This document shows, one piece after another, positions 1 to 64,000 of a DNA stretch of 64,000 nt. Source of the stretch: Cyanophora paradoxa CCMP329 (taxonomy: Eukaryota > Plantae > Glaucophyta); assembly GCA_004431415.1 (NCBI GenBank), contig QPMI01000395.1:496001-560000 (forward strand). The letters run 5' to 3'. Numbering within the stretch: the first letter of the stretch is position 1; every line of letters begins with the position of its first letter. The notes under the pieces were generated by a model. It was not told where the DNA came from. It was given only the letters and a program-made list of their open reading frames with translations, and searched no databases. Position numbers and translations under genes: made by a program.

Positions 1-3000
1 CTCGTATTCGTCCAGGACCGAGAATACCGCTTCAAACAACACCCAAGCTTCAGAATGTATTTTAGATTCGCCCTTAACGGGCGCCGCGCACTGGGATCAA
101 GAAGGAGCTCGACGAGCTTGTCGGCCGCCCGCTTTTCCAGCGTGGACTCCAGCTCGTGCAGGGACTCAGCGACGCCCCATGCCGCTTCCGCGTCTTCTGT
201 CGCGAGCTCCATTTGCTCCCGGAGCTTCTCGAGTTTCGGCTTGTCCAGGCCGGCGCCGGCCCTTGCGTACGCCCACGTCGCCTCCTCCGCGCGGCGCTCC
301 GGACTGCATTCGGTTCTCTTCGACTTGAAGAAGTCTCCCAGAAGCTCGTGCATTGCCTTGCGCTTCGGGGTCGGCTTCTCCTGCGACCCGAGGTCCCACA
401 GCTCCTCCACCGCCTCTCGCGACGCCAAGTGGAAGAAGCCGAACAGCTCGCCTGCAGCATTATGTAAGGAATTAAAGAGAAAACTGAACATCATCATTGC
501 GGCGCGGGTGCCAAGCTTAAGAGCCATCATTCGCAAACACTGCGCATATGCATGCATGCCTTTCTCGATGAGAATGCGTTTCAGATCGGCCCACATGACA
601 GAGAACGCCATCTGCGAAATTGCAATCTCCAATGAGAAATAGTAAATATTAATGCCACCTTGAGATTAAGACTTGATCGTGGAATATTAATAATGCCTGC
701 ACGCGCGCACGGAAGACGGTCCAGACCCGCCCGGCTCTCCAACGTGCAGAAACCCCATGAGCTCCGACTCGGCCTAATTATCATCGATATCAAGATCAGT
801 ACTAGTGGTCCGTATCCAGGCCTAGGGTAACGTTTAAGCGCTGCATCGCGGTTCGAATTCGAACCTCACTCAAAAAAACGACGCACGATTCCTCGGCGGG
901 ACAGTGCGATGCACGAGGTCGAGTACTCGACCAGCGCGTCCCCGTGGCGGTTTGCAAGGCGGCGCAGGATGTGTACAAAGAGCTGTTTCGAGTCTCGACA
1001 GCCGAGGTACGTCTTGACGTCTGCCTCCAGACGGGCGTGAATGGAAATCATGGACAGTTCCTCCATCATCGTCTGCAGGAAAAGCTGCGCATACCCCCGC
1101 AATCAAAGAACGATATCGATCATTGCAAAAATGCGCATAATTTATAAGCAGCATCGTCCTGTTGCAGCTGGGGCTATATATATATATATATATATACCAG
1201 TTGCGCACCGGATTCTTGCAAGCGGGCGCGGCCGCTATCTTTTTGCGGAGGTCGCTTGGCAGATCAGGCTTCTCCAGCTGCTGCTTGATGATTCCGTCGA
1301 GTATGAGCTCTGTCTGGGATGGCTGGCCTTTCGGCATCTCCAGCATCTGCACCTGCACCTTGATGTTCGCCTTCTCGAGCGCTGCGCTCAGGGCTGCGCT
1401 TGGTAGGCCAGAGACGATGACTCGCAGCTTCTTGCTGGCTTGCGGAAGCCAGGAGAGGTTGAGCGCAGACGGACCGCCCTGCAGCTGGTCGATTCCATCT
1501 ATGACCAGAACAGTGCGTCCGGGCCGGTCGTCGTCTTTCGCGATGTCCTCGAGGAACAGTCGGAGCATCACGGCCACGGCGACCTCGTCCGATGAAGGCG
1601 TTTCGCTGGTGTACGCCATCCCCTTCTTCCCCGCGTCCGGCCACATGGCGACAATCTCCTCGCTGATGTGCTGGTAAATGTTTCGAAGAAATGCGCTCCC
1701 ATCTGAGCTCCCGATGAAGTGCGCGATGACGAGCTCTTCGCGATCGGCTGGAGCATTCTTCGCCCTATCTTCAACCCAATTCGCGAGAAGCGCTGAGTGA
1801 AAAATAATTACGTCAGCTGGATACCGGGCTCCAACCGCAGATCTAGAGCCAGATGCACCGCTCTTTCCGCATCCATTGTCGCCGGTCACGACCAGAATTT
1901 CGGACTGCGCAGAGCCTTCCGCCTCCGCCCCGCCCGCCGCATACGAATTGAGAAGATCGAATTGGACTTCGTCTTTGACGAAGACGCGCTGGAGGCGATA
2001 TGCGAACAAGTCGTGCTCCGCCCGCTCTCTGTCGAGCTGCGCATGAACACGAGCTTGTAAGCTTTTGACTATATATATATAAAGCGTTTAATTTGAAAGT
2101 GCGATATAATGTATATAACGAGCGGATTTTCTAGGAGGTGCCGCTTAAAAATGACAGTGCGAATACATGTTCATGTCAGCTCATGCATATTCGTTCACAT
2201 GCGCACCCAGGACGGTTGATCTTCTTCAGGGAAATCGCGCTCTAGCCACTGCGCAGCGGAAATGGAAGTAATTATAAGAGTCACCAAGTTGCCAAGTTGC
2301 AGTCGCCGGCTCCATGGCCGCTGATGCAGCCGCCGAATCCGCTTATATAATTGTAATGCGAGAGGGACCGGGGCAGGGCTAATCGCACTTCATTCAGAAC
2401 TTTGCTCATCCCTTCGCAGAGAGTCTTTATATCCGTATACTTGGAGACGCTGAAGGCTTTGTCGTGGATCTCGTTCTTCAACTGCTGGAGCGCAGTCTTC
2501 TCGAATGCGCCCTCCGCTTTATGGCCGGGTGTGTTCATTCTCGCCGCGTAAACGAGGTTATCGGACGCGAAAAAGAAGTGGCTCTTGTCACGAGATTGCT
2601 GCGATTTTGATGGTATGAGCTCCAGATCCGGATTTATAATTATATTCTAGCATATATACGCAGAAGCTCGAGTCTGGGCCGAGCCGGGGTGCCGCAGACG
2701 GCCCGCAGTGCTGGCGCGCTTAAGCTTGCCTCGGGATTGTTGAGCGCGCCTTGCCGCATCTCGAGTTCTGTGGCACTTCGCTCTGCAAACTGACGAACGA
2801 AGGGAAATCTTTTCTCGGCGACCTTGATATTCCTGCGATATCGATCGATATCCGGTCTGATGGCACATGTAGACGAACTGGGCTCACTCTTGGTACGCTT
2901 TCAGACCTGCACGCTCCTTGGCGGCGTCCTTGCACTTCTCGCTCCTGCACCACTGGCATTTCGAGGGATCTGGGGGGCTCTTCTGATCCTTCGAGTTCCC

Positions 3001-3680
3001 TTCTTTCGTGTCGGGCCCGGGCCTTTCCTTCTTAGCGTCCTCGCAGAGGTCGCTATCAGGATGTACCATCTTGGGATTGCCATTCCAGCCTGTCTGTCTA
3101 TAAGCTTCTAGCTATAGAATCCCGCCGGAGTCTGCGGCGGCATTGGCGACTCTAAGACGAACGCGCACCGTACCGCCCCTTGAGGGCCCCGATGAAATAG
3201 CCGCTGCGGTCTACCTCTTCTAAACACACCTTGAGTGTTTCGCCCTGGCCACCCATCTCCTCCGTGATGCCCCACCTGGACGCACATACATGCACATGCA
3301 GAGTAAGGCATCAACGTGGAGCGCTGCGGAAAGATTCAAATAAATATTTGGAGCCGAATTCGAACCTGAGGTCCACCATAAGGAAAGACAGGCCCCGCTT
3401 GACGCATCGCCCCCGTATCCCTGGTACAACCAGCTCGCGCACCGCATCTCCTGCGCACGTGATTCGAAAAACGCGCTCGGACAAGGCCGGATAAGGGCAA
3501 ACAGCAAAACAAGGACGACGCACGCTCTGCCTGCAGATCTTCCTGCAGTTCGAAGGGCGAAGGCATGCGGACGTTCAGACGATCGAGAGAGAAGGGCAAG
3601 CCATTTTATGTTTGCAGAAAGTCAACGCACGAAGGTAGACGAGAAGAATACACGGAATTTGCGGCTTTCCTGCCCAGGTC
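1..3680 (-). CDS. DUF4062 + NACHT (STAND NTPase) protein, TEP1/NPHP3-like architecture; multi-exon, 3' part runs off window, start codon not located
   Basis: Spliced exons read RVFFSSTF|EDLQAER|DAVRELVVPGIRGRCVKRGLSFLMVDLR|WGITEEMGGQGETLKVCLEEVDRSGYFIG (DUF4062 consensus). Walker A LVVTGDNGCGKS, then IAHFIGSS, and Walker B LVIDGIDQL in ORF 870..2009. Confidence 0.8.
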
Positions 3681-5602
3681 GGGAGGATCTCGTGGCCCTC
3701 CATTGCGGGAGGCTTACGTTCGAGAGCTGATTCGGCCGAGGCCGGCGCCGATATGCATGTGAAGTGTTCTGTGCGAGGATTTGTGAGGACCGCCCGGCGG
3801 CCCGCGGACCGGTACCGAATACGCGTACTTATACGTATCTACGTATACAGTATACGCACTGTACACGTACTAACGCAAATGGCTATATATACATTATGGT
3901 ACTGCTAATACTAGTCTTATTGCTTATAATTGCAATTGTATATGAATGTGCGTACTTTCGACTTCGCAGCGTCGTACTGATCATGATGGCCGATAGGCGG
4001 CTGACCAAGATCGGCTGTATCGGTCGCGGGACCGTTCTTGCGGCTGACGACGTCGACGTCGACGTCGACGTCCGGCGATATCGATAGATGTACACGCTCG
4101 TCGCCGTTTTCGTCGGATGCATACGGCGGTAGGATCACTTGGGGCTGCTCCAGACTTATCTTTACGGAGCAGCACCCTCCCATCGCTTACAGCAGCAATA
4201 ATACAGCTACGTGGGTGCTGGACCTGTGGCTAGCTGGGGCTCGGTGGAGCCGGCGCTCACACACACCCCTGAACGTTAACGGCTGCAAACGTTTACGTTA
4301 CGACTCGGCGAAGCCTGCGCATGCGCAACTGCTAGACTCTGAGACGCGAGTGCTCACACCGAACCGGATCAACGTTGACCGAATTGGCGAGGGCTACACT
4401 GCGGCAGGCTGCAGCTGCAGCCGCAAACGTTACTAAGCCTGCAACTGCTAGACGCAAATGCTATAAAACATCGGATCTTTAACACGCCATGCAGCGCCAG
4501 CCCATGTCACAGTGTTCAAGTGTTGCGCGGCGATGCGCGCTGCGCGCATTGTCCGATGATATCGATCATCCCGGATTCATCCTCATCAGGGCCTGCATCC
4601 TCAGCTGCAGGCTGCACGCAAACAGTATCCCATGATGCATGATCATGCATCATGGTACCACCGGTATGTGCTGCGCTGCCTGCCCGGCGGCCGCAGACTC
4701 GCACTGCGGCAGTGCGCTACCGGGTAGTGGCAGCCCACTGGCAGGCCGCTGGCCCGCTGGCAGCGCGACCGTGACCCGGGAGAGTATGCTACGGTAGAGC
4801 TGGCCATGGGTTCACTGAGTCAGTCCGACGGTCATGCCGCAGTGCAGGCTCAGCCTGAAAAAGCCTTAGTAAGTCAACCCAAGGTTCAGTCAGGCTACGG
4901 TGCAAAACTCAGGAAAATGACCCGGAATGACCCAGACTCTGAGATGCGATCCATCTAAGTTGCCAAGCACAGTACACGGGCAGTAGAGGGTGATTAGACG
5001 AGCAAAGAACACTGGAGAAAGGAATTCGGCCGTTAGCTATAGTCTCCGCGGCCGCGGGCGGTTTCGTTCCGAAGTTCAGATTTCGTTGCACGTTTTTCTC
5101 GATCCGATGATCGCGATGTAAGACGACAGAAGATCCTTTTTAGGTCGATCCACGTCAAGGTTCAGATGGGAAAAGCCCATGGGGGGCACGCTCCCAGCAG
5201 AGCATTGCAATTGTATCAATTTGTATGGCCCAGTGGTACTGAGAGAACCTCAGTCGGCCAACCGGGGCCCCTGCCATCTGGCGCGGCACTGCGGCAGTAG
5301 CGCCAATGCTGCGCCATGCAGGCTGATGCAGGCTGATGCAGCGGGCCGGGCGCACTGGCCAGTGGCCATGGCCCATGGCCCATGGGCTGCCTGGCGGTGC
5401 CTGGCACTGCCTGCCAGCGCCGCTGCTTAGTGTGTTCGCTAAGTTTCAAGTTCAACGGTTGAAGAAGCTTACCAGTAAGTTCAACGTCATGATCAATTTG
5501 AAGCTAGGTAAAGCTAAGAAGCTGGCATGAGTCCGCAATGACTCCGCATGACTCTTGAGGAAGGCAATATTATCTTGAAAAATTTCTAGCGAGTCCGGCC
5601 AA

Positions 5603-6030
5603 TTTTTTTTTTGAGAGACTACGGTGGGGCGAACCCCCCGTAGGTAGTGATATTAAAGACAACAAAGCAATCACAAATCAAAGATACAGTAAACTAGCAC
5701 AAAATATATACAGAATCAAGAGGGATCACGAGAAAGGACACGATCAGAAGAACGCAAAAGATAAGGAGAACGAGCACGAGGAGAAGGAGTAGAAGAGCTC
5801 AAGGGCGTCGATGCAGAAGTACTAGTCACACTAGAACGACGAGGAGCACGGGGACGCAGCAAATAAGGAGAACGAGCACGAGGAACTACAGTCGAAGACG
5901 AAGATCTAGACGAAGACGACAAGACAGAGCTAACAGCAGAACTAGAAGACGTAGTCGCAGGAGGCAAAGGCGGTAGAACAGTAGGAGAGGCGAAACGTAG
6001 GACACCACTAGAGGGGAAAGTCGAAGAATT
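5603..6030 (-). mobile_element. 5'-truncated retroposed (non-LTR-like) fragment with 3' stem-loop and A10 tail
   Basis: Minus strand: Ser-rich ORF tail (5716..5967), short 3' UTR, hairpin CTACGGGGGG-TTCG-CCCCACCGTAG (5619-5643), then A10 (5603-5612). Strand composition differs sharply from flanks. No RT motif or TSD found. Confidence 0.4.
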
Positions 6031-6309
6031 GAAGCTAAGAATAGATCTTAAAAATAAGCCAAATATATTTGTGACGAATCTTTTTATACAATCTTTTAAT
6101 CGAAGCTAAAAATAGCCATTGGGGCCCCGAGGGCCCGAGGTAAAATTTATCACGAAGTGTCACGTCATGATCAGCTGTCAGGCGCGAACCCGCGTCGCGT
6201 CACGGCATCGTGATCAGGTGACCGTGACTTCGTGAGTCCCTGACCGCTTCGGCTTCATAATTGATTTCGAATTGAAATGAAATCAGTGCCGCCGCTGCCG
6301 CGCCGGCGC

Positions 6310-6710
6310 TAGGGTTGCCGTGTCCATGGACATGTCAATCAACCCGGTGGACATGGACATCGGACACTGAAATGGTTTTTATTAAATGCCAGAAGCTTAA
6401 GTGAGGCGGCGGCCGCGGCCCGCGGGGCAGCTTTGGCGAGGTTCACGCTGCGCATGCCCTCCGCCTCTTTCCAAGCATCAGAAACGTGTTGCTAACGTTA
6501 GCCAACGTGTTTAGAGCACGTTTCTGCCAACGTGTTTAGAGCACGTTTAGCACGCGTTTCAGCCAGTTTCGAGGGGTATCTCCCCTAATGTCCACGGACA
6601 ATGTCCACTTGGGGCACCAGTCCCCTAATACACTAGGGATTACTAAAAAAAACCCGGACCCATGGCCACGGACATTGACATGACATGTCCGCGGACATGG
6701 ACTCCGACGG
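6310..6710. mobile_element. Possible DNA-transposon (hAT-like) termini remnants
   Basis: TAGGG starts at 6310 and 6634, CCCTA near 6583 and 6623; clustered GGACA/TGTCC and AACGTGTT motifs resembling subterminal repeats. No clean TIR pair or TSD. Confidence 0.3.
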
Positions 6711-7918
6711 GCTACCAGTAGTCCGACGGTCTGGTGGTGGCCACTGCCCAGTGCCCACTGCCCACTGGCGGGACTCTGGACTCCGGGAGTCTGGCACCGG
6801 CCGCGGGGCCCTGCCAGGCTGGCGCCGGCGGGCCGGCGCCGGCGGCCGGCGGCCGGGCATGCAGCGGCGGGCACGGCGGGCAGTGCCGCCACTGGGCCAG
6901 TGCGGGGGCAGCGGGGCCACTGCCGCAGTGCGGGCACGGGCCGGGCCGCCGCACGGCCCGCACGGCCCGGCACGGCCCGCACGGGCCGCCGCGGCCGGGC
7001 GCGCCCGGATTATCATCGCCGATTCATCGGTCCTGAGTCTCCTGAGTCCTGACATCGGAACTTCGGAATCGATGATCGGATCATCGATATCGGATGCAGC
7101 TTTCGAATTCCATACTAAACGGTAGTACTGTAGTACGTAGTACCGGTAAATTACGCCAGTCGCCGCGTGGCAGTCGCGGCGCCCGGCCACCCGGTGACCG
7201 TACGCGTGGCACTCAGCCTGTGACTCTGGCTGTGAGGCTGTGACTGTAGTACCGTAGTACGCAAACTTGAAACGCGCACTGCGCATGCGGCACGCGTGCG
7301 CTCCGAATCCTACCGATACAAAATTGCAGTTGCGGCGCCGCCGGGCCGCCTGCGACGCCCTGCGTTACCGTAGCACTAAAGTTAGACACCCGCGGCCGGC
7401 CTCACCGCCGGCGCCGCGCCGGGCCGCGGCCGCACCCGGCTTTGATTTCGACCACGCATACATAGAAGCCTCAAACTATAGATCTAGATCTAGATCTGCA
7501 GCTGCAAGCCTGGCAGCGTGGCGGTAATTCGCGTTATCGATGTCCAACAACTTCAAGTTCGACTACATCAAGGAAAGGTGCTTACGCATGCATGCGCATG
7601 CATATGCATGTGGTACCGGTTGAGCTTAAGCTTACGCATAATTATGAATAGATATAAATGAACAAATGACGACTGCCATGGCCAGGCTGGCCTTGCAATT
7701 GGCCTATGTATGTGTATATGCATAGCTACACGTGCGCATATACATGTATAGTTGGCTTGTTCGCCTTTGCACACCGGCGCTGCGTGTATATGAGACTTTG
7801 TCTGCGCAGGCTTGGGGAAGCAGAATTCGAAGCGCCGCGTGTCCGCCCGCCCGAGCACGCGCAAATGCATTCGGCGCACACCCCAAACCGCGGGCCATGG
7901 CCGGCGGCAAGGCCCACA

Positions 7919-10900
7919 ATGGTAGCGCCTGGCGCGAAAGTCGCCGACGCGGCCCCAGCTGTAGCGAGCCATGGCCACGGCGTAACCTGCATTCCCGTTG
8001 AGCCGAATTGGGTTCCAGAGGATGAGAAGAAGTGCGCCGAATTCTGATCATGATATCGATGCTGCGCATTCGGATACGCACGCATTTGTTATACGTACGT
8101 ATACGAATTGTTTTCTGCGTGCGCAGGTTCGGAATCGACATGCCAATGCTCCTGCCGGGTGCGAACCTCAGACAGCGGCCACGGCCGCGTAACAAGCAGC
8201 ACATCTTCGAATTCTTCAGATCTGAGCGAACTTTGCGAGCGCAGGAGAAACTCTAATCGGCATCTACACGCATGCCGAAGGGCTGAAATACAAGCAGGTG
8301 GTTTTGGGCGTTCGTGAAATAAGAAGGCTTATTAAAAACAAATTGAATTTATGATCACGCGTTACAACAATCTTTTATGCATGTAGAGCAACCAGATACC
8401 AGATCCAGACTGCAGCTAGCTGACACACATGCGCAGGGCATATCTGTAAAGCCTCCTAATGAAGTGAAGACGCACAAAGATGTGACCGAAGATACGGAGA
8501 TCATACAAAACAAGGTAAGACTGGCTACGTAAATCGTAGAACACGTGCACGCATGTGAACACCCCAGCTCAAACCTCTTGATCGTGAAATGTCTCGCACA
8601 GTGGTGGCCCCATGCAATCAAGTGCAAGGAACTTTGCCTCTGTGACTGCTACTGCAATGTTGGCGCGTGGTGCTGCTACAAGAAGATTTGGACGGAAGAC
8701 GTGGACAAGAAAACCACGACCGGCTGCTGCCTGTGCTGCCCCTGCGGGACTAGTGCGCGAGCCCAAGCCGGATCTGCGTGGGATCATTAAACATTCTCGC
8801 GATTCGACTTCCTTGACTCACGTGCACATGCACGCCCGCAATCCCCAGACGTCGGAGAGCCGTGCGCTGCCTTCCTGCCTTCATTTACTTCGCTGCTGCG
8901 AAATCAATAGTTATATAGGCTACTACCTAAACCTGAACATGTTTCTGGCAGGTTCTGGCAGGGGCACCAGAGATGCATCCCTCTGAAACTTTGTGCGCAA
9001 CGACTAACCTTTCTTAAGCAATAAATAGTCCTCTAGACTTTAGGCAAAACTTAAAATCGATGGACTTTTAAGTCTCCGAGCACTTGCAATTAATTGATAT
9101 TGTCCGTAACGGTCGCGATCGCTCTGCGCAGGCCGAGACCGGCTCTGCATGTGCCCGCAGCTGAAAATGACGTGCACATGTGCGCTTTGCTTCGAATTAA
9201 TTCCCCGATTGGGCGCTAATATAATCGGTTGCACACGGGGACTGAAATTTAAAGGCAAAGAATCCGGTCCTGGGAGTTGCTGCGAAGTAGAATACGACGT
9301 CGAGAGTGGCGGAGGGCGGGCGTGGAGCTGCTTCGTACGTCGAAATCCGCAATTGAAATGACCGTTTCGATCTTGAAATTGACCATTTCCAGCCTCCGCA
9401 CGGATGCACGTGCTTCTGGAGCCGCTGCATCATCTGGCCCTACTGTTGCCCCCAGTAATTTTTGTCTCATACTCTTTCCAATTCTATCACGGACTTGCGC
9501 TCCGATCCGCAGATACGTGCAGGGCCACACTCGGAAATTGAAGGCGCACACGAGCTCTTGATTGCAATCACTTTCCTTTAATTTAGCTATACGCTCACCA
9601 TTCCTTTGATTGCTTCGGAATTCAGGTCGAAATAGTTGAAAAAACGAAGACGATCGAGACAGAGGAGGCTGCAGGATATGTGGAGCGGCCACGAGACTTG
9701 GACTACCAGGTTCCTTTCAACAGTGCGCCTCTACGAAAATCAAAACAAGCTTACCAAAGCTTGCATTGTATGACATGCATTGCGATCCAACGCGCGCTCG
9801 CAGTGGATCGCGTCATATTCACGACACAGCGTGCTATTCTCGTCACTTGGCGCCAGGATGTGGACGTCAAGGTCGGCTTCTATACATACGCACATGCGCA
9901 ATTAAATACTAAATTTAAAAGCTGATGGAAAACTTGCGATCGATCTCAGGATTCAATCACAATCTGGCGCAAGGTTTGCTGCAGCCGTCCCGACATCGAT
10001 TAATATTGCCGGCAGCTGCAGCATCGCATTGCAAAACCTGACGGGATCGATCGCCGTTCGATCCCGAAATTGCTGCAGGACATCGACGCCGTCCGCTACA
10101 GGATCCGGCGTGTGTTGAGCGGCGATGCCAAGGGCTCTGTTGTCCTTCCCGGGTTCTCCGTGCCCCGGTACCTCCAGCTGGGGTGAGGCAAAGCCCGCAC
10201 ACGTACATTATTATTTTAAGTAATTGCAAGCGCCTCTGACATGAAATTTGGATAGGTTGCAAAGCCTCTCCCTTGCTGCGGCCGTTTTCAGAAAAGCTCT
10301 AGGTGCTGAAAAGAAAAACCAGGTATGTTGATTTGGTTTGCATGCGCAGGTGTGCCCCAGCGGAGTTTTTGATCCTCGTGTCGGCCGCAGAGGAGAAAGA
10401 AGGCCAGCCAACGCTGCTGCTGCTGCATTCCAATCACGCCGGGCTGCTGCGATGTGCGTCTGTTAGAGTGCACCTGCTAAATTTCCATGCCTAAGCTTGT
10501 TCCCTGAACGAACTCTTGCCCATGAAAGCGAACTGATGCATATCGGTTTTTTGCGCCCCCAGGTTTTCACTGGAGATTTCACTTGCTGTCGTGAGCTCGG
10601 ACGAAATTGCTGCTATGCCCTCACTTGCAAAAAGCGGAAGCAGAAGATCGTCAGTGCTCGTTACTCGGAATCCCACCCTCGTCGACCGTCTCGCTCAGTT
10701 TCCTCGACGACTGACTCTCTGCATGCTACATACAGGACGATGAGATTGGCTATCTTCGGGACGACATCTACATGCTTGACGACGACGGGGACGTCAAGGG
10801 CTCGCTCGAGCGGGAGTCGATAATATTCAAGAAGAAGCGTAAGCAGCCTGATGATTTATTTTGTATATGATTATATAAATCATTTGCGCGCGGCCTTGAA

Positions 10901-12616
10901 GCCCATGTCCATCGTTAATATTTCAAGTTCTATTAATTATATAACAGAGTATAACTACTTTTTGGAGATGGAGTACTTTCTGAAGCTGGCGAGCTCAAGC
11001 CGACACATGGAGTATCACGACAACGATGGCGACACGAATTCGAACAGGCCAAGGGGCAACATCTGGAATGGTTCCATCCCCTCCTATACCTATCGATATA
11101 TCCATACGATTTTATGGCAAGCTTAAGCCTGGGGAGCACCGCCTGGAGTTTATAATTATGCTTGATTATAAGCTTATCCATGATAGAGAGCTTATAATTA
11201 AGCCTGGAGAGCGCCGCCCACCGATTCATGTACGTGTGTCGCAGTGCGCATTCTCGGCGACGAGGTGGAAAGCCTCAAGCAGGCGCTCGACCGCTGGACG
11301 ACGATGACCGGCGATTACGTCAAGCCGCCGACGATGCAAGTGCGTCGTCAACGCTGAACGTGAACGTCGCGCGCCGGAACATTAATCTGCGCGGCCGCGG
11401 CACATTTATATATGTCGATATATAAGTGATTTTAATGAAACTTGATCTGAGCGCGGCTTGTATATACACGCAGCCCCCTGGAGGAATGTTCATGTACTAC
11501 ACACAGACGAAGGAGCAAGAGGACAAGACTGTCATCGCGGTGAGGATTGAAACGCTATTAATACCGCATATCAACCGCTAGCATGGACCATCGATACTTA
11601 GAAGCTTTAATCTGACACGAAACTGCGATCCTAACCTTTCGAACTTAATCTGACATTTCGAACCTTTAATCTGACACGCGTATATACGTGCGAACATGCG
11701 ATCAGGGCCACTTCGAGGGCGCAGTGGGCGACTGGGGCTTCGGTATCTCCAAAGAGACGAAGAAATGTACGCTTCGTTCAAATTTTATCCATCTGATCCA
11801 CTGTTGTCCGTTCACATTCAGTCCGTCTTATCATGAAATACGCGCGCAGCGAGCGTGCGGCCAGAGGCGAAGACTGACCAGCAAAGCTTGGCTTTGGCCG
11901 GCGCTGATTTTGGCGAGAAGGCCTTCGAAGCCACTCCCTCTAGATCTGGCGCTGCGGGAGGCCCCGCGGCCGGCGCCGGCGCCGGCGCCGAGGGTGCGGG
12001 ATCCGGTGCAGGTGGCGACTCGTCTGCACAGGTCAATTTAATTCCTCGTAATGTGTATAATGCGTGTGTGCGACGGCTCGGCAGGACCGGGGGAACGCCC
12101 CGCGCGAAGACTCGCGATCGCACTCAGAGGACCGTGCCGGCGCGTACCCCCCTCCCTCCCCTCCCCCTATTCTGCTGCTTGCAATTGCTGATCACGAACG
12201 AATCGAATGTGCAGGAGCGGCCGCTTCTTCGGATCCGGAGCAGCCGCAGCAGCGCATGCCCCCGGGAATGGTTCATGATCAGTACACCCCACGCAAGGGC
12301 GAGGGCGAGGGCGAGGGCGATGCGGCGTCGGCTTCGGCGCCGCTCTGGGGCTCAGGTGTGGCACCCCTCGCCGGAGGCCGGTCCCAGGGCATGATGGCGG
12401 CGCCCGCGCCCGTTTCGGTGCGCCCGTTATTAATTTTGGCGGCCGCGGCCGCGGGTGCATGCCGCATTAATTTTATAATATTGGCGCTTAACTATGAAGA
12501 CGGCGCCGGCGCAGGTGGCTTTCAAAGGCTACTCGAGTGAGTGATCATGATCATGCACTCAATTTAATCTGCAGCAGGGACGTCTCCAGATCCCCGAATC
12601 CCCTATAGCTAAGTAA
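7919..12616 (+). CDS. Multi-exon hypothetical protein with Cys/Trp-rich N-terminal region (could be two genes)
   Basis: Chain of exons with plausible splice sites: MVAPGAK..., WWPHAIKCKELCLCDCYCNVGAWCC..., CKESGPGSCCEVEY..., PPHGCTCFWSRCIIWPYCCP, VDRVIFTTQRAILV, DDEIGYLRDDIYML, GHFEGAVGDWGFG, ...ESPIAK*. Not every junction phase was verified. Confidence 0.55.
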
Positions 12617-12762
12617 TTGTAGTCGCAAATTTATTTCAACGCTTATCATAGAAATCAAGCCCGAGCCGCGTCACGGGGTGCATACACAAAATAATATTCG
12701 AAACTTGCAAGTCAATCCTTGGCAAAGAGCTAGAGGGCGGCACAACAAGCACGCGCGGCCGG

Positions 12763-13123
12763 CTAGTCGTCGGGGTACGCGGCCGCGAGGTCGGGGGTAG
12801 GCTCGTAGCGGCCCTTCGCCGCGTCCCATCGGATGAAGTGCCGCCCCAGTACCCCGCAGCGATCTGGCGGGACCGGCCCCTCCGCAGGCCGCAGCTCCCC
12901 CTCCCCGGCTGCCTTGAGCGTCGGCGGGGGAAGGAACGGGAGGGCGGGCGGCGGGGGTACAGCCGCACCGAACATCTCGTCCCCTCTACCGTCGGGCGTC
13001 TCATGCTGCAGCCCTGGTTTTAGACTTCAGAGGTCCACGCGGAACAGGGGTACGGCGCACGATGAGCTTGTAGCGCGGGGGTACGATGCCCGGGGCGTCC
13101 CAGCCCACCACGGCCCCCAGTAC
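12763..13123 (-). pseudogene. Duplicated 3' end (YccV-like domain) of FBXO21-like gene
   Basis: Near-identical to 29172..29533 (GAVVGWDAP...LGRHFIRWD.AKGRYEPTPDLAAAYPDD*); upstream exons absent. Confidence 0.8.
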
Positions 13124-13130
13124 CCACGAG

Positions 13131-13280
13131 CCGCTCTCGTGGCTATGACCTCTCTTAATTATAGGCTCGCCCGCGCGCAGGAGGGGGACGACTTCGACTT
13201 CGCTGAGGCCATCGCCGCCGCCGACGCCAAAGCCGCCGCCGCCGACCTCGCCGCCTAGCCGCCTAGCCGCCCACAGCTAG
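13131..13280 (+). pseudogene. Orphan copy of last intron end and last exon of the 15258..16689 gene
   Basis: Matches 16562..16711 (EGDDFDFAEAIAAADA.AAAADL.A*). Confidence 0.85.
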
Positions 13281-13599
13281 CGCTAGCCGCCCGCCCAGAA
13301 TCGCGCGGCAGCGATCGCGAGCGCGGCAGCTTGCGATTGCGATATCGATATCGATCGCAATTGCCCGCCCCCGACTTCGTTGAAATGGCAGTACTAGTTC
13401 TGGAGTGGCCGTGGAGCATGCATATATGCTCGCCGGGTTCCGCTCGGGCGAGAAAGAGGTGGGGGCCCGCGGCCGGGGCCGGAGGATGGGGAGGGTGGGG
13501 AGGTTCGGGGGGTTCAGGTGGGGCGGAGGCTCCGCGGGCGGCGGCGCGCGGGGCGGCGGCGCGGCTCGCTGGCGGGGCGGCGGCGCGGCTCGCGATCGG

Positions 13600-13960
13600 C
13601 GGGCCGGGCGGGCGGAGGCGCGGCGGGCGGCGGCGCGGCTCGCTGGGCGGGGCGGAGGCGCGGCGGGCGGCGGCGCGGCTCGGCGAGCGGGGCGGAGGCG
13701 CGGCGGGCGGCGGCAAGGCTCGCCGGGCGGGGCGGAGGCGCGGCGGGCGGCGGCAAGGCTCGCCGGGCGGGGCGGAGGCGCGGCGGGCGGCGGCGCGGTT
13801 CGCAGGGCGGGGCGGAGGCGCGGCGGGCGGCGGCGCGGCTCGGCGAGCGGGGCGGAGGCGCGGCGGGCGGCGGCAAGGCTCGCCGGGCGGGGCGGAGGCG
13901 CGGCGGGCGGCGGCACGTGCACGCGTACGGCTCGGCGAGCGGGGCGGAGGCGCGGCGGGC
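13600..13960. repeat. GC-rich minisatellite, 40-bp unit, about 9 copies
   Basis: ggcggaggcg recurs at 13611, 13651, 13691, 13731, 13771, 13811, 13851, 13891. Confidence 0.9.
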
Positions 13961-15257
13961 GGCTGCGCGGCTCGGCTGGCGGGGCGGCGGCACGGTTCGC
14001 CGGGCGGGTTGGCCGAACTTGCCGCCGGGACGCGTGCAGTGCCGTGCACCGCCGCGTGCACGGTCTTAACTTGACTCTTAAGATCTTGCAATTGGAATTG
14101 GTCTTGAATCTTGATCATCGATATCGTTAGCGTTACCGTTCTTCGATTACTACATTAGGTGAATTAGATAATGATCGATCATGCAGGTCTTGAAACGATT
14201 TCGGTACCAGGTACCGAAACCCGCCAATGGGCCGCAATTTTCCGAAAATATTAACGGCAAATTCGTCGGCAACTTGGCAATTCATCATGGCCGCGGGCAT
14301 GCCATGATGTGCATTTTCGCACTCTTTTCCCGGGAATTTCTGACAACTTGGCAATTTCCTGTCGGATCGAACTCGGAGCCTCGGATCCGGAGACTAGGGC
14401 CCGGAGTTGTCCTCTTAGTAGCTGAAACGCTCGGCCGGCGGCGCCGCGCGCGCGCGGCGCCGCCGCGTCCCCGTACCGGCCCGTACCGTGCCGTACGACG
14501 TACGCGTACGTACTACCGCCGCCGGGGCGTCGCCGGCGACGTACGCGTCGACTCGCCGCGGCGCGCGCGCCGCGCGCGCGATCGCGAATATATATATATA
14601 TACCTATATTAATCATGATCTCGCCGCGGACTCGGGGAGTCGGGGCGGGGATCGGCCTGGATTCGGCCATGGGGCCTGGGCCATGGCCCATGGGCCATGC
14701 GGGCCATGATGCGGCCCATGCCAGCTGCAGGCGCCGGCTGCCCCGCCGCGGAGGAAGCTGGGTGGCAGGGTATACGTACCCGGAGGGTACCGTACCGTGC
14801 CGGAACCGGGAAGCAGCTCACTGAGTCACTGAGTCAGCGCGCGGCACTGCGGCGGCAGTACTTCCGGTAGTGCAGCAGCAGTAGTGCTTCGGCCCTTCGC
14901 CTTCGGTCGCATTACTCAGGCTAGAGGCTCCCAGAGCTCGACTCGACGAGGTCGCCGATCGGAAGAACGTTAACTCCCGCGCCGTACTGCCGGTGGTTCT
15001 ACGGTAAGCGCCAGTGCGCCCGCCGCCCGCCCGCCCGCCCGCGCGCTCCAGACAGCTGCAGGCCCGACTAGACTATTCTAGGCCTCAGGGCCTGGCGAGC
15101 TAGATCATGATTATCGGAACGTTTTAACCCCCGCGCCCGGCCCGATCGTTCGCTCAGCAGCGGCTGCTGCTGCGACCCTGGCCGGCCACGGCGAGCTCCA
15201 TCGATATCGTGCTGACTTGGATCCGCTGAGCGCAGCCGCAACAGCCGTACAGACGCC

Positions 15258-16689
15258 ATGGCATCGTGCACCGCGCCCACCAAGTTCTTCGCGGAGCGCT
15301 TCACGGAGAAGTTCTGCGCGTTCGACATCCAGACCCAGCTGCAGCCGGGCTCCCTCGCCGACTCGCAGCTCATCCGCTCGCAAGTCGCCAACGATGCCTC
15401 GGTGCGCCCCGGGCCCGGCCGCGGGCTAAGCCTAGTAGACCTAGGCCTAGGCCTTCGGAGATACACTCGGCGGATTCGTCGACGTCCTGCTGGCATATGC
15501 ATGCATATGGGCGGCTTTAATTTGGCTTCGATATCGATAATCTATGTGCACGATCTAGATCTGTTCCCGGAGTCGACTCCGATCCGATGCTGATCACGCG
15601 CCCGGCAGTCGGCCTGCGAGTCGGACCTGACCAACTACGCGCTGTGCATGTGCGGGGACCCGGACGCGCTGGGCCTCGACTTTAACAACCGGTACACGCC
15701 CGAGTTCCAGGCGTGGGAGGCGTGCGGTAAGGCCATCCTGGAGGGCCCCGACGGCCGCGCCAAGTGCCAGGCCGACCAGGCCCTCGTCGACGGCGCCGAC
15801 GACGCCACCTGCGCCGCCGCCGCCTCTGCGGACTCCGCCGGGCCCTGCGGGCCGCTTCCCAAGCTCTTCGCGGAACGCTTCGCTGACGCCGTCGCCGCGG
15901 ACCCCGTCGCGGACCGCTCGTACCTCGCCTTCGACGTTCAGGTGAGCGCGCGCTTGGCGATGGATGCTTCGAATTTTGGGCCGCATTATTATCATTAACA
16001 TTTTAATTAAATGCTTCGAATTTTGGGCCGCCCCGCTCATTTATAGTAACCTCATGCAGCAAGATTAATTAACATTCCTCCTCTGCCGCAGACGAAGTGT
16101 ATGACCGAGCTGATGGCCCACGTGACGTGCGCCTGCGGGGACCCCGCCGCCCTCGGCATCGACTTCTCCAACCCGACGTCGCCGGCGTTCCAGGCCAGTA
16201 CTATAGCTAGTAACGGCCGGCCGGCACCGCCGGCGGGGCTAATTCAACCTTCACGGCGTTCAATTAAAACTTTAGGGCGTTAGATTCAATTTAATATGAC
16301 GAACCCTTCAGCTTGAAGAGTGACACCGGGCCCCGATTCGCAGGAGTGGGACGCGTGCGTGCGGCCGCTGATGACGGAGGGCCAGAAGTGCAGCATCGAC
16401 TGGGACCTCGTCAACGCCCCGAGCGCGGCCCTCGACGCCGACGCGCAGGAGGCCGACGCCGAGGCCGAGGCGGTGCGCCCTCTCACACACGATGTCCAAT
16501 TAATGTTCCTCCGTGCACGTGCCGCCCGCCGCCCGAGGCATATTTGCGCTAGCGCTCTCGGCCGCTCTCGTGGCTATGACCTCTCTTAATTATAGGCTCG
16601 CCCGCGCGCAGGAGGGGGACGACTTCGACTTCGCTGAGGCCATCGCCGCCGCCGACGCCGAAGCCGCCGCCGCCGACCTCGTCGCCTAG
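15258..16689 (+). CDS. Hypothetical protein with two internal six-Cys repeats and acidic Ala-rich tail; 5 exons seen, upstream exon possible
   Basis: Repeat 1 KFFAERF...CMCGDPDALGLDFNNRYTPEFQAWEAC...KCQAD; repeat 2 KLFAERF...CACGDPAALGIDFSNPTSPAFQ|EWDAC...KCSID. Confidence 0.75.
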
Positions 16690-18109
16690 CCGCCTAGCCG
16701 CCCACAGCTAGCCGCCCGCTCGGCATTGATGGAATGGCATAACTGGAGTGGCCGCGGAGCTCGCATGTACGCTCGCCGGTCGCCGCTCGGGGGAGGAAGA
16801 GGATCCGGAGAGAGCCGGGGGGGGGAGAGGGGCAGGGGGAGGGGGGGGGCTGGGGCGGGGGAGCCGGGGCCGGGGGGAAGGGGGAGGGAGGGGGCGGGGA
16901 AGATCGGGGGAGGGGGGGGGGGGGGGCGGGGGGGGGGAGACCCCCCGGGGGGCCGGAGGCGGGGAGCGAGGCCTAGGGGGGACCGTCGGACCCGCCTTTC
17001 AGAGTGAGTGAGCCGAGAACAGGTTTTGGGCGATGGGTCGGGTGAGGAGGTGATCATGATCATGAGGAGAGGGGGGGGAGGGGAGGGGGGGCGGGTAGAG
17101 CCGACGACCGATAGCCAGCACATACACGTATGCCCGGAGGCAAATTGCAAGGGGGGGGTCTTTTTTTCCGTTGGCAAAATCCTCAAAATAAGAGTCTTTT
17201 TATTTCGACAGCTGCCCGACGGAAGCCGCTAGACCGGCAGCGAGGCACGCGCGGTGGCCGGCATGCGATCTAGATCTAGCGAGAGCGAGGGCGCTAGCGC
17301 TATGCAGCCGACCCCGGGCAACACGCTCATCGGGCGCGCGGGGCGGAGGCGCTGCGGGCGGCGAAGCTCGCTGGGCGGGGCGGAGGAGAGCCTCGGAGAC
17401 AGGCGGCTGCGCGGCTCGGCGGGAGGGGCGGAGAGACGGGCGCGCGGCGGCGTGGCTCGGCGGGCGGGGCGGAGTAGCTCTAGCGGCGGGCGGCGCGCTT
17501 TTCAGCGGGCGGGAGCCGCGGGGCGGAGACGCGGCGGGGCGGCGGGGCGCCAGTTCCGAAGTTCAATTCAATTCAATTTTCCATTTCAAGGGTTTTTTGT
17601 TCTGAGAGCTATTGAAGTCTGGTAGGCAGTGGTAGCCCAGGGCCCAGGCCCCAGGCGTACGCGTAGCGAGCGCTAGCTGCAGCTTAAAGCTTGCAGATCA
17701 TCGGATGCCGTCTTCGTCTAATTAGACCCCACCTCGCACATCCTGAGACGAGCGGGGGGCGGGCGCCTGGCGCGAGTCGAAGACCTAGGATTGAAGATGA
17801 CCTACTATTGAAGAAGAAGAAAGATCTAGAGGGGGGAGGGGGGGAATGCGGGGGGCGGGGTGGGGGGTAGAGAGGGGCGAGCGGGGCGGGGCGGAGTCGG
17901 GGAGGCGGAGGGGGGAGGGGGGGCGGCGGAGGGGGAGTGGGGAGGATGCAAGGTGCTGAAACGCGAGGGACATAGAGCCGAAACAGGAAAGGGTTACCAG
18001 GCGATCGAGCTTGATCTCGCGGGCTTACGGTGGAGGCGGCCATCGGCGCGCACCCCCCCCCCCCACCCCCCCCCCACCCCCCCCACCCCCCCCCCCACCC
18101 CCCCCACCC

Positions 18110-19535
18110 CCCCCTCCCCTCCCCCTATTCTGCTGCTTGCAATCGCTGATCACGACCGAATCGAACGCACAGGAGCAGCCGCCTCGGAGCAGTCGCAGCA
18201 GCGCATGCCCCCGGGAATGGATCAGTACACGCCGCGCAAGGGCGAGGGCTAGGGCGAGGGCGATGCGGCGTCGGCTTCGGCGCCGCTCTGGGGCTCCGGT
18301 GTGGCCCCGGGCCCCCTCACCGGAGGTCTACGTCGGTCCCAGGGCATGATGGCGGCGCCCGCGCCCGTTTCGGTGCGCCCGTTATTAATTTTGGCGGCCG
18401 CGGCCGCGGGTGCGTGCCGCATTAATTTTATAATATTGGCGCTTAACTATGAAGACGGCGCCGGCGCAGGTGGCTTTCAAAGGCGACTCGAGTGAGTGAT
18501 CATGATCATGCACTCAATTTTATCTGCAGCAGGGACGTCTCCAGATCCCCGAATCCCCTATAGCCAAGTAATTGTAGTCGCAAATTTATTTCAACGCTTA
18601 TCATAGATCTAGAAATCAAGCCCGAGCCGCGTCACGGGGTGCATACACAAAATAATATTCGAAACTTGCAAGTCAATCCTTGGCAGAGAGCTAGAGGGCG
18701 GCACAACAAGCACGCGCGGCCGGCTAGTCGTCGGGGTACGCGGCCGCGAGGTCGGGGGTAGGCTCGTAGCGGCCCTTCGCCGCGTCCCATCGGATGAAGT
18801 CCCATCAGTTTAATCTGCAGCAGGGACGTCTGCAGCATAGCGCGGGGGTACGATGCCCGGGGCGTCCCAGCCCACCACGGCCCCCAGTACTACGGCAGAC
18901 GGCGGATCTATAAACGTAATTGAAAAGGCATCAGGTGAGTGGGAGGGGGAAGGAGGCAGGGAGGGGTACCCGAGGGGTACGAGGAGGTGAGTGGGAGGGG
19001 GAAGGAGGCAGGGAGGGGTACCCGAGGGGTACGAGGAGGCGACGAGGGGGGGTAGGAGGCGAACGACGTCTCCGATCCGGAAGCGGGGGTCCCCTGCGGC
19101 GAAAATGAGAAGCCAGGGGGGGGTAGAGGGAGCTGGAACGCGAGGGACCCTAGAAGCCGAAGCAGGAGAGGGGTACCGACGGCGCACCGTGCATACCCCT
19201 GCGGCGGCGGGCCCCCGAGGGCCCCTCCTCCTCGCTGAGCGTCGCCTCCGCCTGCGGGGGGTACCGGTGTAAAAGAAAGAAACTGAGGCTGCGAAGGGTA
19301 CACGCCTTGCAGAGGAGCCGGTCGACGAGGGGTACCTATCGAGTTCGAGTTCGAGTTCGAATTCAAAGTCGGGTTTTACCTATCGAGTTCGAGTTTCGGC
19401 GGAGGCGGGGGGGGGGGGGGGGGAGGGAAGAAGCGGGGGGAAGAGTCGGAGGGGGGTAGGACCTGGACAGAGGCGGCCTCGAGCTCGCCGGCGCCAGCGG
19501 GGGCCTGCGCACGAAGCGTCTCGAGCTCCGCCATA
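18110..19535. pseudogene. Segmental duplicate: 3' end of the 7919..12616 gene (+, with premature TAG) joined to 3' exons of FBXO21-like gene (-, with internal deletion)
   Basis: 18110..18800 matches 12150..12840; 18838..19535 matches 29480..30095. Confidence 0.85.
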
Positions 19536-20237
19536 GCCTCAGGGCCTGCCGACCCGGACCCCCTTTCGTCAGATCTAGATCTAGAGCAGCGTCGGTGGCG
19601 GTGGCGAAAGCGGCCAGGATTTCAGAGGTACGTACCCTGTCCTATCTCAGCGGCGGCGTACGTACCCCCTCTTGCACCAGCGGCGGACCTCGGTCGAAGC
19701 TTAGAATCCAATGATGAGCTCAGATTCGTTACACACTAAGCATTTCCTCTACAAAATGAACGCTCTCAAGGCTTAATTTATAAGCTGAAGCTTTATCTTA
19801 GACCATAGCTCAAAGTACTGATACGTATACGTATACCCTCGTTCATGTTTGCCCCGGCGTCTTGACTTGTTCCCGACCTCCCTCGAGCTTCTCTCGGGAG
19901 TCCCTCCCAATGGTGCACGTGAATCGAAGTGGGCGGGACGGCTGATCATGACGGCTCGAGTATATATGCGGTTCGAACTGATGCCGACAATGGCCAGACG
20001 TTAGCAATAGCTATGCGAAATTCTGCCCTTATGACAATACGAATGAAATTTTCTGGCCGAATGAACCAGAGTGCAATGCATGATTGGGTTTTTCAGCAGA
20101 ACATTATAACTATAGAATAGCGCAAGCGAACTTAGATCTTCGAAAATCTTGCATCCTAAAAAAGAATTCTGAAGATTAAATTTTTTTGGTTCGAAGTTGA
20201 ACGATGGTGAACGACGAGTGTCGAAACTCGCGAGAGC

Positions 20238-23200
20238 TTAGCGCCAACGGTACAGACTGATGGGGGCCATGGCCAGCGCGCCAACTTCCGACTCGTCCTC
20301 CTTGACTTCTGCGAAAATGGCCTTGATATCGTTGAGCACCTCGTCGATCTGCGGCGGGTTTAGGCGGCGTCTCCAAGGGCACCGGTTCTCGAGGCGACGC
20401 ACCCAGGGCAGGAACGAGCTCAAGAGCCAGCCGGGCTCTTCAGCTGCAGCCTCGCCGCCGTCGCCAGGAAGCTTCTTCTCAGCCTCCTGTCGCCGGGCCC
20501 CCATGTCGTCCAGGATCGCCCGCAGCCTCGGCGCCATTGAGGTTCTGTCGTTGTACTGCATGCTATCACGTTAGGGGCGGGCCCTGCACATGTGTATAAA
20601 TATCGATGCAGATTTCACGCACTATGGCTCCGGCGAATTCTGGGTTGGCCCCGCTTGTGTGCCGGAAAATGCGCCGAGGGCATAAAGCGAGCTGCGGCAC
20701 ATCAGCAATCGAAGGAAACTTTCATGCATCTAGATCTGACGAAACGCACATTCTGCCCATGGCCAGCGCCGAACTCTGCCTGTAGATCCCACACACGCAT
20801 TGTCTTGTACTGCCAAGTGACTGCCCACCGCCCGTCCTGCAGATAGGAAACGATGAAAAGGCGGCCGCGGCCGCAGCGACATCGATATCAACTCAAATGA
20901 CTCAAGCGCACTGCTGACAGAGATGCTTTGAAGCCTTCCAACTGCTGCAGCTCCTTCCCGGTCTCCAAGTCCCACACTCGCATTGTCTTCACTCTTGTAT
21001 TGTTGGCCAAGTAGTCGCGTTCGTCGGCCGTGACCGCCCGCCGACCGTCCTGTGTGCCGTCGACGGAGCTTTCGTCAGCAGCCTGCAACCGACTCGAGCT
21101 CCATTAAAGGACACAACGCACCGCAGAGAGAGCCACGAAGTAGAAATCATAATCGCCCGCTTTGAGCGTCAGTTGCCGGATCTCCGACCACTTCTTCAAG
21201 TCCCACAGCGTCACTGATCATGACTTGTTCTGGTCGCGCGACACTGCCCGCCTTGCGTCCTATCAATTGCCGTCACCGTCACCGTCGATTGCAAGCTCCA
21301 GTCATTATAATTAAAGGCGCTGCTACAAGCTGTTACAAGTGTTGCGCACCGGTGAGATGGCGATGGACGTAATGCTGACGTCATCCTTGACGCCCAGCCG
21401 CTTCGATCTCTTTGACGGCACCTTCTCTGGTTGATCCGTGTTCACATCGAATTCCACCATCTCGCGTCCGGCCCGATTTCTCCAGGCAATTGCCCGCCGA
21501 CCGTCCTGGAAAATTCAACAGTCAGCATTACAGTCAGGAAATTTAAAAACCGCTGATTGCTGAGCGTTCGCACCGCCGAAAGAGCCACAGAGTCAAACAC
21601 GTCATATTGGGTCTCGGAAGAAAGCTTGAGGCTGACCAGTGGCATGTCCCCAGCATTGGAGTTCAGGTCCCAAACATCGGCGACTTGGTTCCGGTTGAGC
21701 ACAATGAGTCGCTTGTTGTCCTGCAAGCCACGCGCCCGTCAGCACGGCAGCATGGGGGCCCAATCGCTATCCCGGCCGCCCGACATCGGGTTAACTTGCC
21801 GCCGAGATAGCCAGTGATAGAATTGCGGTTTCCGTTGTGCGGTTCCCAAACCGAGTGGTCGTGTCCATGCGTCGACTCTCCTTCGAACTCGAGCCCTTCA
21901 TTTGCCGCAGTTCCATTCCCGTCTCTAGATCCCAGACACGCAGTAGCCCGCTGGAGCTGCCTGAGACCGCCTTTCTGCCATCCTGTGCAAAGATAAACGG
22001 ACAGCTCAGCCTTCCATCCGGTGCATGTCTCCGCAAGCACGTGCACGGGCACGGACCGCCGACACAGCCAAGCATGCGATGACATCCACGTGACCCTCCA
22101 TTTGAGGTCGGTGCAAGACAGCCTTCGTGTCCATCTCCCATAGACGCACGGTTTGATCGTCACCACCCGAAACCGCCCGCCTCCCATCCTGCAGCCCCGG
22201 CCCCAACCTCAGCATATGCGCATGCCCTGTCTCAACGCAAGACACGAAGAGACTACGTGCACTCACCGCAGACAGGGCGACACAGACCACATCACCCGTG
22301 TGGCCTTTCAGCTGCCTCACCGACTCGCCCGTGACGAGGTCCCAGAGCAGCACGTTCCCACCGCCGCCGGTCGATGCAGCCCATCGCCCATCCTGTGCAC
22401 GACGTCAGCAAAGAGCTGCAGGCCATGCCAGGAGGAGGAGCTCTTCGCACCGCAGACAGAGACACACGCAGGTTTCTCAGATCGCAGTTCTCCAACCGCC
22501 GTTCTGCACCCTCCTCCTCCAGGTTCAGCACTCGAACCGCGTGCCCGCTACGGAAGAGCGCATGTCGTCCGTCCTGCCACAGCGACCCGGTAATCGGCTC
22601 GTCATTGCAGCTCGTCATCAATTGCAAAAAACGCACCTGCGACAGGGCCAGAAGATTCATATCCTGACCGCTTCTAGGCCACGGCAGCTCCTGCAGCTCT
22701 GCGCCCGTTTCCACGTCCCGCACAAGCACCATCTTCTCCTTATCCTTTTCGGATTTCATGCTGACCATCCGCCTTCCATCCTGCGGCCGTGCCGGGCCGG
22801 CTATCATCAGCAAGCGCTGAGCTCAATAAAAATAGGTTTGCACAAGCCACGTACTGCGGACAAAGTCGCGAAAGCCTCAGACGTCGAGTCGCGATCGCGA
22901 TCGGAAGGTGGGAGCCTTCGCAGCTCCTTCCCCGGGCCCGTCTTTACATCCCATAATTGCACTTTCTTGTAGTCACGGCATGTCACCACGCGCTTCCCGT
23001 CCTGCCGTACGGATCGATCTTAAGCATAGAGTTGCAACGTTCACGTCTCCACACGATCCTGGCAGAACGCACCAGCGACACGGCCACGCCAATGAAGTCC
23101 GCCGCAAGCACCAGCCACCACAGCTCCTGCCCCTTATCCAAGTCCCAAACTCTCACGGTGCCGTCCCGGCTGCTTGAAGCCGCGCGCCGGCCGTCCTGCT

Positions 23201-26200
23201 TGCGGGATCGCGACCCTCAGATCTTCAGGTCGAAGAAAAGGGATCGATATCGTCTTCAAAAATACAAACCGCAGAGCAAGCTACAGATGTGATCGTGTCT
23301 TTGTGGCCGCCAAATTGCCACAGCTGTGCTCCTGACTCCAGATCCCAGACTCGTACTGTCTTGTCATCGCCGCCAGACACCGCGCGCTTCCCGTCCTGCC
23401 GCCGTACCGCTATCATGATCAGAAAAGATGTTGATCATGAAATCGGCATTCGGGCACGCACCGCACTGATAGCCACAGAAGCCACCCGACTTTTGTGACC
23501 GCGAAGCGCGGGAACGATGCTCACGGCACAGCGGTCCAATTTCGCGCCAGAGAGGTTTGCGCCCACCAGATTCGCTCCATCTAAGAAGCATTCCGTGAGG
23601 TCTGCCTCGGAGAAGTCTGCTCCCGCAGCCTCCAATCGCTGCAGATCAGCCCCGGGTACGCGAATCCCTTGCAATCGCGCGTTTGCGAAAGAGAAGCCGG
23701 CTGCCGCATGCGTAAGCGCTTCAAGCCGCGCGATGCGGCTACATGCATATGGCGCACCATAATTCAGAATAGTTATCGCATTGGAGGCGGCCGTGATATC
23801 TTCCTTAGACGCTTTGCGGCTCCGGCTCCCTGCAAGCAGCCACAGGAGATGCTGACCACGAGCTCGGCGTCAAAGGACGTCAAGCAAGCAAAAAGAAACG
23901 CAATTGAAGGAAGCGGATCACATCGCGGTAGGATGAATCCTTCGAGCAGCGGTCGGCGTGGAACCTCAGCAGGCTCGGCTCACCCACAATGGATCTGCGT
24001 ATGCATTAAATGTCAGTCAGACGGACGGACTGACCAAGGCCTTCGTGAATTCAGTCCAAATCACCTTGTGTGGAGGATGCTGTATGCGGCCTTGGGCCTA
24101 GATGCTTGTTCTGTTCCATCCATGTCGCTCTGCACAAGTGTAGGACGTTTCGAGTAAGTGGCGCGATTTAGAAATTGAAAGGGGTCGACGGACGACTCTC
24201 TGTTCGGTGCTCTTGAATGCAAAGTCCGCAGCGAAGTATTCGAGCAAAGTCTGGCGCGCAGATCAAATAGAAAACGCAAATGCGTGTTGGGAAACGCACC
24301 TTGTGCAGGAAGCGCACGTAGATGAACTCTCCCGCACGAATGATGTGCAGCGGACTAGACTCTAGCGCTAATTTTTGGAGCGGATCTTTGCTCGTGAGCA
24401 ACGTCACGCAATCCGCCTCGCTGGCGAGATTTGCTTCCGCGGAAGGACTCTTCTCGAGCGCTCCCATCGGTCGGAAGATACCGGCTTCTGCAGGCGAAGA
24501 GGAAAGAGGGCAAGCGACTTCAGATATGGACGCCTGCAGCAGCAACGATGAGGAGACTACAAATTCTCAAATCGAAACGAAGAAAGCAGTGCACCCGATA
24601 CATGGAACAAGCAAGTTCGCGGCAGAAGCCTCCGCAGTAGGAGTGGAACTGCTCTGCACCCCAATTACAATCTTCTGCATTCGCACAGTCTCAATGAGCT
24701 GGACAGGCCTAGGAATCCAAGCTTCAATTTTACAGAGTTCACCTGAAATCTTACGGCTTGTATCATTTACTTTAATCCACTGTCTTTCGAACCAGTTCTG
24801 CAAAAAATGCATGTACATTAGTGAAACAAATTACTTAGTATGGAGTTCAGCTCTAATGAAATCAAAACAAAACGGGAAAATAAACAGTAGCGCACCGAAA
24901 CGAAATAAGAATACAGTTCCAGACAAGAAAATGCTTCGTCGCGAGCATTTGTTACCTTTCCTTCTCGCTTTTTACTGCGCAGAAGGAATGAGCCTGAGTA
25001 TTGATGCACTTGCAATGTGCAAAGGGGAGGCGCACCGCTCCAGATTTTCGACGACCTCCGGCAGCACACGAGCAACCATGCTGTGGGGGCCAATGGCACC
25101 GTTACCGTTCGCGGGAGGGCGGCGGAGGTCATAATTATATCAGCAAGCACCTCAACGAGAAAGGGTTGGTGACGAGAGCTGCTGCGCCGGGGATGCGATT
25201 GATGTGCTGCAGGTAGTCTTTTGCACTCCACATGCACTCAACCGAGGCGCCCACTTGCTTGTGAAGCTCCACAAATTTTTGAAAGTAATCGATTATCTGC
25301 GAAAGGCTTCATTTCAGCGACGCGCACTTCATCTTTGGCGAGTGCGCACTTCGTCGGGCCCAAACATGCGCGTGCACAGCTCCGTCAGCGATGAAGATCT
25401 AGAAGCCCCGGCGCGCGCGGGCTCCATGTTCGGTGTGAACAGTTCCTGCCAGTGATTAAGCGCCAGCACATTCACAAGAGACACATGTGAGCATGGTTTG
25501 CACCTTGTAGTTCGGCAGACGCGCGGTGTAGGCCAGGCGGCATGTGATGATTGCCCCGGAAGCCCACGCGCTTGCATCGTTCGTGCGCCAGAGATTTACC
25601 TTCACGTCCAGCTCGTCATACGCATCCAGGAGAAGAACGAGCCCGCGCCTGTTCGGTGCGCACGCATGAATATTAATATCACACGCGGTCCGCGCGCGCT
25701 CATGATCACTCGTGTTTGATCAAGGGTAGATCGTTGGACTCGACGCCGAGCTCCTTGGCGACGTGTTCACGCAGGCCGTTGCGCGCTTTCGCCTTGCTGA
25801 GGGTCGTGAGCCGCACGAGACATGTCACCGGCAGCGCGCCGTCAGCCGCCGGCCCGCGCCCCGACTCCAGCTGCTCGCAGGCCTTGCCGTGGAGGAAGGA
25901 GAGGAAAGTTGACTTGCTGGAGCCGGCCTCCCCCACGAGGAGAAGCACCCGCGGGTCCGCGGCCGCCGCCGGCTCCGCGGCCGCCGGAGACGGCACGAAG
26001 CAGCGGAGAAAGGCCTTGACCTCGTCGAAGAGGTCCACCACCCTCGAGTCCTCGCCTTCAACGTCGTCGCCTTCGCCTTCGCCGGCCCCCGTCGTGGCCT
26101 TCGGCGGCACGTACAGCTCCAGGTCCTTCTTCGAGGCTCGCGCGTCCATCCAGTTCTTGGCGTACTGCGCACCAGATCTACATCAGGCGAGAGCGCCGTG

Positions 26201-28520
26201 TATGCGTCGGTGCAGGAAACTTGAGACTTGTACCTTCGCGACCTTGGAGAAGACGGGTCCTGCGGCAGCTGCCTTCTGCACGTCGACGCCGCATCGCTGG
26301 AGTGCCTCTTCGATGGAAAGCGGGTGGTGCTGCCCGCTGCGGTGATACTCGACGGCGGTGTGAGACAGGACGCGACCGAGCAGAGCCCGCGCGGTCAGCT
26401 CGTCGAGTCCGACGGCCTTCAATGCTGCCTTCTTGGGGAGCTTGACGGTCTCGGCTGAGAAGGGCTGCGTCAGCGATGGGGGGTGGGAGGGGGAAGGGGT
26501 GGGGGAGGGCCGGGGGGCGGGGAGAGAGAGGGATGGAAGGGGGCAGGGGTAGGGCTCAAGCTAAGGGTACATGGGCAAGGAAGGGGATAATTGAATGAAC
26601 TAACGAAAACGGACGGGCGGGGGCCGCGCGCGGGGGGAGGGGGGGAAGAGAGGGGGGCGGGGGAAGGGTAGGGAGAGGCAACGGGAGAGAAGGAGTGAAA
26701 GGGGAGGTTAGTTGCGGGGAGGGGGGGGGAAAGACAAGCCATAGGGAGGGGGCTAAGAGTAGCTAAGGGGTCAGTGGGGGGAGAAGAGGGACAGGAGAAG
26801 TATAGGGAGAAGAGAGTAAAGTATAGGGAAGAGGGGAAGGAATACCGTATAGAGCAGTACATGGGAAAAACGGGGAAGTATATAGGGAGGGTACCAATTG
26901 GAAAGTCCGGGAGACTGCTTTTGTCCCAGAGGAGCACGATCGTCACGCCAGCATCATCCGCCGCCTTGAGCTCTTGAAGTACGAACTTGCTCTTGAAAAC
27001 GTCTGCGGGGGGGGGGGGGGGTCGGCGTGCGGCGGGGGGGGGGGGGGGGTTGAGGGGTGGGGGCGGGTAGAGCCCTTCCCCCCGGGGGGAGGGGGGAGGG
27101 GGGAGGGACGGGGCGGGGAAGGGGGTGGGGAGGGGGAGGGCGCCGGCAGGGGGGGGGGGTAACGGTTGGGAGGTTGGGAGGAGGGGATGAACATATAGAT
27201 GAACAGGCGGATCGCGTCTAGGCGGACGGACTACGACGGACAACGGCGCGTCTACATGTACGTTTACGGACGGAGGGGCCAGGGGTACAAGAGAGTGCGG
27301 CTGCTCAGCGGATGGAGAGCCAGATTCGGAGGCGCTAGCACGGGCAAGGACAGCGCTAGCGTACCTGCGGTGAGGAGGAGGAGGACGCTGCGGGAGGCGC
27401 GGATGTTGGCACTCAGGTCGTGGATAGCGCTCAGGTCATCGCGGTCGAGGAAGATGCGCAGCTCTATGCCGCGCTCGCTTGTCATCTTATCCGCCTGCGC
27501 GCGGCATCGCACGTCGGAATTCGAAACGCGACGTCGAAGTCGGTGGCGCGGCCGCGGCCGCGGCCGCGGCAAGCCCGAGTGAGGGCGCGGCGCGCGCGCA
27601 TACCGTGGTCTTGAAGATGCGGGCGAGATCGCTTGCCGTTGACTGCTTGTGCGAGATGAATATGTCGTACTTGATGCCTGCGCATGCATATGCATGCTCA
27701 AATCATTCGTGGTTCAAGGCATGTGCAAAGTACTAGTGCGCGCTTCGCATGACTGGCGGGACTAGTCGGCGGGAAACGCTAGATTACGAATTCGAATTCG
27801 AACCGGAATCGGTAACCGAGGGCGCGGGCGGCAGATCCAGCCTCTTGCCCATTGCGGACTGCTTCTTGGCACTAGTAGATAGGGGGGGGAAGTGACATTA
27901 TTCTGACAGTACTCTGACATAATTTAAAATGTCAGACCCGATATTATTCTGACATTATTTTTGTCCGACTTGATATTATTCTGACATTATCCCAAAATGT
28001 CAGAATACTGTCAGAGTGATATCAGATATAATGTCATGTTGATATCAGATATAATGTCATGTTGATGATGAAATCTCCTTGCGGGGCCGCCCGGGCGGCC
28101 GCGCGCGTATAGTACGGATGTTTAGTATGAAGAGGCTATATATTGTCAAAGTAAAGTCAAGATAATATCGGGCATGTTGACATTATTCTGACATTAAACC
28201 GGCGCAAGCGGACACTCATCATCGAAAAAGCACCGCCCGACGCTAAATGTTGGGCCGGGGACGCCCGCCGGCCTAGTTCCCGAGCTGATTCTAGCATTTG
28301 AAGGTCAAGTCTCGCGCTGTCTAGTAATGTCAGAATGATGTCAGAATAATGTCATTCATTCTGACATTTTAAATAATGTCAGAGTAATGTCAGAATAATG
28401 TCACTTCCCCCCCCTATCTACTAGTGTGGCCATGGAGCACAGCTCCGGGCAGCAGACCTCCTTCACGACCTCCATGAGCGCGGGCAGACCGACCAGCTTC
28501 TTGCTAGACTGGTCGTCCAT
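20238..28520 (-). pseudogene. NLR-like TIR-NACHT-pentapeptide-WD40 gene, probably inactivated
   Basis: TIR: KYDIFISHKQ|..IFLDRDDL..IRASRSVLLLLT|DVFKSKFVLQELKAA. NACHT: LLLVGEAGSSKST, FLLDAYDEL, IITCR, LVTNPF, FLQNWFERQ, VRFLHK. Pentapeptide: [17 protein letters not shown]...ANLSGAKL. 13 WD40 exons. CACTA insertion in presumed first exon; in-frame TGA at 21218-21220. Confidence 0.85.
27870..28426. mobile_element. Non-autonomous CACTA (En/Spm) element, 557 bp
   Basis: Termini CACTAG...CTAGTG; 67-bp TIR with 2 mismatches; 3-bp TSD TGG (27867-69, 28427-29); many TCTGACA/TGTCAGA subterminal repeats; no coding capacity. Confidence 0.95.
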
Positions 28521-29171
28521 CGTACTAGGGTGACTGCCGAGGGCGCCGCGGCTGTAACGCCGAGTGCACCGGTCCTGCATCTGTACCCCCCTTCGGGTAA
28601 CTTCAACTTCACTAACTTGCAGCGAACCTGCAGCGCTAGCTGGGATCGGACGTCGACCCCCTGCGCATATGCGCATGCGGCCCTTACACTATCTGTATAG
28701 CTATAAAGATCTAGATGAGACTAGATCTGCAACTGCCGCGCGCCAGCTCTAGATCTGCGCATGCACTGCGGCAGGCTGCCCGGCCCGGCGGCCGCCGCAG
28801 CGCCTTCGAATTCCGTACCGTAGTACGTACCGTGCGCGTAGCGCGCGGCGCCTAGGTCCGACGGTCGGTCGACGTGATCGACGAGCTACTCCTCCGAGGC
28901 TCCGCGCCGAAGTCGACGCGGCCGGGCGCCGGCGCCGGCGCTGTCCGGTCGTCGACCCTTGCATGCCCACGTGCATGACTCAGTGGACCGGATCCCGGAT
29001 ATCGGCGATCGGCGATATCGATCCGGGAGTTCCTACAGCCTGAGCTAGGACTAATTATAATCGAGCAGTAGGCCTTAGTAGGTTTCAAGCTTAAGAGATT
29101 AATCTCGAGCCGGGAAAAACAGCCTGTGCAGGCCTAGGGCACGAGCGCGCACAACGTGCACGCGCAGCGGG

Positions 29172-32100
29172 CTAGTCATCGGGGTATGCGGCCGCGAGGT
29201 CGGGGGTAGGCTCGTATCGACCCTTCGCCGTGTCCCATCGGATGAAGTGCCGCCCCAGTACCCCGCAGCGGTCTGGCGGGACCGGCCCCGCCGCCGGCCG
29301 CAGCTCCCCCTCCCCAGCTGCCTTGAGCGTCGGCGGGGGAAGGAACGGGAGGGCGGCCGGCGGGGGTACAGCCGCACCGAACATCTCGTCCCCCGTCCCG
29401 TCGGGCGTCTCGTGCTGCAGCCCTGTTTTTAGACTTCAGCGGTCCATGCGGGGCTGGGGTACGGCGCACGATGAGCTTGTAGCGCGGGGGTACGATGCCC
29501 GGGGCGTCCCAGCCCACCACGGCCCCCAGTACTCCGGCAGACGGCGGATCTGTAATTTGAAAGGGATCAGACGTGGGGTGGGAGGGGGGGAAGGAGGCAG
29601 GGAGGGGTACCCGAGGGGTACGAGGAGGCGACGAGGGGGGGTAGGAGGCGGACGACGTCTCCGATCCGGAAGCGGGGGTCCCCTGCGGCAAAAATGAGAA
29701 GCCAGGGGGGGGGTAGAGGAAGCTGGCGCGAGGGACCCTAGAAGCCGAAGCAGGAGAGGGGTACCGGGGGCGCACCGTGCATACCCCTGCGTCGGCGGGC
29801 TCCCGATGGCCCCTCCTCCTCCCTAAGCGTCGCCTCCGCCTGCGGGGGGTGCCGGTGTAAAAGAAGAAAACCGAGGATTGAGCGGGGCGCAGGGCGGGGT
29901 ACGCGCTTTGCGGAGGAGCCGATCGACGAGTGGTACCTGTCGAGTTCGAGTACGAATTCAGGATTTCGGCGGGGGGGAGGGGGGGTGGAAGAAGCGGCGG
30001 GGGGGGGGGGAGAAGCGGGGGGAGGGGTAGGACCTGGACGGAGCCGGCCTCGCCGGCGGCGGCCTGCGCACGAAGCGTCTCGAGCTCCGCCATAGCCTGC
30101 CGCCCCGTACCCCCTCCCGTCAGAGCAAGCCTTAAGCCCTGTGATTAGCGCGAGCTCAGCGGCCTTATAATAAGTGCTGGCCTAAGCCTTATACTTAGTG
30201 TGGCCACCCTAGGCTAGCGCTTGCCTTGCCTCGGCCCAGCTAAAATTTCAGGCGCCGCGAACCTCAGCTTAAGCCTTAGCCTAAGCTTAAACCTGAGCTT
30301 AAGCCTAGCTTGAGCCTGGCTCAAGCCTAGCGAGCAAGCTTGCGCACCTCTTCGATGCGCTCATCTTAGCCTAAGCTTAAGCCTTAGCCTAAGCCTAGCT
30401 AGCTCAAGCCTAGCTTGAGCCTTCTAATGAGCCCTAGGCTAGCGCTCGAGCCTCAGCTCAGCTCAAGTTGTAAGCCCTGCCGCAGTTCACACCTCGTGGA
30501 AGCGCTAAGCCTGAGCTCAAGCCTAGCTTAAGCCTATGCCTATGCTTCAGCCTCAGCCAGCTTAAGCCTGGCGCCGCGCACCTCGTCGAAGCGCTGGAGG
30601 GCGATGGCGACGGAGGCGCGGAGGAAGCGGTCGGCGGGGGAGGGCCGCGCCCCCAGCAGCACCCCGAGCCCCGCGTGCAGCTGCCGGGGGGGGGGGGGGG
30701 GGGCGTTAAGTGAGTGAGGCGTGGGCGCGGGGGCGGAGCGGGGAGCAGAGCGGGGCGAGCAGAGTGAGTGGGGTGAGGCGTGAGGCGTCTCTCTAGATCT
30801 AGCCCATCATCTTAGCCTAAGCTGAAGGCGGAGCAGAGCGGGGCGGGGCGCGGGGCGGACCCGGTGGAGGTCGTCGTTCTGCTGGTAGATTCCGATCAGG
30901 TTCCGCTGCAGGTTCCCCCGCCCCCCCGCGATCAGGTTTAGGGGGGGTTGGGGTGTGTGTGTGGGGTGGGGGGAGGGGGTACCAGCATGCGGCAGAAGAC
31001 GTCGCGGGGGGACACCGACTCGAGGGCCGCGGGGGAGAGCGGGAAGCCGAACTAGAAAGGGGGAAAGGGGCGTCGGAAGGGGGGTACGGCCCCTCGGCGC
31101 GGGCGCGGCGGGCGCACGAATCCCTGCAGCTCCGCGAGGCGCATCGCGCGGCCCCTGCGAACGAAGTCAGAGGGGTCAGCGAAGGGTCTCGAGGCGGCGG
31201 GCGGCTGGCGCGGTCCAAAGCGAGCTTGAAGCGAAATCGCCCCACAAACCCCCAGAGCCCTCTGGGCCGGTACCCCCCTCCCGTCCCTTCGTTCGCACCC
31301 GAAGCAGTCGACGTAGCGCCAGGCGTCGGGGCGCAGGTCCTCCCCTGGGGCCGCCGGCTCCCCCCGGGGCCCCTCCCGCGCCTTCACCAGAAAGTGCTGC
31401 GCGGGGGATTCGAACCCGTGAGCTCGAGACGGAACCCGAATTCGAACCCGGGTCGCTTACCTGGGGCGCCCCGACCATGCGGACGGGTAGGCCCGCGCGG
31501 CGCGCGACCGCCGCGAAGAGAACCTGGCGGTACCCCGCCGCAGCGTGAGGAGGGTGGGGGGAAGGGAAGGAGGGTACGCCGATCACCGAGAGGGAGATGG
31601 GGATGCCCTGCTTCGAATCCAGGAGGCGGTGAATCAGAGAGTTCTCCTCCCGATAGTAGTTCTGGGGGCGGGGGGGGGTACGCGTGAGGGGCGCAGGGGG
31701 GCAGAGGGGGGGGAAGGGCACGCCTCGCGGTTTCCCCCGTACCCGAGCTCAACAAAGAGGTACCTGCGCGGAGTGCGCTGGTACCAGGGAGCGATTCGGG
31801 GGGTTGACGGGAGGGGTACGCGTACTTTGCGAGGCGCTCGCACCGCTCCGCGTCCGTCGCGGACGGGTCGTCGACGCGGCAGAAGCCGTCCGCGAGCTGC
31901 GAACGAAGTCAGAGAGAACGAAGGGAGGGAGGGAGGGAGGGGTACGGGGCGGCTCGCCTCGTCCAGCCTGCGGAGGACGGCCTCGCGGCTGGCGGAGGGG
32001 TCCGCCCAGCGGGCGATGAGGATAGCCCCGTCCTGTCCGGAATGAGAAGAGAACGGCGCCGGCCCGCCGCGGACGGGTACGCGCGCCTCGTACGGGAACT

Positions 32101-32642
32101 CGGTGCAGGGGACGCCGCGGGCCGCGTTCGCGGGGGCGCACAGCGCCGCCATCTCGCGCTCCGCGAGGCTCTGGCGGACCTCGGCGGCCGCCAGGCGCGC
32201 CTGGTACGCGCGGGCCAGGCGCTCGGGATCCCGGGCGAGCCGCTCCAGCGGCGCCAGGGCGTTCGCGCCGAGCTCGACGAGCTGCCGGACGGCGGCCCGC
32301 CGCGACGCCTTCCTCGACATCGCCTGCGCGGCGCCTCAGGGCGGCGGGGGCATCGCGGATCGCCTTGCCGCGCACGTCGACCGCCTCGGGGATGTTTCGG
32401 ATCTTGCGCTGGAGCTCGATCGCTGCTGCCCGCACGCTCTGGTCGGGCATCTCGGCGAACGCTGCGAACGCGCGCTTCGCCGCGGCGAGCCATATGTGCT
32501 CGCTCTGCTCTCCCCCGTCGACAATGATTCGCCGCAGGGCCCTCGAGACTGCAGAGAGCCGGGCCAGGTCCTCGAGAGCCAGGCCGCCGCAGACGAGCGC
32601 CCAGAGCTCGCAGGGAAGCTCCCGAACCTCGTGCTGCTCCAT
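29172..32642 (-). CDS. FBXO21: F-box + SirB1/transglutaminase-like + YccV-like (hemimethylated DNA-binding fold) protein, FBXO21-like
   Basis: F-box ELPCELWALVCGGLALEDLARLSAVSR; SirB1 motifs DGAILIA, LDE|LA, GNRE|NYYREENSLI..GIPISLS|VLFAAVARRAG..PQ|HFL; YccV motifs FRIGDVVR, GAVVGWD, GRHF..YEP..YPDD. One homopolymer frameshift near 32345. Confidence 0.8.
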
Positions 32643-32676
32643 TTCTGCGCTGTACCCCATCACAAAAAAAGGGGCG

Positions 32677-34601
32677 ATGCTAGCGCTTCCCGGGTGGCGA
32701 GCGCCGCTGCTATCGCGGGCCCTGGGGCTGAGGAGCTTGCCGGCCGGCATTCGGCTGGGCCCCGCGGTCGTCCCGCTCGCACCGCGACTCGCACAAGGTC
32801 CGCGCCCCGCCCACGCCGGCGGTCCCGCAGCGCCCGACGCGCCGCGCAGAGCCCCTTCGCCTCTACAGGACGCGGTACTCGAGGCCGCCGAAGGACCACT
32901 CGGATCGCCTGGGCATCGACTGGTTCGGCGCGCGATCAAGCGGCACCGCCAATGCGGCAGCGGAAGCGGCGAGGCGCGAGGCGGAGGAAGAGCACGACGA
33001 GCACGACGAGCGAGCCGGCGATCCGGCCGCGCAGCAGCCCGCCGAGGACGAGGAGTCTCCGGCGCCGCCCCCGCTGAAGAGCCAGCGCATCCTGCGGGAG
33101 AAGAAGACGCGGCAGGGCTTCGTGCGCACGGCCGCGAAGCTCATCGAGATGCACAAGGCGGGCGCGTCGGACGCAGAGCTGCGGGCGGCGATCCTGGAGA
33201 CGCAGCAGAGCGGGCGGAACGCGGAGGACTACCGGAGCGCCTGCTGACGCACGCGATGCACCTGCTGGCGCGCGCCGGCGAGCTCGCGGAGGCGGAGTCG
33301 CTCCTGCGGCGGGCGCCGGCGTTCGGCGTGCCCCGCAACGCCGCCGTGTACTCGCCCATCGTGCGGGACGCCGCGTACGGGGGCGAGCCTGACCTGCTGG
33401 ACCGGCTGCTCGCCCTCATGCGCGAGGACGGCCTCGTCAGGCCCCAGAAGGGCACCAAACTCCAGTCCTCCCTCTCCATATCGCTTTTGATCTTCGGGCG
33501 GGTGGAGGAGGCGGCCGGCGTCGCCGGCGGCGGCACCCCGCAGGCCTGCTGGGACGTCTGCCACGCCATCGAGAACGCGCTCTTCTGGCCCGACGCCTTC
33601 CGCGCGGCCCTCGCGGCCTACGGCCTCCCGCCCGGCGCCCCGCACACGGAGCTCTCCGAGCGTATGGCGGCGCGCGCGGCGGCGGCGGGGCTCCTGTCGC
33701 GGGCAGACCCGGCGGCCCCGCAGGACTGGTTCTGCAGGGCCCTCATGCGCGCGGAGAGCGCGGCGGAGGTGGCCGCGCTGCACGCCGCCGTCCTCCGCGT
33801 CTACCGCCACGTGGCCGACGCGCGGTCGGCGGCGGAGGCGGCGGCGGCGGCCGCCGCCGCCGGCGGAGGCGCGGCAAACCTCCCCGCGCTCCCGGCTGCG
33901 TGGGCCGGAGGCTCACACCGGCCGAGCTGCTCCCGTGGGCCGAATGCGAGGCGGCCGCGAACGCGATGACGCGCCTCGTCCAGGTTCGCGTTGCCTGTAC
34001 CCCCTCCTCCCCAGCTTTCCCGGGCTCACGCGGACGCGCGCAGCTCGGACTTGTGGCTGAGGCGGAGGCGTACGGGAAGCCCCAGCTCCTGGAGGGGGCC
34101 CCTCGCCCTGCCGGGCGCGCCTCACGGCGGAGCTCCTGGGAGCCCGGCTGACGGCGGGGGACGTGCCGGCGGCCGTGGAGCTGTGGAGGAACCTCGTACG
34201 AGAGCTGGTGGACTCGCCCAGGCGCTGGGGCGACCAGGGAGGGGGCTCCCAGTCGCCCAAGAAGGACGGGCAGCCGATCGCGAACCACCTGGTGGCGGTC
34301 TGCGGCCCGCTCATCGCCGCCGGGCCGGCGAGGCCGTCGTGGAGGGCATCGCGAGCATCGTGAAGGCGAACCAGCCGCCCCCGGCCTTCGGGCCCTGCAC
34401 CGTCCGCGCCGTCCACAGGCTGCTCGAGGCCGGCCGCCCCGACCTCGCCCGCCGCGCATCCGAGGCCGTCTCCTCGAAGGTGTACCCCCGCATCACGAAC
34501 TACTGGGGCCTCAAGTACGGCGGGCGCGTGTACCCCCTCCCACCTCCCCCTCCCCTCCCTTACCCCCGAGCCGAACCCGCGTACCCCCGCAGGGCCCTGC
34601 A
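32677..34601 (+). pseudogene. 3'-truncated copy of PPR gene
   Basis: Same as 36309..38238; ends at duplication junction. Confidence 0.75.
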
Positions 34602-34614
34602 GAAGACGCGGCAG

Positions 34615-36274
34615 GGGGTACCAGCATGCGGCAGAAGACGTCGCGGGGGGACACCGACTCGAGGGCCGCGGGGGAGAGCGGGAAGCCGAACTAGAAAGGG
34701 GGAAAGGGGCGTCGGAAGGGGGGTACGGCCCCTCGGCGCGGGCGCGGCGGGCGCACGAATCCCTGCAGCTCCGCGAGGCGCATCGCGCGGCCCCTGCGAA
34801 CGAAGTCAGAGGGGTCAGCGAAGGGTCTCGAGGCGGCGGGCGGCTGGCGCGGTCCAAAGCGAGCTTGAAGCGAAATCGCCCCACAAACCCCCAGAGCCCT
34901 CTGGGCCGGTACCCCCCTCCCGTCCCTTCGTTCGCACCCGAAGCAGTCGACGTAGCGCCAGGCGTCGGGGCGCAGGTCCTCCCCTGGGGCCGCCGGCTCC
35001 CCCCGGGGCCCCTCCCGCGCCTTCACCAGAAAGTGCTGCGCGGGGGATTCGAACCCGTGAGCTCGAGACGGAACCCGAATTCGAACCCGGGTCGCTTACC
35101 TGGGGCGCCCCGACCATGCGGACGGGTAGGCCCGCGCGGCGCGCGACCGCCGCGAAGAGAACCTGGCGGTACCCCGCCGCAGCGTGAGGAGGGTGGGGGG
35201 AAGGGAAGGAGGGTACGCCGATCACCGAGAGGGAGATGGGGATGCCCTGCTTCGAATCCAGGAGGCGGTGAATCAGAGAGTTCTCCTCCCGATAGTAGTT
35301 CTGGGGGCGGGGGGGGGTACGCGTGAGGGGCGCAGGGGGCAGAGGGGGGGAAGGGCACGCCTCGCGGTTTCCCCCGTACCCGAGCTCAACAAAGAGGTAC
35401 CTGCGCGGAGTGCGCTGGTACCAGGGAGCGATTCGGGGGGTTGACGGGAGGGGTACGCGTACTTTGCGAGGCGCTCGCACCGCTCCGCGTCCGTCGCGGA
35501 CGGGTCGTCGACGCGGCAGAAGCCGTCCGCGAGCTGCGAACGAAGTCAGAGAGAACGAAGGGAGGGAGGGAGGAGGGTACGGGCGGCTCGCCTCGTCCAG
35601 CCTGCGGAGGACGGCCTCGCGGCTGGCGGAGGGGTCCGCCCAGCGGGCGATGAGGATAGCCCCGTCCTGTCCGGAATGAGAAGAGAACGGCGCCGGCCCG
35701 CCGCGGACGGGTACGCGCGCCTCGTACGGGAACTCGGTGCAGGGGACGCCGCGGGCCGCGTTCGCGGGGGCGCACAGCGCCGCCATCTCGCGCTCCGCGA
35801 GGCTCTGGCGGACCTCGGCGGCCGCCAGGCGCGCCTGGTACGCGCGGGCCAGGCGCTCGGGATCCCGGGCGAGCCGCTCCAGCGGCGCCAGGGCGTTCGC
35901 GCCGAGCTCGACGAGCTGCCGGACGGCGGCCCGCCGCGACGCCTTCCTCGACATCGCCTGCGCGGCGCCTCAGGGCGGCGGGGCATCGCGGATCGCCTTG
36001 CCGCGCACGTCGACCGCCTCGGGATGTTTCGGATCTTGCGCTGGAGCTCGATCGCTGCTGCCCGCACGCTCTGGTCGGGCATCTCGGCGAACGCTGCGAA
36101 CGCGCGCTTCGCCGCGGCGAGCCATATGTGCTCGCTCTGCTCTCCCCCGTCGACAATGATTCGCCGCAGGGCCCTCGAGACTGCAGAGAGCCGGGCCAGG
36201 TCCTCGAGAGCCAGGCCGCCGCAGACGAGCGCCCAGAGCTCGCAGGGAAGCTCCCGAACCTCGTGCTGCTCCAT
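34615..36274 (-). pseudogene. 3'-truncated copy of FBXO21-like gene (F-box + SirB1, no YccV)
   Basis: Same as 30976..32642; ends at duplication junction. Confidence 0.75.
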
Positions 36275-36308
36275 TTCTGCGCTGTACCCCATCACAAAAA
36301 AAGGGGCG

Positions 36309-39300
36309 ATGCTAGCGCTTCCCGGGTGGCGAGCGCCGCTGCTATCGCGGGCCCTGGGGCTGAGGAGCTTGCCGGCCGGCATTCGGCTGGGCCCCGCGGT
36401 CGTCCCGCTCGCACCGCGACTCGCACAAGGTCCGCGCCCCGCCCACGCCGGCGGTCCCGCAGCGCCCGACGCGCCGCGCAGAGCCCCTTCGCCTCTACAG
36501 GACGCGGTACTCGAGGCCGCCGAAGGACCACTCGGATCGCCTGGGCATCGACTGGTTCGGCGCGCGATCAAGCGGCACCGCCAATGCGGCAGCGGAAGCG
36601 GCGAGGCGCGAGGCGGAGGAAGAGCACGACGAGCACGACGAGCGAGCCGGCGATCCGGCCGCGCAGCAGCCCGCCGAGGACGAGGAGTCTCCGGCGCCGC
36701 CCCCGCTGAAGAGCCAGCGCATCCTGCGGGAGAAGAAGACGCGGCAGGGCTTCGTGCGCACGGCCGCGAAGCTCATCGAGATGCACAAGGCGGGCGCGTC
36801 GGACGCAGAGCTGCGGGCGGCGATCCTGGAGACGCAGCAGAGCGGGCGGAACGCGGAGGACTACCCGGAGCGCCTGCTGACGCACGCGATGCACCTGCTG
36901 GCGCGCGCCGGCGAGCTCGCGGAGGCGGAGTCGCTCCTGCGGCGGGCGCCGGCGTTCGGCGTGCCCCGCAACGCCGCCGTGTACTCGCCCATCGTGCGGG
37001 ACGCCGCGTACGGGGGCGAGCCTGACCTGCTGGACCGGCTGCTCGCCCTCATGCGCGAGGACGGCCTCGTCAGGCCCCAGAAGGGCACCAAACTCCAGTC
37101 CTCCCTCTCCATATCGCTTTTGATCTTCGGGCGGGTGGAGGAGGCGGCCGGCGTCGCCGGCGGCGGCACCCGCAGGCCTGCTGGGACGTCTGCCACGCCA
37201 TCGAGAACGCGCTCTTCTGGCCCGACGCCTTCCGCGCGGCCCTCGCGGCCTACGGCCTCCCGCCCGGCGCCCCGCACACGGAGCTCTCCGGGCGTATGGC
37301 GGCGCGCGCGGCGGCGGCGGGGCTCCTGTCGCGGGCAGACCCGGCGGCCCCGCAGGACTGGTTCTGCAGGGCCCTCATGCGCGCGGAGAGCGCGGCGGAG
37401 GTGGCCGCGCTGCACGCCGCCGTCCTCCGCGTCTACCGCCACGTGGCCGACGCGCGGTCGGCGGCGGAGGCGGCGGCGGCGGCCGCCGCCGCCGGCGGAG
37501 GCGCGGCAAACCTCCCCGCGCTCCCGGCTGCGTGGGGCCGGAGGCTCACACCGGCCGAGCTGCTCCCGTGGGCCGAATGCGAGGCGGCCGCGAACGCGAT
37601 GACGCGCCTCGTCCAGGTTCGCGTTGCCTGTACCCCCCTCCTCCCCAGCTTTCCCGGGCTCACGCGGACGCGCGCAGCTCGGACTTGTGGCTGAGGCGGA
37701 GGCGTACGGGAAGCCCCAGCTCCTGGAGGGGGCCCCCTCGCCCTGCCGGGCGCGCCTCACGGCGGAGCTCCTGGGAGCCCGGCTGACGGCGGGGGACGTG
37801 CCGGCGGCCGTGGAGCTGTGGAGGAACCTCGTACGAGAGCTGGTGGACTCGCCCAGGCGCTGGGGCGACCAGGGAGGGGGCTCCCAGTCGCCCAAGAAGG
37901 ACGGGCAGCCGATCGCGAACCACCTGGTGGCGGTCTGCGGCCCGCTCATCGCCGCCGGGGCCGGCGAGGCCGTCGTGGAGGGCATCGCGAGCATCGTGAA
38001 GGCGAACCAGCCGCCCCCGGCCTTCGGGCCCTGCACCGTCCGCGCCGTCCACAGGCTGCTCGAGGCCGGCCGCCCCGACCTCGCCCGCCGCGCATCCGAG
38101 GCCGTCTCCTCGAAGGTGTACCCCCGCATCACGAACTACTGGGGCCTCAAGTACGGCGGGCGCGTGTACCCCCTCCCACCTCCCCCTCCCCTCCCTTACC
38201 CCCGAGCCGAACCCGCGTACCCCCGCAGGGCCCTGCAGGAAGTGTTCTGGAAGAAGGGGATACAGGAGAGCGACAAGGGGCCGGAGGGCGCGGCCCTCTT
38301 CGACGACCTTCTGCGGGAGTTCAGGTACCCCCCTCAATCCCTCTACCCCCCCCGCCTACCCCCTCCCCCCTCCCCCTCCCCCCTCGGCTCGCCCCCCCCC
38401 CTGCGTTCTGATACGGGTACGCTCGCAGGGAGGCGATCGTTGCGCGGATGCGGCTGAAGGTCCTCTGGCCGTTCGCCACTACCCCCGCGCCCCCCCAGCG
38501 ATCCAAGGCCGGCCCCTCGTCCCCCTCCCCGTACCCCCCCTCTCCCTCTCCCTCTCCCTCTCCCTCTCCCTCCCCCTCCCCCTCTTCCCCGGCGCCTGCG
38601 CCGGTTCGGGAGCCTAGGATGGCGCCGCCCTACACGTCCTCGGTCTTCGCGGCCTTCGCGAAGCGTCTCAAGGCCGCCTCGCGCCACGAGGAGGCGTTGG
38701 ATTTGATGGAGCTCGCCGCTGAGTCCGGCATGCCGCGGGAGCTCCTCGCCTCCTTCCGCATCGACTGCATGCTCTCCCTCGGCCGCAAGAACGCGGCCTG
38801 GCGCGAGCTAAAAATAGCCGAGCGGGAGCTGACGGACAAGGACCTCGCGGGGCGGCTGGTCTTCGCCTACGACGCCTTCATTCGCTTCTACAAGGGCGAG
38901 GGCAACGTACCCGGCATGATCGCCATCGTCCGCCGCGCCAAGGTAGTCGTCCGCCCCGCTTTCCCCGTATCCCCCCCCCTCCTCAACGGTTCGCAGGACC
39001 TGGGCGTGGAGCTGGGGGCGGGTACCCTGAAGCACCTCGTGGAGGCCTCCGAGGAGGGCGGGCGGGCGGAGAGCGCGGAGACGTGGCGCCGGCGCATTGA
39101 GTTTCTCGAGCGGGCGAAGAAGGTGCCCTGTACCCCCTCCCTTCTTTTCCCCCCTCTCTTCTTTTCTAATCCCGCGGCAGGCGAAGGAGGAGCTGGAGCA
39201 GCGGCGAAAGTCGCTGCGTAGCCGCCTCTTCAGGCAGTCGCTGGACGCGGCGATACAGGAGGAGGGCGACGACGGGGGGTACGCCTCCCTGGAGGAGGAG

Positions 39301-39835
39301 GGGGGCAGGGCCCGGCCCGGCCCTCTTAGCTAGCCCACTTGACGGTGCGGTTTGTTGAATGACAGAGAGAGAGAGAGAAAGCTGGAGTCGGTCTGGCTAG
39401 CGCTGCGCGCGGAGGAGGGCGAAGGGGTCGGGGGCGCCGGGCGGGCGGGCGGAGAGGGGGCGGGAGGGTGGCCGCTCCTGGGGCGTTGCGGGCGGGGGCG
39501 GGTACAGCGACGAAGCCGGGCGCGAGGGCGTGGCGGCCCCGAAGTTCAGGCCCCCGCCACCTGCCGGGGGATCGGAGTTCAGAGCTCGGCGGGGGTACGT
39601 GATTGGGGGGGGTAGAGGGGGCGCGCCCTCCGGGCCGGAGCAGCGAGAGTCGATGCGCGGCGTGGTGGGCGTGTGGGCGGGCGACGAGGACTCCAGGATC
39701 CCGCCGCCTCCTCCGCCTCCTCCGCCCCCGCCGCGGCTGTTTTCGTCCTCGTGCGGCCAGGCGCCCCGCGCGGGCGCGGGCGGCGCCGCGAAATCGAATC
39801 CCGAGGACGGGGCCGGCGTTCCTGCGGGCCCTTAA
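36309..39835 (+). CDS. Pentatricopeptide-repeat (PPR)-like protein, probably organelle-targeted
   Basis: Arg/Leu/Ala-rich N-terminus lacking acidic residues; PPR-like motifs LLTHAMHLLARAGELAEAESLLRRAPAFGVPRN / AAVYSPIVRDAAYGGEPDLLDRLLALMREDG, and later AYDAFIRFYKGEGNVPGM. First junction phase and 3' end are tentative. Confidence 0.7.
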
Positions 39836-39856
39836 GCTTAGGACTTCGCCTTGCAT

Positions 39857-41418
39857 TCAAGATTTAAGGTGCGATTCGATCGCACCGCCCCACGTCCGGT
39901 CGCGATCGTTGCGCTGCGCGTGCGGTGGCTGAGCATGCGGGTGCGAGTAGGCGCGCCCCCTGCGAAAGCGACTCCGATATTGATCAGGCCGCGCGGCAGG
40001 GCGGGGGAGGGGGGGTACGGACGGGGAGGGCGTCCGCGATCCCCCGGCCGCCTGGGGTACGTGCAGCGTCTCCGGCCGTGTAGGGGCTGGCGTACCGTAC
40101 CCCGGCGCCGGACGCTTCGGCGCCGGCGTGCCTAGAAGCACCGAGTCAGCAGCGCGAAACCGGTCGGAGAAAGGATTCGAATTCTGACCGTAGGAATGGG
40201 GTACGGCGATGCTGGCGGGCCGCTTAGGCGTCCCCTGCGGCTGCGGCTGCGCCGGTAGCGAGAAGCGGTGCGCCGAGCCGGGCTGGATGGATTGGACGTT
40301 CACGGGTCGGAACACGCGCGACGACTGCGCAGGGCCGCCCCCTCCCGCGGCCGCGGCCGCGGCGGCGTGCCTCGCGATCGCGTCTCTGGCCATGGCCCGC
40401 GTAAAAGTCAGCCGATCGCAAATAATCATTAATCTCCTCTGTAGACAAGCTCAAAGCATACAATCAAGAGATTTAGAGCTCGAGCGCACGGGCCGCGCGC
40501 GCACCTGCTCTGCTGCTCCACCTCGGCGATACGGGATTTTAGGTCCCTCGCGTCCCGCACCAGCCGCGCGTTCTCCTCCTTGAGCCGCTGCGCCTCCCTG
40601 TACATGTCGGCGACGCGGTCGAGATCAGCAGGCGTGCCGGCGCCAAGACCGAGCTCGAGTGATCTCGGATGCGCACGCGTAGAAGCCGCGGCTCTTCTCC
40701 TCAGATTCGCGGCGCCGCGCCTCGGCGTTCTGAGCCAGCGCGCGGAGCCCTCGGATGGTTTCCTCGTAGTGTCCGAGCTGGAACTGCGCAAGGACTCATG
40801 ATCGATATCAAGAGGATCGGAAGCCATCTGAATTCGATCTGGGACCTTGTAGACGTCGATGGCTGAAGCGACGGCGGTCTGCAGGGCCCGCTCGCCGGGA
40901 CTAAAGTAGACCTGAATGTTGTCCGGCACGCCGCGGCCCTGCGAGGGGCTCAGAGCTAGCCAGCGCGTCGCAGCGCGGCTGCAAGCTAGATATCGATCCA
41001 AACTGCGATCTTCGAATTCCCTGTGCGAAATTCTTGCGCCCGCATCGCTCAATGCGAACCCTCTCAAGCAGGCAGGTCGATGCGGCCTCCAAGCACGTAG
41101 GGCACGCAGCTGCGGGACGATTAGGCTCGGGATGCGGGCCGAAAGGGTCAGAAGGCACCGTCCCTGCCCGGGACCGCGTCCGTGCATCTGCAGGTTCGAA
41201 ATTGGATCCGCGACCCGCGAAATCGCTTCAAGGAGAACAATGAACAGCGCACCTCCTGCACAGGAAATGGCCGCACGAGAGGAAGAGCGCCTGGGTCGCG
41301 TTGAGCTCCTGCGCGCGCGCGTCACGCTGGGACCAGAGGCCGACCACAGCCGCATTCGTCTCCGCACCTCGAAACACGTGCAGCACGAGAAGGAGAAGCC
41401 CGCGGGGGACGGCGGCAT
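39857..41418 (-). CDS. RNF212: RING-HC + coiled-coil + S/P-rich tail; RNF212/Zip3-like meiotic crossover E3 ligase
   Basis: Spliced: FSCCTCFE|ELNATQALFLSCGHFLCRR|C..|CPTCLEAASTCLL..PDNIQVYF...IDVYK|FQLGHYEETIRGLR, then coiled coil. Resembles the RNF212 pattern CxxCF..CGH..C..C..CxxC..DIQAFF..EFQ recalled from memory. Confidence 0.6.
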
Positions 41419-42057
41419 CGCGGCAAAAACTTGCCGCACCGGTGGGGGTCTTAGCCGGAGACGGGTACACGACATCAATCGCAACCTCCACCGAGCCTCA
41501 GCCAGATTCAGGTGCGTTCGCTTCTTTCCCTAAGGCGCGCGGGAGTGTGGTAGCGCCTAGAGGCGGGCCCGGATCCGGCATGCCCCGCTGACGTGGAAGC
41601 CACGTCTGCGATCCACGCTGGCATGCGTTGTTTTGAATGCTGGCTGTTGCGCCCTTGTGGAAGTCGGAACCGGCACTACAGCCGAGCAGTGATCGCCTTG
41701 GGCGAACCCAGGCACAGCTCATAGCAGAAGTTGCGTACAGCAAAGCGAACCTTCCAGCAGCGCAGCAGAACAGCGTTACCCGCTTCATCCGAGCACCAGA
41801 AGCATCTTGGCATATCGTATACAGCTCGCCGCCAGCGCCCGAAGCTCGTAGCTAGGTTGCGAGAGGTCCGGGAGCTTGGGACGAAGCGAGGAGCCTGCCG
41901 CCAGCGATCTGTGTGTCTAGGTCGAGCTTAGGCAGCTGCGGGGAGTGCTAGCGAGATGGGAGAGATCGCGCCGGTGTTGGTGACGTCGCCGCCAGACACA
42001 GGAGCGGGAGCGGGAGAGGCGGCGGACGCGGGAGCAGCAGCAGCAGCGGCGGCGGCG

Positions 42058-43894
42058 ATGGCGGCGGACAGCGAACAGATAAAGGCGGAGGCGGGATACC
42101 TCGAATCCGCGCTCCAGACCTTCGTGGATTACATGGCGGACCCTTTCTACCTTCAGCAGTCGATCGAGGCGCGCCCCGCCGCCGCCGCCTCTCCCGCCCG
42201 CGCCGCGGCTGAGCGCCGCCGCTTCTCGCGCAGACTGTCATCGTGGGCCTCCTTAGACTCGTGAAGGTCAGCTGAGCCTGCGTGCGCTTCCCCGCCGCCC
42301 GCGCCCACGCTCCGGCTCCGCAGGAACTCAGGAAGGAAGTCTACCTGGCCCAGGAGCAGGCGCCCCCCCCCGTACTTCCCGCCCTCTCCTCAGCCGCCGC
42401 TCGCCTCACGCCCGCCCGCGACTCGCAGCTCGTCCGATCGGGCGGGAAGGCCCCAGCCGCTGCGCCGGCGGCGGGCGAGGGCGAGGGCGAGGGCGAGGGT
42501 GGCTCCCGGGAGCTCGGCCTCGTCGAGGCGTACCTCGAGAACCAGCACATCCTGCAGCAGGGAGGGCCCGGTACCCCCGAGGGGCTCCTCGCCCGGCCCC
42601 GCATGTCCCACTACGGTACCCCCCAACTCCCCCCTACCCCCCGCCCTCCTCAGCTAACTTCGCGCAGCGCGGCTGCTGGCGGCGCTTCGGCTGTTCGCGT
42701 CGGTCGCGCCGGAGCAGCCGCACGCGGGGTCGCCCTACGCCCTCGTCCGATCCCGCCGCGGCTCTGCGGAGCGCGAGGCCTCCGGCGCCGCCCTCGTCGC
42801 GGTACGCGTACCCCCCTTCCCTCGCTCCCCCACCCCCGCTCATTGTTCCCGCCCAGTCCGTCCAGTCGGCGGTGATCAGGCTGGTCGACCTCGTCGCTCC
42901 GGACGGGTCGCTGGCCGGCGGGCCGCCGCCCCGCGCCCAGGGGCCCCTCGAGGCGGCCGTCGACGCCGAGGCCGACCTCCACAGGTGCCGAGATTTGATC
43001 CGAGATTCGATCTCGAATTTGATCCGGGATTTGATCGCGCGCGCAGGCTGCAGCGGACGCTGATCGACCTCGCGCGGAAGTGCCAGCGCTCCCCCGTCAA
43101 GTCCGCCCTCTCCCCCGGAACTCCCCGTACCCCCCACACGCCCCGTACCCCCCGCACGCCGGGCTCGGCCGCCAGCCCGGCGCGCTCCCCCCGTCCGCCC
43201 TCCTCGGGGGGGTACCTCGCGCCGCCCTCGGGGGCGGAGCACCAGTGGCCGCCCCCCCTCCCGCCCGCCTTCCCGGGGGGTACCCTCGCGGCCCCGCACC
43301 CGCCCTCGGACCCCCGCGCAAAATCTGCGCCCTCGTCCCCCCGGGGCGCCCCGCAGCGGCGGCACAGCCTGGAGCCCTTTATCCTCTCCCCCCGCCCCCC
43401 CGAGGGGGGCCGCTCGCCCCGCGCCTCGGGCGCCGGCTCGCGGCGGGCCTCGGCGGCCTCGGTCCCCGCGTCGGACGCCAAGGTCCCTGACCCCGAGAAG
43501 CCGGCCGGGCCGCCCCGGGAGCTCTCCGAGGCGGAGAAGGCCTTCATCGAGCGCATGTGGGGCGACGCCCAGGCGCGCCCGCCCCCGCCCGCGGCCCCCG
43601 CCGTCCAGCGCCTCCTAGAAGCAAGAAGCTCCTTGTTCTAAGATCCTAAGATCTCCTAACATCCTTCTTGGCTTGTTTCTAACATCATCCTAAGACAAGA
43701 GCCAGAGCGCCTCCTCCTTGTTTCTACCATTCTAAGATCTGCGCCCCCTAAGATTACGATCTAGAGCTCCTTCTTCTGACGGGGCCAGGATTTGCCGGGG
43801 CGCAGGCGCGGGAGAAGAAGCTGGCCGACGCGCGCGAGAAGCGGGAGAAGGAGGCCGCCGCCCGCGCCCCCAAGGAGGTGCATCTCCCCCGCCG

Positions 43895-43925
<31 letters not shown>

Positions 43926-46900
43926 CTTTCGCCCCAGCGGGGCGCTCTTAGGGGTTGGGATAGTAGACTCTATGCCCAGCCCTCTAGACCGGGTCCGCCC
44001 AGGGCTGCTCGGATGCGCAGAAGCTAAACTGAACTGAGCTCATGTGATCTTCGTTCTCGCTCAGGTGGACGTGGCGGCGTTCGTGCAGCGGATGGAGGGG
44101 GACGCCAAGGCGCGCGACGCGAAGCTGAAGCAGGTGCCCCGCCCCCGCCCCGCCTCGGCTCGGCTCCGCTCCGCTCTGCCGGGGTGCTCTTCTAGAACGG
44201 GAGCACGCCTAGCGCCTCGCCTCCGCCACACCCGCTCCTAGCTGGGGATCTCGGCCCCCCGACCCCGACCCCGTCTCGGCTATGCCGGGGTGCTCTGCTC
44301 TGCTCTGCTCTGCTCTCGCTGCTCTGCTGAGGCTCGGGGCCCCCGACCCCGACCCCGACCCGACCCCGCCCCCGACCCCGCCCCCGACCCCGACCCCGAC
44401 CCCCGACCCCGCTGCTCGGCTCGGTTCCGCTCGGCTCCGCGGACGCCGCCGCTCCTTGAACGGGAGCACGCCTAGCGCCTCGCCTCCGCCGCACCCGCTC
44501 CTAGCTGGGGATCTAATTCCCTCGCCTAAATCCTACCTTGGCTCTGCTTCGCTTCGCTTCGCCGGGGTGCTCTGCTCTGCTCTCGCTGCTCTGCTGAGGC
44601 TCGGGCAGCACGAGGACGCCGAGCAGAAGATCGGGGGCGCTCTTATTTAAGACGGGGGGCTCTTATTTAAGAGTTGGGATAGAAGATAGACTCGTGCTTT
44701 GCCTTGGCTCTGCTTCTGCTGAGGCTCGGGCAGCACGAGGCCGCCGAGCAGAAGAAGGCCCGCGAGATGGCCGCACGCAGTGCGCAGTACCCCGCCCCCC
44801 TGGCCCCTCCCCCCCCTTTCTTCCCCCCCCCCCCCCCCCCCCCCCCTCCCACCACCACCCCTTCTAGCTTCACTTCCTCCCCTTCCTCCCCTCCCCTTCC
44901 TCCCACCCACCTCCTTCCTCCCCCTTCTAGCTTCTAGCTTCTAGCTTTACGGTCGACAGCTGAGCGGGGGCGCCCTTGCCGGCGCGCGCTGCTTCCAGGC
45001 CCCCAGGAGCCCCCCTCCCCCCCCCCTCCCCCCCCTCCCCCCCCCCCCCCCCAGCCTCTCCCGGCTTCCCCGAGTTTCAGTCTCAAGCTCTCCTCCCCCT
45101 AGCTTTCCGGACCCCCATAGCCTGCCCTCTAGCTTTCAGCTAGCTCGCCCCGGCCGTGGCCGGCTCGGCTGAGGGGCTTGGGGGCCGGGCAGGCGCGGAC
45201 CCGGTGGACGTGGACGCGTTCGTCAAGCGCGTCGAGGCCGACCTTAAGGTCGCCCCATCCCTCCCCCGGTCCTTAGATGAGAGAGATTCCTTAGCTCTTC
45301 TTAGATTCCTTGGCTTAGCTCTTCCTTAGATTCCTTAGATTCCTTAGCTCTTCTTAGATTCCTTGGCTTATAATTAGCTCTTCCTTTAAATTCCTTGGCT
45401 TCGAATTCGCGCGTCGAGGTCCCCGCCCCCTCCCTCCCTCCGTTCCCGCGCCGGCTCCATCCCCGGCGGCTCGCAGTTGCTTGGGAGCTCTAGGCGGACC
45501 TTAGGGCGTCCCCAGCTCCTAGCCCGTGCTCGGCTTAATCTAGCTCTATCTCTTCCCTAAGGCTAGGTGGCTAGCTCCTCTCGCCCTGCCCTGCGCCTCG
45601 CCCTTTAGCTTCTTCTTCTTCCTTTCCTCGGGTCTGAGACTTGTGGTGCGCAGACGCGGACGGAGGGCCTGGCGAAGAGGCAGAGGGACCAGGAGAAGGT
45701 CCGCCCCGCCCCCCGCCCCCGCCCCCGCCGCCCCCGCTTCAGCTTCGCCCCGCTCGCCTTCTAGCTATAGCCCTAGAAGGCCCCGCCCCCGCCCCCGCTC
45801 TGTCGCTAGCTTTCTAGCTAGCCTCTAGCTAGCCCTAGAAAGCCCGCCCCCGCCCCGCCCCGATTTAGCTGGCTTTAGCTAGCCCTAGAAGCCCGCCCCG
45901 CCCCGACCGCCCCGCCCCGCCCCGCCCCCGCTTTGCCCAGCTCTCTGTTTAGCTAGCCCTAGAAGGCCCGCCCCGCCCCGCCCCGCCGCGCTCTAGCCGG
46001 CTTTTCCCTATCCGCACCTATCTCCACCGCGCCGCCCAGCGCCCTCCTCGGCCTTGCTCACGGGGCGGGAAGGGGGCCGGCTTTTCCTATCCTCTCGCCG
46101 GCTTTTCCCATCCGCACCTAGCTCCACCGCGCCGCCCAGCGCCCTCCTCGGCCTTGCTCACGGGGCGGGCGGGGACCGGCTTTTCCTATCCTCTCGCCGG
46201 CTTTTCCCATCCGCACCTAGCTCCACCGCGCCGCCCAGCGCCCTCCTCGGCCTTGCTCACGGGGCGGGCGGGGACCGGCTTTTCCTATCCTCTCGCTGGC
46301 TGCACCCATCCGCACCTAGCTCCACCGCGCCGCCCAGCGCCCTCCTCGGCCTTGCTCACGGGGCGGGCGGGGACCGGCTTTTCCTATCCTCTCGCCGGCT
46401 TTTCCCATCCGCACCTAGCTCCACCGCGCCGCCCAGCGCCCTCCTCGGCCTTGCTCACGGGGCGGGCGGGGACCGGCTTTTCCTATCCTCTAGCCGGCGT
46501 TTCCCATCCGCACCTAGCTCCACCGCGCCGCCCAGCGCCTCCTCGGCCTTGCTCACGGGGCGGGAAGGGGGCCGGCTTTTCCTATCCTCTAGCCGGCGTT
46601 TCCCATCCGCACCTAGCTCCACCGCGCCGCCCAGCGCCCCGCGCCGCCCCGACGGGGCGGGGGCTGACGGGGCGGGCGGGGGCAGGCGCTGGTGGCGGGG
46701 GCGGTGGGGGCCGGCAAGAGGGTCGACGAGCAGACCTTCGTCCAGCGCATGGTCTCCGACGCAAAGGCGCGAGAGAGCCCTACCCCCCATTTCCCCCCCC
46801 CCCCACCGTCCCGCATAGAGAGGGAGGGTAGGGCCGGAAGGAGAGGGCCGAGAGGGCGCTCAGAGAGAGGGCGAGGGCGAGGCGGGGCGGGCCTCATACT

Positions 46901-47635
46901 GGGCGAAAGGGCGCTCGGCCCGTCTCTGGCTGAGGCCGAGGCGGGGCCCTCGCATGTAGAAAGAAATAGATAGGGCCGAGAGGGCGCTCATAGACAGGGC
47001 GACGCCGAAGCTGAGGCGGGGCCCTCGCGTGCGCAGGTGCGGGAGGAGGCGCAGCGGAAGGCGCTGCAGGACAACCTGCGCCGCATGGAGGCGTCCATGG
47101 TCGGCGCAGGCAAGGTGCGGGCGGCCGCGAGGGGGCGGGGGGGGAGAGAGAAAGAGAGAGAGTAGAGGCGGATAAATATCTAGAGCTGACGCGAGGTTAA
47201 ACTATGGATAAAGGGGTGGTGTGATAAATACGTAGAGCTGACGCGAGGCGGAACCGGCAGGTTGTGAGCGAGCGCGAGTTCGTGCGGCGCATGAGCGAGG
47301 ACGTCCAGGGCCGGGAGGTCGCCCGCCTCCAGGCGAGCGCGCCCTCGCTTGTCTTGTCTTTGGATGGTCTGCAGCTGTTGTCGCTCACTCTTGTTTGTTT
47401 GTTTGTCTCGGCGCAGCTGTACGAGAGCCTCGCGACGGCCCCGGCGAACGTCCCCCACACGGCCGTCGTCGGGCGCCGCCGCTCGAGCTCGGCCGGCGGC
47501 TCGCCCTCGCCCACCCCGTCCCCCACCGCCTCCCCGGCGCCCCGGCCCGCCTCCGCCGCCCCCGCCACCGTCAGCCCCACGCCCCGCGCCGCCGTGCCGC
47601 CCATCCCAGAGGCCGCGGACGCCGCTGACTCGTGA
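42058..47635 (+). CDS. Multi-exon hypothetical protein with Pro/Ser-rich middle and five F-x-x-R-[MV]-x-x-D helical repeats
   Basis: Exons MAADSEQIK..QQSIE|ELRKEVYLAQEQ|LVRSGG..; repeats AFIERMWGD, AFVQRMEGD, AFVKRVEAD, TFVQRMVSD, EFVRRMSED. Confidence 0.6.
45997..46638. repeat. Intronic minisatellite, 99-bp unit, about 6.5 copies
   Basis: ccggcttttccc at 46098 and 46197, continuing at the same period; 33-aa periodicity in ORF track. Confidence 0.9.
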
Positions 47636-48082
47636 TCGCGAGCCCCAGGGGCGGCTTGCCTTATATAGCGCATAAGCCACTGCACTCGAGATCGAGAGAA
47701 TTCGAAAATGTACATTCCGTGAGAGTACTAGTCGTAATCATACTTGCAATAATTATGTACCCCGAAGAGCGGCGCAGGCCTTGAGGCTGCAGATGGCCCC
47801 GGGAGGGGGGGAGGGGCGGAGAGGGGGTGGATCCGGAGTTTGGAAGAGGGGGGGGGGGGGGGATCCGGAGGAGTTGCGGATCGATGGCCCCGGGGGAGGG
47901 GAGCGGGGGAGAGGAGGGGAAGGAAGTATCGGGGCGGGGCAGGGCGGGACAGGGCGGGATCACAAGGTTGGGGTGGAGGGGTAGGGAGGGTCGGGGGGGG
48001 GGGGGGGGGGGATGTGGGGGTTACAAGCGAAAGTACGCGTGCCGGCCCTGCTGAAATGCTGCCCCTCAGAAGCTGCGAGCGG

Positions 48083-50771
48083 TCAGAAGCCGGTTCCGGG
48101 CCCGCGGCCGGGGTACGGGATCGAAGCGACGGCGTCCCACGGCTTGAGGCCCCCCGAGGACTCGTCCCAGAACTCGGCCCCCTGCGCCCCGCATCGGATC
48201 GGAGGTCGAGGAGCTAGCCCCGCATCAAGATATCAAATTAAAAGCTCGGCTCACGTAGGTGGTGAGGACGAATTCGCGGATCAGGTGCTTGACCAAGCCC
48301 AGGTCGACCTTGCCCGCCTGGATCCTGCGCGATTCGAATTCGAGCTCAGCGGGCGCGTTACTTTAACGGCGCGTGAGGAAAGGAGGCGCTGACATTGCGG
48401 TGGTGAGGGCGAGGCGCTGCTCGGCGACCTTGCCCGTCACCTCCTGGTACCGCTCCCACACCGACGGCCCGTTCACGATCACCACAGGCGGCGTCGGGGG
48501 CGGCAGGGCCCGCCCGGCCGCGGCCCCCGGCCCCGCAGCGGCCGTGCCCGCGCGATTCGAGCTGCGCTTCACTGTGAGGCGGGGAAGCCTCGAGCTCGAG
48601 GCGGGCGGGCGCGGGGAGGGAGGGGCGGGCGCACTGCTGCTGCTGCCTGTGGCCGGGGCCGGTTGCGGCGTTGACCAAAGGGACCGCTCCAGGAATCGCT
48701 CCGGGCATGGCGCTCGAACTCGCGACTGCAGCTAGCGCGCGCCTGACCGCGGAGGCTGTTCCAGGTGTAGCGCTCGGGCTCACGACTGCAGCTGGCTCGC
48801 TCCCGGCCGCGGGGGCTGCTCCGGCCACAGCGACAGCTCCAGACATGACGCTCGAGCTTGCAACTGCAGCTGGCGCGCGCCCGGCCGCGGCCGCGGGGGC
48901 TGCTCCGGCCACGGGGAACGCTCCAGACATGACGCTCGAGCTTGCAACTGCAGCTGGCGCGCGCCCCGCCGCGGCAGCGGGGGCTGCTCCGGCCACGGGG
49001 AACGCTCCAGACATGACGCTCGAGCTTGCGACTGCAGCTGGCGCGCGCCCCGCCGCGGCCGTGGGGGCTGCTCCGGCCGCAGGGACCGCTCCAGGCATTG
49101 CGCTCGAGCTCGCGACTGCAGCTGGCGCGCGCCCCGCCGCGGCCGTGGGGGCTGCTCCGGCCACGGGGACCGCTCCAGGCATTGCGCTCGAGCTCGCGAC
49201 TGCAGCTGGCTCGCGCCCGGGCGCGGCCGCGGGGGCTGCTCCGGCCACGGGGAACGCTCCAGACATGACGCTCGAGCTTGCAACTGCAGCTGGCTCGCGC
49301 CCGGGCGCGGCCGCGGGGGCTGCTCCGGCCACGGGGACCGCTCCAGACATGACGGTCGAGCTCGCGACTGCAGCTGGCGCGCGCCCCGCCGCGGCCGCGG
49401 GGGCTGCTCCGGCCACGGGGACCGCTCCAGGCATTGCGCTCGAGTTCGCGACTGCAGCTGGCTCGCGCCCGGGCGCGGAGACTGCTCCGGCCACGGGGAA
49501 CGCTCCAGACATGACGCTCGAGCTTGCAACTGCAGCTGGCGCGCGTCCGGCCGCGGCCGCGGGGGCTGCTCCGGCCACGGGGACCGCTCCAGGCATTGCG
49601 CTCGAGTTCGCGACTGCAGCTGGCTCGCGCCCGGGCGCGGAGACTGCTCCGGCCACGGGGAACGCTCCAGACATGACGCTCGAGCTTGCAACTGCAGCTG
49701 GCGCGCGTCCGGCCGCGGCCGCGGGGGCTGCTCCGGCCACGGGGACCGCTCCAGGTATTGCGCTCGAGCTCGCGACTGCAGCTGCCGCGCGCCCGGCCGC
49801 GGGGGCTGCTCCGGGGGCCGCTCCAGGCATGGAGCTCAAGCTCGCGATCGGCGCGCGGCCGACCGCGGGGGCTGCTCCGGGGACCGCTCCGGGGATTGCG
49901 CTCGAGCTCGCGATCGGTGCCCGCCCAAATGGTTCTGGGGCCCTGGGGGCGCCCGGGGGAGACGGCCAGGGCGGGGCGGAGCTCCGGGGGGCGAGCCCCG
50001 CGCCGCGGCCCGCGCCGCCCTCGTCGCTCGAGCTCGACGACGAGCTCGAGATCCACGAGTGCATTTCCCTGCGAATAATCATGACATCAATAAATAAGAA
50101 AGAGATCTAGCTAGAGGAAAGAACTGCAGGCAGGCTCGGAGAGGGGGAACGTCGGCGGGCGGGCGCGGCGCACTCGTTGGGCCACGGCAGGAGGTCCGGC
50201 CCCGGGGCCCCCGGCTCCGGCTCCGGCTCCGGTTCCGGCTCCGGCCCGCGCTGCAGGTGCGGTGGCCCGCCCCTCGCGATGCACCTCTGGCGCGCTCGCT
50301 CGGCCAAGAAGACCTGCCGAGATATAGCTTATAATAAGCTTATAATAATAACTAGGCTCAAGCTTCTGCCAAGAAGACCTGCGTGCGCCTCGTGTTCTTT
50401 GCCACCGCCCTGCGCGCGCACACGAAAAGCTTGAGAGTGAGATCTAGAGGCCGCGGCCGTCGGTCCGGATCCGACGCTTCGGAGCCTCGGCGTCCCCGAT
50501 GAGGCAAGGGCGACGCGTGCACGCACGCTGCGACCTTCTCGCGGTTCCTCTCGTACACGGCCTTGAGCTCGGCCAGGCCGCCGGTGTACCGGGTCTGGAG
50601 GCGCGGCACGATGTGCTTCTCTGCGTACTGGATGTACTTGGGGTCCAGCATCTGCTCCAAGCGCATCGCGGTCACCCTGTCGAACACGCAGAGCGCCGGC
50701 TCGCGCCTAACCGCCAGGTGGTACCTGCAGTGACCGAGTAAGGCACGGCGCGGGCGCGGGAGACTGGCCAT
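48083..50771 (-). CDS. Hypothetical protein with central Ala/Pro/Ser tandem-repeat region
   Basis: Exons MASLPRPRR...ERNREKVAA, VFLAERAR...(PE)n, REMHSWISS..repeats.., IQAGKVDLGLVKHLIREFVLTTY, AEFWDESS..GTGF*. Confidence 0.55.
48690..49920. repeat. Coding minisatellite, 84-bp unit with 78-bp variants, about 14 copies
   Basis: Unit encodes PGAVPVAGAAPAAAAGRAPAAVASSSAM; unit lengths are multiples of 3. Confidence 0.9.
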
Positions 50772-51012
50772 GGCGCTGACGACTCGACGCGCCGCGGTCA
50801 CTACATACATTGCAAGCTGGAGGGGGTGAGCACAAGGCCCCGGGGGGTGTAAATATAATCGCTATAATGACTATCATCGACGTGGTCACTAGAGTCGCTT
50901 AATGTAAATACGACGCGAAAGCTAAAGACGAAACTGGAGCTGGAGCTAATTAACTCGCTTAAGCTTCGAAGCTATATTATATCACTTCAAATAGGCTTAG
51001 TTAGTGTCCCAA

Positions 51013-51287
51013 TGTGATCCCAGCCCCATGCCTAGGCAGCAGGCGCGCAGGCGTAGCACGAACGGGTCGCAGCTGGGCTTCTTACAGGACTGAGGGGGTA
51101 TCGAACAACGTAGGGGGGGGTACAGAATCTGTCTACGAACCGGCAACGCCGGAGGAGTCCTAGGTACTGCGGAGGTACCGGCAAGTCTATGAGCTATTGA
51201 GAAGTGCTACAGCCTCAGCCCGCGCACTAGCACTATACTACAGAGTGGCTCGAAGGCCTGAATGCAAGCTAAACTACAGTGGCAACA
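51013..51287 (-). repeat. Candidate 3' LTR (TGTTG...TCACA on minus strand) preceded by PPT-like GGGACAAGAGGGC
   Basis: Purine tract at 51288-51300; TG/CA ends; host-like sequence to the left. Alternative start at 51742 (TGTGAT..ATCACA). Second LTR not in window. Confidence 0.4.
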
Positions 51288-51694
51288 GCCCTCTTGTCCC
51301 TAGGTCGCGTCCTCGCGGCCACACCAGGCGGCCGTCCCGACAGACTTACGGGCCCCGAGGCCCCGCTGCAGCCTTGACAGAGCAAAACCAAGCAGCGGTG
51401 TACAGCCGCTACCCAGCCGCTCGCTGCGCAAAGGAAAAGTTTTAGTTTAGCGCGAGCAATGGCCCTCGGCCCGCGACATCGGTCCGGCATGATCCGGTAC
51501 TCGCCTCGTCTCAGAATGGTAGCAGGGAAACCCAGGGGCCACACATTCCAGGGGAGCGCGCGTGCAGGGTGCACCGCCTCAGAGACGGGGAGCAAATCAC
51601 CATCCAATTTGTCATCGCTCAGAAAGGATCCCAACCGTTAACGTCGACTGATCAGCGTGAGGCAGCCGTGGCCGCGTCACGTGTGGCAATCGAC

Positions 51695-54600
51695 TCACGC
51701 CGAGGTGGCGTCAGCATCTCCATCCTCAGAGTCAACATCACAGTCATCTACAACGACGGCCTCGCCGACAGGTTCCGGGGGTACCACGACCTCGTCCTCT
51801 TCGACCTCGTCGTCAAGGGGTACAGCTCCATCAATGGCGTCGGGATCGCTCGCGGCCGGAGGGGGAGCGGCTCGAGGCGGTCGGCCCTGACGTCGAGGCT
51901 CTGCCACGTCGGCCGGCCGATCGTAAAAGGGGATCATGAGGTCAACGTGAACAAGGATCGACTGGGATCGATGCATGTTCGACGATGGCTCCCCGCGTAC
52001 AGTGTACAGAAGGCCTCGGGAATGGATCTCCTGCACCACGTAGGGACCCGTCCAGCCATTCCTCGGCCCCTTGATTCGCGCGCTAGTCTTGGCAGTGATA
52101 ATCCACACCAACACCTTGTCGCCAGGCTGGAAGACATAGGTAGGCTCGCGGCCAGTCCCGTAACGGAGCAACTTCTCGTTGTAAAGACGCCGGTGCTCGG
52201 CCACCGCAGTGATCCGATCCTTAGCGGCCCTCGCCGCCGACAGCGCGTACTCGTACAGAGAGATCGACTCTTCGTTTGGTTCCCGCAGTACCAGATCGAG
52301 TCGAAGCTCATCGGGTAGGAGCAGTTCGCGCCCGTAGTGTAAGACTGCCGGCGAGAACCCAGTCGCCGCATGGATTGTTGTCCTCAAGGCAAAGAGAACT
52401 TTGTAATGATGGAAGGGCCAGTGAGCGCGAGGCTCGTGGTTCTCGTCGCACATCGCGTACACCAATCGCTTGTAGATGCCGCCCAGACGCTCAGCGCCAC
52501 CGTTGGTAGATTGGTGGTTGATCCCAGTGTAGATCATGCGCGTACCCTTGGCTCGCCAGAAGGTTCCCCAAAGAGACTTCGGTCCGAGGACCGTCCCGTT
52601 GTCAGAGAGGTAACGCTTGGGAGCACCGTTAGCCGCGAAGATGATCTGTGCCGCCATCTCCAGGGCCTGGCCGTCAGCCGCGGTGTACATGATAATCTCC
52701 GGGAACTTGGTGAAGGCGTCGACGTCGACTATCACGCCGGTGAAGAGGTGGACCCCGCGCCTGTGAGGTTCCATGGGGAACAGGTCGACCTGCCTCAAGT
52801 CCCCAGGATGCGCGGATTCCAGCACCATGTGTTGGACTCTCGGGCGGCGTTGCGCCTTCGCGAACTGGCAGTGTCGGCACGTTTTCACGAAGCGGTGAAC
52901 AGCGTTCGTCATCCCCGGCCACCAGAAACGAGACGCGATACGCCGCGCCACAATGGGAGCGCCGCGGTGTGCCCACCCGTCGTGATACACCTCGAGGAAG
53001 GTGCGTCGCCACGACGGGGGAACGAGGATTTGAGCTCGCATGGTAGGCAGGAATGGTAGCCGAAGGACAGTGCCCTCCTCATCGATCGTGTAGCCCTCGG
53101 TTTCACGAGCGAACCGTCGTCTCGCAGACTCGCAGTGAATGCATTGCTGCACAATCTCTGTTTCTACCGTCGCCGCTCGCCGGTGCCGAAGGCACATGGC
53201 GTTGTTCTCGCCCTTGCAGATGAAGGCTCGCAGCAGTTGACAGAGCGGGTCCTCCGCCTGTGCTGCAACGACGGCGGCGCCGTCGACAGCGAGTTTGGCA
53301 ACAGACGGTGGTACGGGGACGTCGACCAGTGGTCGGGGTCCCTGCAGCCACGTATCTTCCACCACCACGTCGTCAGGTAGATGGATGACTGCGGGCTTGT
53401 TGCGGTCTCCTCCGGCAGGGCCAATAGGAGACTTGTCCAGCGGCGCGACAGCGTCGGTGCTCATCGGAGTAGGCTGAGGAATTCCAGAGTCGCGTTGCTG
53501 CTGTAAGTACGCCTCGTACTCAGCTTCGTCGGCGACGTCGAGAACGGCGGGGGGCGCAATGGAGTGGCGAGAGGATCGAGATCTCCTCCCTGGGAGGCGA
53601 GGGGGCAGGTCTGCGGCCCGCTGAGGGGTGTCTGCTGACTGCTTCCACGCTTCCCAGTCGGCGTTCCTCGCTTCGCGTCGCGTCGACTTGGTCGGCGGTT
53701 CCGGTCGGTTGCACGAGCGGCGGTTGGCATCGTGACGACTCTTGGCCTGGTCTGACAGCTGCTCGCGGCGGTTATCGAGGGCCTGCTTGTACTGCTCCTC
53801 TGACTCGCGGCGTTGCTGCTTGGTTGTCGTCTTCGCCTTGTCTCGCTCACCACGTGCAAGCCGCTCGGTGAGCGGGTCGCGCGGAGGTGGAGCGGGGATT
53901 CCGTTGCCGACGGACGAGGTAGAAGGGCCAGCTTGCGCCTGGAGGCGTTTCCGATCTCGTTCGGATTCCAAAGCTCGCAAGTACGAGTCGTTTAGAGGGG
54001 GAGGAGGGGGGAGTTTCCGCGGGCGTCCACGTGGTCGCTTCGGGAAAGGGGGCACGGGGGCTGGGCAGCCCTCTTGTCCCTGAGACTGAGCTCCGTCCGC
54101 GTGGGGTGGTAGCGAAGGCTCAGTGCGAGTGCGTCGGGGCGGAGGGGGCTGTGCACTCTCGTCCTCGTCACCGGTGTCACTGTCGCCGTCGGGCCGAATT
54201 CGCCGTCGCGAACTGGGGGGTGACGTCGGCGGCTGGGGTGCTGTAGAGGAGGGACCGAGCCGTTGGCCAACGGGTCGATGCTCGTCTACAGGGGGCGCTT
54301 GGCGACGCCGCTTCGCTCCCGGCGCCAACGCCCATGCTGGCCCGTCGAGCGTGTCCGTGGGGGCTACCGCGAAGAGCTGGGTTGGGTCGTCGAGATCGCC
54401 TCGGCGGGGTACACCGAATCCTCGAGCTCCGTCGGGGATGTCAGTCGTGAGGTCTGAGCCGTCACCCGCTCCTGGGAGGAAGAGGTCGTGTGACGGTTCC
54501 AGACGCGACTCGAAGTCTGCAACAACGTTGGTGCGCCCCGCGCGGTACTCGATGGTGTAGTTGTAGCCCTGAAGTCCCAGCGCCGCTCGACAGAGCGCCT

Positions 54601-55995
54601 TGTTGTTCGTCACGTCCTGTGACTTCAACCATTGGAGTGCCGAGTGATCGGTCCGGACTGTAAATGGGTGCCCGCACTCGAAGTAATGGCTCCACACTTT
54701 CACCGCCCAGAGTACCGCGATGCATTCCCCTTCCGTCGGACTTTGAAACTTGCGCTCCGTCGCAGTCAGGGTCCTGCTGATGAAAGCGATGGGACGCTCT
54801 CGTCCGCAGTCGTCAGCCTGCATGAGGACCGCCCCCATGGCGCGCTTGCTCCAGTCCGTGTGGATGACGAATGGTTTGGCAAAGTCGGGTAAGAGTAGTG
54901 CGACATCCTCCATGATGGCGGCCTTGAGGTCGTCCAGCGCCCGTCGAGCGTCATCGTCCCAGGTGACCGTCAGCGAGTCAGCTCGTGTTGCTCGCGTGAC
55001 TAGGTCGCGTAGGGGCAGTTCCCGCTTCGCGTAGTTGCGAATGAACCGTCTGTAGAATCCAGTCATGCCGATGAAGCTGCGAATGGACTCGACAGTTCCG
55101 AGATCTTTTTCCTGGGTCTTCTCGATGAGGGCCATCTTGGTCTTGTCCATCTTCACGCCGTTGCGGCTGACACGGTGTCCGAGTAGGTCGATCTCTTTCA
55201 CCATGAAACGGCATTTGGACGGTTTGAGCTTGAGGTTTCCTCGCTCGATCGCGGCGAAGAAAGCCTCAAGGTCGACAAGGTGTTGTGAGGCCGTCGGGGA
55301 GTGGACCGTGAGGTCATCAACGTAAGCGACAACGCTTGTCGACAGCAGATTGCCCAAGATCGATGTCACTGCTCGACAGAACGCCGCTGGTCCGTTCGTA
55401 ATACCAAACGGGGTAACTCGCCATTGGTACATGCCCCAGGGCACGATAAACGTCGTCAGAGGCCTGGATTCTTCGTCGAGTTCAAGCTGCCAGAACCCGG
55501 AGGTGGCGTCACACGTCGAGAAGTACGTCGCGCCTTGCAGGCGTTCGAGTTGATCGTCTATTCTCGGGAGAGGAAAGACGTCGCGCTCCGTGAGCGAATT
55601 CAGCTTGCGGTAATCGACGCAAAATCTCATTGTCCCGTCCTTCTTGGGCGCCAGTACCACTGGGGAACCGTATCCAGCTTGGGAGGGTTCGATCAGACCA
55701 TCTTGCAGCAGTCGTTCGATTTCGGCTTTGGCCGCCTTCTCAGCAGGGGGAGAGAGGCGCCGGGGCACGCTGTACAAAGGCAGATGCTTCGTAGGTACGC
55801 CGGGGAGGAGTCGGATGCTGTGACGGTACTTCAGTAGCTCTTTGGGGTTGATGCGCTGCGCGAAGCAGTGCGCCATCCGTGTGAAGAGGCTACGTAGTTG
55901 GTCACGCTCCTCCTCCGTCACATCGTTGTCGTCTTTCGACGGCTGCATGAGATCGTCGACGAGTTGTCGGACCTCCTCCTCCGTCTGTGGTGGGG
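51695..55995 (-). CDS. pol: Pol: reverse transcriptase, RNase H, long linker with AT-hook, integrase
   Basis: ORF 51695..56176 with intact YVDD, RNase H acidic residues, integrase HHCC, DDE and GPY motifs; no chromodomain seen. Confidence 0.95.
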
Positions 55996-58750
55996 GGTGG
56001 CGTTGGCGCTCGAAGGAGGTTCCATTGCGTGGGGTTCGGCGGGTGAAGCGGAGGAGATGGTGATGCAACGCGGTTGCGCCGACGGCGTGGTCGGGGCAAA
56101 CGTGATGCATACAGGGCTGAGGAGGGGCCTGCCTTGCCGATAGGTATCGGCAAAGTGGGGTTCGAAGATCTTGCACAACTCGTTGATCTCCGATGGCATC
56201 AGAATCGCGCGTGATTCTCGGGTGTATCGCGTGACGAACGCAGTCACGAAGCGTGAGAGTTGGGTTTGAGCTTCGGAAGTGAGGACTGGGGGCGTCGGCG
56301 CCGCTCTGTGAGCGGGGTCTAGGCCTTGGTCCTCGGTCTGGGGTTGTGGTGGCCGTGCAAAAACAGAGGGGTACTGTTCGTGCACTCGGGATACGTAACG
56401 TCGAGGCTGTGATCGCCCAGGTACAATCACGGGTTGCACATTGGAGAGGATTTGGACGGCAATGGAAGAGATGGGGAACTTGCGCTTCTCGTCACTCGAC
56501 CAGGTCTTGTAAGTACCCGTCGGGTATCGATGGACGTCGTCGTGGGGTCGGAACTCGCTCTCGGGCCACTTGCCGAATTCCGCCTCCGCGATGACGGTCC
56601 CCGCTTTCAAGCGGACGGGTCGGCGTTGTGGATTGCAGACCTGAGCGAGGAAAGCTCCTCCTCGAGGACGTCGATGTATTTGGTGAGGGACAAGATGACG
56701 CGGTTCATCTCCTTCACCGGGGTCGTCGGCTCCGTCGTCGTCTCCAACAATGTGCGGCGGCGGCGTGAGGAGCATCTCCGGCGCATCGTCAGTCGCGTCT
56801 TGAGGGCCCGTCGAGACGTAACAGCGAACGAGAGCTTCGCCTGGCCCGACGGTGACATCTTGGGCGAGGCGGACCAGAACGCCCCCGTCGGTCTGGTCCG
56901 CAAGCAAAAAGGGACATGGTATCGTTCGCCATTGTCGGCGTCAGGTGCCGTGATCGTCATTCCCAGTTAGTCGGGTCGAGCGAGATGTGAGCGTTCATGG
57001 CAATGAGCGTCGCCAATCCAAGGAGCATTTGAGTAGACCCCATGAGGCCCTTGTCCACCACTAGGACCTCTCTCACCGACCGTACGGGACCAATCATGAC
57101 CGCCATGTAGGCGATGCGAGCGTAAGCCGTCATGTCGTCGCCAAATCCGGTCAGTTGTACTGGCGGCGCGCGGCTGTAACGGAGGCCCTCGATGCGCGCA
57201 GCGAGGTCTCCGTCAATCACGTCAGCTGCGGCGCCCGTATCCACCAACGCCAGAGTTTTGACGGACGGTCCGACTTTCCGTCCTGGTGCATAGGACCCGA
57301 GTCGCACCGACACGCAGATGCGACCATCTGCAATCCGTTGCTTCATTGTCCGGTCGGGTTTTGTCAGCTGAGCGATTCGACGTCCAATTGCCGTATCCTC
57401 GGCTGTAGGTATGTCGTTAGGAGACACGATGTCACCCAGCCAACCGAGCATTCTTGCCGTGCGGACACGAAGTGCTGTCTGGTAGCTCCGTTCCACTGGC
57501 GTCGTCAAAGGTCGTGACGATGAGATGGCGTCAGGTGGGAGGCGGGCAACCCGGATGCGGGCAGTCTTCTCCACCTTGGAGACCGATTCATGTGCTCTGT
57601 TGAAAACATGTACCGCCGCGAAGGTTCGAGGTCGGTTTGGAATCAGGCGGGTGCTGTTGGACGGCACCGGGCCGCTGCTAGGACGAGTGCTGTGGTCCTG
57701 CCGGCTGAATCCGAGTCCTCGTCTCGGGGATGTTGTGAGGTATTGGGCGTGTACGCTGGTCTTCCGGCCAAACCAGATGTAAGCGATGCTCTCATCCGAG
57801 TCAGGGTTGGGATCGAAGTCGACGAGCGTGTCGTATTCCGCGTAATGATGGCCGTGGCGACTGAGGCCCTCGCGCAAGTAGCTGACCAGCGTCTTCCACT
57901 GGTGAGGTAGGCGGGTGTCGCCCTGCAGGATCGAGTTGAAGTAAAATCGAGCGCGGTCCCGATGGATGGAGACGAGCGAGGCGTGTTTGACCGCGTCCCA
58001 CGCGGTGAACCCCAAAGTGTTCATGATGAACGCCATGCGAGTGAACAGGGCGCGTGTGCGCACGACGTCCAAGGAGGCTCCCGCCGAGTTGGAGAGGTCA
58101 GGCGGCCGTGCTCGCAGATCCTCAGCCAATGACACGAGGGCGTCAGCATTGAGCTGATGCGGTGTTCGGAATGCGCTCCAGTCATACAAATCGTATTCAG
58201 TCCTGAAGTTCGTTCCGTCTTCGTCCCAGAGGTCTGGCCAGAGTACGGGGATGGACTCGTGAGACTGACCGTGTGCCGCGAAGCGTTCCCAGCTGTACTC
58301 CGTGTACGAGGTGTCCACAGGCGTTTGGGAGAGGTCACGGTAGTGTGCACGGAAGTAGAAGGTAGGCGGGAGGGCTCCTTTACTTCCGCGTGGAGCTAGT
58401 GCCGAAGTTCGAGAAGTCGTGCTTGTGGTGTCGCTGTCGCTGCCCGCTACCGGTGGTGTTCGGGCGACGCGCCGGAAGCGAACGCGGTGAACTCCTGTTT
58501 GGGGCAGACGGGGCTTGAACTCGGGTGCGACGTCGAAGCGACAAAGGCGAAGTGCCCGAGCCGTGTCACCCCTGTCAATCACGACGGGCGTCTTGCCGCC
58601 GACCCGAGCACCGTCAATTGTTCGCGGTGTGATCCACAGGGCCCATTTGTGCTCCTTCTCGCCGTCGTTCGGGAGGTCTGTCTCCTTCATGCGCTTCGGC
58701 CTCGGCTTCGTACCGGCTAGACTTGGATTCGCGGCGGCCGCGTTCTGCCG
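55996..58750 (-). CDS. Gag-capsid-like segment, aspartic protease and beta-rich PR-RT linker (frameshifted pieces)
   Basis: RARFYFNSILQGDTRLPHQWKTLVSYLREGL..DESIAY resembles the retrotransposon Gag pattern (weak); ALVDTGAAADVI..MLLGLATL is a retropepsin; DVTVGPGE..VCNPQRRPVRLKAGTVIAEA resembles the linker of many gypsy elements. Confidence 0.7.
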
Positions 58751-61195
58751 TCGTACCAGTCGGGCTGCTCCATCGTCCCCGTCGCCTGGTCGTACAGGTA
58801 CGTCCGCGGGTATCGGGGGTCGACTTGTAGAGCGCCGCGCAGCGGGTTGATGGACAACCCGACGCCCTCAAATGGTCCGGGAGGAGCTCCGTCCTCGTCG
58901 TCACCGATGTAGAGGTGGGGCCCGAAACGGCTAGGATTTGCTCCGTCGGCTTCTGTGAGACCTCCGCTGTACCGCAAGGGGGGTGCCAGTTCAGCTGTCA
59001 TGGTGATGCGGTCGTCCCGTGACGTGCCGGAAGCGTTGTAAGCCAGCGTTATCCAGCGCGTACGATGCTCCACGAGGTCGTCGGAGAACAGTATTGCGCC
59101 GTAGTCAAGGAGAAACAATTCGGGAATCGAATCTTCCTCGGACGCGTGGATCTCATTGTACTGTAGGAGTACCTCCGGACCCACGTGCTGTTCGTAATGA
59201 CGCCAGGACCGTTCGAACTCGTTCCTGTTGAACGTGTATTGGCTCACGCCCATGCCGAGGTTGTCCATGCCCCTGTTGCCGACCATGGTTCCGTCGTGTC
59301 CAAACATCTCGATGACGTTGACAGGGAGGTCGAAGGCAGCGGGAAAGTGTGCATGCTGCGACTGGCGATCTTCGTAGCGTTGCCATGTCTCCTTGGCTGT
59401 TGTGGAGGCGCGCCCGGCATTGCCGAGGGCCCCGTGGCGGACAACTGCCGCGAGTTGCGTTGTAATCGCCGTGACTAGTAGTGCCATGAAGGCCGTTGCA
59501 AACATGGCGCCGGGTGGTGGTGTTGCCGTGCCAAAATCCCGGGCGTACCAGTCTTGCAGTTCCTGAGACACGGTCATGTTGCCGTCGTCGTCGACACGGA
59601 AGTGTAGTAGGCTCGCATTCGAAGTCACGTATTCGTCGAGAATCTCCAGCAGGCCGTCGTGGATTGGCATCTGTTTCGACGGGAACGCCGTGTACAAACG
59701 GATTGAAGCTGCTACGTGATGTGCGAAGTGGTGGACCCAGTGATGTACTTCCGGCTTGAAGGGGATAACGTGGATGAATGCGCCCTCCGTCGGCCTAGTA
59801 GGCCTCTCGATGGTCTTCCAGACGCCGCCGGGTAGGATCGTCTCCTCAAGCAGAATTGGTATGCGATTGTAGTCGAAGTATGCAGGCTGGTCCGCGGGCC
59901 GTTGTGGCCTGTTCGAACGGGCGATTTGGAGCCAAGTGTCACGGTTGTTGGCATCGAACACGTGAACGACAGCCTGGGTGTCCCTGGTCCGCGTCTTTGT
60001 GTAAATTCGCGGGCCGCCGTTGGCGAAGACTTCCAGGGTGTCGCTCAGTATCGTCGGGGAGTTGAACTCGTGGAACGTGCCAGCATGGGGTCCGCCGTTG
60101 CCAAGCGGGGGAGCCATTTCATGTCCCTGAGGCCGCTCGAGTGGGCTTCGGAACGCTGTGAGGTAGTTACCGAGCTCATTCAACGGGTTGTGCTCATTGG
60201 TGGGAGCGATTGTCAAGGTGGTAAACTTGATCTCGCAACGGTTCTTGCGGGTATTGCCGTCATCTGTCACGGTCTGCACCCCGTGCAGGTACGGGTTGGA
60301 ACGATTGCGTGCCCGATGGCGTACCACGCCGTCGAGCGCCTGTAGTGCTCCGCGCCAACGAAGCTGGTTAAGCGCGTGGATCGGTCTGAACTCTGGAAGC
60401 TTCCGCATGAACTTGTCCATGTTCGTGTCGCCGTGCATGAAGTACTGAATTTGGCTCTCTGCCAGTGGGTGTTCCCATTCAGGCTTCGTATTCACGTACT
60501 CCTCCAATGCCGTCAAGTCACGCGTGAACGAGGACCGAGGTTGCGAGGCACTGCACATTTCTGCCACGAGGACGGCAGACCACGGAGTGTATCTCATGTT
60601 CTCGGCCATCGCGGAGCTGAGAGTACTGAGAAAGAATTCGACGCCTCGGAATGCGAGCGGCTGTTTGTTGATCGTGTATACTTCGTTGCGCGTGTCTGAG
60701 CGTGTCACGTCGTAGAGTTGCACCGTACTATCCTCGGGGATAGTGGGGTCCTCCAGACGTTCGAGTGCCGGCAGATCCTTGTGGTAAGACAGCGTGAACA
60801 AGCGGAAGTCGTTGTGTTGTCCCCTCCCGTGCTGGAGGCCCGAGTGCCCCGCCTCAAATGCCCACTGAGTATCGACGCTGTCGTCGAGTCCCCGCACTTG
60901 AGTATGATTGCTTGCGGTGGATGCGTTCCTGGGGTCGCCCCACCATCCGACGCGTTCGAACTTGTCGGTAACGTAGCCGTTCTCGATGATGTCGGCACCG
61001 AAGAACTTGTAGTAATATCGGGTACCGAATATGGCCCGGGCGTTCCGGCTGAGGTCGACAGTTTCGTAAAACCAATCGTCACCAGCCTCGTCTTCCGATA
61101 TTACTGTCTTGCGGCCCTTTTTCAGGCCCACGCGTTTAGCAGTTGAGCCTGAAGTTGTGCTACGTGGTTGCTGCACCGGTGCCGGGGCGGTCGTT
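58717..61195 (-). CDS. Unrecognised ~820-aa segment of retroelement polyprotein
   Basis: Long stop-free, intronless ORF with globular-protein composition; no motif recognised. Confidence 0.75.
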
Positions 61196-64000
61196 TCCGT
61201 CCTGAGAACATGAGGGGTGACTCCGCAGTGTGGTCTCGTCGTCGGCCGTAAAGAACATGGAATCGTGGATTCGGAGCGTGGTCAGTTCTGCCCAACGCAG
61301 GAGGAAGCGGGTGTCCCAATTGAGGCCGTACTCCGTGATCCTCTGACGTATCGGGGGAAATGGGACGTTGTACGCCTGCATAATGTCGATGGTTGCCGTG
61401 CTTGGATTCACGTAATCGTTCGGTACGCAGGGTGTAAGATCCGCAAGTAGGTTCTCCTTCGACTTGTTCCAGTACTGGAAAATTCCGAGAATCTTGTCGG
61501 CCCCGAACATGATCGCCCGGACGAGGGAGAGCCGGACTAGGGTGTTCGGCTGGGAGTCGATCAGTCGAAGGCGGTTTGTCATTCCGTATGCCAGGCACTG
61601 AGCCTGCCAATCCTCCGCATCCGTCCATTTGTCCCCGTTGTATTTACGCTTCAACGCCCAATACAATGCGTCGAGAACAGTGGCGTGCCACAACGTGGGG
61701 TTGGAGAGGAGTACCGCCTCCTGATGTTGAATACGGATGGTGTACGGGCCCTCAGGGTAGCCTTCAACCAGTGACAGTTGCAGGTCAGGTCCCGGTTCCA
61801 CGCGGCTGAGCTCGAAGCTGCTCGGGTAGCTACGAGCACCGACGCGCTCATGTACTCTCTCCGGGTAACGGTCCAGATGGAGCCGCAGGGCCTGTCGGAA
61901 TGCTGCTACGTCGCCGAGCTCGCGGGCACGCCCTAAGGCTGTCCTCGCGGAGAGATGGGTCACGAACACGTTGCCGGAGTTTTCGGCACCGGTCCGGAAC
62001 GCCTGAAGACCTCTCCAGAGTGGAGAAAGCGGGTCTTCGGAGTAGTCGAGGCGTCGCTCGTTACATTCAATCACCGCTAGTTTGTACTCGTCGAGTAATA
62101 CACCGTGGAGCTCGAAGGGCTTCCGGGGAACGTCCAAGGTCCCCTGTTCCGGGGGCGTCTGTGTCCGGTCAAGGTACCGGTCGACGGTAGCCAGCCAGCT
62201 GTTGGGGCTATTCGCGAAGTGGCCTCCGAAGGGCAGGTTGAGCACGCGCGTGATGTACTCCACCATTTCGACTCCCATTGTGAAGTAGAAGTCTGGGCTT
62301 GTCGGCCACAGCAGCCTATTTGGCTTTGCCGAGAACGGATCCGAACAGCGAAGCCAAGGGCTGCGCCATGAGTGATGCCGTTCCAACTCCCGAGGCTTCG
62401 AGTGGAAGTAGATGCGTGCTCCAGCCGCTGCAATGTGAATTGCGTTGGCCAGGGCTGTCACCCGCATCTCGAGGGCGATGTCTCGATCGAGCGCTGGAGG
62501 TGTCGCCGTGGGGTAAGGCGCGAATTCGTCGTCGAAGGGCGGCGGCAGGTGCGACTCGAGGGTTAAGCGTTCCAGTGCCGTCATGCGGACCGTCAGCGCG
62601 TCGGCGAGAGTGGGGAAAGGCGCATAGTAGTCCCCGTGCGGTTCGAAGTAAGTAGGGAATTGTGCCCGCATGCTTCGGCCGTACGAGATCATGACGTCGA
62701 AGAGCCAAGGCAATATTCCTTGCCGTGAAGTCGTCAGGGTTATTGCTTGTTGTGCATCAAGGCCCAGCAGCTCGAGGACAGATGCGTGACGCAGCGTCTC
62801 TTCCAAGCTATCCGTAGTGTCGGCTGTGCCCGCAATTCTCATGATCGCATAAGCGACAGCGCGGAGATGGGCGGTATGTTTGAGCAAAATCGCTGATTGC
62901 TCCTCGACATCGACGTACGTGACGAGTCTGTCGAGGACGTGCCGGTTAGCCGGGTTCAGCTCCGTGAGTCCGTCAGGCAGCGTGGAAATGTTTGTGAGGT
63001 AGAGGCCGGTCTTGGACGGGTCCGTACTTGCATTCCATGGCGTGTACTTGCGATAGGTTGCAAACAGGTTGGGATTGTCGACCGCAGCCGCTGCCTCTGC
63101 GTAGCCGGGCATTGTGCTTGGTATGACCCCACAGTCTCCGAGGCGCTGTGAAACTGCAGCAGTGACCTCGCCCAAGTGTGTGGTTCTCACGATTGCGCCG
63201 GTCTCCGGCGGGACTGGAAGTGGCGGTTCAGGTTCCGGAATCGGGACGGGAATGGCGCCGACTTGGATGTAACGCTGGGGATCCTCAGTGACAGTAGGGT
63301 AAGTCCGGGAAATGTGAATTGGTCCCGAGCCATCTTCCTCTGCCGTTGGCTCCTCCTCGTTCCAGGATCGCCAGTATTCACGTGCATATATCCACGCGCG
63401 CGAGTGTGGGCGAGCCCACAGTCGGGGACGGCAATCCCCTGGGCATTCAATCCAGTCGGGTCCTGGAGGGCTTTCGGACTCAACGATGAAGTCATCCGGC
63501 CTTGCCGTAGGGCTGTGATCGGCGGGGTTTGTCATGCTGGGCGTGTCCGTGGGCTCAACGTTCGACCTGTCTACCTCGCCGGCCGTGGCCGGGGCGGTAG
63601 TTGCGGGGTCGTGGTCGATTCGTTGTCAGTTGGCAGTGTCAAAGTCTGCTCCCTGACAGTTATGGTCATGTCCGGAGTCGCTTGCTCTGAAGCTATAACG
63701 CCGGGTTGAGCCACGCCAGCCGTGGCCGGGGCGGCTTCCAGGGGCGTCGTAAGGGTCGGAGATGCAGGGCTCGGGTTGATTGTTACGTTGGTAGCATTCG
63801 TCTCAGTTTGCGGCGCGCCGGCCGTGGCCGGGGCGACGGTAATGAGACTGGAGGGATTCGTAGTGCCATAACCAAGGGCCACGCTGTCGCTGGGGCTGAG
63901 GACACCACTCCCGGGATCGTCCAGGCTTGGGGGTCGGCCGAGGTCGCCCTGAACGGGGGTGAAGGTGTCCGTTCCGGGGTCTCAGATGACGACGTCGGTG
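61160..64000 (-). CDS. Unrecognised ~790-aa segment plus Thr/Pro-rich N-terminal region of retroelement polyprotein; continues off window
   Basis: ORFs 61160..63535 and 63571..63882 join on restoring one C at 63605-08; three APATAG repeats span the join. Confidence 0.7.

Follow-up and report, generated by a model that had tools for sequence, protein, structure and literature searches.

Does the WD40 sensor of an NLR-like gene in Cyanophora paradoxa, encoded as one repeat per exon, belong to a system that diversifies receptors, and is the exon the unit that is exchanged? The gene combines TIR-like, NACHT, pentapeptide and WD40 regions, lies in a 64,000-nt stretch of genomic DNA (the window), and belongs to a family of at least 24 models. 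Glaucophytes are one of three primary-plastid lineages, and a literature search brought up no account of an NLR-like repertoire from glaucophytes. With 33 introns in its 4.7-kb coding sequence the gene is intron-rich (Table 1), and the public annotation includes only fragments of it, P0001 (304 aa) and P0104 (248 aa). It matches paralog P0003 at 43.5% over 1503 aligned columns. The copies of a repeat on either side of the gene might be taken for the ends of an element, but this idea was dropped because the repeat occurs a third time at 12149-13123.

Table 1. Features of the gene model, in positions of the window
Feature	Position	Strand	Remarks
Whole gene model	20238..28520	-	1569 codons, 35 pieces; exon 1 split by MITE; one internal stop
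First coding piece, upstream of MITE	28430..28520	-	GC3 0.93; start Met is that of P0001
MITE	27870..28426	.	557 bp; 67-nt terminal inverted repeats starting CACTA; 3-bp target duplication
Coding piece after MITE	27804..27869	-	in-frame Met, could be start
TIR-like domain, four exons	27604-27677, 27365-27494, 26895-27002, 26234-26454	-	64% identity to P0002
NACHT exons	25151..26164	-	Walker A variant in 25710-26164; Walker B in 25504-25648
Helical/winged-helix region, nine exons	23758..25080	-	46-50% identity to P0002 and P0003
Pentapeptide-repeat exon	23462..23700	-	ends in first WD strands; Pfam Pentapeptide E=1.3e-16
WD exon 1	23270..23395	-	126 nt; most canonical repeat
WD exon 2	23073..23195	-	123 nt
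WD exon 3	22855..23001	-	147 nt
WD exon 4	22637..22780	-	144 nt
WD exon 5	22451..22573	-	123 nt
WD exon 6	22267..22392	-	126 nt
WD exon 7	22057..22188	-	132 nt
WD exon 8	21800..21982	-	183 nt; GC donor; 19-residue insertion
WD exon 9	21574..21720	-	147 nt
WD exon 10	21350..21505	-	156 nt
WD exon 11	21122..21259	-	138 nt; in-frame TGA 21218-21220
WD exon 12	20912..21049	-	138 nt
WD exon 13	20750..20836	-	87 nt, partial repeat
Tail, two exons	20623-20691, 20238-20555	-	homologous to P0003 and P0009 tails

The domain order (TIR-like, NACHT, helical, pentapeptide, WD40, tail) is that of tripartite STAND/NACHT NLR-like proteins, with an N-terminal effector, a central NTPase and C-terminal repeats. 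The canonical Walker A motif is GxxxxGK[S/T]. In this gene Ser replaces the Gly preceding the Lys, and Ser or Cys-Ser stands at this place in all eight listed Cyanophora paralogs as well; Gly is found there in 3/3 Mortierellaceae proteins. The acidic motif of Walker B is retained. The predicted model of sister P0002 (53% identical) has NOD2, NLRC4 and NLRP3 as its best folds (E 3.5e-10), in agreement with a NACHT-type NOD fold as predicted for this sister; by Pfam NACHT P0002 remains below the cut-off, and other members carry a precomputed match. The TIR_2 match on P0002 (E=0.004) is also below the Pfam cut-off, and the pLDDT of the predicted model is ~40-70 in the TIR-like region. A Glu of the gene aligns with the Glu of TIR_2-positive P0022 that we take to be the TIR catalytic residue; P0022 itself gave no solved-structure match by sequence. 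No HET domain, the N-terminal domain that defines HNWD receptors, was matched in the gene or in the family proteins searched.

The preliminary description had claimed that the WD introns share one phase-0 position, and all 13 do: each falls after S-[A/L/Q/P] and before the Asp of D-[G/N/A]-[R/K], an SA-DG or SP-DG type of site. These introns, located between the pentapeptide exon and WD exon 13 on the minus strand, are 58-90 nt long and have 12 GT-AG and one GC-AG (after exon 8) splice-site pairs; no intron is found elsewhere within the WD exons. Because the remaining 20 introns of the gene have phases 0/1/2 in the proportion 10/6/4, the probability of 13/13 in phase 0 is ~1e-4 (0.5^13) for phase alone and far less when the common codon is counted. 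Each WD exon encodes strands b, c and d of a blade together with strand a of the blade that follows. All 12 full WD exons (123-183 nt) are multiples of 3 and thus symmetric, so that any of them preserves the frame, again as first described, and WD exon 1 is indeed exactly one repeat; the length of 126 nt occurs in two of the 12. In four DNA runs, which may come from the window's own strain or source and perhaps from a single strain, the WD region lies on one contig with the same array and no alternative letters listed. Exon-exon joints of WD exons were absent from these runs, in which contigs show presence but not absence, so rare or somatic rearrangement could escape. Neither strand of the 64-kb window carries an inverted or extra WD exon.

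Evidence for ongoing diversification comes from the paralogs rather than from this gene. Its repeats have a mean identity of 0.36 (maximum 57%; 0/66 pairs at or above 0.85 in global alignment), and GH is retained in 3 of the 12 WD exons. The gene thus lies far below the >80% internal conservation of HNWD receptors, whereas P0016 (mean repeat identity 0.84) reaches this level and P0005 (0.78), P0010 (0.76) and P0004 (0.73) approach it; P0003 stands at 0.70, and the repeats of P0009 and P0012 are merely 49% and 61% alike internally. Most paralog repeat units are 42 aa long. Seven repeat positions with high dN/dS are given for HNWD in two papers (PMC12222747, PMC1805685), and six of the seven top-entropy columns in three paralog groups lie at this spacing (p=4e-4 after 42 offsets). 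Mortierellaceae arrays have the same best offset, with 4/7 columns. In ordinary WD40 arrays, too, variability is greatest at the top face, which weakens the match.

Repeat order points in the same direction for part of the family, read from automatic models and an assembly that may misassemble near-identical repeats. P0004, P0005 and P0010 are not collinear (p 0.78-1.0) despite cores that are 84-90% identical, nor are P0016 and P0017. P0019 and P0020, on the other hand, are collinear (p=0.0035). Collinear order among paralogs, named beforehand as a sign of simple tandem duplication, was therefore found for the P0019/P0020 clade only. This pair and the low internal identity of P0009 and P0012 indicate that turnover is not family-wide. 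Comparisons of order between the gene in the window and its paralogs are unreliable, several exons being aligned only in part. Other family members are likely still diversifying their sensors. The proposal of a receptor diversified by its repeats consequently fits the family, with its common intron site, its HNWD-like repeats and the lost order of three close paralogs, but not the gene from which it was drawn, where the repeats are 36% identical, a stop codon is present and the introns have diverged.

It is not clear that exchange proceeds by whole exons. Boundaries of exchange in the paralogs frequently lie inside exons, which favors DNA recombination over exon-wise shuffling, and linkage within exons exceeds linkage across introns in just 1/7 genes, P0004 (rho 0.57 vs 0.15). 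All five repeated loop signatures recur within a single gene and none crosses genes; among the paralogs compared no identical repeat is shared between genes, the best cross-gene unit reaching 95%. Effector domains are swapped among close paralogs. The hypervariable sites of the sister genes, which are predicted to bind ligands, are likely reshuffled by recombination of DNA, as far as sequence comparison can tell.

We therefore favor, with a probability of roughly two thirds, a reading in which DNA-level copying of exon plus intron built the array, the copy in the window is old and recently broken, and other members still diversify their sensors. A combination of mechanisms appears unlikely: an immune repertoire on a bacterial-type NLR base in which, once a WD repeat had captured an intron, one-blade cassettes move between genes by DNA rearrangement and are also selected by splicing, with exon 11 as a silenced spare. 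If true, about two dozen genes would provide a unicellular plant relative with many TIR-coupled sensors. Splicing as the sole source, whereby a functional gene yields many sensors through skipping of WD exons and exon 11 is again a silenced spare, is similarly doubtful. Every exon is symmetric, exon 11, where the stop lies, has the sole TAG acceptor and follows the longest WD intron (90 nt), exon 8 has the GC donor, and the frame is open elsewhere; in brown algae, splice variants of LRR exons are reported for ROCO genes (PMC11378527) and, in Ectocarpus, inactivated repeat exons for NB-ARC-TPR genes (PMC3341825). Yet no skipped joint was found for any family member in RNA-type contigs, a weak argument as contigs drop rare forms; skipping would change how many blades the closed propeller has; and the mosaics of the paralogs lie within exons, where splicing cannot produce them.

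Under the reading favored here, the copy in the window is likely an old family member that is no longer homogenized and was recently broken. The TGA in exon 11 is the sole internal stop of the model, for which four DNA runs list no other letter; reassignment of the codon was set aside, since there is a single TGA among 1569 codons. The MITE, presumably of the CACTA type by its hallmarks, breaks the frame after codon 30 in our model and lies inside intron 1 in the public model P0001. Contig pieces span both of its ends, with ~29 letters on the short side, slightly fewer than the search required for a bridging piece. Neither the stop nor the MITE appears in the preliminary description. That the gene is broken is not proven, because its 1569 codons are otherwise open and omission of exon 11 would leave the frame intact. 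No RNA run was listed as containing the gene, and three RNA-type contig runs searched for pieces of it at 80% returned paralog pieces only, which says nothing about expression. The variation in exon length is due to in-frame indels that an old array has taken up; recent swapping of cassettes is not its source.

The state of this copy would also suit a relic of exons duplicated in tandem long ago, with a non-immune scaffold role and no diversifying selection. The 36% identity of its repeats, its unalike introns and the collinear P0019/P0020 pair agree with such a history, and the immune function of the family is putative. Paralog repeats with as much as 95% identity, whose frameworks hardly vary apart from a few hypervariable columns, the order lost between genes with cores that are 84-90% identical and the exchange of effectors argue against it, and we consider it quite unlikely.

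Several observations bear on how the introns arose. The SP-DG-type intron site is common to the gene and its paralogs, although it is seen directly at few junctions only. At one P0020 junction an AG acceptor is present in DNA runs X1 and X17 and the exons are joined in RNA-type runs X21 and X22; at the start of exon 1, 6/6 listed DNA pieces of paralogs continue into the acceptor, and all 12 listed RNA-type pieces end at the exon edge. Public models P0014-P0017 contain extra peptides at 18/18 between-repeat junctions. These fall into three homologous types, common to different genes in differing order, and may be read as intron remnants; types A and C have no terminal xAG codon. Intron type in P0016 does not track the similarity of the flanking exons (0.83 vs 0.84). 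Among the WD introns of the gene in the window no similarity was detected (best local score 22 vs 29 for unrelated introns), and the slightly higher score of WD-WD than of WD-other pairs (13.3 vs 12.3) was rejected as a sign of homology, the pairs being non-independent and the WD introns longer. Proto-splice sites have the exon-end consensus MAG, whereas most WD exons end in GCG, GCA or CCG. Independent gains at a favored site of each repeat in an intron-free array, which an intron-rich gene with unalike WD introns could suggest, are thus very improbable, given that 13/13 introns share one codon and no other intron interrupts the WD exons, that exon ends mostly deviate from MAG and that the junction peptides of paralogs are homologous between repeats. 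Copying of an exon together with its intron, at the level of DNA, is the likely origin of the array.

The nearest relatives outside Cyanophora are intron-free Mycoavidus genes and Mortierellaceae proteins (22-30% identity), with homology in the core that comprises the NACHT, the helical region, the pentapeptide repeats and the WD40 array. Profile A1 includes one Linnemannia protein, and its ranking of relatives favors that group; a search with P0003 alone again placed Mortierellaceae first among named outsiders. All eight Mycoavidus loci have contiguous ~126-nt repeats in one frame, and so do both of the loci with a full-length match among 20 metagenome loci. The DNA pattern of an acceptor followed by the start of a WD exon had 0 matches in the metagenome contigs. 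In an unrooted FastTree phylogeny that excludes P0012, P0079 and P0119, the 23 Cyanophora rows are set apart from all others by a long branch (SH-like 100) and are not nested in Mycoavidus.

Taken as a history, the favored reading would begin with an ancestor of bacterial-type NACHT-pentapeptide-WD40 architecture that acquired a single intron in one WD repeat, at the SP-DG turn. The exon-plus-intron unit would then have spread along the array through unequal crossing-over and gene conversion between repeats, before the family expanded. In active paralogs turnover would be ongoing, with breakpoints within exons and within introns, the blade framework kept alike and top-face residues varying as in fungal HNWD receptors. 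The proteins may act as STAND switches, in which a ligand on the propeller would trigger NACHT oligomerization and activate the N-terminal TIR-like or helical effector. In the gene of the window, homogenization would have ceased long ago and in-frame indels built up with the frame retained; the stop codon and the MITE would be late arrivals, and the copy mainly illustrates the end stage of such a gene.

The family combines two known routes to sensor diversity, HNWD-type repeat turnover and one-repeat exons, in an alga that is in culture and whose genome has been sequenced. Since the introns are neutral tags for each repeat, they permit direct mapping of the tracts and breakpoints where repeats were exchanged. 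Like the NWD/HNWD proteins HET-E, HET-D and HET-R of Podospora anserina, the family couples NACHT to a WD40 sensor (PMC1805685, PMC12222747, PMC4986451, PMC13449251); its paralogs have near-identical 42-residue repeats that vary at the same spacing (d-a loop pair, b-c turn pair), and genes of high and low conservation are mixed, with pseudogenes that carry stops and transposons. Unlike in HNWD, the effector is TIR-like or helical instead of HET, a pentapeptide linker is present, every repeat has an intron, the gene in the window lacks high internal conservation, and no identical repeat shared by Cyanophora genes was found. PMC13449251 still calls the mechanism behind the likeness of HNWD repeats unknown. 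With brown algal ROCO-LRR and NB-ARC-TPR genes (PMC3341825, PMC11378527) the family shares one repeat per frame-preserving exon, candidate receptor status, a possibly inactivated repeat exon in the array, recent paralogs that differ in exon order, and gene birth and death; it differs in its closed WD40 propeller instead of an open LRR/TPR solenoid, in NACHT instead of NB-ARC/Roc-COR, in short introns, in the lack of inverted spare exons in this window and in the variable exon length of the copy studied here. The NLR-like proteins of Mycoavidus cysteinexigens and Mortierellomycota have the same domain order (PMC11291939, PMC9815663), where we read the published "NACHT-PPR-WD40" as pentapeptide; the Mycoavidus arrays are contiguous, the repeats of the Mortierellaceae tested are just 43-48% alike, and the intron-per-repeat layout and the changed Walker A set Cyanophora apart. 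Finally, Tetrahymena LRR genes (PMC6564038) are likewise found in a unicellular organism and consist of symmetric one-repeat exons (90 bp, phase 2) that are proposed to grow by unequal crossing-over, but they encode LRRs, number in the thousands and, as described there, have no NACHT core.

Every repeat of the WD40 region of this NACHT gene is cut at the same place. All 13 WD introns are phase 0 and lie directly before the Asp of the DG motif, as the preliminary description had held; the 20 non-WD introns are distributed 10/6/4 among phases 0/1/2 (the full model, built from window coordinates, has 33 introns plus the gap of a MITE). In established WD40 anatomy this site is the turn that links strand a to strand b; each exon therefore encodes strands b, c and d of one blade and strand a of the next. 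The length of 126 nt, given in the preliminary description for exon 23270-23395, applies to only two of the 12 full WD exons. The remaining ten deviate by whole codons. With exon 11 omitted for its stop codon, 12 WD exons were scanned against Pfam and five gave WD40 matches; the pentapeptide exon matches strongly.

Positions of the gene and neighbouring features in the window
Feature	Position	Strand	Remarks
NACHT-WD40 gene	20238..28520	-	
WD exons 1-13	20750..23395	-	
13 WD-region introns		-	58-90 nt; between pentapeptide exon and 13 WD40 exons
Walker A	25710-26164		
MITE	27870..28426		5' coding region
Second STAND-type NTPase gene	1-2100	-	NPHP3_N E=5e-6, AAA_16; extends past window start
Dispersed repeat	12149-13123, 18107-19573, 29149-30124		77-94% identity; two copies flank the NACHT-WD40 gene
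Tandem duplication, 3.6 kb	30971-34602 / 34610-38238		99.6% identity; recent event or assembly artefact
Two minisatellite-like arrays	45718-46661, 48690-49913		
Ty3/gypsy-like element	51698-63625	-	protease, RT, RNase H, integrase

The second NTPase gene is unrelated to the family. Two long open frames (821 and 854 codons) that lack any Pfam match, an unusual extra coding capacity, precede the domains of the Ty3/gypsy-like element. The terminal peptide of the dispersed repeat presumably resembles the C-terminus of FBXO21/YccV-like proteins.

The gene model comprises 1569 codons in the order TIR-like, NACHT, helical region, pentapeptide, WD40 and tail. The public annotation holds two fragments only; the NACHT exon matches one public fragment, P0001, at 100%, and P0001 carries a Cyanophora paradoxa accession. 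The first seven pieces have a GC3 of 0.84, the middle part 0.62 and the WD exons 0.69. After codon 30 comes a 557-bp element with CACTA termini and a duplicated target of 3 bp; it could be bypassed through a downstream Met or by splicing as in P0001. The sole internal stop is a TGA in WD exon 11. Four DNA runs, which may share a strain or be the source of the window, carry the WD region with no listed differences, so that the stop is not an assembly artefact. Ten exon-length changes without a frameshift indicate long selection on the frame, and the single stop is therefore likely recent. A 12-exon product is conceivable: with symmetric exons, skipping exon 11 would leave the reading frame intact, and a TAG acceptor such as that of exon 11 is unusual among this gene's introns. 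The array itself is diverged, with a mean repeat identity of 0.36 (12 full exons) and GH retained in three of 12 WD exons. Its WD introns share no real similarity, the best family match of any WD exon does not exceed 71%, and neither spare nor inverted WD exons were found in the 64-kb window.

Among the paralogs, mean repeat identity (first and last units excluded) is 0.84 in P0016, 0.78 in P0005, 0.76 in P0010, 0.73 in P0004, 0.70 in P0003, 0.66 in P0017, 0.61 in P0012, 0.49 in P0009 and 0.44-0.47 in P0019/P0020. In three paralog groups (43, 13 and 22 units, those with <28 aligned columns removed), six of the seven columns with the highest variability match the spacing of positions 10, 11, 12, 14, 30, 32 and 39 of HNWD, the NACHT-WD40 receptors of Podospora anserina (reference positions from PMC12222747). 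Columns 34, 36, 10 and 12 are spaced like the four selected codons that PMC1805685 puts on the top face of the propeller. The best-scoring offset is identical in more diverged arrays; it is therefore the near invariance of the framework surrounding the variable sites, and not position alone, that is informative. Collinear order, the expectation under simple tandem duplication, was found for P0019/P0020 (p 0.0035) but is lost among P0004, P0005 and P0010 (p 0.78-1.0) and between P0016 and P0017 (p 0.32).

Swapping of whole exons, as first envisaged, should leave exon halves linked and break the link across the intron. P0004 has this pattern; the other six of the seven genes tested do not. Within-exon and across-intron links are equal in P0005 (0.42/0.44) and P0010 (0.44/0.45), and neither is seen in four genes. 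P0005 exons hold all four pairings of two b-c with two d-a loop signatures, and repeated loop signatures are confined within genes (5/5). These patterns fit homologous recombination between repeats, or their conversion, in which the intron travels as a passenger.

The intron site is common to paralogs. Contigs aligned at 80% likeness to WD exon 1 picked up paralogs. Two matching peptides place one of the junctions in P0020: DNA runs X1 and X17 show an AG acceptor ahead of its DGR, and RNA-type runs X21 and X22 read across it without a break. At the exon 1 start, all six DNA pieces listed extend 1-7 letters into the acceptor (one, less telling, is a whole 61-nt contig). All 12 RNA-type pieces listed end at the exon edge, in some cases because this is also the end of the contig; two loose RNA-type ends lead into the repeat that comes before, in P0005 and P0004. 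Since P0020 belongs to the deepest-branching clade, this one junction suggests that the intron likely predates the family expansion. Models P0014-P0017 have extra peptides of three homologous types at 18/18 inter-repeat junctions, ordered A A B B A A A B C A in P0016 versus A C A C B in P0017; we read these as candidate intron remnants, copied along with exons.

Another 23 models sharing one identifier format belong to the family, and a Cyanophora accession was confirmed for eight genes. In a FastTree analysis of 56 cores (three rows omitted), a branch with SH-like support of 100 separates the 23 Cyanophora rows from the rest, with P0002 and then P0003 nearest to the gene described here. The AlphaFold model of P0002, made with 74 input sequences, has a pLDDT of ~90 across the core and low values in the TIR-like part; it matches NOD2, NLRC4 and NLRP3. 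A 9,094-nt contig of run X1 matches a WD exon of the gene, is joined by an equal-depth contig to P-loop and TIR-like exons, and has a WD piece that recurs in RNA-type runs X21 and X24; it is probably a sister gene that is transcribed, perhaps the one encoding P0002. On cores 84-90% identical, P0004 starts with a TIR-like domain, P0005 and P0010 with a helical one. N-terminal domains are exchanged within the family (P0004, P0005, P0010, P0014-P0018, P0022), the alternatives being TIR domains of two kinds, a helical domain and SAM domains (P0017, P0018; precomputed PF00536/PF07647). Ser precedes the Walker A Lys in all eight Cyanophora members printed (P0002-P0020), Gly in Mortierellaceae; the Ser type is a mark of the Cyanophora family and may alter nucleotide handling.

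Among the 20 highest-ranking proteins, names place 16 in Mortierellaceae, one in Mycoavidus and one in Cyanophora. The 42 prokaryotic loci, retrieved with a profile containing one fungal protein, include 13 from Mycoavidus: 12 of the 14 full-length matches at E <1e-17 and one weak match. NLRs of NACHT-pentapeptide-WD40 layout in Mortierellomycota are reported as common to, or acquired from, Mycoavidus (PMC11291939). Repeats are contiguous and ~126 nt long in 8/8 Mycoavidus arrays tested.

Candidate receptors with one-repeat exons are described in brown algae (PMC3341825, PMC11378527) and Tetrahymena (PMC6564038), and HNWD-type WD40 turnover in fungi (PMC1805685, PMC12222747, PMC4986451, PMC13449251). 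Two surveys including a glaucophyte deal with NB-ARC-type genes (PMC7145615, PMC8891106). In the literature covered, mostly outside subscription journals, we found no account of a Cyanophora or glaucophyte NACHT-WD40 family or of its single-exon WD repeats. The gene described here is not an HNWD: it has no HET domain, and this copy lacks high internal repeat conservation. Judged from its sequences, the Cyanophora family would nevertheless be, at family level, an HNWD-type NLR in its manner of working.

What the first reader, a model, noticed from the sequence alone, without database searches (positions are those of the whole stretch)
51695..64000. Giant Ty3/gypsy element that appears to encode one >4,100-aa polyprotein
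Seen: the minus-strand ORFs abut or overlap, and each break is repaired by adding one base to a short homopolymer (63976-79, 63605-08, 61214-17 plus 61194-96, 58748-49, 56960-61, 56906-10, 55992-97). This gives sensible joins such as TPATTAPATAG, WYDGQNAAAANP, NWEMTIT, HVPFLLADQ and NATPPPQTEEE, with no stop codon left in 12.3 kb. The same 1-bp indel type distinguishes the two copies of the nearby duplication, pointing to long-read error. Established: typical gypsy Gag-Pol is about 1,300-2,000 aa; oversized lineages exist (plant Ogre, planarian Burro). Inference: a young, possibly intact giant lineage.
Basis: partly seen in the sequence, partly recalled or inferred. Interest (0 to 1): 0.85.

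Follow-up and report, generated by a model that had tools for sequence, protein, structure and literature searches.

The report
Giant frameshifting algal gypsy retrotransposon
This is a recently copied jumping gene, inferred to be about 18 kb long and to come from the alga Cyanophora paradoxa, whose two very long reading frames are likely joined by a programmed ribosome slip placed, unusually, after the protease, so that it would make a protein of over 4,100 amino acids, about half of it with no detected relative outside this alga.

Summary
A real giant Ty3/gypsy element, but not one ORF. The eighth (56906-13) is unchanged in 8 of 8 runs. It leaves ORF1 (at least 2,467 codons, ending after the protease) overlapping ORF2 (1,748 codons, RT-RNase H-integrase) in the -1 frame. 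A slippery heptamer lies there, 5 nt before the only perfect 10-bp stem in 12.7 kb (0 of 2,000 shuffles). Two sister families keep the same offset. A programmed -1 frameshift is likely, giving a fusion of at least 4,100 aa. A 3'-UTR intron is spliced in 3 of 3 RNA-type runs, and four DNA runs lack this insertion. Proteins 98-100% identical point to Cyanophora paradoxa, whose RT sequences form their own clade. About 2,200 aa of ORF1 have no assigned function. Frameshifting, priming and Gag are untested.

The parts
56607..64000 (-). ORF1, at least 2,467 codons, open at the window end: Thr/Pro-rich repeats, about 2,100 aa of unassigned sequence, protease, then a 100-aa basic tail ending in an amphipathic helix-like stretch
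   Evidence: stop-free with N at the short-read indel sites; codon score; same stop peptide in another copy, P0136
63570..64000 (-). Thr/Pro/Ala-rich repeat region of ORF1 (four [TA]PAT[AT] motifs)
   Evidence: the same contig holds a further copy of the motif outside the aligned part (table 5c)
58720..63570 (-). Two unassigned ORF1 segments of about 800 aa each; relatives found only in Cyanophora sister families (25-32% identity)
   Evidence: model of the 854-aa segment uninformative (pLDDT 27.5)
57500..58402 (-). Best-conserved unassigned ORF1 segment (35-41% identity to sister families together with the protease); holds a predicted ~110-aa helical bundle with no clear structural match
57005..57259 (-). 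Retropepsin-type aspartic protease (DTG), at the end of ORF1
   Evidence: Pfam E 1e-4, under the curated cut-off; model matches retroviral proteases, Z 12.1, rmsd 3.5, 100 aligned
56907..56913 (-). Slippery heptamer C CCU UUU in register with ORF1 codons
   Evidence: no indel in 8 of 8 runs
56869..56901 (-). 10-bp perfect stem (56901-56892 with 56878-56869) 5 nt after the heptamer; its loop can pair 7 bp with 56852-56846 (candidate pseudoknot)
51695..56940 (-). ORF2 (pol), 1,748 codons, in the -1 frame relative to ORF1; first ATG at 56775
55900..56906 (-). Protease-RT linker in the pol frame, conserved across Cyanophora families from 56886 on; dUTPase-like by recalled resemblance only
   Evidence: no Pfam hit
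55169..55648 (-). Reverse transcriptase core (YVDD)
   Evidence: PF00078 E 9e-34; best PDB sequence match Ty3 Gag-Pol E 1e-77
54563..54961 (-). RNase H
   Evidence: PF17917 and PF17919, E 7e-30 and 1e-27
53500..54300 (-). Long low-complexity tether between RNase H and integrase
   Evidence: composition; gap in the alignments to relatives
51950..53023 (-). Integrase: HHCC finger, D..D-36-E core, GPY motif; no chromodomain hit
51424..51504 (-). 81-nt GC-AG spliceosomal-type intron in the 3' UTR (branch-like CTAAAC, pyrimidine tract, CAG)
   Evidence: skipped in 3 of 3 RNA-type runs and 0 of 5 other runs; sequence
51289..51301 (-). Polypurine tract
   Evidence: sequence, 1 nt before the LTR start
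50987..51287 (-). 3' LTR, 301 nt in the window (302 in the contigs), TG..GA ends; its first 16 nt are complementary to the sequence 1 nt after the other LTR
   Evidence: own contig at 1.5-1.9 times the internal depth, branching at both ends
50981..50986 (.). Host flank at the junction; holds the expected target duplication; site empty in four DNA runs
   Evidence: a 513-nt contig runs through 50986 into other sequence in X1, X5, X9, X13

Best explanation
This is a transcribed, recently copied Ty3/gypsy LTR retrotransposon, inferred to be about 18.3 kb long and from Cyanophora paradoxa, with two overlapping reading frames that are likely joined by a programmed -1 ribosomal frameshift just after the protease. 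Most ribosomes would make a giant ORF1 protein (presumed Gag at the unseen N-terminus, about 2,200 aa of unassigned sequence, protease, a 100-aa tail). A minority would slip at C CCU UUU, paused by the 10-bp stem or pseudoknot, and make a fusion of at least 4,100 aa carrying RT, RNase H and integrase. The protease would cut these up inside a particle. Reverse transcription is probably primed by the element's own RNA, because the priming site pairs with the LTR's first 16 nt and not with a tRNA end. Shown: frames, domain order, frameshift motif, LTR ends, splicing, near-identical copies. Inferred: frameshifting, Gag, priming, present-day mobility.
For: Seven indels in short-read contigs restore two long frames; leaving out any one breaks them. 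No indel at the eighth break in 8 of 8 runs (6 coded studies plus one unnamed). The heptamer is the only in-register one in the overlap. The stem is the only perfect stem of 10 bp or more with a loop up to 30 nt in 12.7 kb; heptamer plus such a stem occurs in 0 of 2,000 shuffles of the overlap (heptamer alone 120). In two sister families (66-73% identity over RT-RNase H), 7 of 9 gene models that contain the protease read on after the same V-P-F into the same off-frame tail, and the other 2 skip the region. Pol-frame similarity to a distant family begins at 56886, upstream of the first ATG. RNA-type contigs run unspliced across the overlap while splicing the 3'-UTR intron. Four other gene models are 98-100% identical, three of them reading through the 61.2-kb breaks. 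Only 8 substitutions separate the window from a 12.7-kb contig. Site empty in four runs.
Against: No direct test of frameshifting. The hairpin's folding energy alone is unremarkable (z -1.0 to -1.7), and the shuffle test was designed after the motif had been seen. No capsid or CCHC motif lies in the window, and the nearest family's 2,943-aa model has none either, so Gag is unproven. Contigs drop rare variants, so a minor spliced pol RNA is not excluded. Sister-family evidence is from predicted proteins, not DNA. A Met at the position of ORF2's first ATG is shared by one sister family. The window's junction is crossed by one contig only (X2), with 29 letters on the LTR side, under the tool's 31-letter bar. 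The RNA label of X17-X19 is a guess, though the splice supports it. Leader-bearing RNA contigs begin at LTR nt 211 and 216 in two studies, a weak hint that the 5' end lacks the 16-nt primer.
Confidence: 0.8

Rival explanations
1. One continuous >4,100-aa ORF, as in Burro; the break at 56906-10 is a sequencing error like the others.
For: The site is a homopolymer run, and seven other breaks are errors.
Against: No indel there in 8 of 8 short-read runs, four of them screened at a 1% threshold. Same offset in two sister families. Heptamer plus stem geometry. Another copy ends at the same ORF1 stop peptide.
Confidence: 0.03
2. The two ORFs are real, but pol is made separately, from the ATG at 56775 or from a minor spliced RNA (Ogre-like or foamy-like), not by frameshifting.
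For: ORF2 has an ATG before RT, and one sister family has a Met at the same position. In Ogre an intron between GAG-PROT and RT is spliced from a subset of transcripts (PMC6317226). Contigs drop rare forms.
Against: No splice joint in the overlap in 3 of 3 RNA-type runs. The Met is not shared by the more distant families, while the pol-frame sequence upstream of it is. The ORFs overlap rather than being separated by a stop-rich spacer. The frameshift motif would be unexplained.
Confidence: 0.12
3. The upstream 58-64 kb is a captured or nested coding element, or an accessory gene fused to the protease, and Gag is a separate ORF or absent (non-autonomous for particle formation).
For: No capsid or zinc-knuckle signal in 2,250 aa before the protease; segments only 25-32% conserved even in sister families.
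Against: It is in frame with the protease, on one 17,773-nt contig, and collinear in sister families. Two other families of the clade carry a CCHC knuckle about 800 and 2,450 aa before the protease in their gene models, so a Gag beyond the window fits. Nesting is disfavoured; a separate Gag ORF is not excluded.
Confidence: 0.15

Closest known systems
Ty3/gypsy LTR retrotransposons (Metaviridae), e.g. yeast Ty3
   Same: PR-RT-RH-IN order, HHCC and GPY/F integrase motifs, PPT, LTRs; Ty3 Gag-Pol is the best PDB sequence match.
   Different: About 18 kb with short LTRs; protease at the end of ORF1; frameshift after the protease, not before it; TG..GA ends; no tRNA-type priming site; RT 33-44% identical to non-Cyanophora hits.
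Burro / GYPSM1 of planarians (PMC6431247, passages)
   Same: Gigantism through coding sequence placed before the protease; polyprotein of similar size (4,873 and 5,140 aa); a linker between PR and RT.
   Different: Burro has one ORF with recognisable BIR, ankyrin, BCL2, MATH and Env-like domains; none was detected here, and a frame change separates PR from RT. No Burro sequence was in the tree, so kinship is untested.
Ogre elements of plants (PMC6317226, PMC6431247, passages)
   Same: Gag-protease and RT-RH-IN in separate ORFs; large size.
   Different: Ogre joins the ORFs by splicing a ~274-bp spacer and owes its size to 1.9-6.5 kb LTRs and an 11-13 kb interior; here the ORFs overlap by 334 nt, the LTR is ~302 nt and the interior ~17.7 kb.
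pro-pol frameshift of beta- and deltaretroviruses (MMTV, HTLV; PMC5009743, passages)
   Same: [quoted passage not shown]
   Different: There it is the second of two shifts; no shift is seen in the 2,250 codons before the protease here, and this is a retrotransposon.
Self-priming Tf1/sushi, Tcn1 and Tj1 elements (PMC4600332, PMC6317226, passages)
   Same: Priming site complementary to the element's own LTR instead of a tRNA.
   Different: Their primer is the transcript's 5' end; here the complement is LTR nt 1-16, while RNA contigs hint at a start near nt 211-216. No chromodomain hit.
Tos17 and other TG..GA LTR elements (bioRxiv 10.1101/137141, PMC9804982, passages)
   Same: Non-palindromic TG..GA ends and a short LTR.
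   Different: Those are mostly small Copia elements (about 4.3 kb); non-canonical ends are rare in gypsy (11% of classified cases).

Membership tests
Ty3/gypsy (Metaviridae) | Domain order PR-RT-RH-IN | tested here: met
Ty3/gypsy (Metaviridae) | RT closest to Ty3/gypsy RTs | tested here: met
Ty3/gypsy (Metaviridae) | Direct LTRs at both ends, PPT before the 3' LTR | tested here: met
   3' LTR and PPT in the window; second LTR shown indirectly by 1.5-1.9x depth, separate flanks at both LTR ends and a shared continuation into a leader
Ty3/gypsy (Metaviridae) | Gag (capsid, usually a CCHC nucleocapsid) | tested here: inconclusive
   none in the window; ~5 kb unseen; CCHC present in two other families of the clade
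Ty3/gypsy (Metaviridae) | 4-6 bp target site duplication | not testable with these tools
   far end lies outside the window; no genome held
Programmed -1 frameshift cassette | X XXY YYZ heptamer in register, downstream ORF in the -1 frame | tested here: met
Programmed -1 frameshift cassette | Stimulatory structure 5-9 nt downstream | tested here: met
   10-bp stem at 5 nt; the pseudoknot is only a pairing possibility; no Rfam match
Programmed -1 frameshift cassette | Measured frameshifting | not testable with these tools
   needs a reporter or ribosome profiling
Burro | Single ORF from Gag to integrase | tested here: not met
Burro | BIR, ankyrin, BCL2, MATH, Env-like domains before PR | tested here: inconclusive
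   no Pfam hit at E<=1 in the window; no clear transmembrane segment (best hydropathy 1.89); folds not resolved; 5 kb unseen
Ogre/Tat | Spliced spacer between GAG-PROT and RT ORFs | tested here: not met
   ORFs overlap; no joint there in 3 of 3 RNA-type runs; rare forms not excluded
Ogre/Tat | Kilobase LTRs, tRNA priming site | tested here: not met
Tf1/sushi-type self-priming chromoviruses | Priming site complementary to own LTR | tested here: met
   16 of 16 nt to LTR nt 1-16; no other match of 9 nt or more in the LTR
Tf1/sushi-type self-priming chromoviruses | Complement lies at the transcript's 5' end | tested here: inconclusive
   contigs cannot show starts; two stop at LTR nt 211 and 216, one runs through
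Tf1/sushi-type self-priming chromoviruses | Chromodomain after integrase; RT within the chromovirus clade | tested here: inconclusive
   no chromodomain hit at E<=1; the tree held no named reference lineages

The most novel reading that the evidence does not exclude
A glaucophyte-specific giant gypsy clade that primes reverse transcription in an undescribed way: the transcript starts deep inside the LTR, so the 16-nt complement of the priming site exists only near the RNA's 3' end, beside the polypurine tract, closing an 18-kb RNA into a panhandle from which the primer is cut. It makes a multi-thousand-residue structural protein of new folds, with protease at Gag stoichiometry, to package that RNA, and uses retention of a 3'-UTR intron to tell genomic RNA from mRNA.
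Probability: 0.2. Interest if true: 0.9.

Novelty: new variant of a known kind. Interest (0 to 1): 0.72.

Why it matters
Giant LTR retrotransposons that owe their size to coding sequence are described from planarians; this would be a second, probably independent case, in a deep-branching algal lineage for which my searches found no described LTR element. It combines features that are each rare: a single -1 shift after the protease, TG..GA ends, a priming site matching the LTR's very first bases, and a spliced 3'-UTR intron that the DNA copies keep. The element looks intact, transcribed and polymorphic in a cultured model alga, so limits on RT processivity and particle capacity, and the priming route, become testable. 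It also shows that such elements hide as fragmented host gene models (44 Cyanophora models match its pol region or ORF1) and would be missed by finders set to require TG..CA ends.

Tried and rejected
No whole genome is held, so the 5' end, far flank and TSD were not read. The N-terminal 136-aa piece found no longer protein (weak evidence). The 821-aa segment found only a near-identical copy among 1.84 billion representatives; the 854-aa segment only that copy (lengths 469-1,495 only). PHROGs and NCBIfam gave nothing beyond a weak protease hit. The ESM Atlas gave no answer. The AlphaFold model of the 854-aa segment was uninformative and was not searched. The helical bundle before the protease has no match above the level common for helical bundles (best Z 8.0); it was not folded alone, so no claim of a new fold is made. 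No related locus in metagenome contigs, no exact match in viral contigs, no Rfam family above threshold, no earlier findings. No run was on record as RNA. The IQ-TREE run did not finish; FastTree was used, with 34 of 166 sequences left out for covering under 330 aa of the core. A dUTPase-like identity of the linker was not shown: its profile hit non-Cyanophora proteins only at E 0.03 or worse, and not the dUTPase-bearing P0100. Substitutions between copies (7 silent, 9 missense, no stop, 16 of the 17 in coding sequence classified) are too few to show selection. Contig depth ratios of 5.6-6.1 are a hint, not a copy number. A possible 3-4 nt duplication read from one 5' flank and one mixed-consensus 3' flank could not be assigned to one insertion and was dropped. 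A recalled paper on Dictyostelium skipper was not held; the passages read instead put its protease in ORF2.
Full report
Observation. The minus strand of 51695-64000 holds six large stop-free pieces that abut or overlap. A codon score trained on the pol core picks one best frame in nearly every 300-nt window and changes frame at the breaks. Pfam finds protease (E 1e-4, under the curated cut-off), RT, RNase H and the integrase zinc finger in gypsy order, and nothing above cut-off in the upstream pieces. No whole genome is held, so I tested the breaks against short-read contigs of public runs. Twenty listed runs hold at least half of the sampled words; eight were laid.

Seven breaks are errors, one is not. 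All four runs have extra bases at 55991, 56961, 58761, 61183, 61213, 63604 (one each) and 63923 (seven). The four runs covered only 50860-57300 and repeat 55991 and 56961. None of the eight shows an indel at 56906-13, though each has a contig spanning it. With N at the seven sites there are two long frames: ORF1 63998->56607 (2,467 codons, open at the window end) and ORF2 56940->51695 (1,748 codons), overlapping by 334 nt; dropping any one indel breaks this. Three near-identical copies annotated elsewhere (P0135, P0136, P0138) read through the 61.2-kb breaks, and P0136 ends at the same ORF1 stop peptide. Caveats: contigs drop rare variants, the 2024 runs may be one campaign, and the best holder may be the window's own sample.

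The frameshift signal. At 56913-56907 stands C CCU UUU, the only X XXY YYZ heptamer in register with ORF1 in the overlap. Five bases later begins a perfect 10-bp stem, the only one of that length with a loop up to 30 nt in the 12.7-kb interior. Its loop can pair 7 bp with 56852-56846 or 5 bp with 56866-56862. In 2,000 dinucleotide shuffles of the overlap an in-register heptamer arose 120 times, with a 6-bp stem 3 times, with a 10-bp stem never; this test was designed after the motif was seen. Folding energy alone is modest (z -1.0 to -1.7), and Rfam has no match. In two sister families, 7 of 9 protease-containing gene models run on after the same V-P-F into a tail like ORF1's, and the other two skip the region. 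A more distant family matches the pol frame from 56886, upstream of ORF2's first ATG at 56775. I infer a conserved programmed -1 shift. The fusion would have about 2,368 + 1,737 = 4,105 aa inside the window, and up to about 5,750 aa if ORF1 fills the unseen 5 kb.

Ends, size, priming. In DNA runs 50987-51287/8 forms its own contig at 1.5-1.9 times the internal depth, and other flanks leave it at both ends. This is the LTR: TG..GA, 301 nt in the window and 302 in the contigs, preceded by a polypurine tract. The interior is one 17,773-nt contig in X9 and X2, reaching 5,018 nt beyond the window, which gives about 18.3 kb in all. In all three RNA-type runs the LTR end continues into one and the same sequence, and the mixed loose-end line of the other runs is consistent with it. 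After one base, its next 16 nt are the exact complement of LTR nt 1-16; there is no TGG and no other match of 9 nt or more in the LTR. That is the geometry of self-priming. In Tf1 and Tj1 the primer is the transcript's 5' end (PMC4600332, passages). Here leader-bearing RNA contigs begin at LTR nt 211 and 216 in two studies, while a third runs through; contigs cannot show starts, so this is only a hint that the primer may come from elsewhere. The other reading, a 319-nt LTR with 16-bp inverted ends, would need every 3' copy seen to have lost the same 17 nt.

Activity. An 81-nt GC-AG intron (51504-51424) is skipped in 3 of 3 RNA-type runs (two studies) and in 0 of 5 other runs. So the element is transcribed and spliced, while the DNA copies keep the intron, which suggests that unspliced RNA is the one copied. 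The window differs from the 12.7-kb X9 contig by 8 substitutions. In X1, X5, X9 and X13 a 513-nt contig runs through 50986 into other sequence (an empty site). One X2 contig crosses the window's junction, with only 29 letters on the LTR side. The insertion is probably polymorphic between cultures; a local misassembly is not fully excluded. Depth ratios near 6 and four other gene models at 98-100% identity on differently named contigs suggest a handful of copies.

Host and kin. The best 24 pol hits are EukProt models, and every cluster looked up among them belongs to Cyanophora paradoxa; other organisms reach 33-44% identity. The 98-100% matches make C. paradoxa the inferred host. In a FastTree of 132 RT-RNase H cores (34 of 166 left out as too short), the 42 Cyanophora rows, window included, form one side of a long branch with SH-like support 100 and fall into about eight families. 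The rows were chosen by similarity to the window, the root is a midpoint, and no named reference lineage was included, so placement within Ty3/gypsy is open. Two other families have gene models of 4,924 and 3,310 aa with a CCHC knuckle about 2,450 and 800 aa before the protease, so a large, variable stretch between Gag and protease may be a trait of the clade.

ORF1 content. The visible 2,250 aa before the protease have no CCHC and no family hit. They match only Cyanophora sister families, at 25-41%; the 821-aa segment found one near-identical protein among 1.84 billion. Folding confirmed the retropepsin domain (Z 12.1, rmsd 3.5, 100 aligned) and gave a ~110-aa helical bundle with no clear match; the 854-aa segment did not fold. 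My working guess, not shown, is structural or host-interaction modules released by the protease at Gag stoichiometry.

Comparison with print. Burro has a single ORF of 4,873-5,140 aa with recognisable domains, and Ogre's size is mostly LTR (PMC6431247, passages). Ogre joins GAG-PROT to RT by splicing; plant elements reach 24 kb; self-priming is predicted for Tcn1 and TAR; that survey required TG..CA ends (PMC6317226, passages). A -1 shift after the protease is described for beta- and deltaretroviruses (PMC5009743, passages of the first 300,000 characters). TG..GA ends are known from Tos17 and are mostly Copia (10.1101/137141 and PMC9804982, passages). A C. paradoxa genome paper gives LTRs as 1.77% of the genome and has no occurrence of 'gypsy' in its main text (PMC6704402, passages); a methylome paper reports methylated retrotransposons and has no occurrence of 'gypsy' or 'Ty3' (PMC12344493, passages). 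Searches for this element, for glaucophyte LTR lineages, for a gypsy shift between protease and RT, and for this priming geometry (listings only, apart from the papers named) found no description. Repbase, subscription journals and all supplements were not seen; repeat libraries there may already hold the sequence.

Verdict. A new variant of a known kind: a giant, coding-dense, probably active gypsy element whose >4,100-aa protein is likely a frameshift product. Interest 0.72.

Noticed in passing
window 30971-34602 and 34610-38238: Tandem duplication, 99.56% identical, differing by 13 gap bases and 3 mismatches; may be real or a long-read artefact. It holds F-box-like and PPR-like coding pieces by eye only.
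   Followed up: partly
window 48692-49913 and 45964-46661: Tandem arrays of 84-nt and 99-nt units with long stop-free frames on both strands.
   Followed up: no
window 12149-13123, 18107-19573, 29149-30124: Dispersed repeat family, 77-94% identical between copies.
   Followed up: no
window 50508-50728: The flank next to the LTR is itself repetitive: several contigs with loose ends and two variants.
   Followed up: no
window 51140-51232: One LTR-like copy lacking 91 nt, at about single-copy depth, in X1, X5, X9, X2 and X13; a deleted LTR or a relative.
   Followed up: no
window 63691-63999 (+ strand) versus P0137: The end of gene model P0137 resembles the plus-strand frame of this stretch, suggesting a rearranged or inverted copy elsewhere.
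   Followed up: no
P0154, P0155, P0162, P0131: Other Cyanophora gypsy families with gene models of 2,943-4,924 aa; P0154/P0155 have I-P-F at the position of V-P-F, so the frameshift may be clade-wide.
   Followed up: partly
window 56607-56720 (- strand): The ORF1 tail ends in an amphipathic, coiled-coil-like stretch also seen in sister model P0013, although it overlaps the pol frame; it may mark the non-shifted product.
   Followed up: no
window 870-2087 and 22000-26200: Intron-rich gene pieces that look like NACHT-type ATPase, WD40 and pentapeptide repeats, by eye; not searched.
   Followed up: no

Follow-up and report, generated by a model that had tools for sequence, protein, structure and literature searches.

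The window, that is, the whole 64,000-nt stretch of DNA that was analysed, derives from Cyanophora paradoxa and carries part of a Ty3/gypsy-type LTR retrotransposon that is young, present in multiple copies and ~18 kb long; its features are listed in Table 1. Near-identical copies (~99% identical) lie on at least five named contigs, and the element was found in 20 runs from 15 studies. Ty3/gypsy LTRs are expected to have TG...CA ends; the far end of the 3′ LTR in the window copy reads TGA, and the 5′ LTR lies outside the window. As examined by Pfam, the pol domains are in the order protease-RT-RNase H-integrase. The best match of the RT among 12 solved sequences was Ty3 RT (223 bits, E 4e-65; a sequence match, not a tree position), as against 130 bits for caulimovirus and 109 bits for foamy virus.

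Table 1. Features of the element within the window.
Feature	Position	Strand	Basis
3′ LTR, ~300 nt, TG at its start	50987..51287	-	contig boundaries, raised depth, loose ends; sequence
Polypurine tract	51288..51301	-	sequence
GC-AG intron, 81 nt, in 3′ untranslated part	51424..51504	-	skipped in 2 runs guessed to be RNA; retained in 2 DNA runs
pol frame, 1,748 codons: spacer, RT, RNase H, low-complexity insert, integrase	51695..56940	-	domain matches and frame analysis
ORF1, single frame of at least 2,467 aa: stalk, segments A, B and C, protease, 102-codon tail; open at window edge	56607..63998	-	read-supported letters, frame analysis, gene models of other copies
Stem-loop 5 nt past heptamer, predicted -1 frameshift stimulator	56869..56901	-	-22.0 kcal/mol
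Slippery heptamer C CCU UUU, the sole in-frame one in ORF1	56907..56913	-	sequence; reads without indel here
Aspartic protease, DTG motif, ORF1 frame	57005..57253	-	Pfam gag-asp_proteas E 1.2e-4, below family cut-off
Gag candidate: helical stretch, capsid N-terminal-domain-like by eye	57780..58063	-	no Pfam or PDB match
Segment B, ~590 aa, mixed alpha/beta (predicted)	59011..60774	-	42 invariant columns across four lineages; model
Hydrophobic helix	59440..59508	-	highest 19-residue Kyte-Doolittle mean in ORF, 1.89
His cluster HHWVHHFAHH, one face of predicted helix	59716..59745	-	His mostly lost in relatives
A/B basic linker	61100..61213	-	7-9 Lys/Arg per 25 residues in three lineages
Segment A, ~655 aa, two modules, predicted mostly helical (low confidence)	61214..63178	-	comparison with relatives; model
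Module A2, common to P0011/P0014, missing in P0012	~61214-62020	-	sequence comparison
Module A1, common to P0012 and P0014	~62423-62902	-	sequence comparison
Pro/Thr/Ser-rich stalk	63179..63998	-	sequence; similar stalk in P0014, without APATAG
APATAG repeat 3; hairpin as in repeat 1	63578..63595	-	sequence, fold
APATAG repeat 2; hairpin as in repeat 1 but one G-U pair	63715..63732	-	sequence, fold
APATAG repeat 1; DNA folds as 5-bp GC stem, CACG loop	63817..63834	-	sequence, fold

The initial annotation described two stop-free, intronless segments of ~800 aa. The minus strand does have such frames, one of 821 aa at 61160-63625 and one of 854 aa at 58717-61281; in 300 base shuffles of 58080-64000, the longest frame had a median of 191 and a maximum of 362 aa. 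However, the segments are not separate pieces, as read contigs join the stalk, A, B and the protease in one frame. Specifically, short-read contigs from all seven element-holding runs have one extra letter each at 55991, 56961, 58761, 61183, 61213 and 63604, and those from six of the seven have 7 extra letters at 63923. Note that the eighth run, X21, is from another organism and lacks the element. When N placeholders were put at the read-supported extra letters, a single frame ran from 63998 to 56607, and gene models of other element copies span the same ORF junctions. The interruptions of this frame stem from errors in the assembly; such elements are split into false host genes by indels of long-read origin and by gene prediction. 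Since a contig from a run guessed to be RNA (X18) spans 55800-64000 unbroken and without a splice joint, this region is intronless. The earlier placement of the cargo in the protease polyprotein was also correct, the cargo being in the same frame and upstream of the protease. Its placement N-terminal to Gag is at most putative, as no test identified a Gag and ORF1 starts outside the window.

The -1 frame change from ORF1 to pol is real, and no indel was present there in the complete table of read-contig differences. The stability of the stem-loop past the heptamer was equalled by none of 1,226 sampled 41-nt element windows, and the wider 106-nt fold around it showed nothing unusual (z -0.5). 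A sibling family matches at ~83% over 56870-56964 and shows no listed change at the heptamer, and its contig from a run guessed to be RNA has 5.1 kb upstream of the heptamer site. Frameshifting at classical heptamers is described as common among LTR elements (PMC5009743).

Regarding the cargo, the initial annotation's figure of about 2,000 globular aa was an overestimate: ~1,250 aa are conserved (A ~655 and B ~590), and the remainder is Pro/Thr/Ser-rich or basic linker. Among 1.84 billion representatives, the cargo matched only its own family and three divergent proteins (27-39% identity; E-values 3e-69, 3e-36 and 2e-16), all from C. paradoxa. The relatives P0010, P0011/P0014 and P0012 are known from protein comparison and may lie outside LTR elements. 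P0011/P0014 and P0012 keep the order A-basic linker-B, which in P0014 is preceded by the stalk. Neither B nor A matched any family, solved sequence or fold, the models being poor (mean pLDDT 35.7 and 32.8). Family searches likewise gave no match to an Env or host domain or to ordinary Gag, in agreement with what had been noted from the letters, nor to a known extra-ORF family. Sequence comparison shows A and B to be genuine coding modules, conserved and sharing the protease frame but assignable to no recognisable family.

The A and B portions of the copies differ by 3 synonymous and 5 non-synonymous changes, a count too small for dN/dS at ~99% identity. Because the copies are too similar, conservation across lineages, which is collinear in A and B at 21-38% identity, was used in its place. 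The lack of a synonymous excess (3/8, again too few to tell) is what a functionless passenger or an assembly artefact might give, but the 7.4-kb open frame, its presence in those 20 runs of 15 studies and the collinear conservation make this extremely improbable, and read contigs together with homologue matches largely refute it.

We then consider the residues conserved in B. Of its 42 invariant columns, Gly, Pro, aromatic and aliphatic residues account for 29, and His, Cys, Ser and Lys for none; with this composition, a scaffold role would fit B better than that of a His/Cys enzyme or zinc site. The other invariant residues (n = 13) are polar, e.g., D285, R299, N347, R348, E363 and D443. The His cluster and the hydrophobic stretch reported initially are present, but they do not hold as functional marks, since they are not kept in three other lineages. 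As the hydropathy of the hydrophobic stretch falls to 1.09, 1.41 and 0.60 in relatives, it is likely a packed helix rather than a membrane anchor. An infectivity protein was among the earlier suggestions. A stalk rich in Pro/Thr and a single hydrophobic helix might be expected of an Env-like or other infectivity protein for entry into new cells, and the env of Burro is described as lying in frame, with gag before it and the protease after it (PMC6431247). However, A and B contain 5 and 2 Cys, respectively, which does not resemble a Cys-rich ectodomain, the helix is not conserved as an anchor, and a fusion-protein match is absent, so that we regard this function as very unlikely.

The explanation we prefer, while giving it slightly less than an even chance, is that A and B are conserved domains of the first polyprotein, likely cut free at basic linkers, and are likely structural, matrix- or shell-like proteins of the particle. 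Most proteins encoded in the Gag frame have structural roles. Because most ribosomes would stop after the protease, A and B would be produced 1:1 with Gag and would far outnumber RT and integrase, as structural proteins do. The protease would cleave at the Pro/basic linkers, the basic linkers could bind RNA, and hairpins in the stalk could help select the ~18-kb RNA for packaging. Furthermore, an extra layer of A and B may compensate for a Gag that looks reduced. A Gag profile match was found nowhere in the window, which does not include the ORF1 start; segment C matched nothing in Pfam or PDB and has no zinc knuckle, and no element ORF within the window contains a CCHC motif. The helical Gag candidate resembles a capsid N-terminal domain by eye only.

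Several observations count against a structural role. The models are too poor for any fold to back it, the 13 invariant polar residues of B could form an active site, and the absence of A2 from P0012 means that part of the cargo is dispensable. In addition, the relatives of A and B may lie outside LTR elements, the 5 kb preceding the window may harbour a normal Gag, and in Burro, non-structural, host-like domains are also reported to ride in the Gag-frame polyprotein (PMC6431247).

A and B could instead be accessory proteins acting on the host, e.g., counteracting silencing or protein turnover, a role proposed for the cargo of Burro, with a canonical Gag perhaps upstream of the window; DNA contigs extend 5,018 nt beyond the window. 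C. paradoxa repeats are described as heavily CpG-methylated (PMC12344493), yet a spliced form of the element is present in two runs guessed to be RNA and near-identical copies lie on several contigs; the modular loss of A2 would also fit, and the basic linker might serve for nuclear targeting. On the other hand, no host-like domain was found in Pfam or NCBIfam, unlike in Burro, and a captured host gene would often have some relative outside C. paradoxa, whereas none was found among the representatives searched. We consider a host-acting role rather unlikely.

The initial annotation had also suggested captured viral genes, for which the sole testable lead was that B is a highly divergent alphavirus-supergroup capping enzyme (MTase-GTase plus membrane-binding Iceberg region). 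A plus-strand RNA virus would have been its source, and the element would use the protein, whether still active or not, to form a membrane ring or replication compartment. When the B model was compared by Foldseek, four of the top 25 rows were plant/algal RNA-virus replicases or methyltransferases (E 0.02-0.04), including the two highest probabilities in those 25 (0.33 and 0.21), but TM-scores were 0.07-0.12, and the model is too poor to judge the fold. Within B, the part modelled best (strands, two helices, a hairpin with invariant G567, and helices) follows the Iceberg layout (PMC4392871), the last two virus blocks fell in it (ranks 4/694 and 1/699), and retrotransposons are reported to have captured helicases of such viruses (PMC6338049). 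However, four sequence tests over Core and Iceberg, made with 27 natural Vmethyltransf proteins and a 4-sequence profile, gave no significant result: no HMM hit fell on B or its relatives, the hhalign probability was 0.3% and inside the shuffled range, the virus-block chain was equalled in 22 of 150 shuffles, and the global z was 1.3 against 2.35 for a control stretch of A. Such enzymes are described as having a strictly conserved His before helix A, plus DxxR (PMC4392871). At a position picked by eye, P0010 alone of the four lineages has the His, with an Arg seven residues on; the other three have Leu or Met there, and B has no DxxR, its Asp-Arg spacing being three residues instead of two. 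We regard a capping enzyme as unlikely. We also find it quite unlikely that the Gag shell decayed in a glaucophyte retrotransposon lineage and that new proteins build its replication compartment, with B a captured capping/crown protein of a plus-strand RNA virus; if true, a retroelement would have appropriated the module with which viruses of an unrelated class form their compartment.

Retroviruses arose from LTR elements, whose first ORF is usually a small Gag. The element resembles Ty3 of yeast (Ty3/gypsy, Metaviridae) in its pol order, nearest solved RT, TG-start LTR, polypurine tract and frameshifted pol; it differs in its size, its giant first ORF, the first-frame protease followed by the frame change, and a window without a Gag profile match or zinc knuckle. 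The planarian giant gypsy-like element Burro/GYPSM1 likewise has a giant polyprotein with many extra in-frame domains before the protease, but is described with a typical N-terminal Gag bearing CCHC knuckles, and with MATH, BIR, ankyrin, BCL2 and env (PMC6431247), none of which was detected in the window part of our element; for MATH, BIR, ankyrin and BCL2-like domains, Pfam gave no match in whole ORFs or tiles. Plant Ogre elements, also large and of the gypsy type, contain additional coding sequence with no known function, although as 1-2 extra ORFs and with LTRs of 1.9-6.5 kb (PMC6431247); our element instead has its cargo joined in frame and an LTR of ~300 nt. Insect retrotransposons with a captured viral SF1 helicase similarly have RNA-virus replicase domains fused to their proteins, but those domains are described as plainly recognisable by sequence (PMC6338049), unlike B.

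In this young, transcribed family, the ~1,250 conserved residues form two protein families with no relative detected outside one alga, sited where structural proteins are made. If A and B build a particle, retroelement RNA of very great length would be packaged in a new way; if their target is the host, they would be new anti-silencing tools in the sister group of green plants. Because C. paradoxa grows axenically, particles could be purified.

Finally, the three APATAG repeats noted initially are present in the stalk, starting at 63834, 63732 and 63595, and may be RNA hairpins. Their outer stems are weakly beyond chance, as 467, 74 and 250 of 2,000 random flanks fold equally well. The area of repeat 1 (63806-63835) is also matched by a non-autonomous partner element.

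The last 13 kb of the window were found to carry a minus-strand element encoding protease, RT, RNase H and integrase in the gypsy order, and among solved RT sequences that of Ty3 was nearest to its RT. The element behaves like a Ty3/gypsy member, and its pol order and nearest RT agree with this. EukProt proteins of Cyanophora paradoxa, spread over five named contigs, are near-identical to the window's ORFs (98.7-100% identity, except for one model with a predicted intron). In DNA contigs from three runs, a single piece extends 5,018 nt beyond the window edge, so that the element would be about 18 kb long if this extension stays inside it. It is similar in scale to Burro and Ogre, as described in the available text of PMC6431247, but none of the recognisable domains of Burro in that text was detected in the part of the element seen here. 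In the portions of the literature available, no account of this C. paradoxa element was found. The element is real and of gypsy type, and new in its two cargo families, segments A and B.

Features of the element, in window coordinates
Feature	Position	Strand	Basis and remarks
3' LTR, ~300 nt	50987-51287	-	TG start; contigs and sequence
Polypurine tract	51288-51301	-	sequence
ORF1	56607-63998	-	
Hairpin	56869-56901	-	
Slippery heptamer	56907-56913	-	
Segment B	59011-60774	-	
Hydrophobic stretch	59440-59508	-	
His cluster	59716-59745	-	
Segment A	61214-63178	-	
Pro/Thr/Ser-rich stalk	63179-63998	-	three APATAG repeats

Note that the minus-strand sequence at the far end of the LTR (50987) is TGA rather than CA, and that one contig guessed to derive from RNA runs on past it into letters including the LTR start in reverse complement; clipping of the window copy, or terminal inverted repeats in the LTR, may account for this. 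A short ORF beside the LTR end (50358-50861), without a Pfam match, has several related contigs in the reads and appears from these to be another repeated family. The ~480 codons separating RNase H from integrase (53100-54560) are of low complexity, with Pro, Arg and acidic residues.

Both long frames of the initial annotation, its three APATAG repeats, its His cluster and its hydrophobic stretch were located where it had placed them. The longest frame across 300 shuffles was 362 aa, indicating that the observed lengths are far beyond chance. According to the available text of PMC6704402, the C. paradoxa assembly was built from long reads. Short-read contigs insert single letters at six places in seven of the seven element-bearing runs (eight runs were examined), and seven letters at 63923 in six of these seven. 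With N placeholders at the read-corrected positions, a single frame of 2,467 codons, still open where the window ends, takes in the stalk, segments A to C and the protease, and another of 1,748 codons takes in pol. In gene models of other copies, the junctions of A with B and of B with C are crossed likewise, and an RNA-guessed contig covers the entire cargo without splicing. In addition, two RNA-guessed runs from two studies lack an 81-nt GC-AG intron close to the 3' end that the two DNA runs retain, suggesting that the element family is probably transcribed.

The frame change between protease and pol is real and not an assembly error. The complete short-read indel table has no indel at 56907-56940, where ORF1 has its sole in-frame heptamer of the X XXY YYZ type, and the hairpin 5 nt past this heptamer exceeds in stability every one of 1,226 windows of 41 nt sampled from the element; the wider 106-nt fold was not unusually stable. 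A sibling gypsy family matches 56870-56964 (95 nt) at ~83%, with no change listed in the heptamer. Together, these features point to a likely programmed -1 frameshift into pol, by which cargo and protease would be abundant and RT/integrase rare. The sibling family matches the window only at this signal and at the RT start (55800-55840); its RNA-guessed contig is 8.0 kb long, 5.1 kb of it upstream of the signal. The zero frame past the slippery site (56607-56913) continues for ~100 Arg-rich codons, with a possible coiled coil at the end; ORF1 carries no ubiquitin-type tail.

Neither A nor B matched Pfam, PHROG, NCBIfam or PDB sequences, in agreement with the initial annotation, which had recognised no host, Gag or Env domain in the cargo. 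We searched 1.84 billion representatives by full HMMER, the query being a stretch of 1,195 residues from a second copy that covers the last 60% of A and the greater part of B but not the stalk or the beginning of A. Four proteins were obtained at E <=0.001, namely the element's own family and the divergent proteins P0010, P0011 and P0012, all three of which are C. paradoxa gene models, presumably situated in LTR elements. Pairwise identity among the B cores is 21-38%. In P0014, which is an isoform from the locus of P0011, an extra domain is followed by a Thr/Pro stalk, then A, a basic linker and B, and P0012 has A1 (one module of A), linker and B without the other module, A2. These matches, the kept order and the absence of A2 from P0012 indicate that the cargo is an old, modular and conserved unit of at least four C. 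paradoxa lineages. Copies of the window family differ by three synonymous and five non-synonymous changes in A and B together, and are too young for dN/dS.

Structure models, each resting on an alignment of 4-5 sequences, were of low quality (pLDDT 35.7 for B and 32.8 for A, with only ~130 residues of B at 50-81), and fold searches with them gave nothing above the usual background. Weak Foldseek rows for B pointed to capping enzymes from RNA viruses of plants and algae, and where B is modelled better its layout is that of the Iceberg (membrane-binding region) in the available text of PMC4392871; retrotransposons with captured RNA-virus domains have precedent in that of PMC6338049. When 27 natural Vmethyltransf proteins were used, none of four tests (HMM search, hhalign, block chain, global alignment) gave a result beyond chance, and a control stretch from A scored higher than B. 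The earlier suggestion of captured viral genes was not borne out in this form, and a captured capping fold in B is a minor, rather improbable rival.

We tentatively favour, at a little short of an even chance, A and B being structural proteins of a large particle: they lie in the frame that would be abundant, their order is conserved, their linkers are basic, 29 of 42 invariant columns of B hold scaffold-type residues, and Gag is apparently reduced. They would be cleaved from the polyprotein and located in the particle, with the basic linkers perhaps binding RNA. Host-directed accessory proteins are an unlikely but serious alternative. An Env role is very improbable, A and B having only 7 Cys in ~1,450 residues, unlike Env, and absence of any function is more improbable still.

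The basic linker joining A and B is conserved in the relatives. The His cluster fared poorly as a functional mark, His being mostly not conserved there, as did the hydrophobic stretch as a membrane mark, since relatives gain polar residues (hydropathy 1.89 versus 1.09, 1.41 and 0.60). APATAG was not found in the three relatives checked. At the DNA level it forms a GC stem capped by a CACG loop, occurring four times in the window versus 0.37 expected, three of the four in the stalk; the outer stems are only weakly beyond chance. Contigs of 2.5-3.4 kb in four of four runs share 51302-51592 and 63806-63835 with the window, with 1,653 other letters between. This shorter element, having in common 30 nt at the first APATAG repeat and, at the 3' end, 290 nt, is probably a non-autonomous partner with its own diverged LTR start. 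The stem-loop excess and shared 30 nt make an RNA signal as good a candidate reading as a peptide repeat; recent duplication would equally explain the identical codons.

Segment C has a helical stretch (57780-58063), followed by Arg/Pro-rich sequence and protease. By eye we take this stretch to resemble a capsid N-terminal domain; segment C has no profile or solved-sequence match and no zinc knuckle. Since the beginning of ORF1 is beyond the window edge, an ordinary Gag may lie further upstream, by analogy with Burro.

Elsewhere in the window, 30971-38242 is a 3.64-kb head-to-tail duplication (99.6% identity), either recent or an assembly artefact, and tandem repeats at 48720-49931 (84 nt) and 45964-46656 (99 nt) are both multiples of three. 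Unrelated to the cargo, a metagenome contig (L001:8792-11857) encodes a 1,021-aa protein that by eye is like a cellular-type RNA-dependent RNA polymerase with a DxDGD motif.
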